From: Takakia lepidozioides
Taxonomy: Eukaryota; Plantae; Bryophyta
Direction of reading: 5' to 3'
DNA length: 64,000 nucleotides
NCBI GenBank assembly: GCA_030704615.1
Contig: CM060732.1
Coordinates: forward strand, 79,732,001-79,796,000
Part shown: in pieces, positions 1 through 64,000 of the stretch
How the letters are laid out: every line of letters begins with the position of its first letter
Numbering within the stretch: the first letter of the stretch is position 1
Notes under the pieces: model-generated
What the model was told of the DNA's origin: nothing
Seen by the model: the letters and a program-made list of their open reading frames with translations, nothing else
Database searches by the model: none
Translations under genes and position numbers: made by a program

Positions 1-39
1 TGAAAATGCCTCTGGGGGATGTTCTTTTTCACTTTACAG

Positions 40-339
40 GTTAACTTCTTCCTGCTTCGTCGGCTGCTTGGAGTTCGAACCAAAGGCACAGAAAAGCAAG
101 GCAGGGTCTCAAAGTTGACAAAGACTGAAGTCCTCATGCTCAACATTGGTTCCATGTCGACTGGTGCGCGTGTGGTTGCAGTCAAAAATGATCTTGCCAA
201 ACTGCAATTGACCACCCCTGTTTGCACCAGCAAAGGGGAGAAAGTGGCCCTCAGCAGACGAGTTGAAAAGCACTGGCGCTTGATAGGGTGGGGCCAAATT
301 CAGGCTGGGTTGATCATTGATATCCCGGAGGCAGTATAA
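40..339 (+). CDS. Translation initiation factor eIF2 gamma subunit, last coding exon (gene begins upstream of the window)
   Basis: Translation [14 protein letters not shown]...[13 protein letters not shown]...[28 protein letters not shown] is the conserved eIF2-gamma C-terminal domain. A pyrimidine tract and AG acceptor (tttacag) end at 39; TAA at 337-339. Confidence 0.93.
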
Positions 340-920
340 AGAAGATGGTTGTGAGTGAAGTACACCCGTCAAGAAAAAGCCCTGCTCTCTCAAAAGGGAG
401 CCAGTCACAAAGAGCAAGACGCTTTGTCCAAAGCTTCTCTAGAGATCTAGCAACAATGTGGATAGGGAGGGAGTCGCTGGGAACAATTTTTGTAAGGTGG
501 CGAAGAAAACCTTGTGTGAGGATCACTGGATATTTCTCTAGTACTGTTGGACTGGTAGAGGCCTGCTTTTATACCAGGCGTCGGGCTTTGCGGACACCAA
601 ATTTAGTCTTAATTGGAATCTGTTTGTATGTCCATTTCTCTACTCAATTCAGATTATGTGTTGCGGGTGGAATTTAACTAACCTTTTGGTTTCCTTGTCT
701 CTACCATCCGCGTCCTGTGCAGTTTGAATTAATAAAGCTCTCCAAAGCATTCTTCCAGTTATACAATTGAGCAGGCACAATTGCTTACTATGCAATAAAA
801 AGCGCCGAAATTGGAAAGAAAATACAAAGCAAAAATTTGGAAAGAAGAAACAGAGCAGTGCTGAGTCACCAAAGGGAAGGCTGCTTCCTACCGGGCCTTC
901 CTTAACTGGGGAGGAAAGCT

Positions 921-1441
921 CTCAGTACCGTCGACCACTCCCCTGAATTCAGACCTCATTAAAAGCATTTCCATTTTGATAGACCAAATGGAATAATTGG
1001 TACTACTAAGGCGATCAATTTGATACGCCCTTGCTCCAGGAAAAGAGGGAGCAGCCATGGGGAATCTATGTCATTAGACAAGACCTAGCCAATGGCAGAG
1101 CATTTGCTCTTGCCCTTCTAATCCTTAACAACAAATTTCATAACAATTGAATAAGCACATGGTCCGAGGTCGCAAGATGTGACTTACAGTGACCATTTAA
1201 GATAAGCAATCTAGTATCAGGCTCTGATACCATGTTCTAAAATACTAGCACTCAAACATTAGTGTAGAGTGAGTATGATTACTCAATTTTATGTATGTAA
1301 GAATGAGAGAGAAGAAGACAGGACAATGTCTCTTCAACAACTCAACAGTCATACCCTAAAGGGTTGTGACTCTTGATATAGATGTGTCCATTCTATATGG
1401 ATGTTAACTTATATAATCTAAATGTTGAATTACATCCAACA
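921..1441 (-). mobile_element. Truncated LTR retrotransposon 5' end: 209-bp LTR (1233-1441) plus tRNA-iMet PBS, probably Copia or TRIM type
   Basis: Minus strand reads TGTTGGATG...TTTTAGAACA followed directly by TGGTATCAGAGC (plus strand gctctgatacca, 1221-1232). The same LTR recurs at 13289-13474. Confidence 0.85.
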
Positions 1442-1487
1442 AAGTCTTAATTGGAATCTGTTTGTATGAATCTTAATTGGAATCTGT

Positions 1488-1870
1488 TTAGTACTGTTGG
1501 ACTGGTAGAGGCCTGCTTTTATACCATGCGTCGGGCTTTGCCCACACCAAATTTAGTCTTAATTGGAATCTGTTTGTATGTCCATTTCTCTACTCAACTC
1601 GGATTATGTGTTGCGGGTGGAATTTAACTAACCTTTTGGTTTCCTTGTCTCTACCATCCGTGTCCTGTGCAGTTTTGATTTAATAAAGCTCTCCAAAGCA
1701 TTCTTCCAGTTACACAATTGAGCAGGCACAATTGCTTACTATGCAATAAAAAGCGAAGAAATTGGAAAGAAAATACAAAGCAAAAATTTGGAAAGAAGAA
1801 ACAGAGCAGTGCTGAGTCACCAAAGGGAAGGCTCCTTCCTACCGGCCTTCCTTAACTCGGGAGGAAAGTG
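1488..1870 (+). repeat. Direct duplicate of the eIF2-gamma 3' flank (copy of ~539-918)
   Basis: Near-identical sequence from gtactgttggactggtagagg to gaggaaag at both positions. Confidence 0.9.
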
Positions 1871-2103
1871 CCCTCAATCCAAGGAAGGCTCGTGGTGGGA
1901 AGATCTCACTGCCTTTGTTGACCAGTCGAAGCACTCAGACTTAGTGTTTGGTCGTTTATTCATCACCCAATCTTGGCCTTGTTTGCAGCTGGCAAGGATC
2001 TATAAGTTAGGGGGTTGATCACAGGGCAAATCATAGTGGTGGAGTGTTTGAAAGGGGTGCTCCAAGTAAGCAAATTTCAGTTGGTATCCCGCTTTCGGTT
2101 TGG

Positions 2104-2709
2104 ATGGCATCACCTGCCGGCGCCATCGCGTCTGATCGGGTGACACTTCGGAAATTCAGCATTGAGGATGTGAAGTACATGATGACATGGGCTGGAGACG
2201 ATGAAGTTACAGCAACAACCCCGCGTGAAACTCTTCAGTCTGAGGAAGAAATCCGTGAGTATTTCAGTTCTGTAATTGATCCCCATCCTTGGTTCAGAGC
2301 AATTTGTGTTGATGGCATTCCAGCAGGGTCCATTTTCCTTAGCATTGGTGAAGGAGTTCATTCTCTCCGGGCGGACTTGAGCTACCTCATTGCTAAAAAG
2401 TATTGGGGCCAAGGGATTACAACGCATGCGACGAAGATGGCTTTGTATGCGGGTTTCGAGGAATTGAAGTTGGCACGCATACAAGCTTATGCATTTGATA
2501 CAAACATTCCATCGCAAAGAGTGCTGGAGAAATGTGGTTTTCGAAGGGCAGTTCTACTCAACAATTTTATCATAAAGAGAGGCACTCTTCTGAATGTATT
2601 TATGTTTGATATCTGGGAAACTCCAGATGAGCACGGAGTGCCTCCGAGCCTTAGTGTACCCACCTGGTGCGGACCAATCAGTGTAGTGAAGAATACCAGG
2701 TTGAAGTGA
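2104..2709 (+). CDS. GNAT N-acetyltransferase, RimJ/RimL (Acetyltransf_3) type, intronless
   Basis: Motifs VTLRKF...WAGDDEV...HPWFRAIC...ADLSYLIAKKYWGQGITT...RIQAYAFDTNIPSQRVLEKCGF, including the acetyl-CoA binding WGQG. First in-frame ATG at 2104. Confidence 0.9.
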   Translation: MASPAGAIASDRVTLRKFSIEDVKYMMTWAGDDEVTATTPRETLQSEEEIREYFSSVIDPHPWFRAICVDGIPAGSIFLSIGEGVHSLRADLSYLIAKKYWGQGITTHATKMALYAGFEELKLARIQAYAFDTNIPSQRVLEKCGFRRAVLLNNFIIKRGTLLNVFMFDIWETPDEHGVPPSLSVPTWCGPISVVKNTRLK

Positions 2710-3082
2710 GTGGTAATCATCCAGACTCCAAAAAGGGAACTTTAATTAGTGCACATTACATGACACAAGATTTGTAGTGCAAAATAAAAGCTGCCTATTC
2801 CAGGACACCCAATCCCTTGTTGGCTGTTGTTGAAGGCCCCAGTTTGTTTCTTCCGGACACATTATAAAGTTTGTTGCAGCCTTGTTTGCTGGTTGGCTTC
2901 TAGAAGGATATGACGCTTTCATAACCCAGATTTTGTGTGGTAGGTTGCCGATGTGGGGCGTTGATGAGTTCAAAGATGAATATGTACACAAGTACTGAAG
3001 CTAGAAATATGCATGAATTTGAACTAACATCAGTTCTTTACCTTGCCGGACTCAGATGTATACTTAGATGCCATAGCAACCT

Positions 3083-4642
3083 TCAACAATGCGGCAGCAT
3101 AACAACATTGGGACCAATTTGAAGAATGACACAATTCTGAAGATTGCTGAATGAATGGCCACCCACATTGTTTGTGGAACCACGAACCTGGTAGTTGATT
3201 GGCCAATTCTTCTGCATCATCTGTTCTGCTTCCCGGAATATAGAATCCAGAAGATCGAAAAAAATTCTCCATATCAGATCAGGACACTTTAGATTTTCCC
3301 TTATCCACTTGAAGCGCTCCAGGAACCTCATCGAAAACAACGAGTGGAAGTGTTGCAGGTACTGTAGCCACAACATTTGAATGTGGAAATAATCCACCAA
3401 AAACCGGACACTCTGTAGGAACGACATTGGCCACCTGATGTTCTTGCAATTTCGCATAGGCACCGACCTCCTGCCAGTGAGCATCTTGGAATGTTGACCA
3501 AGAAATTTCACGCCACTAATAATCCGTTGAAATAGCACGATCTCTGAGCATTTTATCCACAGATTGTATTTCTCGTAACTTTCGGCATCCCTATGTCCGA
3601 TTATGTCCATTCCATATATGGTAGGAACACAGCCTTCCTACATCCGAGTAATTCCTGTCGTCCTGCCGCTCTTGTTTGTCAAAGTCTTCTCAGACAAGCC
3701 GGATAGTCATTCTCTTTGTAACGGTTGCAAGCATATTTTTGCCTATAGGACCTTTGGGATCTGTAGCCTTTCACTTTGAAAGCGCTGTCAAAAACAGTGG
3801 ATGAGGACCGGACTATCCAGGTGGCCAAGAAGGCCTACGAGAAATCATTTTCTCATACGTCTCGATGATGGCTGCAACTTGACAACCGACAGCTTTTCGA
3901 ATGTTGTTCACGCCGCATCTCGCAACATCAGCCTTTACAGTCTTCGAAAGACTGGCTATATCTCAGAACCTTTCCCATGACAGTGTGCTCGATGGAAAAA
4001 TCTTCAGTTCAGTCGCTGCTCTCATTTCAGAAACCGCTCTAATAAAGAAATTTCTTGTACAGTACCAGACGAATGTATAAGTCAAACCGGAAAGTGAAAT
4101 AGGTTGACACATATTGAGCCAACACAAGAGCTTCTTCGTCAAGCGTAAGACAATCAAATTTCTGCACTTTTTTTCCAAGGCCGGCTTTAAAAGACCTTGC
4201 CACAGCTTCGTCACCAGCCAACTTGATTCGTTGATATCTCATGTCATCCATAAGACTTATACAGAATTTTTCGCAAGGTTTGCTGGATTCAACGGCACAC
4301 TTATTGTAGTGAGCACAAATTATTCTGCCTACACCGCGTAAGAATGAATTAATACTCCCAAGAGGATATAGTGAGCCATCACGCTTCTTGGCATCAAGTA
4401 TAAAGCGAGCCAAAAGATCAACGATGTATCTAAGGTCCTCCTGTTCGGTTCCTCAATGGACAATGAGGTATCAATCTTATGCTCCACGCTCCATTCGACG
4501 TCAAGAGTGTTCCGCGACCAATTCTCGCCATGTTTATTTTGACGGCATCCTCTTTCATTTACAATCAGCATTTCATCCTTAGAAGTCAAAGAGCATCTGT
4601 TTCAACAAAACTTTTGTCATCAACGGTACTCTTTGTTAAAGA
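3083..4642 (-). pseudogene. Crypton-like (DUF3504-type) tyrosine recombinase, degenerate; 3' part
   Basis: Fragments FILDAKKRDGSLYPLGSINSFLRGVGR, FFIRAVSEMR (catalytic R), TNKSGRTTGITR (HxxR-like, ~3645-3680) and IIGHRDAESYEKY (GH...Y) occur in the correct order; frameshifts and stops are present. Confidence 0.72.
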
Positions 4643-7600
4643 TGTCAAGTTATTTTACCACTAGTGTGAAGTTAGTTAGGAAATAGCTAGCTTTTATATA
4701 TTGACATTTGGGATTATGCCAAGTGTCAATCCAGGGGCCAATACATGTTTGGGCACCTGACGTTGTTATCTTCACGGCAGATCGCGGTGGGCTCATCTTT
4801 TTCGAGTTGAGCCTCATCGTGTCTAGCTTTGGCGCCGTAGTGTGGATTCCCCATGGCGTGGGGTGCACTTGGCTCGACTTAATATATTAGTGATGTTTTC
4901 ATGTGCAAGTTTGAGAGAACTTGTGTGCTTGTATCATCTTCTTTTCCTTATTACTCGAGAAATATCAGTTCGAGTTTGTGAGTGCCAAGTTCGAGTTGGT
5001 TGTAGCACTTGTGTTTTTAGATCATGAGAAGCGGTTCAGCCTAGAGTGCAGGGATCCGTGCATGAGCCTATCCAAAGCGGATAGAGTGCAAAGGCGAACA
5101 TGTTGCAGGTTTGCAATGGATAGAGAGGTGGGTAGCCTATGTTGAAGAACGGCGTTGCATAGCTCAACGCTATGGCAACCAAGTTTGGGGTTCTAGTGTG
5201 AAGCGGAGGAGACGCTGGCCACGAGTGGGCGAACTGGTGGTCGTCTTCTTCAGCTACAGGCCGAGTTAAGGAGCTGCAGAAATGTGGGCTGCCCATGGGA
5301 AACTAGTGTGTTGCAGGTTGGAGATGATATGATCAGCTCCAAGTATTTCTGCCCGAAATCAGATTGTTGCCGATAGATGAGGAGCAGCTAAATGGTGGAG
5401 CTGCGAGGGGATGCATCGCACTCCGTTGGGAGCTTTAGCTCCAAGCTCATGAAAAGGTATGAGTGAAGAGAGGGGGCTGGTCCCTCTGGTGTGCAAATCA
5501 CTGCACTTGTGAAGCATGTGCTGAGTTGGAGTTTCAATCGAAACTCAGCAGTGTAAGGGCCCTTGGAGTGGCAAGAGCGGGGTTGGAAGGGTAGCAGCGA
5601 GGTGTCCTAGAGCCAGGGGATATGCATGAGAAGTGCATGTGCACCAAGTTTGTAAATGTGGGTATTTTCAGATTCGTTTTTGTGAGCTTTATGAAGAAAT
5701 GGAGCTTGAGGCAGCATATTGCTTGCTTGTTGAGTTTAGGGTGCCTCTGGTGGGTCGTGAGAGCCCAAGAGAGCATGGCAGCAAGCCTGGTGGCTTCGCA
5801 GAAGCCTTAGCTCGGCGGCAGCAGGGGCAGGAGCAAACCCAGCTCGGGAAGAGTTCGGGAACGTGTGGGAATGCATGGTAACTCGTTGGGAGTTCCAGGG
5901 CACGCAGGGAACAGCGGCCGTGATGGGCCGTGGGGGCGGTATCACGAGATACCACGAGCCCAGGCCGTGACTGTTGACCGTGACCGTTGACTGTGACCGT
6001 TGGAAGCCTTGGTGTTGACACAACGGGTGGGCACGGTGACCAGATCGTGGGGATGGCGGACCGTGAAGGCTCATGGGCGTGGTACCACGGGGTATCACGG
6101 GGCAGCCCGTGGCCAACGAGCGCTTAGGGCAGGTCGTGAGAGTCGTGGCGGTTGGAGCCACAGAAGGCCGCGAACAGTCAGAGTGAAATAATAATAATAA
6201 TTATTATTATTATTATGATTTTCACTCGTTTCGTGGGACCTTGATGGGGAGGCTGGGCTCTGAAGAACAATGGTTTTGAGCTAGCTGATCCGGCTGAAAA
6301 GTCGGAATTGCCTCCCTGTTGCGTTTTAACAAAGGGGATTACTTCCCTGCAGTTGCAGGTGCAGGCTCTGTTGGGAACCTAGTATTCCAAACCATAAGCC
6401 GCATCAGGTTCTCTACCCGGTTACCTTGTGGAGAGGGGGTTAGAGACAGGTTCATGACCGGTTGAGTGGCAGTTTGTCAACACGGAGGTGCCACTAGTTG
6501 CTGGGGAAAGTGCCGGTACGAGCACTAGCGATACTAGCGGGTATACGAGACGAGGTGTGCGGTTTAGGCCACCTTCACCTCCTGTGTCTTCTACGGAAGG
6601 TTCTGATTCGGATTGTGAATTAGGATGACTCACACCGGCGGTGCAAGTTCTTTCCTTGCCATTGTTGTGGGACACAATGGAGGAGATGTATGGAGCCACC
6701 AAGGGGCCACGAAGTTACTCGGGGGCGGTGGGCACCATTGAGTTGGATGATTTTATCCAAGAGTTTGATAGTTGATGTGACTTGCAGCAAATGCGCAATC
6801 CACAACTGTTTACGCTTTTCATGGCATGGAACGGGCTGTTTCAACACCTTGAGGGGCCGCCCATGGATGATTACCATGAGTTTAGGCAGGGGCGCGATGT
6901 TGAGATCGAGGAGTGGAGGATGTACTGGTCACCCGACTTTGTCTCCATCACTATAGGCACAAGGGCAGCAGCCACACCGGCAGCTGCAACAGCAGCTTCC
7001 ACGAGTAGTAGTTGGACTAGTGGTACAGCAACTACGACATCCACCCAAGCTACTGTTGCACCAGCACCAGTGGCGGTGTTTGCGTTCAACCCTGTTGTGG
7101 AGTTCTTCGAAGAGTTGAGAAGGAACTACCAGGGGGTGAGGACAGAGAAGTTGAGGAGCTTGCAAGAGTTCCAGAGAAAGCCTATTGAGAGCTTGATGGA
7201 GGCTTCCACTCGCATGAGGCGCTTGATAAATGTAACCCAAGGGGTTACGGAGGCTCAGGCAGTCCAATTCTGGTATGACATATTGGACAAGGAGCTGAGG
7301 AGAATGGTGCGGGATGCAACTCTCCTACAAGCGGCCCAACCCACCTTAGCAAATGTGTTTTTGCTGGCAGAGCGGATAGAGGTCAACATGGTGGAGGAAC
7401 GAGTGGTCATGGTGGGATTTGCTAAGGAGGCACCACGGGGTAGTGGTGCTCTTAGCCAGCCACTACCTCAACGTGCTCAAGGCAACAAGGGGGCTCAGGT
7501 GAAGCCTAGGGAAGGGCAGAGAGGACCTCAGATGCAGGGTCTCTCCCTTCATTTGCTGGCCAACAACGGGCGGATATGGTGTGCTAGTGGGAGGATAGAT

Positions 7601-8712
7601 CCCAACCTTGCAGTGGTACCTATAGGATTGCGTTGCATGCTATGTAGGCATGCTCGTTGTGCCGCCATTATGCTGGTGTGTGATCGATGCTCAAGAGGTT
7701 GTCACATGGGATGCTTGACACCACCTCTCGAGATGGTTCCTGATGGAGATTGGTTATATCCACACTGCTTGGGATAGTGGCAGTGGATATGACTAGTGGC
7801 CAGCAGCTAACAAGACATGGGAGGCCAAGCTCATAGGAGTCAATACCCGAGATCTCAGGCTCAAGTTCATAGGTTGCAAGACGGCGACTAACGATGGGGC
7901 AACGATTGTACCCGGCCTCTTGATCTATCGAGTTTGAGTGTAGTAGAGACAGTGGTGGAGGACTTAGTGAGGCTATGGTCACTATCACATCTTGTGGCTA
8001 CCTGGACTTAGAGGGACCTAAGCGCCAGCTAGGGGGACGATTGTGATGGACTAGTGGATGCACTAATGGTGGCTAGTGGCAGCCTAGTGGTGGACTAGTG
8101 GCTGCACTAGTGGTGCACTAGTGATGGACTAGTGATAGACTAGTGTTTGGTGTGCACATGTGTTGTGTGGTTTTGAACAGCGATGTAGTTTGTAGCGATA
8201 TGTATGCGCACGACAGCTGTCAAGTTATTTTACCATTAGTGTGAAGTTAGCTAGGAAATAACTAGCTTTTATATATTGACATTTGGGATTGACCCAAGTG
8301 TCAATCCAAAGGCCAATACATGTTTGGGCACCTGGCGTTGTTATCGTCACGGCAGATCGCGGTGGGCTCATCTTTCTCGAGTTGAGCCTCACCGCGTCTA
8401 GCTATGGCGCCGTAGTGTGGATTCCCCATGGCATGGGCTGCACTTGGCTCGACTTAATATATGAGTGATGTTTTCATGTGCAAGTATGCGAGTTTGAGAG
8501 AACTTGTGTGCTTGTATCATCTGCATTTCCTTATCTATTGTGATGGACTAGTGGCAGCCTAGTGGTGGACTAGTGGCTGCACTAGCGGTGACTAGTGGTT
8601 GTCTAGTGGCAACCTAGTGGTGCACTAGTGATAGACTAGTGTTTGGTGTGCACATGTGTTGTGTGGTTTTGGACAACGATGTAGTTGTGTAGCGATATGT
8701 ATGTGCACGACA
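4643..8712 (+). mobile_element. Complete, internally deleted gypsy-type retroelement with split direct repeats (SDR copy 1): A1 4643-~4951, B1 8040-8215, GC, A2 8218-~8534, B2 8537-8712
   Basis: Termini TGTCA...CGACA; 4-bp TSD AAGA (4639-4642 and 8713-8716); A and B repeats are directly visible; purine tract agggggacga precedes B1; encodes Gag and PHD. Confidence 0.9.
6782..7777 (+). CDS. Gag-like ORF fused in frame to the integrase C-terminal PHD finger (pol deleted)
   Basis: Retrotransposon gag-like block (FFEELRRNYQG...LQEFQRKPIES...AVQFWYDILDKELR) joined to GRIDPNLAVVP-C-x2-C...LVCDRCSRGCHMGCLTPPL..VPDGDW, which is the PHD seen after integrase in the other copies. Confidence 0.8.
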   Translation: MQQMRNPQLFTLFMAWNGLFQHLEGPPMDDYHEFRQGRDVEIEEWRMYWSPDFVSITIGTRAAATPAAATAASTSSSWTSGTATTTSTQATVAPAPVAVFAFNPVVEFFEELRRNYQGVRTEKLRSLQEFQRKPIESLMEASTRMRRLINVTQGVTEAQAVQFWYDILDKELRRMVRDATLLQAAQPTLANVFLLAERIEVNMVEERVVMVGFAKEAPRGSGALSQPLPQRAQGNKGAQVKPREGQRGPQMQGLSLHLLANNGRIWCASGRIDPNLAVVPIGLRCMLCRHARCAAIMLVCDRCSRGCHMGCLTPPLEMVPDGDWLYPHCLG

Positions 8713-8716
8713 AAGA

Positions 8717-9272
8717 TTTCAAAGAACCTGTGGAGAGGGAGGTATTTGGAAATGCAACTTCTGAAACTAGAACAGCAGGAGATTTATTCTCATCAGGTTC
8801 ACCAAATTTATCAGCAATGTCATCATCAACCTCGTACAAAAAAATGTGCGTGATATGGGCCACAAGAACCACATGTGTAACTCCTCCGAAATCTCAATTA
8901 GAGGAACAAGCCGGCGCATTAGAATCCAACTCTAGTACCATATCTTCAATATTGAAAACCTAAGGAGAACTCACAATAGCGGAATCATCAAATTCCAAAT
9001 CAGATAATGAATATTACGGAATTGAATCAGCCACAACATCAGCAACATCATCCTCATCTTCTCCACTTTAAGCCCTGGGAGACTCAATCGCGACAAAAGC
9101 TTTGACGCCTGATACGCAACAAAAACGGAAATAACACATAGAAAAGCGGGCACTGAGTATAGAATGAGCGCCAACCCCTGGTCGAAAAGATCCGGAAGGC
9201 GGAAAGAAATCTTCCACGTGCTTTATGCAGAGGAAGGCCTCTTAGGTCGGGGGTTCTTGGATTTTCGGGCAT
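8717..9272 (-). pseudogene. 5' part of the same Crypton-like gene, separated by the retroelement insertion
   Basis: Removing 4643-8716 rejoins ...STGSLKSL to TKSTVDDKSFVE... in frame. The upstream limit is uncertain. Confidence 0.55.
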
Positions 9273-9900
9273 GGCCTTCCCCTAAGTACTAGGACAAGAA
9301 TAATATGTAAAAAACTTGATACCAGTCCAACACCAAAGCCAACAGAAGAAGAAAACAGAAGCCAGAAGACAACTGGTAGAAAGAAAGAAACCAGCACTTG
9401 ACTAAGTAGCTACCGCACTTCCTCTTGTAAGTCTAAAAGGAAAGTTGCATTCTAGATCTAGTCTTCTTAAGAGAGCGGCGGTGCCTCCAATTCACTTCGG
9501 ACTCTTCGCCCTCTATAGGGGAGTGATGAGCACTAAAGGAGCTCCCAGCTCGGAGGGATGGTGTCGTTTAATGGTTGTTTATGGACTCGTCACTGTATAT
9601 ACTTGGTCTTCTTTTAAAATGTTCCAAATAATTTATACCATAATGTTTTAGAGAAATATGACTACTGAGGTCTTGGCAACAAAGTTTTGGCAGATTCTTA
9701 TGTATTTAATTATCTGATTTTTATATTTTATTTTTAACAGGCTGGGGATAGTGGCCCTGGAAATAGATTAAAGGGGACAGGATAAAATAACAGGTGAAGA
9801 TACAAGCCGTAAAGCTTATTAAGGGGATACTACCCCGTGGCAAAACTCCGGGAGAAAAAGGGCCACCAACCTAAGGAAGGTTGGGGCTGGAGAAAAGAAT

Positions 9901-11988
9901 TGTCAAGTTATTTCACCACTAGTGTGAAACTAGCTAGGAAATAGCTAGCTTTTACATGTTGACATTTGGGATTGGCCCAAGTGCCAATCCAGGGGTCAAG
10001 GCAGATTTAGGCCCCGGAGTGGTTATCTTCACGGCAAGCGCGGGAGGCTCATCTTTCTCGAGTTGAGCCTCACCGCGTCTAGCTATGGCGCCATAGTGTG
10101 GATTCCCCATGGCGTGGGGTGCACTTGGCTTGACTTGTATTTGAGTGATGAGTTTATATATACATGAGTTTATGCTTCAGCTTTGTGAGTTCGCATGACC
10201 TTGTGCTTGTATTCTTCTTGTTTATCACGGGTTTGTCACTCGAGAAAGATGAGCTCGTATCTGTGAGTGCCAGATATGAGTTAGTTGTAGCACTTGTGGT
10301 TTTTGTTTGAGAATGAGAGAAACTTTCAGCCCATTGAAGGCTTGTACTTTTAGGTTTGGGAGTGCAAGAAAAGAAGGAAGGGGCTAGTTTCCCTGTAGGG
10401 CATGTGTGGAGCATGCTTTCAGCCCGCTGAAGCTTGTATTTTCAGATTTGTGGGTGCAAGTAAGGAAGCAAAGGAGCTGATTTCTCTTATGTGGGAGTAG
10501 TGCATGTGTGGAGCATGCATTCAGCCTAGTTAGGCCTCCATCTTTAAGCTTTGGAGAGCTAGAAGGGAAGGTAATGGGCTGATCTGCTCTTATGTGACAG
10601 TCCGGCACTTGTAGAGCGTGTTTTGAGTTGGGGTTTCAACTACAAGCCTAGATAGAGCATGGCTCTTGAAGCGGCAGGTGTAGGGGGCTGGAATAGGCTC
10701 TAAGACACGTGCTATGGCCAAGGAGAGCGCATGAATAAGTGCTCACAAGGGCTAGAAACCAGCAAGGCTCGGTTGTTTGCCATTGAGTTGAGTGGCGGGG
10801 TTTTTGGAGTCTAAGTGAGAAAGAGAGCTTGGTTTGTGGCAAGCATCTTCCTCATGACTTAGAGCTTTTGTTGGTGGTGTATGGGAGTTGAAAAGAGCAA
10901 GAAGACATTGCAGATTTCTTCACAGCTACCATAGCTCGTTGCAAGAGAGCTCAAGGTTCAAGAGACACAAACCCTAGCTTGGTGTGGCTGAACTCCCTTG
11001 GAGAAATGGCTAAACTGCCATGAGCGGACATGGATGGGGCTGTGATGGGCTGTGACAGGCTGTGGCCTTTAGGGCTATGACGGGCTGTGGCCTATGGGCC
11101 TGTGACAAGATGTGATTGGCTGTGACCTGTGGCCTGTGGGGCTGTGGTGGGCTGTGACAGGCTGTGGCCTATGGGGCTATGACGGACTGTGGGGCTGTGA
11201 TGGGCTGTGATGGATGTGACCTGTGGGGCTGTGACCGGTTGTGGCCTGTGGGGCTGTGATGGGCTGTGTCATGTGGCCTGTGTGGGGCTGTGAGGGCTTG
11301 ACATGTAATCTGTATGGGCCTGTGCTGGTCTGTGGTGGCCCGTGTTGACCTTTGGACGGCCTGGGCTGACCCGTGGAAGCATTGATGGACTGCCTGAGAA
11401 CTAGTATGTGGTCTTGAAGGCCAAATTTCGAAGCTCATGGAGGGCGGTTTGAGGAGTATCTTCATGATATTCCCATGGTCATACAAGTGAGGGAAGAGAG
11501 GAGAGGAAGAGTGTTGGGATGAGGGCATGTTGGGGTTAGGCATTGCTTTAGCTTCTCTTCCTCGTAGTTTTTCACCCTCTCATTAGGCCAAGACCTTTCC
11601 GTAGGTGGAGGCAAGAGTCAGTCCGGGTTTGGGCTGGGGTGTCCTTACAGGAGCGACACCGTGGAGTTGTTTTTGGTGTGGAAGAGTTGTCGTTCTGATT
11701 TCTTGAATCCCCTCCACACCTGCATGCTTGACTGTGCGCCACGTTAGTTTTGTGTGGACGCTTGTTTTTATAGGTGATTGGTCCGGATTTGATCGCCGGT
11801 CAGTCCTAGAGCGTGATGTCGATGGTGAGGCTGGGGTGATGACCAGTCAGACCATCATTAATTCTCATGTGGTGAGGTTGGAGGTGATGACCAGCCAACC
11901 ATATGAGTGCTTGCGGGGGATGTAGGTGCAGGTGCAGGCTATGTTAGGAACTTAGTATTCCAAACCATAATCCGCAACAAGCTCTCTA
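9901..11988 (+). mobile_element. 5' part of another SDR retroelement (A1 plus long 5' leader), truncated
   Basis: Starts TGTCAAGTTATTT, and its A repeat matches 13664-13990 in reverse complement. The leader ends in gtgcaggct...agtattccaaaccataa, as at ~6360-6400. Confidence 0.85.
11035..11345 (+). repeat. Degenerate GGGCTGTGA/GGCCTGTG minisatellite in the retroelement leader
   Basis: Many tandem 8-10 bp units; a related ccgtgg/ccgtga-rich tract occurs at ~5915-6150 in copy 1. Confidence 0.85.
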
Positions 11989-12003
11989 ATTTCTGCTTTG
12001 TAG

Positions 12004-13024
12004 GCTGCTTGGAGTTCGAACCAAAGGCACAGAAAAGCAAAGCAGGGTGGGCAGTTGCAGGGTTGGGTGGATCAAAAGCTGCACATGTTGAGTCCATTGG
12101 AAGTCCATGGAAAAAAAAAATTGAATCTATTGCTTTCAGTTTATTTAAAAAAAAATAGATAGTAGTATATATAACATTTTTTAGTAAATATTCCCTCCTC
12201 AAAGATTGAAAACATTCTTTACTAGATATTTTAATCTTTAATTTGAAAAAACATTTAGATATCAAAATCTAGAATTTACAACCACTTGTCCATATACCAC
12301 CTAGCACCTCTAGATTATAGGTTTGTATGCCTTTTTAGTAAAAGAAGACACTTCAAAAATCCAAAACATAAGATGTTATGGACTAGAGCAAATCAACTTG
12401 TTTGTAGGTGCAAAATAGTCCATAGCTCTCAATTCCTAAGATAATTAGTCCACATAAAAGTGAATTTGGGTTGGATTTAAAAATGGCACCCTCAGTGTGT
12501 TTTCCTTTGTGTCATTGTATGAGTACACATGATATTTTTTCAGTCCATAAGATTTTATGTGTAACATCTGCAGTCCACAGTAATCAACTTTTATGGCTCT
12601 CTTGTATATGTTTGTTTTCGCAATCTAACAATTGGTACACATACCTATTGTAGTTAGAAACCCTACACCATATAAATTTAGATGAAATATTGAATTGTTG
12701 GACAAATATGGATAAAACCATGTAGGGAGGTCACAGTAGAAACTGCCATGTTACGCAAAAACTGAGACACCCAATCCTGCAAATACCCGGGTCTCAAAGT
12801 TGACAAAGACTGAAGTCCTCATGCTCAACATTGGTTCCATGTCGATTGGTGCGCGTGTGGTTGCGGTCAAGAATGATCTTGTCAAACTGCAATTGACCAC
12901 CCCTGTTTGCACCAGCAAAGTGGAGAAAGCGGCCCTCAGCAGACGAATTGAAAAGCACTGGCGCTTGATAGGGTGGGGCCAAATTCAGGCCGGGTTGATC
13001 ATTGATATCCCGGAGGCACTATAA
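12004..13024 (+). pseudogene. Duplicated eIF2-gamma last exon, 5'-truncated and interrupted by a MITE
   Basis: 12004-12048 and 12789-13024 are near-identical to 63-339; the 3' flank match continues to 13288. Confidence 0.9.
12049..12788. mobile_element. 740-bp non-autonomous DNA transposon (MITE) with 21-bp imperfect TIRs and a 4-bp TSD (Sola-like)
   Basis: Left end GGGCAGTTGCAGGGTTGGGTG; right end in reverse complement GGGTATTTGCAGGATTGGGTG. GGGT is duplicated relative to the empty site at 104-107. Confidence 0.88.
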
Positions 13025-13288
13025 AAAACATGGTTGTGAGTGAAGTACACCCGTCAAGAAAAAGCCCTGCTCTCTCAAAAAGGAGCCAGTCACAAAGAGC
13101 AAGACGCTTTGTCCAAAGCTTCTCTAGAGATCTAGCAACAATGTGGATAGGGAGGGAGTCGATGGGAACAATTTTTGTAAGGTGGCGAAGAAAACCTTGT
13201 GTGAGGATCACTGGATATTTCTCTAGTACTGTTGGACTGGTAGAGGCCTGCTTTTATACCAGGCGTCGGGCTTTGCCGACACCAAATT

Positions 13289-13474
13289 TGTTCTAAAATA
13301 CTAGCACTCAAACATTAGTGTAGAGTGAGTATGATTACTCAATTTTATGTATGTAAGAATGAGAGAGAAGAAGACAAGACAATGTCTCTTCAACAACTCA
13401 ACAGTCATACCCTAAAAGGTTGTACTCTTCATATAGATGTGTCCATTCTATATGGATGTTAACTTACATAATCT
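13289..13474 (-). mobile_element. Second copy of the short LTR, cut by an SDR retroelement insertion
   Basis: Matches 1233-1418 and stops at ataatct, where TGTCGTGCGC begins. Confidence 0.85.
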
Positions 13475-16239
13475 TGTCGTGCGCATACATATCGCTACAC
13501 AACTATATTGTTGTCCAAAGCCAAACAACATGTGTGCACACCACACACTAGTATACCACTAATCCACCACTAGTCCAACCACTAGTCTAACCACTAGGCT
13601 ACAACTAGTCAGTCACTAGGCTGCCACTATGCTGCCCACTATGGCAGTCACTAGTCCACCCAATGATAAAGAAGAATAATACAAGCACAAGCTCATGCGA
13701 GCTCACAAAGCTGAAGCATAAACTCATGCATATATAACCTCATCACTCAAATACAAGTCAAGCCAAGTGCACCCTACGCCATGGGGAATCCACACTACGG
13801 CGCCATAGCTAGGCGCGGTGAGGCTCAACTCGAGAAAGATGAGCCTCCCGCGCTTGCCGTGAAGATAACCACTCCAGGGCCTAAATCTGCCTTGACCCCT
13901 GGATTGACACTTGGGCCAATCCCAAATGTCAATATATAAAAGCTAGCTATTTCCTAGCTAGTTTCACACTAGTGGTAAAATAACTTGACAGCTGTTGTGC
14001 GCATACATATCGCTACACAACTATATCGCTGTCCAAAACCACACAACACATATGCATACCACACACTAGTATACCACTAGTCCACCACTACTCCAACCAC
14101 TACTCCAACCACTAGGCTACAACTAGTCAGTCACTAGGCTGCCACTATGCTGCCCACTATGGCAGTCACTAGTCCACACAATTGCCCTCCTAGCTGGTGC
14201 TTAGGTCCCTTTAAGTCCAGGTAGCCACAAGATGTGATAGTGACCATAGCCTCACTAAGTCCTCCACCATTGTCCCTACTACACTCAAACTCAATAGATC
14301 AAGAGGCCGGGTGCAAGAGTTGCCCCATCGTTAGTCGCCGTCTTGCAACCTGTGAACTTGAGCCTGGGATCTCATGTATTGACTCCTATGAGCTTGGCCT
14401 CCCATGTCTTGTTAGCTGCCTCTAGTCATGTCCACTGCACTATCCCAAGCAGTATGGACATAACCAATCTCCATCAGGAACCTTCTCAAGAGGTGGTGTC
14501 AAGCATCCCATATGCCAACCTCTTGAGCATCGATCACACACCAGCATGGTGGCTGCTCCTTTGGTAGACCCACAAAGCATGCACCTCAAACCTGCAGGTA
14601 CCACTGCCAAGTTTGGGTCAACTCTGCCATCGACATTGGGAAGGTGACATGGCGCACAATTACACACATGGTCTTTCCAAGTTATGCCATCCCGACCCTC
14701 CAAGATCATGACTCCTGAGGGCAATACCTCTGGAACCCTCAGAATAACACGCCCTGCAGTGACATCCAGGGTCGTAGGAGCAGTCTGCTGCAAATAAACA
14801 TAGTCACTAGGGCTAAACCTCTGAACCCCAGGACGATATCCTCCACCACGTATAGTGGCATACCTCAACGTATCACGGTGCTATGCAATGGCAAGGTTCT
14901 CAAAAGCCATGGGCATGACTTTCTTGAACAACTCTGTACGCTGATCACATGCACGTACCCACACGTCCGGATCGTCAAGGTTAAGGACTCGAGTAGTGTT
15001 CCTACGAATGGCTGCAGGAAATTCCAGCTCTCGGCCAAAGAGAAGGAAATATGGTGAGAAAGAGGCAAGTGATGCTTGTTTGCAGAACCTGTAGCCCGTG
15101 GCTAACCAAGACACCTGAAGATCCCAATCTCCTAGTGTCTCTTCTGCAAGCCATACTTGCTCAAACCCCTCTTCACCGTCTGAACAACTCTCTCTGCCAA
15201 GCCATCGGCCTCAAGATGATCCCGAGAAGTGGTGCGGTGGTCTATCAAGGCTTTATCACACAAAACCTAAAACTCCCCCAAGAACTCTCTCCCTTGGTCC
15301 GTGAGTACCTCAGTTGGAGCACCAAATCGGCTAAGCACACGATCCAAGAATGCATACGCAGCCCCCTCACTAGCCTTGTCAGGCAATGGAACCAACTCAA
15401 TCCACTTGGAGAAGTGCTCCACCATCACCAACACATATCTGTGGTGGCGCATAGTTAGTGGCAACGGTCCTGCGAAGTCAAGACTCCACCTGTAGCCCAA
15501 TCCCATGATTGGTAAAGGATGCAACCATGGTGTAGGGGCGTTGAATGAAGCACGCACCCTGTCACACACCATGCACCTAGCCACAAACTGTTGCACCTCT
15601 ATATGCATACCACGCCACCAATACTGCCCCTACAGTAAACTGTGAGTGCGTCGCACTCCAAAATGCCCCAACTCCTCATAGACATGCCACACCAAATGTG
15701 CACGCTGTCTGGGGTGAGGCACAATCCTCACCCGACCATTCTCCCATACTCGGAGCAAGTGTATCCCCTCCCACTTGAACCTCTTGGCTCGTTGTAGGAT
15801 CCGATCCCTCTCCTTGGCAGTCACAGTGGTTGTCGTGTCTCCAGTATGGAGATAGTCCAACACAGCCGAATCCTCATGTATATCTCTAGTACCACCTGGC
15901 TCATCACTAGCCTCAGGGTCCTCAGACACTCCGTCTACAGTCATCCCTGTTGTAGGTCCAACTTCACCTCCCGATGCCAAGATACACAAAAAGACAGATG
16001 CATGCCATCCCGACACTATCTCCTCGTCTGTCTCACCATGCCACCGAGCTCCAGTGTCATCCTGTTGGCTCGTGCATGGATTGCGACTCAATCCATCCGC
16101 ATCCTGATTGACCAAACCCGGTCGATGCACCACCTGAAAGTCATACTCTTGGAGTATGAATGCCCACCGTGCAAGCTTCCCCGTAAGCTTGTCTGACTCC
16201 ATCAACCACTTGAGTGGCTGGTGATCCGTGACAAGGGTG
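13475..16239 (-). mobile_element. 3' part of SDR retroelement copy 2: RNase H end, DDE integrase, PHD, then B1 (13993-~14182), GC, A2 (~13664-13990), B2 (13475-~13663)
   Basis: ORFs 15630-16205 (KLARWAFILQEYDF, HVYEELGHFG), 15267-15608 (CMVC, WSLDFAGPLP, LTDQGREF) and 14440-14868 (PHD). Plus-strand junction TTGACA-GC-TGTTG at 13985-13997. Confidence 0.9.
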
Positions 16240-17199
16240 CATGCATCATCTGGTCAACTCCAGTACTTCGATTTAAAGAAATAAATTTTTTCTTCTCTAT
16301 ATGGCCTTTCTTGTTTACGTTGGGGGATCATTTTTGCAATCTTCTTATGTCGCACTGAACCTTGAATGTCCAATGGACGTTCTCGTCCTTTGTTTCTGGT
16401 TTGCTGGATTCTGCCCTGTTGTACGTCCTGGTCAACAAATAATACCCTGTGGGGGAGTTTCGCCTACATAACATATAGATCACAAGAACAAAATGGGCGG
16501 GCACGACCACTGGAGTCTTCAAATTCGGTCAAAGAGGATTTTAACAACGGAAGAAAATAGCCTATTTCCAGTCCTTCTCTTAAACATTGGACTTGCTTTT
16601 CGCATAACCAATTCTCCCACTGAAGTCTCCCACTAGGAGGAGCCTTACTCAATCGTTATTGACATACTTTTCAATTTGTCAATCCTGAAGTTTTTTCTCT
16701 GAGGTTTTCCTCCATTTTCCCTCTAAGCTCTACGACTTTTCTGCACCAAATTTTCATTTCATTTCATTTTCATACTTCTCATCTTTGGCCCTGGTTTAAG
16801 AGGGAATTTCACATGTCCTTTTCCGTTGTTCAAATTTTAAGCAATTTTTATTTCTCATAGTTTTTATTTGGTGGTCTGACTTTTTATCCTCTCTTATGTT
16901 TTCTTCATATCCATTTTCTCCCATGAGATCCAGGCGCTTCCCAAAAGTCGTTATATAACGTCATTTTCTTTCCAAATCTCATAGTGTGTACTTTCATTTT
17001 TATTTATTTTTTTGGCAATTTAGGATTTTGGATTAACATACCTTTTTTATAGTACCTTGTTTTTTTTGTTAGCATTACCCCTAACCCTTACCCTTTTCTG
17101 CAAATGGCCCATGAACTATTCATACCATAACCATAGCCATAACCATAACCATAGCCATAACCATAACCATTATGGTTATTGAAATGTCTTCTCTCTTCA

Positions 17200-18670
17200 C
17201 ATTTGCGCTAGCTTTTTCCTTTGTTTTGGATTGACATGCATTTAGGCATGTTATAGTTTGTTTTCTATGTTACATCTTAATACTAGGTCCAGGTTCCAAC
17301 GACGAGTCTTTCATTTAAATACTTGTCCATAATATTAGGTTCTTCATTTTTTTTTGCTTACTAGTACCCTACTAACAACACTAAGTTCTAGCGAAGTCTG
17401 GAGTTTTCTATCAAAACCCTTTCCCTTCCTTTTGCAAATGGGAATCAACTATCCATACCATAACCATAACCATTTTAGTTATCCAAATCTCTTCAATGTA
17501 ACCAAATTTCCATTTTGTACCATACTAACACACACTAAGTTGTAGCAAGTGCGAGTCTTCCGGCATGTATGCTCACCATTTCTGCCTTCAACCCAAGCCC
17601 TAAACCCTCGTCGAAAACCCTAAGGAAAACCTTACGCCATTGTTACGTCTAAACCCTTACCTTTCCCCTGCAACTGGGAATGAAGTATCCATACCATAAC
17701 CATAACTATTTATGGTTATTCAAATCTCTTCGTCTTTCACCTTGCGCAAGGTTTTGCCTTTGGTTTGGATTGACATGCACTTACCTTTTTTATCGAACTT
17801 TGCTTTCTATGTATCTTAATACCAGGTTCCAAGGACGAGTCTTTCATTTAAATACTTGTCCGATGCAATGACTACACTTCCATAATATTAGGTTCTTCAT
17901 TTTTATTTTGCTTAGTACTACCTTACTAACAACACTAAGTTGTAGCGAGTGCGAGTCTTCCGGCATGTATGCTCACCATTTCTGCCTTCAACCCAAACCC
18001 TTAACCCTCGTCAGGAACCCTAAACAAAACCCTACGCCATTGTTACATCTAAACCCTTACCCTTCCCCTGCAAATGGGAATGAAGTATCCATACCATAAC
18101 CATATGTATCTTAATACCAAGTTCCAAGGACGAATCCTCAATCTAAATACTTCTCCGGCCCAATGACTTTTCCATAATATTTTGTTTCTCCATTTTTTTT
18201 AATTTTTTTTATCCTACTAACACACACCAAGTTCTAGCGACTGTGAGTCTTCCATATTTGTTTGTCCAATAGTGTTCTTAAACCCAAACCGAAAACCCTA
18301 CCTTTACCATCACCCCTAAATCATTAATCTTACCATAAACCATTATCTTTAGTGTACTACCCTAGTTACACTCCAAACCTTATTGTACTACCATGTTACC
18401 TCTTCTCAATGTTTCATGCTCTTTTAATATTTTCTTGTGTTGGATAAGGTATGATAGAATGATTACAGGGATATCAAATTCCTCAACCATTTCTTAATTC
18501 TACCGAGTGTGAGTCCATCATATTTGTTTGTCTTTTTGTACCCTAAATCCAAACCCTAAACCCTTACCCTTACTGTAAACCCAAACCTTATTAGACTTCT
18601 CTCTAGTTACACCCCAAACCTTATTGTACTACCCTAGTACCTCTTCCGAATGTTTCATGCTATTCTAATA
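17200..18670. repeat. Degenerate tandem repeats (~300-400 bp units) containing telomere-like (T)AAACCC motifs and CCATAA runs
   Basis: For example ~17525-17900 recurs at ~17925-18180, with aaaccct motifs throughout. Confidence 0.7.
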
Positions 18671-19104
18671 TTTTACTGCCTTGTCAGATCCAAAACATGA
18701 TTCATTCCAATGGCATGGTATGTGAACATTGTGCTTCATATGAAGATTCAATAAATAAAATTACTAGCAAGTTGTATCGAGTATGGTAGAGTACAAGTTT
18801 GGCCCATGTTCGATGCGACCCATTTGTTTATCATGATCCTGCAATGAAATTTTACTTTATTCGACTTCCAAGTGGACGTTCAATGAATTGTTCAATACTG
18901 CTACTTCACATTGAGCACTTCAATGTCAAATGGACCTCTTATATGACACATTTTGAAACAAGTATGACATCACCTAAAATTTCACAAAGTTCAATCACAC
19001 ATTACACCATGATATTATTAATATTTCAATTAATTTTAATACGAATATATATTAAGTTTAGTCCAGATTTAAGCCAAAAATCCAGAATTAAAATAGTGTT
19101 TTTA

Positions 19105-19790
19105 TCACCCGAGAAAGATTAGCTCGTATCTATGAGTGCTAGATACGAGTTAGTTGTTAGCATTTGTGTGTTTTCAGATGAGAAGCAACTCAACTTAGAG
19201 TGCAGGGATCAGTGCATGAACCTATCCAAAGTGGATAGGATGCGATGGCGAACAGGTTTCAGGTTTGCAATGGATATAGAGGCGGCAGCCTGTGTTGAAG
19301 AGCAGTGTTGCATAGCTCAACGTTATGGCAGCCAAGTGTGGTGAGTGTGGAGCTGCGAGGGTGTTTGATGCCAGTCACAGTTATCGGGAGCTCCAACTTC
19401 AAGCTCATAAGGAGGTATGAGTGGAGAGATGGCTGATTTCTCTTGTATGCAAGCCAATATTGCATTTGTGGCTATGTTGAGTTGGGGGTGTCAATCTGAA
19501 ACTCCAGCGGTATGAGGGCTCTTGCCATGGCAAGAGCAGGGCTGGAACAGGAGCTAAGAGGTGCGGCAAGGCCATGGAATGTGCACCTAGGGTTTCAGAG
19601 CTTGGAAGAAAAGCTCTTGCACCACAAGAGGAGTGTCTTGTGGCTGGAAATGTAAACCTTAGGGTTTGAGGAGCTTGGCAAATGTTGTGGAGTGCTTAGT
19701 CTTGTCTTAGAGAGCATCAAGGAACCAAAGAGCCAAGATAGGGGGCTGATATTACCTCTTGTGTGAAGGGGATGCATGTGTTAAGCATGC
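19105..19790 (+). mobile_element. Internal leader fragment of an SDR retroelement
   Basis: Similar to 4955-5190 and 5395-5620, and to 10238-10320. Confidence 0.7.
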
Positions 19791-22700
19791 ATTCAGTGAT
19801 ATTACCTCTTGTGTGAGTCCTTGGTCTGGAACTCGCTCGCACGACTCGCTTTCTGACTGATGATTAGCCTCCTCCAAATTAGCGCGCGCCTTCACTGCTT
19901 CGGCGGCAGTAATTCTCTTAGTGCTATTCCTTGTCGTATTTTCCGTGGAGGCATTGTCCACACAACATTGTTCACGTGGATCCATTGAGGAGGATCTGTC
20001 GAGTTATACTCCCAAAGTTTTGACCAACAGTCCCGGTATCTTTCGAGGTCTGTTGGGTTACCACATTTTCTCGGTCTCCACCACTCCACCTTCACCTTTT
20101 TAAAATTAAGATCCTCCCTTTCGCGGATCACATTAGATATTGCCACCCCCATCCCGACAGGGCACGTACTTGGGTCATGAGGGCAAATGAGCACAAAGAA
20201 CCCTTTCTCAATATCCTTGAACGGATTCAGGGATATTCTTGGTCACTCACACCTCGGGCCACAGTAAGGTTCTAGGATTTCATCTTCTTCTTCCACATCT
20301 GGCACTATATGTGGATGGATTCCATCTCTGTGATGATTCTTGGACCAATTTGTTTTCGGCCAGGATCCCTCAAGAACTGAATATGCTCGGGAGCTTTCGG
20401 AATTGGCTTATCCAGCTTGGCGAGAATGTTTCCCCAGTACTGGTCGTATTGTTCCATTCGACCTCTGTAATGGTCGTCAAGCATAATTCCTTTCGTTCAA
20501 AAATCCCTGTATTTTTTTATTCCATTCTTAATGAATGATTGTTTTTCGGAGGAGTCGTCCCCGACTCCCCAGATAGGTCTCCTTAGAACAGCGTCTGGGT
20601 CTCCTTCAGGGAGCTTGGGAGTCCCGTCAGGATTGGACTTCCACATCTTCACGCTATTGTTTGTTGGAAGCCAATCCGAATCAGTAGCGGACTTCTTGTA
20701 CTTCATGACGGGCCAGCCCTCGGCATCCTTAAAAAAGCGGAAGACGTGCATCTCCGAAATCCCGACCAACGCCTCCTTTCCATCCAGAATACAGCCCTTG
20801 ACAAAATTCTTGAAGTCGGGAACCTCATGAATAATTGTGGAATGAACTGCAGATCTTGCGAGGTCATAAAAGACCTCATCAAATCCGAAAGAATGTAGGT
20901 GCTTCCTTCCTTCAGCTTCTTCGAAAGGTAGCTGAAGAACCCGTCGATGTCCTCATGGGTGTGTCCGACCATTAGGAACCCTAGTTGGATTTCTTCAAAA
21001 ACATCTTTGGCGGTCAGGAGGGATAGAAAAGCAAGCATCCATCTGTTCTTATTGTCCTTCGTGGAGTTGTCCATTTGCAAGTACAGTCTTCTCGGAAGTG
21101 GACGAGCACCACGTTTGTCTTCCGGCTTGCAGGCAGAACATCCAAACATCTCGATTTACCTCTTAAAAGTAATTCAAAAAACTCGTTTTGAAGTCGGTAA
21201 TTGAAAATGTTCCTGGACTTGCGACAGGTTGGCTTCTCCAGCTAGCGCAGGCAACGGGCCAAAGAACCAATTGTAAAGTTTGGATTTCCCTTCCAGAACT
21301 CAAGAGAATATTGTCCGTAAGCTCCATCACCGTGTCCGTGCGTGACCATTCCCGTTAGTGAAACTGGAAGTTGACCCAATCCAGTTTGGAGTCTGTAGCT
21401 TTGGAACAGCTGTTTCCTATGATCCATTTTGTCGTGAATAATACTGAGAAACTCCTCCGCAATCATAACAGACTCATTCCTCCAGCTATGGTTCAGTCTT
21501 CTGCACGACTCTTGGTGCCTCAAATGTTTATCGAGAGCTCGTTTGTGTGTCACCTGTTCCGCACTTCTCTTGACAGACTTTCTGATCAAGTCCTTTAACA
21601 TCTCACACTCCGTGCACTTCGCAAATGTACTCCCAGTTTTACGAACCTCCATGTTAGGAAATATCCGACTCCGGATGCGGCTAACAGCCGACTGCGAGAC
21701 TCCTTCCAACTCGAATAGTCTCTTGGATTGTTACAATAAGGCAAGGTCAGGAAAGGAACGTCCACTGGACAGTGGAGGTTCATGAAGCTAGAACCACAGT
21801 CGAAAGAGACAAAATCGAAGGGAGGATCATCCAAATTGAATCAGAAAAGACTTCCAGGAAAGAAATTGAAGAATGAAGATTTCATACCTCGTTGGACTCG
21901 TCTCGTATTTGCTTCCAGTTCATTTCAGGTGGTAAGACTCTCAAAGTATCTCTCCTTCCCTCCCCAATGCATCTTGTCTTATGGGGCATGAGGTCAGTAT
22001 TTCCGTTGATAATAGACATAATGTTACCCTTTGCCTGAAGCGTCCTTGGGCGTGGCTTCTTCACTCCACGGTTCCCATGGAAACTTGACAACCAACCCTG
22101 TTTACTCAATTTTTTGTACTCCATGTATGTGGACCTGCCAATTCCATGAATTTTCCACCAAGCAGTCTCACAAACATCCACACCCTCAATCGTAACGTAT
22201 GCCCTGCAAGAGGTCCCTTCCAGCATATGAAGTCGTTTTGAAACATTTAGTCCGTGTTCTCTCTTCTCATCGAAAGTGGATCCCCAAAACGAAGTACGGA
22301 TAGCCAAGGTTTTTCGCCAATCGAAATATTGACAGCAGTGAAGTCTGCAGCAAGGTTTGTTGCTCACGGACCGGACTTCCTCTAGAGTAAGATTCTTCAT
22401 TCTTTTTTTGGAGTGTTCCAAATCTCGATCCCTCTTCTTCCTCGTAAAATGTCGATACGCCGCTTTCTTCAAACCTGCCTCGTGATCTTCGTACAAGATT
22501 TTGTCGGAGGATCTAATAAAATTCTCCACATCATTTGAGAGTAGTCTCCCACTTTCCAAAAATTGTGTTTTTGTTAAAGGCCATTTTACAAGAGACATCA
22601 AAGATCCAGAACCTCCAGAAAGTATTCTGGTGACAAGAACTCCAACATCGTCCTCTCCCAGTTTGTCATTGAGAATCACCTCGTCCGGAATGCAGGCTTG

Positions 22701-23216
22701 AATCCTCCCTTCGAACAGTGCACCCCCATCATCACCCAACAGTACGCATTGCAAGTTTCTCCACTTGTTTCTTCCGCGTCCTCCGCTTGGATTCCCGGAA
22801 CTCTTCGATGGTCTGTGGTTTGATTCATCCTCGTCGACATCAGAATTCTCAGCAGTATCCCTTGTCTCCGGCATAAAATCAGGATTCATGTCAGGCCCTC
22901 CTTGATACTCGTTATTCTCCGCATGAACTTCGCCAACATTCCACACCACCGGGGTCCCAATTGCCTCCTTCAAGGTGTCAGCATCCATATGTCCATAAGG
23001 AAGAGGACATAATGAGTGTGCTTCATCATAGGAGATGAGAACCACTGAAATGGTTGAGGAAGATAATTGGTGTCCATGACAGGTCCCAACACCGGAGACA
23101 TTAAGGCAGTCCCCAATGGCTACTAGAGATGAAGACATGGGAAGAGTAAGAAACACTCTTTGACCCGTCTCTAAGCTCATGATCACCGGAACCTCCACTG
23201 CACACGCGAGGTTCAA
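19780..23216 (-). pseudogene. DDE transposase of Sola-like type, frameshifted
   Basis: Cys-rich block CC-x3-CC and VCETAWWKIHGI, then KCTEC, IIHDKMD, LYLQMDNSTKDNKN and FLMVGHTHEDIDGFFS. The superfamily is assigned from motif memory only. Confidence 0.7.
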
Positions 23217-25867
23217 GAAACTGAAAACCCCTCCGTGACGACCTTACTTACAGTAATAAGCAATATGAGTCAAGACTATATTCAGAGATGAATCAATACA
23301 ATAAAAAAAAATACACTCGCGTATGAACGTTTCAAAGAAGTAGAATAGAAATGGAATTATTGTTTAGTCTGGAACATGTCATATGAAGATTGTGTCTAAT
23401 TATATAACCGCCACTGTACAGTGGAGGTTGCATGAGATAATAATGAAAAAAGTCGGACGGATGAATACTAGTGGATGAACATGGTTACGTGGATGAATAA
23501 TGGTAATGACGGATGAATGTGAGCATTGACGCGACTGTCCAGTGGAGGTCCACAACTTGAGGTATGACGAAATACAGAAATTGAAGAGTATTGGACTGTA
23601 ACTTCTAAACATGCAGATGAGAAATAAGTAGATTTTCCTGTAGAGTATCGAAAACACACAGATGTCATAACATTTTGTACGGGAGAAAATGCAGTTCACA
23701 CGAGAGATTATGGAAATTCAGAGAGGTACACCTGCGATGGCCACAGAGGTACAGGATGCTCAGAGAGGTGCACTATGGGAAGTGAGGTGGGAGATGACCA
23801 GAGAGGTGCGGGAAACACAATGTGCAAGTGAGAGGTATGGAGATAGAAGTTTGAACAGTTTGCACTCAGACCTTATATAGAGGTGGAAACCAAGTTGCCC
23901 GCTGGAACTCCTCCAATGGGATAGTGCGATACATTGTCTCGCAGATCGATTTCCGTCGCCGTTGATATCCGATATGGCCACAATCGAACGGTTCTGGATG
24001 GTGCAGGAGTGCACTCTTTGACCGATTTCGGAAAAGAGTGTCCTTTACTGGTAGATCCCTATATAACAATTATGATGCCAGAACGATAACGGTGGTTCAA
24101 TGGTTTCGCACTCGTGCTTATCAAGCAGTACGTATTTTGCATTCAATGCTGTCCAAGTGGACGAAGGCCTGACGCCGATGACAAGCGTTTCATGAATTCG
24201 TGCAGCTATGACACTCGGCTAAGAATGCGGCGGGCGTAAATGAGTGACAGAGGAAATATTCCAAGCCTCAATCCGCCGAATGTAGACATGGTCAGGAACA
24301 ATAATTCCCAGCGGCAAAACGCCGCAGGAGGATCTGACTTGTACATTTCATTTATCGTCACGTGTGGGGTGTGGGAAATATCCCGCGGGGTTATAATTGA
24401 TGATCCTGTGCAAGGGATCATTAACGTCATATTTTCTCGTTCATTCATCTGTTTATTCATTTCATCTAGTCATTCGTAAAATGGATGGACAGAATGGAAA
24501 GGATGAATTGGATGATATTTGCATGGATGTTGGATGGAACACGCGCGACCGTTCGATTTCGAAATGACGCAATGGTTCAGATCCTTTGCGACAACACCAT
24601 ATAAGGGGTGTGGTCGTTCAGCCCACCCTTTCGCCACTCCATTGTGTACGCGGAAGCGCTGCGGAAGTGGTAAGACCGACTAGCGCTAGAAAACAGAGAG
24701 TTTTGAAGGGGGGAGAGCGTGAAGAGCAGAAAGCGTGTTGTGCAGGGTGCCGTGAGAGCTGAGAGAAGAGGGCGTGTAGTTCAGTGCAGCGTGAGAGTGC
24801 AGTGGAGGACAGGAAGCAGACAGCGGATTCAAGTGCAGACAGGAGACGGGAGGGAAGCAGAGCATAAGGGAGAACGGAGCGGAGCGGTGGAAGCTTAAGG
24901 GTCAGGCGTTTTAGGTCAGCAACAGGGGCACAGAAATGGCTCACGCATCCAGCAAGTAATGTTCTAGTTTACGCATCTGGTTTGATGTCATTCTCTCTTG
25001 CTCACTTTGATGTCATTCTTTCATTCTCTCTTTGTTCAGTTTGTTGATTTGCTTTTCTTTTTGTTTTGCTGTTGCTTTTGTTGGTCAGCATCGCCCACGT
25101 CGCTGTTGGTTTGCTTCTCTTCCTCATTTGCTTTCGTTCCAGAGGTTATAGAGCACCATTTGTTTCTTGCATGTCACGTTTCGTAAGTGTGATGTCTTGT
25201 CTGCTGCGGAGCATCTCATTTCAATTCATGTGGTTCCAAAGCTGTTTCAATTAGTTTGAATTGATTAAAGCTGTTTAGGTGTTTCAATGCATTGCTGCTT
25301 CTCTGCTAGTGGTTTGCATAGTGGTTTGTAAGGGTGGTTGGTATGGGTGGTTTGTGGTCCTGGTTTACTGGTGTTGCTGGATTATTAGGGTTATGGATTA
25401 GGGTTATGGCGGGTTAGGATCATGGTTTTTTGCGATTGTTTTTTCGAATTTCCGACATTTGAAAATGGGTTTTTCTTCGGGCCTAGGCTACTCTAGTAGA
25501 CTAGTCTCCGTAGACCACTAGACCTCTAGTAGACCTCCATAAACTCCGGCAGGACAAACCACACGAACCTTGCCTGCCCAGTGGAGGTTCCTGCGTGTTA
25601 CTATGCCAAGGCACAACATAAGGATGTATTGAGATAGACTTATGTCGGTGCCTCCCCTTCGTTGATTTTTTGTTTTGTCAGTATAAAAAGAAGGGGCGTT
25701 GGAGTGCACACGGTGGCCAAAGATGGTTCTGAGACCGTTGTTGACATCTATAAGAGGCCAAGAGACAGAATCCAGTAAGCATCAACGAATCAGAAAACCA
25801 AGACGCATCACTGGTTGTATCGAAAACAAAAACCTTCCAGAAGAGATCTGAGAATGAAATATCAGAT

Positions 25868-26281
25868 ATGGGCTCTGACGTGCGAACCTTCATAACTCCG
25901 GGCACTGACGAATCAATGTTCGAGGGACTTATTCGATGGGAGACAACGGAGGAAACAGAGGAAGAGAAAGATGAAAGTGATGAGTGCAATCTTGAGTCTG
26001 ATTCAGATAATGACATTTCTGTAGGAGATAGTGAACAGTACCCGGGATCTGTCCTTCCATCCACTCCCGGATACAGTCCTCACTCTCCTCAATATGCAGT
26101 ATCTGTCCTTGTAAATTCTCCAGAATATGTCCCCGCTGATTCTCCAGAATATGTCCCTGCAGATTCTCCTCAATACGTCCCTGGATATTCTCCAGAATAC
26201 ATCTCCGGAGATTCTCTGACATATACCCCTAGAGAGTACTCCCCTGAAACCTTGAGGATGATTCGAGAGAGCCTCCTGTAG
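25868..26281 (+). CDS. Acidic, low-complexity ORF with (Y/D)SPEYVP repeats; function unknown
   Basis: ATG-started ORF with 24-nt tandem units at ~26115-26210. Confidence 0.35.
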   Translation: MGSDVRTFITPGTDESMFEGLIRWETTEETEEEKDESDECNLESDSDNDISVGDSEQYPGSVLPSTPGYSPHSPQYAVSVLVNSPEYVPADSPEYVPADSPQYVPGYSPEYISGDSLTYTPREYSPETLRMIRESLL

Positions 26282-26504
26282 TTATTGTAGATATAAGAAA
26301 ATGAAAAGATGAACCTCATCTTACAAAAGAATATCGAGTTCTTGTAGATATTGGGTATTCGTTATTCGAACAATTTTGAGACCGCATGATGTATTGAATG
26401 GCGAAACGAGCCTTCTCTGAATAAATGTTTTTTTCTTCTTATGAGTGATATCTTTTTTTTCTCCTGAATTGGATTCTTTTATCTGTCAGCTATGAGCATG
26501 TGAC

Positions 26505-27613
26505 GTGGTGAACCTCCACTTGACAATGGAGGTTACTGTCCTGGGAGTTTTGTATGGTTGTTATGATATGTGTCTGACGACAGAGGTGGTTTGTTCTGTG
26601 CACAACAACATCACCCCCAGGGATTGTATTGTTGGAATGTGCAAACCTATCTGTGGTTCTTTTGTTTCTCGAAAATCTCCGAATTTCAAGAATGATCACT
26701 TGGCAATTTTTGAGCTCAACCCGGAGATCACAGAATGGGGCATTGTACCCGTTGGCACACCTCCGGACCATAAGTTCCGGTTCCAATACAAGATTGGTGC
26801 AGAGGTCGCCGAGCTCAAATATGCAGATGTGGTTGACGTAGAGCTGGAGATGGAGGTGGAATTTCCAATGCTGGTAATGTTCATGATGGAAGATGGTAGA
26901 TTTCCCAAAACGTTTGGCTTCAAATTGGAGGTACGAATTCTAAGGAAGGCCATGATGAGAGAGTCCATCAGGGCGGGGTTCACATATTGCGACGAGGGTA
27001 CTCAATTTACAGATGAAGGATTTTGCATGGCTTGGGGTATTTTCTTGGATATGCTTTACTTAAAGCAAAGACCCGGGAGGAGGAGGCTGCAAGAGGGAGG
27101 CCAAAGAAGGGAAAACGGAAATCCATTGACGCCGGTGGTGATGAGAATGAAGCCGGGACATCAGGGGGAAAGAAGAAACAAAAGGAGGAGATGGATCCCG
27201 CGTTCATGACAGATAACAAGAAACCCAAGGCTGCAGACATATTCGACAAAGAGAAGTGTGAGAAGATGCTGGAGAGGCTGGAGCAAGACTACAAGGACAT
27301 GTTTCCTTTTGGGTTTCAGGCGACCCAGAATGTCAAAGTTTCCATGATGGAGCTTGCTCCCAGGGATATGGTGTACAGGCCCCTAAATGTGAAGCACAAA
27401 GACGAAGTCAAAGCGCGTCTTTACCAGCTCCGGGTGTTCGACTCCAAACATCCAGTTTATTTGATTCTCGTAAACCCCGAGAAGCCTATGGAGGTTTCTA
27501 ATTCGAAACCTCGAAACTGGAACGAGGTGGAAAATTCCAAATTCTTCGTCATCGGTGGACAACACACGATCATTGCTGCCAAGGCCGGGATTGGACGCCT
27601 GCAAATTCTGTAA
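26505..27613 (+). pseudogene. Frameshifted gene ending in a ParB/Srx-like domain, probable transposon cargo
   Basis: Overlapping ORFs 26505-27209 and 27023-27613; VYRPLN...HPVYLIL...FFVIGGQHTIIA resembles the ParB GxxR/GxH motif. Confidence 0.5.
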
Positions 27614-30319
27614 ACTGGGTTACACACTGTCTCGTATGAGGAGGAAAAGGTGGATTGATGTGGCGAGTTCGGCTGAAGGGAATAGTTGGTGGATATCATA
27701 GCGGAGTGGCAAGGACAAGGTCGACTGGGAGCGATTTGTGTCAAGCGAATGATGTTACAAGCAAGACTTCTTGAGGGTTAGTGGGAAGAATGGGAGTTAC
27801 TTTTATGCTTAGACTAAGTACCTCTATAGAGTTTTGTAGGATAAGTAAGGAGGAGAGGCGGTATTCAGGTAGGTATTTTACAAGGAAAAGGATCCGGAGG
27901 CATGGTTATGTCAGGTAGCAGTTGAGGAGCCTGAGTGAGTCTGGGTGATTTTGGAGTAATGGCAGTAGTCTGAGACTTGTAGTGGATTTTTCACACACAC
28001 ATCTATTGTAAAAACACGGATTACCTGAACTGAACTGTGCATACACTACACAGGGAGGAAGACCACTGATAATCACTTGCAACATGAAGATTCACAAGAT
28101 AGATGGCTTGCAGGCAAGAGCTATAACTAGCAAGTCACATATGAAAATAGTGGTCACCACTACAAGAGATGAGCATTTTTAGGACTACGGCTTTGGCGGA
28201 GTCATAAAAACTGCACTAGGTATATGACTACAGAGTGCTGAAATGCGTTGCAGTCATAGTTTTATCACTCTGTAGTAATGGATATCACTACATAACTCTG
28301 GAAAGTTAGGGAGCATTCGTCAAATATTGTTGACCACGATGACAGGGATGGTTTATATGATTATTGTGATATGTTTGACTACACGTGGATGGTGTTTCAT
28401 GGAATCTTATGACTCCATGACTGAAGATGGTTTCACAGCTCTAATTATACTACTACATCGAACCATATCTTGAATGGGTGAGTGCTCACCTCAAACTGCA
28501 ACATGTGGCTCAAGCCAAGTTCATAGACTTCGTCTTCCGTCTCAGAAACTGGAGTTCCTGCTTTTGGTGTTCCATGCCAACTCTTATCAAAGATTTCTGT
28601 GTCATTTTGAAGGCACATTCACGAATGTATTCATCCATTGGATGAGTTCATCCACAACACGACATGGCACGGAAACTTATGACTGCTTGAGTGCAGGTTG
28701 TTTCATAACCGAGAGCTCCTATTCTGTCAGTAAACAGCTCAATTCCATCAGTGGCGAAGGTCAACGAAGGTCAACACGAACATTTGCCCCTGCCCAAAAA
28801 GTGCACCTTCGACTAACGAAGGTGACAACATTCGCTCAGCCATGGTGCTTCCGAAAATGATCATTTTTCCCCACTTCACCCCGAACCTTCGTCCATTGAA
28901 GGTGGAGGATGATATAGCAATGTTTATAAATTTATTTTAAAAAAAAACAATTTTTTTTCATTTTTCCTAACTTCACCCGATCATCTTCTTCATCCTTCAC
29001 CTTTGGCCAACGAAGGTGTTCTCCGCGGCCATCTAGCCTACAACTGTTGTCATTCAAGTCCATAACTCATATCCCGCCTTTGCCAACCTTCTGTGATAAT
29101 CAAAGGGTTTTGTATCTTACCTTGTTAGGTATTGACGTTAGTTATCCGATGTTGACAAGCAATATAGTGTTGTTCTCATTCATTTCCTACTAGAAAACGA
29201 CTATCATTCAGTTTTGGACTTACGGGCAGACCGAGAGAAAAAAATTGGACGACCCTTTGCTACGTGGCCATTTTTCGTGTGTCCACGTCATACTGATCGC
29301 TGATGGCTGACAAAATAGCAATCCCCTTTCATAACCCTATATATATGACTACATCACTACACGTGTCATTTTAAAGGCATTTATATGATTCTATTACTAC
29401 ACGTGTCATTTTGAAGGCATATACATGAATGGATCCATCCATTGGATGAGCTCATCCATCCATGTTTACCACAAATTCCTATCAAGCTTTGAATATGTGT
29501 GGGGATTTGATATCTGTTCAATAAATTGGACCTGGATGGACGTGGCTTAACAAGCATAGCAAGATATATGAGATTAAAATATGCAATGGTCATGGTTGTA
29601 CATGGAAATTATTTTGAACCGATAGATTGTATAAGATCTAATGGTCTAGATTGTTTAAGATCTAATGGCCTAAAATTAGGTATGTCTAACTTCGTGAGCA
29701 AATTCGCTTAGGTCCTGGTTGAGAGTTTTGGCAGATGCAACAATAGAAGGGGATGATGATGGTAGTAGGATTTTAGCCTATGACCACTAGAATGAATCAA
29801 ACTGCAGAATGTTAAATTTTTTTCAAAAAGTTGTTTATAGGGTTTGCAAAAGATTTAAAAAAAAATCAAAAAATTGCTTATAGGGTTCCCTGAACAGAGG
29901 CCTGGGACTTGGGCTTTTTTTCTTCTCCTGTGCCTGCGAGAGATGTTGTGTCATGGAACGCGATGATGCTGGAGCGTGGGATGGAGGCTTTGCAGACCTA
30001 CCCACTTTTGAGCAAATGACAGAGAAGAGGAGGAGGAGATGAGACAACTCCGACATCATCCAACATCTCTCGTCATCTCGTCGAGGAGGAGAAGCTCCCA
30101 ACATTCTTGCGAGCTCGCCGTTTTTGGGAGAGAGACGAGACGAGGAGAAGCTTGCCGTTCTTGGGAGAGTCAGCTTGGTCTTAGCATGTCGTGTTTCAAT
30201 CTCTGCCTGCTCAGCTGCACCGTGGTGGTTCGATCTCACATACCAATCTGACATTACCTGACTATAGACACAAGCAGCACACACAAGAGGTCATTTTGGG
30301 TTGATGGTCGGTCAAATCT

Positions 30320-33300
30320 TCCATGGGTCATGACACAAGGTCAAGAACAATGTGGTGAGGGCACCTCCTTCTTCAACCTACTTCAGCCTGTTTTGCCCTC
30401 TCATCAGACTCGGCCTCGAGATACATATTGAATCCTGTAAGTTAGCTCGTTGGGTGGATCTGTGGTGGTTTAGAGTGACTTTGACAAGTTGCTGCCAATG
30501 TAGTAGCAGAAAAGTATCCAAAAATAGGTAACAGAGATGAGGAGAAGCTTTGGAATGAACACTTTTCCGACCCCAGTCAATTGCGGGACAATGGAGACAA
30601 AAAGGTGAATGCCTGTTGGACTACACTAGAGAGAAGCAGATGCAATTCAGAATTGGAACTACTGTAAAGAAAAAAGAAAAAGGTGAACGCATTGCCGAAG
30701 CAAGCGTAACTTATGGTGTCACTTGACCCAGAAGGGCTACTACCTTCCGGTAGGAAGGTGGACACCTTTGTAACAACCAACAGGGTGGTTTGAACCCACA
30801 ACCACTTGTAAGAGGGTATATGCCCTTCCCGCTAGGCTACATGTTGGTTGAACTACTCTAATAATTAGGGTTGGGGTGTTTGTTGGAAGAACTTCACGCC
30901 ATCAGTGTCAGCTGCTAGCAGCAAGTATTCATGATTTGTACACAGGCAGGGATAGTTGAAGGACCAAGGATAGAGGTCTAGATTCATCCAAGAAGGCCGG
31001 ATTTCAAACACATTACTTCTGATTCCCTGTGGATCAATAGCTACAAGAAATCTGCTAATGAGAATATGGTCTGCTAATGAAGGCATCTTCTTCAACACAT
31101 TTCACCCTGTTTTTCCCTCTTATCAGAATTGGTCCTAAATTTTCATGTTGAATTCTACAAGTTAGCTGGTTGAGTGAACATGGGATAGTTTGGAGTGACT
31201 TTGACATGATATTGTCAATGTGACAATAGGAAAGTATCCAAAAAGAGGTAAACAGAGATGAGGAGAAGCTGTGGAATGAATACTTTTCTGACCCCAGTCG
31301 ATGGTGGGACAACCGAGCCAAAAAGGTGAATGTCTGTCATGATTTTGATCACCAGTTATGTTGTGACCTGAGGCCCTATTGTCTTGGGCTGACATGCAGG
31401 GCAGTGCTGAAAGTCTGGATTTCGGCTGTAAAAATAATGAACTTTTCATATTTTTGAGGTTGTGTCAGCTCGTTGGGATTGCATCTTTGTGCAGGATCTT
31501 TCTGCATGTTCAAGTGTGTGCCAGTTGCGTTGCATCTGATGAGGCCCTTTGGTGCAGGCTGTAAGTTTTCCTTCCATAGCATTTTGTCCCCTTGGTTTTG
31601 CTGTCTAGGGCTGTGATCATGGCATTTTTGCTTCTGATCTCGGCTACCTCTGCTACCACCCAAGGTCATTTATTCTTAATGTTAGCTTATTCAAAAATGC
31701 CGCTGTAGTGTCTCATTGTACATCGTATATTTGAGTCTGAGTATGCTGACCAATGGACCCCTCGCATGTCATTTAGTCTGAGAAAGGCGTGGGAGTCCTG
31801 ATGATGTATGATCCTGCAGCTGAGGAGGTTTGAGGCTGAGGGATCCTCTGGATTTGATGGGTGATCTTAATAAGAGGGGCTCATCTATGTCAAAGTTCTG
31901 GGTTAATTTAGAAACCAGCAAATGATATCTCCTATAGATCGTGGTAAACTTTCAGATATTGTCTCCGATGGGGCCCTCCTTCGCGGACTGATCGCCACGG
32001 GAATCCACGGGGTAGTGCATGGAAGAAGCTTTACTTTGAGGTTGGTTAATCATTTTTCTACATACCTTTCTATGGTTGTTGACACACAATTGCCTGGACA
32101 TGGGCAGTTATTCAATTTGTAGTGACTGACGCAGTATTGCCAACATTTCAGTTGGGTATGTTTTGTTCAGTTACCCTGTTAAGTTGTAAAGGGATGGAAG
32201 TAGCTTCAATGTTTTGGGTGCTTACCATGTGTACATGTCCAAAGATGGGAAGGGATCTAGCCTCTACATCAGCCTTTCTATTCCTTTATGTCCCACTTGT
32301 GTATCCCCATTCTTGGAGAAAATTTCATGGCTTACATCACTGTCCTCTCATGCTTGCATTTGAGTGGGTAAAGAGGGGATAGAAGGAGTCAAAACAGAGA
32401 AGCCCCCTGAGTATTGTATGGTGTGAGCAGCACGACCAGGCGGATATGATGGAATTTGTGAGGAACATACCTGGTGAGTTTCGCAGTATTATATTGAGAT
32501 GCAGGCTGCAAAGCGCAGGTAGGCTCTTCTTCATTTGCAGGTAGTGAATTGACCCTTATTATTTCCTTATTCACCATTATTGCATAGGATGTTGTACACT
32601 TTGGCACCAAACTATTGAATTACTTGTATAGGGTTGGGATGTGAGAACAAAACATTCAAAACCTTTATTGCTCGTTAACTGTAATTGTTCGTAAAGTTGA
32701 ACGTACAGTCTGAAGTCCCATCTTGTGCTCAAGTGCTGCAGTACCTGCTTTCCCCATAGAATCAGTTTTCTTGATCTATGGCTCATATCCAGTTCATCTT
32801 GGAAGGTTTTAAGAGGATTTCCAACTGGTCCCTTCTTTGTACACTAATCTGTTTCTTATGAGTACAGTGTGGTAGGTTATGATGTTGTACTTTGGGCCTG
32901 CCACTATTGGAAGTTGGTCAACAGAGCTAAAGACCCAGATGGTTTTGTGGATTTTTTCGGTTCTCAGGTACATGATGATCTTGTGGTGGTGGATACATCG
33001 GTTGCAGACCAAATGACAGCATGGCGGCGCAGCCAAAGCATGACTGACGTATATGCTGGTGCTCGTTGGCGCTCTGGTAGAACCTGTACGTACCATCAGA
33101 TTGGTGATGTTTTCTTGTGCGAGAAGACTGGCAGAGCCGACAGTACTGTTCTTACCTATACTCAGGCTTTGCCAACCTCCAATACTCAACCTTTGTGCAC
33201 GGTTAGATTCTGAAGACTGCCCCTGCCTTGGTGGACATGTATGCCAAATGCGGGTGCATCGAGGATGCTAAGGGAGTGTTCAACACTATGGCTGAACGAG

Positions 33301-33910
33301 ATGCGGTGTCGTGGAGTGCGATGCTTGCAGGGTAGGGGGTGCGGGATGGAGGCTTTGGAGACCTATAAGCAAATGATGGGGGAAAGGGTGAAGCTCGACC
33401 ACATCATGTTTGTGTGCGTTGCAGTGCGTGTGCAAGCCTGGTAGCCCTGGAAAAGGGCAAAGAGGTGCATGGTAGCTGGAATTGTACCAAATGTGATTCT
33501 GAACAATACCCTCGTGGACATGTATGCCAAATGTGGGAGCATTGTGGATGCGGAGGGAGTGTTCAACACTATGGCTGAACAAGATGTGGTGTCGTGGAAC
33601 GCGATGCTTGCAGGATGTGCACAACAAGGGCACGGGATGGAGGCTTTGGAGACCTGAATCCTCCATGGGTCATGACACAAGGTCAAAGACAATGTGGTGA
33701 GGGCACCTTCTTCTTCAACCTATTTCAGCCTATTTTGCCCTCTCATCAGACTCGTCCCTGAATTTGCATGCTGAATTCTGTAATTTAACTCATTGGGTGG
33801 ATCTGTGGTGGTTTGGAGTGACTTTAACAAGTTATTGCCAATGTGGCAGCAGGAAAGTATCCAAAAACATATAACAAAGATGAGGAGAAGCTTTGGAATG
33901 AACATTTTCC
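30320..33910. repeat. Three diverged copies of a ~250-300 bp segment (~30320-30612, ~31085-31335, ~33660-33910)
   Basis: Shared cttcttcaac...ccctctcatcaga...gagtgactttgaca...gatgaggagaagct core. Confidence 0.75.
33205..33657 (+). pseudogene. PLS-class pentatricopeptide repeat gene remnant
   Basis: NTLVDMYAKCGSIVDAEGVFNTMAEQDVVSWNAMLAGCAQQGHGMEALE plus a frameshifted upstream repeat. A further scrap lies at ~29937-30015. Confidence 0.88.
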
Positions 33911-33911
33911 C

Positions 33912-35377
33912 TGTTGGAAACTAGACCTGCCCTCTAGTTCCTGGAGATATTGACAGATAGCTTCTAGCACAAACAGCAGTACAAAAACTGACAGCTTAAA
34001 CCAACCAAAGAGTTAGTACTAACAAGAAGTGTCAGTCCTAACAAGAATGCTCCTTACTGCAAAAGAAAAGACTTACAAAAGTAGATGCTGGACTTCTCCT
34101 CCTCATCTCTCTGCAATCTACTAGGATAGCACATCCAAAATGCTAGAAGAAGTGTTGGGCATTGCCTCAGCGTTTCCCTTAAATCCTACATGAGTTCTCT
34201 AGAAACTTCTGGTGGAACCATGGGCTGGAACCTTCTGGTAGAACTATCCCTAGCCGTCAAAAACCCTAACAGAACCCTAACTAAATCTGAGCTGACTTCT
34301 AACACTCCCGCTCAGCGAGGAATGAGGCTTAACCCAATCAGTTCCATGCATCTAGAATGCTTTTCTTTGGATAGAGCCCTTGTGAGTGCATCAGCTGCCA
34401 TGTCCTCAGTCCTACAGAAAACCAACTCAATCTCCAAACCAATCATTTCTCTAATGAAATGATGTTTGATATCTATGTGCTTGGTCCGGGCATGATGAAC
34501 AGGATTCTTGCTCAGCTCAATGCTGCTCCTTGTTATCAGCATGCAATTTCGTTGGTTGTTCTTGACTGAAGCCAAGTTCACCAAGAAGCCTTCCAATCCA
34601 AATGGCTTCTTTAGCTGCATGAGTCAGAGCCATATACTCTGATTCAGTCGAGGATAGAGTAGTGGTCTGTTGTCTTTTGCTGCTCCAGCTCACAACACCT
34701 CCACTCATTACAAAGCAGTAGGCAGATATGGATCTCCTCGCATCTGTGTCTCCTACCCAATCTGCATCACTGTATCTTTCTAGTGATGCTCCAGTGTTAT
34801 ACTTGTTATAAGTTAGACATGTATCCGCAGTCCCTTTTAAATATCTAATCACCCTCTTGAGTGTTTTCCAATGTTGAGGTCCTGGGTTGTGCATGAACTT
34901 ACTGAGCACTCCCACTGCATAGGCATTGCCTGCCCTGGTGCCAATCATTGCATACATCAGAGATCCCATGGCTTGCTGATATGGAACCTTAGCCATTTCC
35001 TCAATCTCACTTGGAGATTTTGGCTCCAGTTCTTTACTCAGCTTGCAGCTAGCCGGTTTCCAATGGTGTTGGTGCTGGTTTGCAGTCCTGCATACCAAAC
35101 TTTGCAACAACATTCCTGACATACCTCTCTTGGCTCAACTTTATAGTTCTCACCTTCTTGTCCCTCGGAATCTGAATTCCAAGTAGGTAATTCATGGCTC
35201 CAATATCAACCATCTCAAAGGTTTCACTCAAATCATGCTTTTGTCTACGCATGGTGTCCTTGTTGTCGCTGATCAGTAGCAGGTCATCCACATAGACTGC
35301 TATTATCATGACACCTGATGTCATGTAGTAAATGCTTTGATCAGCTGTACTCCTAACAAAACCTTGGCCTGTCAAGT
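33912..35377 (-). mobile_element. Ty1/copia retrotransposon 3' part: RT end, RNase H, PPT (34305-34314) and 393-bp 3' LTR (33912-34304)
   Basis: Motifs AVYVDDLL, YSDADW, SSTESEY, HARTKHIDIKHHF and ADALT. LTR TGTT...AACA is preceded on the minus strand by TGAGCGGGAG. Confidence 0.93.
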
Positions 35378-38300
35378 TTTCATGCACCTAAGCATCGTGC
35401 CACAACATACATCGCTGTCCAACCACACTTCCTAGCATATAGTCCTAGAAGGCCACGCCACAATGATACGAAAATGGTGAAAAGAGGAGAAACCACTCTA
35501 TCACGTTATATAAGTCAAGCCAATGGCACCTTTGCTAAAGGACTCCACCATACAAACCTCACCCACTCTTCATCTCAAGTACTAGAGCTATGGCGGCGAG
35601 AGAGGCCTTGGGAGGCTCGACTAGAAGAAGACAAGCATGCCTACGTCTCACGTGGAGATAACCTCTCCACGTCCCAAGTGAGGTTCGCCACCTCATTTGG
35701 TACATGGAACCAAATGAAGTCCCAATGCCAACAAAATACAAATATAAATATATAATGTCCTAATTAGTTATAAGTAACTATTTCTAACTAATCACAAACA
35801 AAACCATGACAGCTGTCGTGCACCTAAGCATCGTGCCACAACATACATCGTTGTCCAACCACACATCCTAGCATATAGTCCTAGAAAGCCACGCCACAAT
35901 CGCCCCCCCAGTTGGTGATTAGGTCCCTCTAACACTAGATAGCTTGCAAGTATCCACCCCAATAAGATCATCGCTTGGTCTTCAATCGCACAAGTCCCAA
36001 CACCTGAAGTCGATAGATCAAGAGGCCGGGTGCAAACGTAGCCCCATCGTTAGTCGCCTTCATGCAATCCATGATCTTCAGTTGAGTATCCATGGCATTG
36101 AAGCCCCACTAGCTAGACCTTGGATCACTTGTCCGCCTCACCATTGTCATGCCCACTACCTCTATCCAAGGCATCGTGGACACAACCATTCTCCGATAGG
36201 AACCTTCTCAAGTGGCGGTGTCAAGCATCGCATGTGCCACCCCCTTGAGCATTTGTCACACACCAACATGGTTGCGGCGCCACCAGCATGCCCACATAGC
36301 ATGCAACACAACCCTGCAGGTACCACTGCAAGGTTGGGATCTATCTTCTCATCCACATATGGAAGGTGACATGGCGCACAATTGCGCACATGGTCCTTCC
36401 ATACCATGCCATCTCGACCCTCCAGAATCAACACTCCTGAAGGCAACACGTCCCTGACCCTTAGGATCACACGTCCTGCTGTGACATCCAAGGTCGTAGA
36501 CGCTGTCTGCTGCAGATACACATAGACCCCAGGGTAGAAACGCCGAACATTTGGCCCCTCCACGTATAGTGGTGTACCTCAATGTATCTTGGTGTTGGGC
36601 AATAGTAAGGTTCTCAAAAGCCATAGGCACGACTCTCTTAAACAACTCTGCCCGCTGGGCACATGCTTGTGTCCACACATCCGGATCATCAAGGTTGAGA
36701 ACTATTGCAGCCTCCCTGCGAATAGATGCAGGCAAATTTGGCTCTCGATCAAAGAGAAGAAAATAAGGTGAGAAGGAGGCAAGTGAAGCTTGTTTGCTGA
36801 ACCTATAGCCCATAGCTAGCCAAGGCAGCTGAAGGTCCCAATCTCCTAGGTGTCCCTTCTGCAAACCGTACTTGCGCAAAACTCTCTTTGACTGTCTGAA
36901 CAACTCTCTCTGCCAAACCATCAGCCTCGGGATGATCCGGAGAAGTAGTACGGTGATCGCTCACACAAAGCCCGAAACTCGCCCAAGAACTCTCTCCCCT
37001 GGTCCGTGAGTACCTCGGCTGGAGCACCAAAATGGCTAAGCACTCGATCTAAGAATGCATACGTAGTCCCCTCACTTGCGTTGTCAGGCAATGCCACCAG
37101 TTCAATCCATTTGGAGAAGTGTTCCACCATCACCAGCACATACTTGTTATGGCGAATCGTCAATGGCAATGGGCCTGCGAAGTCAAGACTCCAACGATAG
37201 CCCAAACCCATAATAGGTAAAGGATGTAATTGTGGAGTAGGGGCATTGAAAGAAGCCCGCACTCTATCACACCACATGCACCTTCCCACTAACTGTTGCA
37301 CATCTGTGTGCATACCCCGCCACCAATACTGCCCTTGCAACAAACTATGAGTACGCCGCACCCCAAAAAGTCCCAACTTCTCATGGGCATGGCGTACCAA
37401 TCGCGCTCGTTGTGTTGGATGAGGCACAATCCTCACTCATCCATCCTCCCATACCCGGAGTATGTGAGTCCCCTCCCACTTGAACCTCTTAGCTTGTTGT
37501 AGGACCCGATCTCTCTCATTAGCAGTCACACTGACTGCTGTCTCTCCGGTACGAAGGTATGCCAACACCGCTACATCTTCATGCACATCTTTAGCACCAT
37601 CAAACTCCTCACTAGTATCTGGATCGTCATGCATGCTATCTACATGACTAATCAGATGGGCTGGACCAGCTTGAGTTCCCATTGCTAGAATGCACAAAAA
37701 GGCCGATGCATGCCATCATGGCACCATCTCCTCATCCGTCTCACCATGCCACCGAGCTCCAGTATCATCATGCTCGCTCCTGCATGGATACGACTCAATC
37801 CATCTGCATCCCAATTGACAATATCGGCTCGATGCACCACCTGAAAGTCGTACTCTTGAAGCATAAGTGCCCACCATGTAAGCTTCCCTGTAAGCATGTT
37901 TGACTTCATCAACCACTTCAATGGTTGGTGATCCGTGACAAGGGTGAAGAGATTGCCATAGAGGTAGCATCTGAAATGTGCCACTGCCCATACCGCAGCT
38001 AGACACTCCCCTCCATAGGAACTATACTTCGCCTCGGCATCATTGTTCGAGCGGCTAGCATTTGCCACTATGAACTCTCTTCCCTCATCATCCACCTGCG
38101 TGAGCACTGCTCCAATCCCCAGCATACTCCAATCCGTATGTAGCTGGAAAAGCCGCCCCCGAATAGGCCGCCTCAGAATAGGTGCAGACGTCAATCGAGC
38201 CTTGAGGTCCTCAAAGGCTTCCTCCTACTCCTCCTCCCACTGCCACTCCTGACCCACCTTGGTTAACTTGGTAAGAGCCTTTGCAATGATGCTAAATCCC

Positions 38301-38520
38301 TTGACAAACCGTCGATAGTAGTTTGTCAATCCCATGAAAGCACGAATTCTGCTCACATCCATGGGGCGTGGAATGCATGCAATGGCCTCCACCTTTGTCT
38401 GTTGAACACCCAATCTTCCAGGGTATATCATGTGGCCAAGATACTATTGTGGAAGAACTTGCACTTTTCGGGGTGCAGTTTCAACCCGTGCGCTCAAACA
38501 CCACCTGAAGGTGTCTCTCA
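35378..38520 (-). mobile_element. 3' part of an SDR retroelement of a second family (RT end, RNase H, DDE integrase, PHD; B1 35814-35900, GC, A2 ~35465-35811, B2 35378-35464), inserted in the Copia RT
   Basis: Motifs RAFMGLTNYYRRFV, LHTDWS...GIGAVL, VTDHQPL, WSLDFAGP, TDQGREF and PHD. An 87-bp B repeat occurs twice; junction ATGACA-GC-TGTCG at 35806-35818. Confidence 0.9.
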
Positions 38521-38699
38521 TGCGGGGAGTGCTTGCGCGTGAGCTTGGCCACGTGAGTCTGTGAGCATGTGAGCATGTGAGCCTGGCTAGGCTCACGCCA
38601 CATCAGCAAGCATCCACGTATGCAGGCCCTAATTCCGTGCCCCCCCCCCCCCCCCCAATTACCGCAGATCGGTTGTCGCCATTGTACATTTTTTTCTTT

Positions 38700-38907
38700 G
38701 TGTGCAGTATGTCATGTATACTGTTATGGTCTTCGACATTTGGCTGAACGGCATCCCTGTTGCATACATAATATCTTCAAGAAACAATGCCAACGATTTG
38801 TCAAGTTGGATGTTGGCTCTTCGTCAAAGGCTCCAGGCCAATCAGCCGGATTGGCGTCCCAACGCATTCATTGTGGACAATGTCGATGCTGAGATTAACG
38901 CCATTCG
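38700..38907 (+). pseudogene. Mutator (MULE) transposase exon
   Basis: YTVMVFD...GIPVAYII...WRPNAFIVDNVDAEINAIR contains two MULE catalytic Asp residues and is flanked by AG and GT. Confidence 0.75.
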
Positions 38908-40071
38908 GTTTGTTCTCAATCCCTCCCCCCTACCAATGAACTTCCATTGCCTTACCTGCACTAGAAGCATTCGTGTCATTTACCACTGGGGTAACGATTC
39001 ATTTTGAGTCGTAAAAGTCAAAAAATTGGGATCGACTGGAAGTTACAACAGACTAGTTACAACAGACGTGGTAGTTGGGTTGGACATCCAATGATTGGAG
39101 TGGTAAAGGACGCAGACGCGCGAACAACTGCTCAGCGATTAATGCGATTAATGCTGAAGAACCACGTGGCGTAACCAGGCGGGCCGCCCGTGTGTCTGAC
39201 CTTTTGGGCTGACTTTGACTTTTCCCTCCGGATGAGTGGACTGACTCACCCGGGGCGCGGTGACACATGGATGCGGACGTGGATGCGGACGTGGATGCCG
39301 ATGTGGCGGCGCCGCGTCGAGCGGCAATGCTGCCGCGTGGCCACGGGCCCAAGATGCCACATCGCAGTCGGCCACATCACTTGGAGTGCTGCATGTGACG
39401 TCGCAACAGCCACCGGCGAAGTCAACTGCACAACTTCCGGCAGACGAATCCACGGGGACCACGTGGAGAGTGTGTGGGTCGACGCGTGGCGTCGTCCCCA
39501 CGCAATGGCAGTGACGGGTACGACTGCTAGTGGAAAGACGCATAGTGCTTGTGCCATCTCGGGATTGCTTTGGCCAACTCCGCTGCCACTGTGCTAGTTG
39601 GTTGCCCTACAGTAGGAAAGCACGAAAAAAGAGCACTTGTAGTGGTTTGTGTGAGTTTCCAACTGACCTGCATTCTAAGCTGAAAATATGGTTCTGATGC
39701 ATTCTACTGGTTTTAGTGGTTCACCCATATGCAGGGGGAATTGAGAAGCAATGATACTGGGCGAGACTGAGAACACAGACCACGATGCATGCACAACATA
39801 AATAGACGAGGCAACAAGGAGACCAAATACCATCACACATACACATAGAAGGTGGACGGACACGACGACAGGTCAGGAAATGTGATATTACATTCAAATT
39901 AGAGACCGTCACGGCACACCTGCATATGAGCAAGACTAAATGCCAACATACATGGTTGCCGGACATCACTTAAACTGTCATGGCCCAAATGTTCAAAACT
40001 GGTAACGTGAGTATCATACACACTTCTATGAGTATCATTACACACCCAACAGGGACTACAAACATGAAATG

Positions 40072-43064
40072 TCACTTGATACTTTCACCTTTCCTCATAC
40101 TCTTCTCTGGCCACAGAGTCACCGTGCCTTTCACGTGCGCTAGTGTGGTCTGGGGGGGGGCATCGTCCACATTTGGGCAAGGCAATGTAACACTTGGAAG
40201 CATGATCTCGTGGACTTTCACCTTGTACCACCCGGATCGAATGTCCTTGCAGTGGAACTTGTCAACCCCGGCTATTCCCACCACTTCCGCCTTGGCGGCG
40301 GCTGTCTTTGACCGCTTGTCATGGGGTTCAGGGAGAAACACAGGATCTGATATCTGCAGACACCAACATCAGGGTCCACTCAGCAACAAACATAGCAATG
40401 ACAGGGTGAAAGTCAAGCGCAGCTGGGCATGGAAACGATCTTGGTTGCCACAATACTGAATCAGCAGCCAATTCACAGTGTACCAACGTACCTTGAAGCG
40501 AAGCTCGTCGCTGAGGGTGGCAACTGAGGAAAGCTGCCCACGTGTCTTCAACTGCAGCAGCAAAAAGAGGTTTAGTCAGATGGATAAGAATAACATGAAC
40601 TCTAGTGGTTGCAATGGTATAAACACACCTCCACGGAGCAAGCTAACAAACATCCTGCTCAGACCCTAGCACTACAACTTCCTGGCAAAAATAACCCTAC
40701 TAAAAACCAGCCAGGCAAAGCAAGGAGCCATGAATGCATGCCTGGGGAACCACGTCCTGCTGCGATGATGGTGCCGGGGACAGCCCACTCCTCTTGCTCA
40801 CCTGCAATGAATACACATTGCAACGCTTCAGGAAGTGTATCCATAAAGGAAACCAACCAAGTAAGTTTGCGGAGAGGGGCTGGGAACAACCATACCTTGG
40901 GCGCTGCCTCCTCATGCCGGGGGGGGAATCCGGAATGCTGCCGCCGTAGCACTATGGTCGTAGGTGCAGGACCCACCTTCTTCACATTCGACCCCACTGC
41001 CACTCCCTGTACATGTGGTCCCTGCAAAACATATAGTGCCAGCCTTGCGTGAGAGGGCATCCGGGGGGAACAAAACAAACATGGACTTTGGCTTCGATGT
41101 CATGTTGCAAACAATAAGGTTAGTTTCACATGCATGGGTGCAGAAGTACTTCCCCCAACGACCCCATCCTCTCCCACATTCAAGCTGCCAGTCTAGAACA
41201 ATTAGTTTCAACTTTTCTATGAAAGGAGCTTTTGAAGGGGTGTCACGGGGTCTCACCTCAGTGGGTTGGGAGACAACAGTCACCCCGGAGGGCAAAGTTT
41301 CGGTCCCCCTGCAGCCTGGACCAGGCAAACTACCACCCTCTCCCCCTACAGCTTCCCCTTCTCCCCCATCATGAGCAATGACCCCCCCATCGTCCATGTC
41401 ATCCCCACCAACTTGTTGGACCTCTCCCTCTTCAACGAGTGGACCCTGCCCCCCACTGTGAATATCATCAACAACAGCCCGGACCTCTGTCACATCCCTA
41501 CCCACTACAATTACTTCCTCCTTGTCAGGTACAATGGTCGCAGCAGGGGGGTCTTCCATAATGCCACCCGTCACACCCCCTTTTTGCCCCATCATGAGTT
41601 CCACTATCTTCTTCAGTTGTGCTTCCATTCCCCTCTCCCGCTCCGCAGAGAGAGCCGCAAGCCTCTCCAGGGCCCCGATGCGGGCTGCCATTGAGTTCCC
41701 CGCTCCCTACGCATACAAACACCCACCCGTACTGTTAAAAACCAGAAGAAGAGGCCGAATGTGCAGGATTTCAGGCATTCGGAGATGGCTAGGTTTGGCA
41801 TAACACCCCTCGTGTACCATGCATGGGGGCCCCACATACCCACCAAATCTTAGTACAACAACAGATTCATGAATGGAAACCGGACTTCAAAACATACCTG
41901 GCTCAAAACAGACTCTGATGGGGTGCCAGTCGCAGCGTTCTTGCACTCCGCCCCAAGCTCGGACAGTGACGGGCTCCGCGCTTTGCGTCTTTTCTGTATT
42001 TGCCCATCCACACATTGTCAGTACAAAATTCCAGGAGCATATGGACAAAGCACTGCCCTGCATATCACATAACAACTAATTCTGCACAAGCAATAAAACC
42101 CACTCGTGGGTGTCTCTTCCATCAGAACATGCCACAACGTAAGAGCAATGAGAAGGGGGTGAGGGAGATTACCAAACGGGCTGCTTGGCCTGCAACTCCT
42201 GCCCGGCCCCAACGCGAGGGGTTCGTGACACAAGCACGCGCTTGCTTCATCCCTTCAGCCTTTGCAAGTCCACGAGGGGACTCCCAGTAGGCAACAAGCT
42301 TATCCCAATAGGCGGGTTCAGTGTTCATTGGCCTCACACCAGTCTTCGCCCATTTATCTTTCAGTTTTGCTCTTTCTCCTTTCATTATCTTCCCACATTG
42401 CTTCACTATAAAATCACGATTGGCAGGGATAGGTGTGTACTCGTACATTCCATTTATGCCCTCTATTACTGTTGACATGGCACTCTGGGACTGCTGGTCA
42501 ATGTCTTGTACGCTTGAGTCAAGGTAACGCAATGCCAGGCCACGCAAATCACGCTGCCAGTGTTCCTTACCTTCGCAGCCAGCATTGATGACTCCATTTC
42601 CTCCACCTTGTGGCGCTTTAGCCCTGCAGCCACCCTTCCCTCTTCATCTCCTTCCCATTGTTTCATGGCATGACGTCGTTCCTTCCTCAGCTCTGATGTC
42701 CGTTTCCTGCCCCCATGCTTTGGAGCAGCGCCGTCATACGTTGTGGGGGGTGACTAATGTGTGCCGGAGGGGGGAGGGCCGTATGGAGATGTGGGAGGCC
42801 CCCATTGTGATGTGGCAACATCAGGAAGCTAGCGCCGCGACCCCGAAGCAGGGGGGGCTCCCCATGGTGCACTCTGTTGTGGAGACCATCCGGCAGGGGG
42901 TGGGTGCCAAGGTTGGTGTTGGTTGGCATTGTGTGGTGGCTGTGAGTGCTTTGCTGCAGCTTCACTCCCCTTCCGCTGCCAAAAACATCCCACACACAAG
43001 GTGCATCAGCTCTAGTCCTACTGAACACAACGTCACCAGAGCACAAACCATCCCACAACCACAA
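40072..43064 (-). pseudogene. CACTA TnpA-like gene, multi-exon
   Basis: Transposase_24-like YWDKLVAYWESP...KAEGMKQAR...PSRWGRAG, a coiled coil, and a C-terminal KAEVVG...WYKVKVHEIMLPSVTLP...LWP block typical of TnpA/TNP1. Confidence 0.65.
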
Positions 43065-43589
43065 CTATGGATTGGCTGACCTCAAACCCACTCCTCTGCA
43101 GCGCAAGTGCCAAAAACTGAAAAGGAGAGGGACAGAATGTCCTCATAACATGTAAGCCCATTCATTGGTGAAGAAACAGAATGTGGGCGGGTTCACATCA
43201 GTACCACATGAAACTTACCAGGAAACAGAACATCCATCCGGGTTTTGCACATATCCAGTGGACATCTATTCACACAATCAGCAAATGGCTGTATGGCGGA
43301 GCCCAGCAACGGAGCCCCAAAAGGCCTAAAGACTCTCAATGTTGGTAAACACAGGTGCAGACACAATTCAATTGAAAGGATATTGCAGACCTAGCCTCGT
43401 TGGAGTTATCAACGCATATAGCAAATGCGTACTCCAACGCAGGTGCAATGACGTGACAAAGCAACATTTCCTTGACCTAAAAACTAGTCCCTCTGCACAC
43501 AGTGGTAGACCTGAAGGTTTTTCCACGATGTCCTCCCCCATGACACAAATTGAAAACATGTTCAGGGATGTTTTCTGCCTAACTTCATT

Positions 43590-44705
43590 TTCTGCCCAAT
43601 CAGATCTCCTCTACGCTGATGATGTTGCCCTTTTGGCCCAATCCCCAGTCTTTCTGCAACGCCATCTCAAAATTTTGGAACAGTTCTGCAAAGACTATGG
43701 GATGCAAGTCAATCTTAGCAAGACCAAGATCATGGTCTTCAATGGCCAGGCTGATGTAGATTCATCTTCAACCAGCAGGAAATTGAGATTGTCAAATCAT
43801 ACCGGTACCTAGGTCTGGTTATCCACTCCCCCAAGTTTCACTTTGCAGCCACTGCCTTGGACAGATTGACTAAAGGTAAGGCGGCCTCCATCCGCCTTCA
43901 CGCCAAATGCAAGCAAATACATCTGCGGCATCCCCCGACCAAAAAGTGGTTGTTTGACACCGTCGTCAGCCCTGCTACCATCAATGGTTGTGAGTTCTGG
44001 GCACCTGGTGTCCCTGTCTCCTGGTGGGAAAAGAATTTGGAACCATTACAGTCATCTTTTCTCCAAGCAATGCTTGGCGCCAGGAGCACAACTCCATCTC
44101 AGATCCTAGGTGCAGAGTTGGCATGTGTACCATTGCAATCCGAGGCACAGTTCAGGCTTACAATCTTTCTCCATAGATTGCAGGCCCTTCCACCCAAAGG
44201 GCTAGTGGCAAGGGCCCTCACAACATCTATGAGGCTCAAAGCTGCAGGTTTCGGGAACTCCTGGTATGCTCGAGTGGACAGTTTATTGAAACGTAACGGA
44301 CTTTCTACTGCTTTCCTATTACCAATGAACCCACATGAGGTGGACATCACATCCAGACATGACCGCAACAGACTCATTCGGAGAGAGCTTATGGAATTAC
44401 ATGTCAAGAGAACTTGGATGCTACCCAATCTCACAACAAAGCTCCACTTCTATCGAGAGACATTCTTAGTGCTCCGCGATGATAGAATCTTCAGACCAAA
44501 TTACCTTTCAGCACCCTTACCTCCTTCCCTCTTGAGGGCATTGGGGCGGTTCAGGGAGTTCCCACAACCTACGGATAGAGACTGGCAGATGGGAAAACCT
44601 ACAACGGGAGGACCGCCTATGTCCAGCTTGCATAGGGCGCAGCAAGGAAATTGAAACTGAAGAACACTTCTTCTTCTACTGCCATGTATACTACGACATC
44701 CGTTT
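43590..44705 (+). mobile_element. 5'-truncated non-LTR retrotransposon (LINE) fragment nested in the CACTA element
   Basis: LLYADDVALL...VNLSKTKIMVF, YRYLG, and a C-terminal IETGRW...C-x2-C...EEHFFFYC zinc knuckle (frameshifted). Confidence 0.85.
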
Positions 44706-46804
44706 GAACAACTTTGTGGATATGTGCATCCCAGTTTCAGTTTCAGGAGAACTCAACGCCCAGAAAACAAGAACACAAGTAGGGGTAGAACTCACCTCAT
44801 GCGCAGCGGTTTTGTGCTGTTTGCGCACCTTTTGGAGAGACTCTGCAGATGGAGGTGCAATTTCCTCCGAACTTTCCTCCACTCAGTCGTCACCCATGCT
44901 ATACTCGCTTGTGTCAAAATCCGAACTCGAAGACCGCCCACCGCTCTGCCTTCCCTCTCGCACCGACGCCATCTGTACCGGATTCAGTCGAGCCAGGCGG
45001 GGGCTCCTTCGCACCGCGGGGCTGGAATGTGCAGAAGTGGGAGGAGGTGATGCTGCCTCGGCGGTCGAGCGCTTCTTACTAGGCGTGGACATAGACCATG
45101 ACAAAGATGAAGACGAGCGAGGACATAGACCATGACCAAGACAAAGACGAGCGAGGAAGACCAAGACATGCAAAGGAGGAAAGAAGGACAAGGAGGGGAG
45201 TGTGATCACACACCCCCCCCGATCTGTAGTGAAGATCCGGCCGTTGTTGATTTCAAATATGAACACGTGTCGTGCATCCGACACTATGGCCTTTTCGACT
45301 TTGAGACGTTAAACCCTAAACCACTTACAATCCTCCAGACAACTAGATGTAGTGATTCACACAACTGACATGGATCCGTTAACTTTTTTTCGTTCAAAAT
45401 TAGGCGAAGGAAACACACTGCAATGATGCCGTGTATGGCTCCGCTTTACATGCATTCTTGGAGAAAATGCGCATGATGTGTGAGAAGTGAACACAGTGCT
45501 CTGCCAAATGATTCAGCAAAAACAAACTCAACTGTAGTGGTTCTCCCATCGCAGAGAAGGGTCCATTCGACACCCATCGCACCATGCCAGGTTGAGGTCC
45601 TCACACACACACCTACACACCGAGAATTTGCGAACCCACATCAGCTGGGAGAACATGGAAATTACCCCGTGGATCACATGCAAGCATGAATGAGAAATGG
45701 GTTTATGTTACATGGGAGATTTTGGGTGTACCTGCGCGACATGCAACTCTGTCTACATACTCCATAAGTCGTTGTCCCAAGACCCAAGTGGACAGGGGAG
45801 GCCGGTGAGTCTGTACCACAAATGGTAATCATACAGCAGAGGGTACTGCTGCCCAACGTGCAAAAGCCGCCGGCTGCAGGATGCTAGGCATGCGAACTCG
45901 GGCACAACACGCCTCCTCTGCACCCCACTCCGTCCCAACCAGTGCAAAACAACCGTGCATGCATTGACTGCCCTCTGGCTTTCTCTCCAGGCATTTGGGG
46001 GTCTGCGATCTGCTACACGTAAGTGTCTTTGAATGCGACGATCAAAGGATCCGGTCACTTGCAGTTGCCGTCTCAAGGGCAGCATTGCAAGAATCAGAAT
46101 TAAGTAAGAAAGGGTGGAAGAAGCTGCAAACAGCAAATGAGTGAAGTGGCAGGGCGATGCTCCATTTTTAACATGCTCCCCTTCCCGCCATGGTGATAGA
46201 GCCACACAAATGGACTCCCTTCCCGCCACGGTGCAATTTCACGGCAACGGAACGGGATTGTCCGCCGAAACGTGATTTGGAGATGGCCTAAGACAAGTGG
46301 CGCAGGTTCTGGCCTTGTAGTCAGGTTGTTCACACTTCAATGCACACATTTCATACACATTCAACCATATGCCCAAGATCACAACGTCGTCAATCGTGAA
46401 AATTGAAATTCCACGTACGTCCTCCGATTCCTCACACACACACGAACTGTAGAGACAGGTCGTTTTCCAGGATGTCGTTGTTTGAGTCGATTTTGGTCAT
46501 TTCTCTCAGTGTCTTGTTGAAAAGATTCTAGTTATGATGGGAAGCATCGTGATGGCTTTTAAATGGTTTGCTGTTGAGTGTAACTTTTCATCATGTTGTG
46601 GAATCTACCGGTTGGTATAAAATGTCAACTGTCTTCTCTGCCAAAGGATGTGCGGCTGAACCTTTCAAATTGAGATTGCAGGAGGAGGGAATTGACGGTA
46701 GTGAAATGGGAGTGGCAGAGCCAAATTGAGGAATCTCTGCAAAGGAGAATCCGGCCCCCTGCAACGGCGTGCACAAACAGCATTGAAGAGGCTCCCCAAC
46801 AAAA

Positions 46805-49800
46805 ATGAGTTCCCCTCGCCCATGCGGAGGACTTCCAATTAATCACCCCTGTAGACAGAACACCCGAGATGACAGGTTGTGGGAAAGAGAAGTGGCACGT
46901 GCCCGAGCCCTTGGGCTTTCAAGGATGCCATGCCCATGTGAACGTTGTTTGGGCACTACAAGTAGATCTGAGGACGGTGTGCGCACACATCTCCTTCACC
47001 ACAAAAGACATGAAGCATTTCGGGTGTGGATTGGAGATGGACCTGCAGACGAAGACGATGAGGAGTGGGCACAATTGGACACCCAAGGGAGCCATACAGA
47101 CAGGCCAGACGAGGACTATGTCATGGGCGCAGGACATGAACCAGGCATGGACGGAGGGGTGGAGATTACTCGAATGTTGCAGGAAGCATTCCACATCATG
47201 GACGATGCTGAAGAGGGGGACGGCGCTGCGACAACTGGGGATGGTGATGACGCAGGAATGAAGGCATTCACGTGGGGGAAGGCGTGGAAGGAGGTGGAGA
47301 TGGAGAATTGAATTCTGCACACATGACACTAGAAGAAGCATGTGTGCCACTGTACGAGGGATGCAAATCCACAAAGCTTGCTGCCACCATGCTGTTGATG
47401 AACCTGTGCACAACCCACGGTGTCTCAGACCATTTTGTGGACGAGTTGTTCTCTTTGCTTCGGCTGAACTTGCTTCCACAACCAAATGAAATGCCAAAAA
47501 GCTGTCACATGGCCAACCAAATGATTGGGAAGCTCGGCCTCAACTACGTGAAAATACATGCATGTCCAAAAGGACATGTACTTTTCAGAAGAGAGTACAA
47601 GGATGCTATGGAGTGCCCCAAATGCGGTGCAGCCCGATACCATGATGTGGGCAGGTTACAACAGCCAGCCAAGGTGTTGAGGCACTTTCCCCTTATCCCC
47701 CGTCTATTACGAATGTACAAATGCAAGACCATTAGTGAGCTCATGACTTGGCATTCCAGGAATGCCTCAAACGATGGTTGGTAAGGCATGTCCCAGATTC
47801 CCTTGCATGGAAGCATATAGATGCAACTTGGCCCGATTTTGCCGAGGACCCACGCAATGTGCGATTGGCTGTATCTACGGATGGAGTAAACCCATACGGA
47901 TCAAAGAGTTGCACATGGTCCACATGGCCCGTGCAGTTGGTGGCATACAACCTGCCACCATGGTTGACAACAAAGAAATTCTTTGTCATGTTGTCTCTCT
48001 TGATTCCAGGCAAGGAGTCCGTGACAAATGCAAACATAGATGTGTATTTGCAACCATTGATTGAAGAGCTACAGGAACTATGGATTGGAGTTGAAGCTTA
48101 CGACATTTTGAAACCAGTAGGGCAACGGAGTTTCACCCTCCGTGCCATACTCATGTGGTCAATCCACGATTTCCCCGCATATGGCCTTGTTGCGGGTTGC
48201 AAGACGAAGGGCTACAAAGGGTGCCCCATTTGTGGGCCCTATGTGGATTCACGGCACTCAAAGCCACTAGGGAAGACAATATACATGGGGCATCGACGTT
48301 ACCTTGCAAGAAACCACCCCTACCGACGAGCAGGAAGGCACTTCAATGGATGTGTTGAAAAGAGAATGGCACCAAATGCTGTGACACCGGAGGAGACATT
48401 GCAATTTGCAAAGGAGAAAGAGGCGTTCATGGAGATTGGAGGGAGAGACGGAAGTAGTGCGGATCCAGCCATGGAGCACGGGGTGAAGCGCCGGACAATC
48501 CTTTGGGATTTGCCATACTGGAAGGTGCATGAATCCCCCCCCCCCCATTCACTCACTTTCTTTCACATTGTGCTTCCTGGAATTACCTTTACTGTCAGGA
48601 GTCCTTCCACCAACTCCTAAGTCAGTGTAACTACTATGCAGTAGATGTTGAAGTCGTACACCTCACTGTGGAGAGGATCGTGGAGTTGTTGAAAGCAGAA
48701 TGTAGTAACATGGACAACTTCTGCCACATATTCTACTTTTTTGCCCATAGAACTTGGTCTCATGGGAGGACATTTGGCATTTCAGAACCTCTTGCAAGCG
48801 GTACCTCCTGGACCCCATGCATTGTGAGAAGAACTTCTGCGAGAACATTCTGAAGACTATCTTTGGGGAGAAGGATACGATAAACGTACGAAAGGACATG
48901 GAGATTGAAGGGATACGGTCACATCTGTGGCTAAGGCCTGATCCAAATAGACCAGGCAAAGTGCTCATGCCAGCAGCATCATACGTCCTGACCAAATCAG
49001 AGCAAGAGGATTTTTTGAAGACATTGGGAGCCATGAAAGTGCCAACCGGATTCTCGGGTGCTTTCCAAAAGCATGCCATAAACAAGAAATGGTCGGGGAT
49101 GAAGTCACATGATCTACACGTGATGATGCAACAGATTTTGCCAGTGTGCATTCGGGGTACGATGGCGCCAGGTCCTCGAACAGCCATAATGCGTGTAAGT
49201 CGAGTGTTTAGGAAGATTTGTGCGAAGGTGTGGGATCCGAGGGACATTACATCGTTGCATGAGGATGTGGCTATGACCCTATGTTTGCTGGAGAAAGAAT
49301 TCCCTCCATCATTCTTTGACGTCATGACGCACTTGCTAGTGCATCTTGTAGAGGAGTTGCATGTGTGTGGGCCCGTAGCCAGCCGGTGGATGTACCCCAT
49401 GGAGAGGTACATGAAGGATCTGAAGGGGTATGTACGCAACATGGCACGGCCAGAGGGGAGTATGGCGGAGGGCTACATCCGCGACGAAGCCCTGGGCTTC
49501 ATGACAGAGTATATGTCTTCATTTGATGCAATACAACGACGGGTGTGGGACGAGAACGAGGAAGAAGGAGTTGTAGGCGAGGTCCTAGAAGGTGGTGGAA
49601 CAAAGCGTGCCATGAGCCCGCGCCTTCGGGATGTGGCACATGATTATGTGCTGAACAACACAACAACCATGACACCATGGAGACAGTGGGTGCCAACTTA
49701 CATCCCTCCTGTGCTATTCTTAATGGTCTTTGTATGCTGGAATTACATATATATTGTCACAAGTCATTCCGGCCACTATGGGAGTGGGATCGTGTACTAA

Positions 49801-50866
49801 CAGGGTGCTTCAGACGACTACAGAGGGTGTTTCGTAGATCTTGGTTGTTGCTTGCAAGTGATTATGAAGTAGGCTGCATCACTACAGTGTGCTTGAAAGG
49901 ACACACACTCTGCATGTGGCATGCATGTACAGCACGGTGTTGGTCAGGGGGACTGAGTTGCAGCTTCTATTTGGTTTCTGCCAGAAAGTACGCAGCGGAG
50001 AAGGTCCGCCTGAAAACGGAACGGAGTGCATTTGCAAAAGCATGGCGGAGGGGCGGTCGTAGGCGCAGATCCCCGGTGGAGTACCCCACAACAGAGGAGC
50101 TGCAGCCCTTTACAGTGTGGGTCAGATCTGCAATTGCAGTGTACGCATCAGAGAACGAGGACCCAGATGAGGGCATGGTGAGTCTGTCATTCCCCCCAGG
50201 GCTGATTGCCACTTCGTACCGGTCAATGAAAGCATATGGCAATCACTATAGAGTGGACGATGCCAACACCAGCCTCCTGGTGACTTATGACAGCGGAGTG
50301 GCATCATTTTTTGAACAAGAGAGTAGGAGCTGTGCACGAGATCAGAATCCAATTTCATGCCATGTGCAATATGTAGGAGTGATCAAAGAGATCCTTAAAC
50401 TAGACTATGGTCTTGTGAAGCCAATTCTATTCCGTTGTTCTGGGGTAAAAGCCAATATGGTAGGAGAGAATGCCACCATGAAACGGGATGAGTACGGGTT
50501 CCTCCTTGCTGATTTCAGAAAAATGCTACCACAAGATGAAGAGCCATTCATCTTCCCATCGCAAGTTGAGCAAGTTTTCTTTTCAGATGACACCCATGCG
50601 CCGGGATGGAAGGTGGTTCTTCACAAGGACCCCGGGCCAAACGAGTCGTGGCCGACGTCCATGATCTGGACCTAGGGGAGAATGCCGACCACGAGGGTCT
50701 GAGGGAACCACGAAATCTACCAGATACGGCCGAACCAGTCTCTTTGGAAGGAGCAGTTACCTTTAATGAGGAAGACATTCCAGGGTTGGTAATTACCGCA
50801 AGGCAAATTGCAGATGTGGGTAGTGAAGGGGAAGATTATTTGGATATAGATAGTGAGCCCAGCTGA
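46805..50866 (+). pseudogene. CACTA TnpD transposase (Transposase_21 with DUF4218- and DUF4216-type domains), frameshifted, with introns
   Basis: Motifs CPCERC, KIHACP, RHFPLIPRL, RNVRLAVSTDGVNPY, YNLPPW, IDVYLQPLIEEL, HDFPAYG, DPMHCEKN, MKSHDLH, WMYPMER, RPEGSMAEGY and EPFIFPSQVEQVFF. Confidence 0.95.
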
Positions 50867-53439
50867 ATCTCAGTGTCCATTAAGCCAGCAGCTCATAGAC
50901 GAGAGCTATGCTAAGGACTCTTACTGTCCTTAGAACCCATTTTGTACAGTCCTGCAAGCGCGCAAGGGCGAGACAGTTAATAGTATCGATAATGTCCCGG
51001 TATGTGGTCTGTACTGTCTTGTGAACAAACCTTTTTTTGTTCTGCCAATATTGTTTCTGACATGTGAGGAGAGGATCGTCTTCATGTACGGGAAGTAGAC
51101 GTGAATGTGTGCATGCATTTTCTGGCCCAGCTGCATGCTTTCCAGGAACAAAGACCAGTGGAATGGGGGGTGTCTCCAAAGGAGCAGGACCGAACGACAC
51201 TTTTTGTGCTTCCCTTGCTTTCCTTCTCACCGTTGTTGCATTCTCCCACCTGCCCAACAGCACACTCTCGAAGCAATAGCATGACATATGTTGCAACATG
51301 GTCTTCTTCACCAGCGAATGAGCTTTTTTGCTACATGTACTGCCACGTCCACATTAACGTTGATCCCTGCAAGCACTTGGCAAGACACCCCAGAGCCGCA
51401 AATCCAGCAACCACCACAAACACATCTAACTGATTGTAGTGACACGAGAATAGCTCACTTGTAGAGGAATTGAACCTCCAGCCAAATGAATGGCTCTGCC
51501 CCTTGTAGCACAAGTGCGATGCAAAAACAAGGTGAGTACAAAATGAAGAAGCACTTACGAGGTCCCCATCCCTCGGATGGGCTCCCACTTGTGCTCTGGA
51601 ACTGTGCAGGCCTGACTAGCACCAAATTGCATGAATCCTAAGCCTGAATGTCAAATGCAGGTTTATGTCGCGATGCAGCACGCCATCATCTAGCTGTAGT
51701 TTCCAGTTTCACTGGTGTCACAACTGCCTTCAAGTCAACATCAAAATTAAGTCCACCTATGCGCAAATCGCAGAATGTCTCATGACACCATCTGCCGCCG
51801 CTGGTTTGGCATGATATGATTGTAGTTCACAACCTTAATGAACGCTTTCAGCCTTGACCTCTTTGCGATCTTCTTCTGTGACTGCTTCTTCATAAGTTAT
51901 GAAAGGGAAAAGCAGCTACACATCAAATTCTTGCAAGTACAGGGGGGTACTCAGGCCTCCTTGGGAGAAAGAGTGCCATAAACACAGACACATCCTTAAA
52001 TGTAAAAATTGGAGAAGCGAACGTCTGGTGGCAATAACTGCCTAAACCAGAATTATACTCCATTCCAGCGCACATGTAAAGGGTCGGATGATGACTCGGA
52101 ATCCCAGTTGGAGATAATGAGACGAATACATGACTATCTTGCGAGTTTCAACTTTCTTGGAGGTAGTTTCCAGTTTCTCTGGTGTCACAACTGCCTTCAA
52201 GCTGGGTTTAGAGGAATTAAGTCCCACTCGCAAATGCAGAATGTCTCCCTCATCTGCGTGGGCAAAATGGGGTTTGGCATGATATGATTGTAGTTCACAA
52301 CCAAAGGGCATATTCTTCAGCCTTGACGTCTTTGCGATCTTCTTCTGTGACGCCTTCTGCATAACTTGTGAAATGGAAAAGCAGCTACACATCAAATTAT
52401 TGCGATGCCACTCAATGGCACTATGAACGTTTCGAGCATGCTGTCAGAAAACTAGACGGGCAAAAACCCAATTCAGCAGCCTCACCTTGCGTGGATACTT
52501 GGGAATTGATGCCAGAAGGGCATGCCCGTATGCGCGCTCCATCGTGCCTCCATCCACCACATTCTGTAAATGATGAATGACCAAGACCCCGATGTCACAC
52601 CGTTCTGAGAAGCCACTACGCGCGCTCATAGTATACGAAGGCCTTGCCGTGTCAGGATTTCCATTCCCACGTCCCGCCATGTCCGACGCAGCACTTGCAT
52701 CCTTGTCTCTGCCAAGTGGAGGCAACACGTATTAAAATATCTATTCCCCCAAGGCCACATTTTGTTTACCTCTTTTTGTGAAAGCCACGTCAGCAAATGT
52801 GCTGCCGAGTCATGGGTGCAATGAATGCGCAGTGGTTCATGGAGTCGTTGAGTCGACTACATATTCAAACGGCTGATCCGAATGTCTTCAATTAATCTAT
52901 CTTCAAGAACACGATACTACGTGATATCATCATCTTCAAGAACACGATACTACGTGATATTGTCGTTGTGGAGCGAGTCTGGAGCACCTTAGAAATGTCT
53001 TGATAATTAGTGTAGTAGTTTCTAGTTGCTTAGAGGGTTTCACAATCAAGCGCATGTAGTGGTGGATCTAGTAATTTCAGCATTTGTAGTCGCATGTGCA
53101 GTAATCACAACCACTTGTAATTTTGGCTTTTTCAAATTTTATGTATTTACGCAATTCGTAAAATAGCCCGGAATTCTGCTACGACTCCGGAGTCGTTGAC
53201 CCCACTTCTGTCTGCCGTCTGAAATGCCCCCGTGGGCCCACATTGTCTGTTTCGACTCTCCAGTAGTCCCGTTTACTACCAAGTGGTTCCCGGAGTGGTC
53301 GCGGACATGAAGTCGAATCGGAAAAGACACGAATGCTTCCAGTGTCACGAATCGGTGATGATCGGTGTCGATCATGACAGATTCTTCTAGAGTGGAGCTG
53401 CAAAGAACATTGAAACTCATCATGAAAGCACAAGCAGAA

Positions 53440-56135
53440 GGGAGACGGCATACCAGCTGACCAGGGAAACCCCCTTTGACAAAATAGAGGCTGTTCACAC
53501 AATTCCATGTGCGCAAAACTTCAAACCCTGAAGACTTCAGGTATGATGCCAATGCCCAACGACTATCTTTGGCACATGACTGAAAAAGCAGAAGTGTCCC
53601 TGCACCAGAGAGGAAATTATTACAGAACCCGAACACCCAACTCCAGTAGTTGTCCTCGAATTTGTTCCAGCCTGACGTCTTGCCCTTTGGAAGAACTTCT
53701 AGCACAGCCTGGCCATCCGGGATGTCGAGAATGACAATGTCAGCCGCATATGTTTTCTGCACACCGCACACGAAGGTGGGACCAGTGCTCACTTGCAACA
53801 GACATGTTTATTTTAAGAACGATGGCAAGAATGTTTTCAAAGAACCAGACTGAAATACTGCCAATGAAACTTTCAGAGAAAAAAGAAAGAAACTGAAATT
53901 CTCACCAGATTGAGGAATGAGATTATGTTGTCCCAGGTAGGCGAAGGCACCCCAGTGTATCCGCTCTTTCGACTCTGCATCATTGCCAGCCAACCCTCAT
54001 TGACAATTTTAATCTCTCCTACCGAATCAGAACGGGAAGGGTGTGGCTTGGCATCGAACACGCACTGAACTGTGCGGGTATATCTTCCAGCAGTGAAGTC
54101 GTGCCCACTCTCCTTTTCCTTCTCCATCTCCTTTTTTTTCTCCTTCCCCTTGTCCTTTTCCTTCTCCTTCTCTTTGGACTTGTCTTTGTCCTTTGGCTTT
54201 GCTGGTGAGATGGCTATGACATCAGGAGCCTTGTCTTTTGGTTTGCGGCCCGCATTCTTTCCCTTCTGTGGCGTTCCCTGAGCATCAGGCTCCTTGGCAG
54301 CCAATGTTGCTATGTTTCTTTGGTACTGCTCGTCAGTCAGAGGCGCCAGCATCTCAACATTATTGTTCAAATATTTCATGTGTTGTTCTTGAAAGGTCGT
54401 GTGCTCCGGTGGGCAGTCAAGGTACCAGCCACAGTCTCTGAAGTGAGAATGACTCCAGTCCTTCAATATCCCTGCACTATACATGGTTGGATCGTTTGCA
54501 GGGTCCGACCACATGTCAAGATAGTCTGGAATACCGCTCAGGTGATTTCCTTCCATAAGCACATATTTCGTGTACCTGTTAAACAGGAGATAAATCCCAA
54601 CCCACCAAAGCGCGAAGTGAGTAAGATGCAAGTAGCACAGAATGAAAAAAACATGGAATGAAATGGCTCTGAGAACTACTCCAAGGAGCTCTTAGGACCA
54701 CGCGACAGTTCTGGCCGTGAATGTCGTCAACGCTATTCAAAAAATTCCATTCAATGATACTGCAAATACACCCTAATCCACGTGAATGCAAACTCTCGCT
54801 TTGGAACGACACAGACATAGAATTAACAAAATCATTGGATGGAAACTGAATGTCGGCAACGACATTCAAAAACTCGAGTAAGGAACCCTCCCTAAAAACT
54901 CAATGGACATTCAAAACGTACATAACACTAAGGACCTCATAATAACACTGGATGTGAATGGCGTCAACGCCATTCACAAAATTCCGAACAAGGAACCAAT
55001 AAATACACCCTAAGCTCCTAATCCATGTAAATTCAAATTGTCGCTGGTGAATGACACAGACATAGAAGTGAATGTCGTCAACGACATTCACTTTGGATCT
55101 CTGATAACACAGCTAATCAAGCCTCAAGATTTCTCGCAAGAGGCAAAAGCATTATAGAACAACTGAATGTCTGCATTGACATTCAGCAAACTGGAGTGAG
55201 GAACCCTCACTGTAAACTCTATGGACATTACAAAAACTTACATAACTCTGAGGACCTCTTAACAACTCTGGATGTGAATGTCATCAACGCCATTCAGGGA
55301 CATTATCAATTCTAATCAGGGACACTATAAATACACCCTAAGCTCCTAATCCAGGTGAATTCAAATTCTCGCTTAAGAATGACTCAGACAAAGAAGTGAA
55401 TGTCGTCAACGACATTCAATTTGGATCTATGATTACAATCCTTATGAAGCCAAATTATTTCCCAAAAAGTGCAGTAGAGTTTCCAGTATGATATTGCACC
55501 TGTACACAACTCGCATCATGGCCCACTCTCCTCCAACCTAACTGTCAAAGTCGCTGGACCGTAAAATGTTTCCATCTTTGGAGAACTCTCGGAAAAAACA
55601 GTATCTCCAGGTGAGACCTCTCCACTTCCTTATGTATGCCTCCAATGACATTTGGGGAGGGGAAACAATCGAAATGTTCAAGTCCTTCAAAGTCTGATCC
55701 AGCACAATGACGACGCGCTTTTCGAGCTGCAAATTGTATATTTGTCAATATTACAAATAAGATACCCATCACATAATTGAAGAAAAGAAAACGGCTTATT
55801 TGAATACACACCTGACTCCAAAATGTAGCCTTGTGGAGCCAGTTATCAAACACCAAATCACTGATTCCTTCCACCTTTGTGCCAGGCTGTATGGTGCTCT
55901 TTGGGAACTGATTCAAGTCCTTTACTGTCTGATCTGAGTTCCATATCTCCAGCCACCTTATTTTTGTTTGTGGGTCGACCATGGATATGGCCAGCCGGTG
56001 CAATTTCTCCTGCTGCATCTCCGGATGCACATGCTTGTCATAGTGAGATTTGATGTGCTGAAGGAACTCAGAACCAAGTCCAGGATCTACTATTCTAAGC
56101 TGCTTTCCGAAGGATCGAGGGTCCAGGAGTCCAAG
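53440..56135 (-). pseudogene. Multi-exon gene fragment with a C-terminal amino-methyltransferase-like segment
   Basis: Exons at ~55815-56135, 55540-55730, 53905-54572 and 53455-53790. ADIVILDIPDG...WN...WVFGFCNNFLSGAGTLLLF resembles the DPPY motif IV region of N6A/N4C DNA methyltransferases. Confidence 0.5.
54718..55418. repeat. Array of seven 22-bp palindromes, TGAATGTCG-TCAA-CGACATTCA, inside an intron
   Basis: Copies start at 54718, 54847, 54955, 55069, 55164, 55275 and 55397. Confidence 0.85.
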
Positions 56136-56459
56136 GTTGCATGGGGGGGTCAGCGAAAGGGGATCAATTATGGGATCAGTGATCAGGGACTTCGGACACT
56201 CAGGGTACCAGGGGATCAGGACAAGCACATGTTTGATCCGACAATGTGATTTTTATCGGCCTTTCATTGGCCATAGGAGGGGTCATGTATTCCCCTTTCA
56301 TTGCCTTCACCGGATCTGCATGAGGGGTTTCAGTCAAAGGGGATCAGGGGATCATGAGCAGGGAGCACTTATCACAGATTCATACTTGTATCTGATTTTG
56401 TGGTGGTCCTATTGTGGTGTTGTAGTGGCCTTGCTAATGCCGTTTTGTGGATGGTTCAG

Positions 56460-56724
56460 GCATACGTTCCCAGGGGTGCCGGTTTTCCTGTGCCTTTGGC
56501 ATGTTCAAAGGGCCTAGCTGAGGAATGCCATCGAGAAGATCAAGGATGCCTAGTTAAGGGCCGATGTCTTGCAAGGTATGGGTGACATCATGTACAATAA
56601 AGGTGGTCCCATTGGTGACTCTTCGCAGACCTGGGCTGTGTTTAGATTGTATGAGTTACAAACAAAGTATCCCGCATCTAAACTGTTCTTCTTGTATATC
56701 CACAAATCAACGACGCAATGGCGT
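56460..56724 (+). pseudogene. Next exon of the MULE transposase begun at 38700
   Basis: HTFPGVPVFLCLWHVQRA follows a ttcag acceptor; the CxxH motif normally comes directly after DxxxAEINAI. Confidence 0.7.
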
Positions 56725-57322
56725 GAGCATTGCGCGTGAGCGCGCGACCGTGCGCTCACGCCAGCTGACGTGGCGTGAGTCTGCACCCACGCTGACGTGG
56801 CGTGAGCGTCATATCAGCATGCTGATGTGGCGGCAAATGATGATGTGGCACTGTCCGTCATCTGCCATGTCAGCATTAACATGCGCCGCCTATAACCGAG
56901 GATGGTCCTATGACCGTGGAATTAATGTAGGGAATCTTGCCTAAATAGAATCAAGACTACCATGAGGCCTACAATTGTAGCATCCAACATTGTGCAATTA
57001 CAAATGCTTGTTTCACTTTTACAATTACGAGGACGAGAAAATATCCTCACAAAGTGTGTGTCATAGAGGCTGCCACGGGAAGACCTTCTTCCCTCCTCAA
57101 ATAACAATGAGAGTTAGGATCATCTTCAAAAGATGATTGTAGTGCATAGCGACAGCAAGACATGTAGACTTCGAATGGTGCAATGACAAATGTGCTTTTA
57201 AAAGTTGCCACTCAGAGCTCACTCAATATAGTTGGAGGCCATATCATTGCACCGCCAACGAAATGATGTGAATTACACATTTCAAATCATGGTCGTCCAC
57301 ATACCACATTGCATAGTTGATG

Positions 57323-60300
57323 CTACCCATGTGTTGTATCCCGCTGCAATAGAGTATCGACCTCATTGAAACTCATAGTGGCCTGGTGAATGAAGTTGTC
57401 ACGTTTGGGATCGCAAACCATCCTCTTCAAAAATATGAAATACAAATGTTTGCAGGGTATGAATTTACCTCTCTTGCCCAAACTGGTTGATAGCATATTC
57501 ACAAAATCAGGACATGTGCAATTGGGGAAGTCGTAGGTCCTGTCATGAACAGCAGATGTGGAAGTGATGATTGTGAATACCCGACCATATCCTGGATCGG
57601 GTACTTCCGTGGTGCTTCCAACACGAGCTTGGAGCATTCTTGCGGATTCCACTTTGCCAAAGTGTTCAGCGGTTGGAGGGAAACACCGAACGAGCTTTCC
57701 ATCTCGTTTGGTTGGCCACAAGTCACGATTTGCCGGGGGGACCCGGAAGGACGCAGAAGTAGTAGCACATGCATGGAGTTGGGGTTGTCTCGCAAGGGAA
57801 ATGCCTGCCTCCTCCAGCATTTCAATCTCCTAAAATGTGAGATGTGTTCCCACCTTCACGGGCCAAACGGTTGGAGGAGATGGCTTCATTACTACGGAGG
57901 GACGCATAGTTCCATGCACACATCTGGTACAATCATCTGCGCAGAACCAGAACTTGTGGTTCTTGGCTTCTGGTTGACCATATGGACGCATCAAACCCGT
58001 GAAAGTCGGAGCAGGAGTTCGGGCACCACCTCTGGATATAGATGAAGTGCACTTCTCGAAATTAGTTGCCCTGATCGCTGTACATTTCACACGAGACCCT
58101 GCACTTGTGCGTTCTATGTGCCAAACGTGGTCGGGGCATGCGGACTCAGGCACATCAAGGGGGTTGTTTCTCTCCTGCACCATTTCAGTGGCACTGTTTG
58201 ATGCTGGAGCTTGCCGTCGTGTTGGAGGTTCCTCCAGAATGGAAGTTCCGGACATGGAGCTGTCATGCAGGGGAACATGAGGCTTCGAGAAGTTATCATG
58301 GTCTGCCCTGTGCGAATCGGAATCCGAACCAGGTGGAGTGTTCAATTTCCTCTTACAGGAGCCGAATCTCTCATCCCCTTCAAGATGTGGAACTCTAGAA
58401 ACAAATGGCGTTCCCTGGGCATACATGCTCACCGCCCGTGCTATCTTGATTGGATCCCCAGATCTGTTTGCAGCACGCAACATCAACTCCCATTTGTCCG
58501 GACCCTTGCCACCAACCCCACCTCGCAAGAAATCACAGTATCGGGTTTGTTGTTGCAAGGCACGTATCAAATCATCTGTTGTTGCCATATACAAATCCCG
58601 ACCTCGTTTCCCAGACTGCTACAACCATGCGTTGTGCACAGTTTCTGCCAAATTGCAAGATTGCATGTCCACCATTTCCTCAATGGACATGTTCTGCAAA
58701 GTGGAGAACCACACTTCAAAACAGTGAACAGGAAACAACATAAAGAAAGCGAGGAGACAATAAAATGGAAAGTAAATGTATGAATAAAGCAAGAAATATA
58801 AGCCTCGTACCACTGCCATGGCTGCTCCCCACTGTCTATACCAGAAGTGCCAAAACGCCAGCCAATCTTCCAATGCTCTCATACTCTCAAGTGATGCAGC
58901 TCCAGAAGAGAACCACCAAGCACGAATTGTCTGGAACAAAGTGTCCGCCTCCTTCATTGTTCTAGCATCTTTGTACTCTTTGCACAATTTACAGTGCTGA
59001 GTCTGCATCATTGGTTTGATGTCCGACTTTGTATGTTTTTCCAGAGATTGTGTCCAATGGAATAGACATGTACGCTCTCTTCCTCGCATTGGCACTTTTG
59101 GGTCGCCCGATCCGAAGACAATACGAACAGCATTGAAATTTGCTTGAGCACTATCCGCCATGAAACCTGCAAAATTTGGAGATGGCAGCCCATGACACGT
59201 AATCAGGGAATTCCACATGAGCTTCTGGGATTCTGTATCCTCGGATTGCATGTCACAAACTGCAATTGTCATAACTCGTTGGTACACTGGATAGTAGACA
59301 TGACAAGCCATTGTCGTCCAATCATTCACTCGTTTCACATGATCAAACATAATAAAACAGTTCTGCAAGTCCCCAGTCTTCTGCATCCGCTTCACGAGGC
59401 TAACCCCACTGCCCTCCCCAACAGTCGACATTTTGAAAAGAAAACTTTGATGGCACCTTGACCTGGGAATACATTGTCCTGTATGTAATCGTACTTGCTC
59501 ATTCGTTTCAACTCCAAAATGTTGTCTATGTAGCCTCTGATACCAGAGCCCATTCTTAATGCATTGATCTGATGCCGAATGTTAGGTGAACTCAAAGTGG
59601 AGAAATGATCCATGACCAGGTCCAATGCTGCACCGTCAAGTTTAGTCCCCATAGAATCCCCTTCACTCAAAATATGGCTTTCCAAGAAGGACTTGATTGC
59701 GCCAAGAGCAATTGCAGATGTTGTTGCAGATGGGTTTCTCCCGAACTCCTGTTTAATCAACCTCGATACTGTCTCAACACTCTCCCTGTAATCCCCCTTT
59801 GAGATAGGATGGTTATGGAATCCAAAATGCTCACAAGCTCTTGTCATTGTTTTCAAACGGTGGACAACATAGTACATTATTGCTCCGCAGAGCGCCAAGC
59901 AGGATGGCACAAGTTTGCAGAATTTTGCAGACGAAAGTGTTTGCCGATGGTGAGGCAGTCCCAGGCTGAAATGGATTTTCCGCCAGACCCTCCCTTTCGC
60001 TTTGATTATGAACCCCAGACTGAAGAAAGTGTCTGAAATTCAAATTATCACACCTAAGGTGTCCATTGCAAACTGTTCTCCTGAAAACAAGCTTGTCATC
60101 ATTCTGAATATTGGATGTTTTTGTTTTGCACCACGGGTGCCCGTCGTGTTTCTTGTCCATTCCATGCATCATGATTGTTACACCTCCAACTCGCGGAGGA
60201 GGAGGCAGCTCGAATAGGATATCGCCATCAAAAGTCTCTGGCAAGAACTTCACAGGCACCTGCTTCAAAGATTCCCAATCAATTCCTCGCAACTCACTTT

Positions 60301-60649
60301 TGAATCCAGCCATTCCTCCCATCGCCCGTAGTTTTGGAATGACACTACAAATCTCTTCTTCATCAGCTACTCCAACCACAATAGGAATGACTGGATTTGG
60401 AATTTCACTTATGTCATCATCGGACGAATCCGAAAGCTCAACGATTGGAGGACGTCTGTTCTTTTTCACCACCACCTCCCTCTTGTCTTCAACGACCGAA
60501 GCAACAGTCCCGGGCGTCACATATGATCCAAGGGACTTTCGCCGAGGCTCCCCAAGTACTCTGTATCGACCAGGGCACACTCTCCACTGGCTGACATGAG
60601 CCGTCTCATCACGGTTTTGGAAAGAGTATTTCAACAACTTCCCTTTCAA
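57323..60649 (-). pseudogene. Mutator-type transposase with a GCM-like N-terminal zinc domain and a C-terminal SWIM finger, frameshifted
   Basis: WCKTKTSN...CNGHLRC...C-x2-C...TRACEHFGFHNHP; IMFDHVKR, FMADSAQANFNAV and CLFHW; SWIM CTCPDF...CKHLYF. Confidence 0.85.
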
Positions 60650-61656
60650 TTCTCCAAAAAGTTGGAGCCATTCTGAAGCTGAAAACGGGTAGCCAAGACA
60701 TGTTCCAGAACAATTGCAAATCCATTGTCAAGGACTTCCTGGGAGAACAGCACTGGTTTGTCGTCAGAGAAGAACTTCGCTTCAGAGGAAGTCATCTTCC
60801 TTCCTCGCGTACGTTGATATCTTGCTATCGCATACCTTCAGTGTAAATCGGTTTACTGATGTCTCCAGAACACAGTTGAAGAATGAACAGAGAATATGGC
60901 GGAGGAAGCTCAGATGACGATTGTGCATATGCTGTTATTCCTTCCAGATATGCAGCCATCCATTTTAATTACTTTCTTGTGGCCCCAGTGGTCAGAGTAT
61001 CCCTAGGAGCAATGTCTGCAGCTGTTAAACCGTTAATCAAAACCTCATCAATAAACACAATAACAAGCCGACTTCCTGGAAGCATGCCACAGGATCTGAG
61101 GGTGGGATTGCAGATTAAGTAAATGCATCTTTATACTACTACAAATGATCATGTGCACCTGGAAAGTTCAAAATGTGAAACGAACGTGGGGTTGGCTAAC
61201 AAGGATGAACGTGTATGATATCCCAAAATTTGTCATCAAACTCTCGTTCATTTACATATATTTGTCCAAGACTGTGCGCCAAGATTTCTGGGATTTGCTG
61301 TTATTTTTAAATATTGAAACTGTTCTAATAAAGAACACGCCGTTTATTTTGGGCGACACACGTCAGACATCGATAACTATATTGAATACGAACAGCTGTA
61401 CAGTAATTGCCGGCATGTGCACTAATAAGGGAATGACTATGTGTAACGGTCACGCAAGAGGGAATCCGATGCTTCTAGAGACAAGCAACAACGCACGCAA
61501 TCCCGCAAGAAATTGGGAGTCACTTTGTTTTTTCTACTTTTCGCGCTTAGAGGGAGAGTGGTAGTCAAGCTGGAGAGGGTTCCTTCTACAATACGAAAGA
61601 GAAGAAAGTCTCTTTATTTTACTTCCCTTAGAGAGAGACGCAAAGCAAGAGAGCAA

Positions 61657-64000
61657 ATGACGAGGCGTCGTTTGTTGGAGAACACAGGGCCAAGGCAGAA
61701 GGTGAACGCGGAGACTGATTCACAAGAGCAGACCGAGACTGAGGCAGCGGCTGTGACACAGTCGGCGATAACAGTGCGCGTTGGAAACCAGCCTGTGGAT
61801 GCAGAGATGACTCGCAGGGAAACTGAAGGAGGTGGAAGTACGAGGAACGTTGAACCGGGAGAAGGTCCAGAAACCCTAGAGCAGACAGAAATTCAAGCAG
61901 ATGTGAGAGGGAAGAGGAAAGCTGCAGAAGGGGATCCAATTTCAAAACCTAAGAAGGCGCCAGTAAGTTTTCTCTAAATTACATTTCATTGTTGAAGATC
62001 TGGGTAGAGATTGAGTGGAATGTCCCAGAAAGGGATTGTTGCTACCGACCATGAAACAACGGTGATTTGCTTTCTACTCCTCTGTTAAGGGTTTACCGCA
62101 CAATGAGTGGATGACTAACGGTACCGTCATTCACTGTTGTTCAGATCATACAGTCTGTCTGATTGCCTTTCAAGCAGTCCTTCCTCTTCCCTTCTTTAGC
62201 AGGAACATGTGATTGAAGTCTACTGAATTGTGAGCGTCGTTAACGCCATTCGATTCTCCTCATGAGATTTATGTACCTATGTGTTTGAAGAGAGAGTGAG
62301 GGTCGACATATTCAGTCATATTGTTTTTCAATGCATTTTCTTTTGTTTGAGGTTGAACAGATAGAAAAGTGGAAAGGCGGTACCGCCAATCAAAGATTTG
62401 AAGACCATATTGTAGATTCAGGTAGAGTATCGATTGGAAAGTACTCTCAACATAGACAAGAAACAGTGAATGTTTGCGACGTTCATCACAATGGAGTCAA
62501 TCTGAATAATTTGCACTTATTGTCCGCCCTAAACTATACTGAATGTCGTTGCCGCCTTTTTACTTACACATATATGTCATTGCACAACACCGATCCGGCA
62601 GGTCCCACTCTTTTGTGATTGTCGTTAACGCAGTTCGCTCTTGCTCAAAACCTTTCTGTTCCTGTGTCCCTAGAATCATAGTGTTTTGTTTTGAATTCGG
62701 CATGATCAACTTTGCTTGTGTAGATGGTTCTGAATTTGTTTCACACCATTCATTGTGAGTTGAGACGAGACAGAGTGATGGTCGTTACCACCGTTCACTA
62801 TTTGCACATTACTCAGTCAGATTTGAATGGCATCGTGCAGAAAACTGTGAGGTCCAAGCCTACAGGATCAGAGGGGAAAAGATCTGGAGATGGGGACGAG
62901 TCTGGAAAATGCTTAGAGAATAACGATGAAGCAGATGAATCTAAAGTGCACTACCTTGACAAGGTGAAAGAACTCATGTCATTCCAGAAGGTAAACTCTC
63001 AGGAGGTTATAAGGGACATGCTCATATCTGGAGGGCGTCTGGACATCCCTCTATGTCAGATGATATCTATGCCTATTGTGCGTCCACCTCTTTCCCATGA
63101 CATAACAAAATTGGAGAGTGATTTCGTGCATGGATACAGACTTGGCGCACAAGTTTTTTATGTGTCACTGACGGATATAAATGGGAAAAACACATTAGTG
63201 TCTCCAGAGATCAGTGATACCTGGGATGAGTGCTGGAAAGATGCTAATGAGGAGTTCGAGCTCGGCCTCATAATGGGAAAGAACACCCAGCAATTCTGCA
63301 ACCACGTGTTCTACGTCTAGGACGGCAACCACCGATTGCTTGCATGGATGGGATACATTCAGAAACATCATGCGAAAGACAAAGACAAGCATGTTGTTGT
63401 GGAGGCAATGGTTTTGGATCCTGGAAATGACATCGCTAGGCTTCTTACAGCTATGCACGACGTGAAGAAGTAAGTCATCCTACAGACTTCATTCCCTCTG
63501 TAGTGTCTTGTTAATCCCAAAAAAACAGTGTTAAGGAATGCAATGTTTCCAATGTTTTTGCAGATCGACAAAGAAATTGCATGTGATAACAAGCTTGGTC
63601 CACACACTATTCCGAATTCAGAGGATTGGTCTGATGAAGCTGGATGATTTTCGGACAGTACTCCCCCCCAATATAATCAAGAAGTGCAAAACAGGAAGAG
63701 CTGCAGACACTTGGTATTCTTTGACTCGAGAGGCGTTTCTGGAGTACATGTATGCGGTAAGCCCGAGTCTGTACTCAGTTTACTTTTCGAATACATGTTT
63801 GTAGTCCTTCGGTGCTAATCACTATTTGAATCAATGCAGCAAGAACTGGCAGAGGCAGTTGAGAAGGGAAAATCTGAATATTACCGCACTACACCAGAGG
63901 AACTAAGGACATCAAAGGGTGTGGAAGCAGCAAGAAAGAAGGAGTTTGAAATGCGAAGAACCAAATTGATGTCTGCCTTCATTGTCGGATGTGAGATCTG
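61657..64000 (+). pseudogene. Multi-exon gene with a ParB-like domain, divergent from the MULE transposase; runs off the window
   Basis: IVRPPL..DITKLESDF...FYV*DGNHRLLAW (TAG probably from TGG) matches the ParB/Srx DGxHR motif; GT-AG introns are present. Confidence 0.6.

Follow-up and report, generated by a model that had tools for sequence, protein, structure and literature searches.

Results

Architecture of copy 1 and of the other copies in the window

The window (the whole 64-kb stretch of DNA analysed here) carries at 4643-8712 an old, internally deleted member of a green-plant Ty3/gypsy family, copy 1, which is ordered A1-leader-gag/PHD-PPT-B1-GC-A2-B2, begins with TGTCA and finishes with CGACA (Table 1). 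A first-pass annotation had proposed this split-repeat layout, and the coordinates of A1, B1, GC, A2 and B2 bear it out, as do the terminal motifs seen at 4643 and 8712. As it had stated, no B follows A1 in copy 1; nor does one in copy 4 at 9901. The same B1-GC-A2-B2 end that it had reported elsewhere was found at 13475-14181 and 35378-35899, both on the minus strand. Copy 3 belongs to a family other than that of copy 1, and its last CA reads AA. The A2 of copy 1 is one base longer at the B2 joint than those of copies 2 and 3. Within copy 1 the A pair and the B pair have diverged alike (0.068 and 0.071), and the order of tandem units differs between the 5' halves of B1 and B2. A1 of copy 1 presumably holds the promoter, R and U5. 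In run X1, 19 contigs with unrelated flanks stop exactly at the copy-2 base homologous to the start of A1, and in run X5 the PBS motif recurs as a loose end at the end of A. Summed contig depth over the family exceeded the depth of the flanks roughly a thousandfold, a value that is not usable as a copy number.

Copy 1 is non-autonomous, since its protease (PR), DNMT, reverse transcriptase (RT), RNase H (RH) and integrase core are deleted. Its stop-to-stop frame matched only ORF1 226-324 (27%) and Pol 974-1034 (54%) of the intact relative L029. No Pfam family was found in the copy 1 leader or in the flank protein at 4042-4452, and no tRNA gene was found in the window. The RNase H, HHCC zinc finger, rve core and PHD that had been read in copies 2 and 3 are present in both, but the RT attributed to copy 3 is its C-terminal end only, running from about residue 264 of L029 Pol and without the YIDD motif (L029 position 235).

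Table 1. Features of copy 1 and of the other copies in the window
Feature	Position	Strand	Evidence
Left target-site duplication AAGA, copy 1	4639..4642	+	sequence; empty-site contigs skipping 4074 bases
A1, copy 1; TGTCA = left integration end	4643..~4952	+	93% substitution identity to A2 (p=0.068)
Likely self-primer (transcript 5' end), decayed in copy 1	4795..4807	+	11/13 complementary to 13 bases after A1, shuffle p=0.014
Likely self-priming PBS, adjoining A1 3' end	4953..4965	+	complementarity to site within A
Long non-coding leader, copy 1	4966..6675	+	resembles 10232-11988 and 19101-19563
Stop-to-stop frame: gag-like part in-frame with integrase tail and PHD finger	6776..7777	+	PHD E=3.4e-6
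Polypurine tract (PPT) right before B1	8031..8039	+	sequence; G-rich tract at same place in most relatives
B1, copy 1; starts at PPT, ends CGACA	8041..8215	+	repeat comparison
Palindrome GACA-GC-TGTC, putative integrase cut site; spacer GC 8216-8217	8212..8221	.	2-bp spacer in 22/23 relative loci
A2, copy 1; final base abuts B2	8218..8537	+	joint of two primer-defined ends
B2, copy 1; CGACA = right integration end	8538..8712	+	repeat comparison
Right target-site duplication AAGA, copy 1	8713..8716	+	sequence; empty-site contigs
Copy 4: A1, perfect 17-bp primer/PBS pair (10047-10063 / 10238-10254), leader; 3' part missing	9901..11988	+	repeat and complementarity comparison
Copy 2, 5'-truncated: RNase H end, integrase, PHD, PPT, B1 13993-14181, GC, A2 13664-13990, B2 13475-13663	13475..16239	-	repeats and domains
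Fragment: last bases of A, PBS, leader	19101..19563	+	similarity to copy 1 leader
Copy 3, second family, 5'-truncated: RT C-terminal end, RNase H, integrase, PHD, PPT, B1 35814-35899, GC, A2 35463-35811, B2 35378-35463	35378..38540	-	repeats and domains

Target-site duplication and empty site

Empty-site contigs were recovered in three of four runs, X1 and X3 being from one sample and X5 from another. In them 4638 is followed directly by 8713, with the 4074 bases between (4070 + 4) absent, which confirms the 4-bp target-site duplication (TSD) AAGA claimed for copy 1. The reading-frame proof offered with that claim is weak: with a 4-bp TSD the frame stays free of stops over 77 aa across the empty site, versus 60-67 aa with 0, 3 or 5 bp, and frame restoration was rejected as a convincing test. 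Taken alone, copy 1 also fits a 5-bp TSD; for the relative L035 (AAGG/AAGG), 4 bp together with TG..CA is the only parse that fits. A 4-bp TSD was present in 3/3 scorable A..B-A-B copies and in 2/4 A..B copies, L065 having none and L018 matching at only 3 of 4 bases. The TSDs recorded were AAGA, CATA, AAGG, ACTA and TACA.

Layouts and joints in relatives

Among 80 relative loci, 15 had no A or B match to the repeat library and were left out of the counts, and L014 had A only. The B-A-B end was found in 18 of 47 distinct relative loci, in addition to the two further window copies. Single-B groups numbered 23, of which 19 were counted after dropping L020 and L044 (interrupted) and L024 and L070 (contig ends); the 5' end is visible in only four of these 19. 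L006 and L008 are a single locus in two assemblies. Two of the 15 loci set aside, L027 and L029, show by eye a PPT-like tract and the junction motif. L029 reads internal-PPT-B-GT-A-PBS-leader, and its contig breaks in the leader repeats and is likely collapsed.

The first-pass annotation had named variable spacers as a result that would speak against its reading. All but one of 23 relative loci had a 2-bp spacer, and it was GC or its transitions in 20 of these 22. The A2|B2 joint was a length-exact fusion of the PBS-side and PPT-side ends in seven of nine distinct family-1 loci; the other two (L007 and L023) have PPT-like extra bases, and the family-2 joints are too decayed for scoring. No indel at 2% or more was listed at the joint or the spacer among 8165 X1 contigs. 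The base common to both sides of the joint is A, A and G in three families. Of 20 loci in which the 3' end of A2 is present, none had a complete A2 running into the flank, and the mirror form A-B-GC-A-internal-B was intact at none of 11 visible 5' ends. Every copy with scorable ends is decayed.

Single-B forms make up a larger share of the younger family (17:8 versus 2:10, p=0.005), which fits an origin of this form at insertion. In family 2, B1 and B2 within one element differ less than those of different elements (0.163 versus 0.226; 0/20000 permutations) and share subfamily variants over their whole length, 5' halves included; the same test of concerted evolution in family 1 was not significant (0.083 versus 0.091, p=0.14). 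The L006/L008 locus reads A2-PBS-inverted A(1-180) and terminates at TGACA, the end that would result from a plus strand that had folded back on its primer site and been cut at the internal site. Sequence identity is no test of this fold-back, since the inverted piece resembles its own A2 (166/176) no more than it resembles other copies. The viral contigs held no protein relative, and their four junction-pattern matches, all without a match to L029 proteins, were taken as chance. A search of the genome contig collection gave 0 matches.

A likely self-priming site after A

The first-pass annotation saw no tRNA PBS after A1. The 13 bases there are indeed not tRNA-PBS-like, but they likely form a Tf1-type self-priming PBS, as judged by their complementarity to a site inside A. 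Across 12 ends this complementarity was 13/13 in three, 12/13 in two, 11/13 in two and 10/13 in five, copy 4 standing at 13/13; it was better than shuffles (p<=0.03) in seven and no better than shuffles in the other five. The best match fell at the homologous site within A in 10 of 12 ends, and the sequence of the primer/PBS pair differs in each of four families. The predicted transcript start is 4795 in copy 1 and 10051 in copy 4. In three relative families (L018, L065 and L029) the predicted start is preceded, at a distance of 29 bases, by TATAAA or TATAAT; the window family has TTATCTT at -28/-29, which is not a canonical TATA. Contigs of runs X7 and X8, guessed to be RNA, cannot show a transcript start or end.

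Proteins encoded by the relatives

The relatives encode PR-DNMT-RT-RH-HHCC/DD35E integrase-PHD. In L029 these are divided over two ORFs (PR, DNMT / RT, RH, H2C2, rve, PHD), with a D752..E787 spacing of 35. Among PDB entries, Ty3 Gag-Pol gave the best match to the relative P0014 (E 2e-94). The polyproteins of L016, L035 and L029 include a C5 methyltransferase, which was found in 27 of 80 relative loci; every window copy has lost the corresponding part by deletion or truncation. The earlier observation that there is no tyrosine recombinase holds in 52 window ORFs and in 77 ORFs of the window copies and three relatives, and PF00589 is absent from the precomputed domains among the listed homologues (120 and 55). 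No chromodomain match was found in the ORFs of the window copies and three relatives. Homologues were recorded from Marchantia, Calypogeia, Sphagnum, Coleochaete, Klebsormidium and chlorophytes. In an integrase tree of 29 rows with one distant outgroup, the window copies group with Calypogeia (98/91), and the K. nitens row, which is not known to represent KnitGypsy-Dnmt3, forms a long branch of unresolved position. A K. nitens integrase-PHD protein, P0116, is a homologue and may be a KnitGypsy-Dnmt3 product.

Discussion

Comparison with known systems

The family has the PR-RT-RH-IN order, Ty3-type RT, HHCC and DD35E integrase, TG..CA ends and 4-6 bp TSD of Ty3/gypsy elements (Metaviridae), but in place of two full direct LTRs it has A alone at the left and B-GC-A-B or B at the right. 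It is thus Gypsy by its proteins and non-canonical by its ends. The layout itself is not new, since the Fig. 4 legend of de Mendoza et al. 2018 (PMC5890265) gives KnitGypsy-Dnmt3 of Klebsormidium nitens DIRS-type repeats with Gypsy domains, the DIRS order being written there as A-coding-B-A-B. That element shares with our family the combination of Gypsy domains and A..B-A-B repeats and, with L016, L035 and L029, the C5 methyltransferase in the polyprotein. The available portion of that account is silent on TSDs, termini, a PBS, junctions and mechanism, and its main text has no PHD. A published mechanism for the layout was not found in the literature searched.

The look-alikes named in the first-pass annotation fail to match, Selgy in PBS and domains and Troyka in ends and TSD. 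Compared by description, Selgy shares the 4-bp TSD and is set apart by the self-complementary PBS and the PHD, being reported with a tRNA-Ala PBS, paired LTRs and no extra polyprotein domain (PMC6317226). Phygy, also compared by description, has a tRNA-Trp PBS, an NCGN TSD and no extra domain (PMC6317226), and is set apart by TSDs none of which is NCGN. Troyka is described with CG..CG ends, a 3-bp TSD and an occurrence in animals only (PMC12440569); on that description it is ruled out by TG..CA ends, 4-bp TSDs and green-plant homologues. Closer in priming are Tf1/sushi elements, in which, according to a review, the 5' bases of the transcript are complementary to a PBS right after the left repeat (PMC7175516), and plant Tcn1; with both, our family shares a self-priming PBS (here by sequence), PPT priming and RT-RH-IN order (PMC7175516; PMC6317226). 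Tcn1 differs in having paired LTRs, 5-bp TSDs and a chromodomain (PMC6317226). The window family differs from Tf1 and Tcn1 in its permuted repeats, 4-bp TSD, PHD-finger tail and predicted primer of 13-14 rather than 11 bases.

Proposed mechanism and its rivals

The A2|B2 joint fuses a PBS-side end to a PPT-side end, which suggests that the LTR of reverse transcription is likely B-GC-A. Because the joint lies exactly at two primer-defined ends, the repeats are better read as one internally opened LTR, and the inserted copies likely begin and end mid-way through the true terminal repeat. We consider it fairly probable that the insert is a circular permutation of a two-LTR cDNA (LTR = B-GC-A), likely circularised and likely reopened by the DDE integrase at GACA-GC-TGTC. 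Transcription would start inside A1, about 29 bases after a TATA box, and the first 13-14 bases of the transcript would pair with the PBS after A1 and, as in Tf1, be cleaved off to serve as primer. Once the minus strand had been transferred to A2 and the plus strand primed at the PPT, the linear cDNA would end with the start of B on the PPT side and with the end of A on the PBS side. Fusion of these ends would produce the observed A2|B2 joint with its one base in common, which could be a 1-nt cohesive overhang. Plain host end-joining is expected to be less precise than this joint, a point against the proposed fusion. Integrase would nick both strands after CA in CA-GC-TG, leaving 2-nt GC overhangs, with the duplex GACAGCTGTC as its predicted substrate; the final insert has the TG..CA ends and 4-bp TSD observed here. 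One-LTR circles, cut likewise, would yield the frequent A-internal-PPT-B form. The biochemical precedent is the integrase of prototype foamy virus, which cuts both strands of a palindromic junction after CA so that a 2-nt 5' overhang remains (Delelis et al. 2005, PMC1180852). In that virus the two LTRs meet at the palindrome and the provirus keeps normal LTRs (PMC1180852), whereas in the window family the palindrome is internal to the inferred LTR and the insert retains the LTR-LTR joint.

Since a two-LTR circle has two identical cut sites, the mirror form should also occur; its absence from the 11 visible 5' ends is unexplained and counts against a free circle. Both this absence and the single shared joint base are accounted for if no circle is freed: integrase would cut only the left internal site of a linear two-LTR cDNA, and the freed B piece would be joined to the right end within the complex. 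Either this or a jump of reverse transcriptase from end to end via the shared base would give the same product as the reopened circle. This reading is compatible with all the priming evidence, but a precedent was not found in the literature consulted and the left and right sites are indistinguishable in sequence within at least 85 bases; we regard it as rather improbable. Templating of the Ngaro/PAT type with the enzyme swapped, in which RNA would run from A1 to B2, the joint would be inherited through RNA, and B1-GC-A2 would template a circle junction cut by the DDE integrase, is unlikely but deserves more weight. It yields only the observed orientation (0/11 mirror forms) and a precise joint, its repeat order is that described for Ngaro, PAT, VIPER and TATE (PMC6681497), and the differing tandem-unit order in the B1 and B2 5' halves of copy 1 is in its favour. 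However, it needs neither the PBS after A1 nor the PPT before B1, and both are kept, with the joint exactly on them in three families; subfamily variants are common to B1 and B2 in the 5' halves too, two joints carry PPT-like extra bases, and the RT is nearest to Ty3 among solved structures. The window family further differs from Ngaro, PAT, VIPER and TATE in that no tyrosine recombinase was found and a DDE integrase, TG..CA ends, 4-bp TSD, PPT and PBS are present. That ordinary LTR elements were rearranged after insertion, nested or misassembled is very improbable and already largely refuted: an ordinary LTR would also give the L029 arrangement, though the L029 contig is likely collapsed, but the order is identical in three window copies from two families as well as 18 distinct relative loci, TSDs lie on either side of A1..B2, the 2-bp spacer is fixed and the empty site was recovered.

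Of the hybrid replication system inferred in the first-pass annotation, insertion by a DDE integrase stands, given the TG..CA ends, the 4-bp TSDs, DD35E and the failure to find a tyrosine recombinase; the central place of a circle-type B-GC-A junction is likewise supported. Its end rebuilding of the Ngaro/PAT type is less supported, since both LTR-type priming signals are kept, the PPT before B1 and the likely PBS after A1.

Implications

Two-LTR circles are usually regarded as side products. Foamy-virus work argues against that view (PMC1180852), and a natural family whose complete inserts resemble a reopened circle would make the question testable with a defined 10-bp substrate. Marchantia is a possible test host, provided that its copies have the same layout. 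On balance, we lean towards a green-plant-wide Ty3/gypsy lineage in which replication ends are uncoupled from integration ends, the attachment site has moved inside the LTR, and a circular or end-rejoined cDNA cut by a DDE integrase is obligatory for a replication-competent copy. Such a lineage would be invisible to LTR-finding programs, and surveys such as the one behind REXdb would miss it because they require paired LTRs. The finding suggests a route by which split direct repeats arise from an LTR; if true, it would represent a distinct replication mode among LTR retroelements, with DIRS-like split repeats derivable from an LTR.

Layout of the split-repeat elements

Copy 1, a Gypsy-type element, begins with TGTCA and ends with CGACA. 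Self-comparison of the window and direct reading bore out the order A1..B1-GC-A2-B2 described in the first-pass annotation, with A and B as split repeats. AAGA was read directly on both sides. Empty-site contigs from three of four sequencing runs (two of the three being one sample) joined 4638 to 8713, skipping 4074 bases, the element plus 4, which confirms the proposed 4-bp TSD. The reading-frame argument originally offered for it is weak alone (77 aa versus 60-67 aa for other TSD lengths). The reported recurrence of the same 3' end was confirmed in copies 2 and 3.

A metagenome scan matched at least 600 stretches, of which 548 were confirmed, and the best 80 loci were used. B was present in 64 of these, forming 47 flank groups with the 3' forms B-A-B (18), B-A (5), A-B (1) and B only (23); intact B was followed by flank in 19 of the 23 B-only groups. 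Within the same 80 loci, the spacer was 2 bp in 22 of 23 and, in 20 of those 22, GC or transitions of it, the decay expected in a methylated CAG/CTG context; a complete A2 directly before flank was found in 0 of 20. All three scorable A..B-A-B copies had a 4-bp TSD (AAGA, CATA, AAGG), as did two of four A..B copies, with three of four bases matching in relative L018 and no match in L065.

A1/A2 and B1/B2 differed by 0.068-0.074 inside one element and like repeats by 0.107-0.145 between elements, except for copies 2 and 4 (0.043). In family 2 (10 loci), an element's own B1 and B2 were closer than random pairs (0.163 versus 0.226; 0 of 20000 permutations) and had common variants in both halves, while the family 1 test (7 loci) was not significant (p=0.14).

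Features of the window, relative loci (L) and homologous proteins (P)
Location	Position	Strand	Feature
Copy 1	4643-8712		A1, leader, gag/PHD, PPT, B1 8041-8215, GC, A2 8218-8537, B2 8538-8712
Copy 2	13475-16239	minus	3' end as in copy 1
Copy 3	35378-38540	minus	Second family; 3' end as in copy 1; core CGACA-GC-TGTCA kept
Copy 4	9901		A1 and leader only
Window	3000-4640, 8713-8890	minus	Decayed coding region, target of copy 1; not part of element
Window	4042-4452	minus	Frame beside copy 1 without Pfam match; presumably resembles N-terminal part of Crypton-type proteins
Window; L035	10044-10071; 1836-1858		Hairpin in A overlapping predicted primer
Window	2011-2709	plus	GNAT acetyltransferase frame (Acetyltransf_3, E 1e-21)
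Window	20703-21155		DUF7869 frame
Window	~34300-35370		Copia-like RT/RNase H remnant adjoining copy 3 (by eye)
Window	43330-43812		Another RT fragment
Window	46787-50675	plus	CACTA-type transposase remains (Transposase_21, DUF4218, DUF4216)
L006; L008	3361-3878; 1412-1929		Fold-back-like locus: A2, PBS, inverted A(1-180), TGACA end
L007; L060/L064	~1590-2415; after A2 position 172		Another element inserted in B2 and A2 of two relatives; own ends similar, TGTCGC start
L049 = L057	1541-1817 = 3321-3602		One locus: PHD end joined to A position 177, then exact A|B joint
L029 ORF 1			Protease, C5 methyltransferase
L029 ORF 2			RT, RNase H, integrase (D752..E787), PHD
L029	5083-5085		Lone in-frame TAG between both long ORFs
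L016; L035; L029; 24 more of best 80 loci	6075-6683; 5627-6094; 976-5082		C5 DNA methyltransferase in Gypsy polyprotein
P0176-P0210 (Marchantia)			C5 DNA methyltransferase in Gypsy polyprotein

Coding capacity

Copies 2 and 3 encode RNase H, an HHCC finger, an rve core and a PHD finger; the RT reported for copy 3 is present, but only its C-terminal end is kept. In copy 1 an internal deletion has brought the integrase tail and PHD together with a gag-like part, and this copy is therefore non-autonomous. The reported lack of a tyrosine recombinase held, no such family being matched in the 52 plus 77 ORFs scanned. The best match of the relative P0014 among solved structures was Ty3 Gag-Pol. The integrase tail had 130 homologues; those named among the 120 matches listed were from Marchantia, Calypogeia, Sphagnum, Coleochaete, Klebsormidium, Pleodorina, Haematococcus and Cymbomonas. 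An integrase tree built from 29 rows places the window copies in one group with a Calypogeia sequence (98/91), and this suggests that the host is of bryophyte type. L029 seems to be intact and would suit biochemical work; the lone stop between its two ORFs suggests read-through or a separate Pol start.

Self-priming signal and A2|B2 joint

The first-pass annotation saw no tRNA primer-binding site (PBS) after A1, missing a predicted self-priming PBS of 13 bases complementary to a site inside A. Across 12 ends, 13 of 13 bases paired in 3, 12 in 2, 11 in 2 and 10 in 5; a shuffle test gave p<=0.03 in 7 and was not significant in 5. Copy 4 has a perfect 17-bp pair between these regions, and each of four families has its own sequence of the pair, with pairing kept. 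Tf1 primes itself by pairing its first 11 bases with the PBS, the primer being freed by RNase H (PMC7175516, in part), and the A/PBS complementarity matches this mode of self-priming. Three relative families (L018, L065, L029) have a TATA box, decayed in some copies, 29 bases upstream of the predicted first base; the window family reads TTATCTT at this place. In each family A contains a hairpin that overlaps the predicted primer; in three families its 5' arm is upstream of the predicted start, so that this hairpin would occur only in A2 transcripts or DNA.

The start of B adjoins the polypurine tract (PPT) and the end of A adjoins the PBS. A2|B2 is an exact fusion of these two ends with one base in common (A, A and G in three families). 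In the window, copies 2 and 3 show it with exact length and copy 1 with one additional base. It is length-exact in 7 of 9 family-1 loci, the other two having PPT-like extra bases. Among 8165 contigs of sequencing run X1 aligned to copy 2, no indels of at least 2% were listed at joint or spacer, and in 19 with unrelated flanks the end was exactly the first base of A.

Proposed replication route

In the simplest reading, ordinary reverse transcription would give two LTRs, each B-GC-A, the ends of this product would be joined, and integrase would open it at the palindrome GACA-GC-TGTC inside the left LTR. Such a cut would yield A-internal-PPT-B-GC-A-B with TG..CA ends. Joint, ends and TSD were observed directly, and we infer the priming, circle and integrase cutting; RNA start, cDNA and circle are predictions from sequence. 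Foamy-virus integrase cuts both strands of a palindromic junction, leaving a 2-nt 5' overhang (PMC1180852, in part), so the proposed chemistry has a precedent. The putative cut site, CAGCTG, is a double CHG site, and methylation might thus distinguish the two cut sites. L006/L008, one locus in two assemblies and a single event, likely arose by fold-back during reverse transcription; its end is the one expected after cleavage at the internal site. At L049/L057, A position 177 is near the predicted primer cut, and the join may reflect aberrant strand transfer or later deletion.

Single-B copies fit an origin from one-LTR circles and make up a larger share of the younger family (p=0.005); B1xB2 recombination or assembly collapse would leave the same sequence. 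The mirror form A-B-GC-A-internal-B was seen at 0 of 11 visible 5' ends, though expected from a free two-LTR circle, in a test that is small because the 5' end is visible in only 4 of 19 single-B loci. Host end-joining is expected to be less precise than the A2|B2 joint, which counts against the proposed route. An ordinary LTR is an alternative in the family of L029, whose order B-GT-A-PBS-leader is what such an LTR would give, but its contig is likely collapsed.

Comparison with known elements

Troyka elements, known from animals only, have CG..CG ends and 3-bp TSDs (PMC12440569, in part), in contrast to TG..CA and 4 bp here. Selgy and Phygy, as the accessible text of PMC6317226 describes them, use tRNA primers and carry no extra domain, whereas the window elements have a predicted self-priming PBS and PHD. 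These features set the window elements apart from all three. Tcn1 self-primes (same text), as the window elements are predicted to, but it carries a chromodomain and 5-bp TSDs. The repeat order is the same in Ngaro, PAT, VIPER and TATE, which differ in encoding a tyrosine recombinase (PMC6681497, in part), a family not matched in the ORFs scanned here. The closest known case is KnitGypsy-Dnmt3, with repeats of a DIRS element and Gypsy domains according to the Fig. 4c legend of PMC5890265, and the layout itself is therefore already known; the accessible portion of a 2025 follow-up (PMC12344493) adds nothing further on repeats. No account of the self-priming signal, primer-end joint, internal palindrome or TSD was found in the literature searched; subscription papers, Repbase Reports and further figures may hold more.

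The observed layout is real, and the proposed replication route is testable and possibly distinct. The C5 methyltransferase of moss-like and liverwort relatives, found in 27 of the best 80 relative loci and in Marchantia proteins, extends the Klebsormidium case to land plants.
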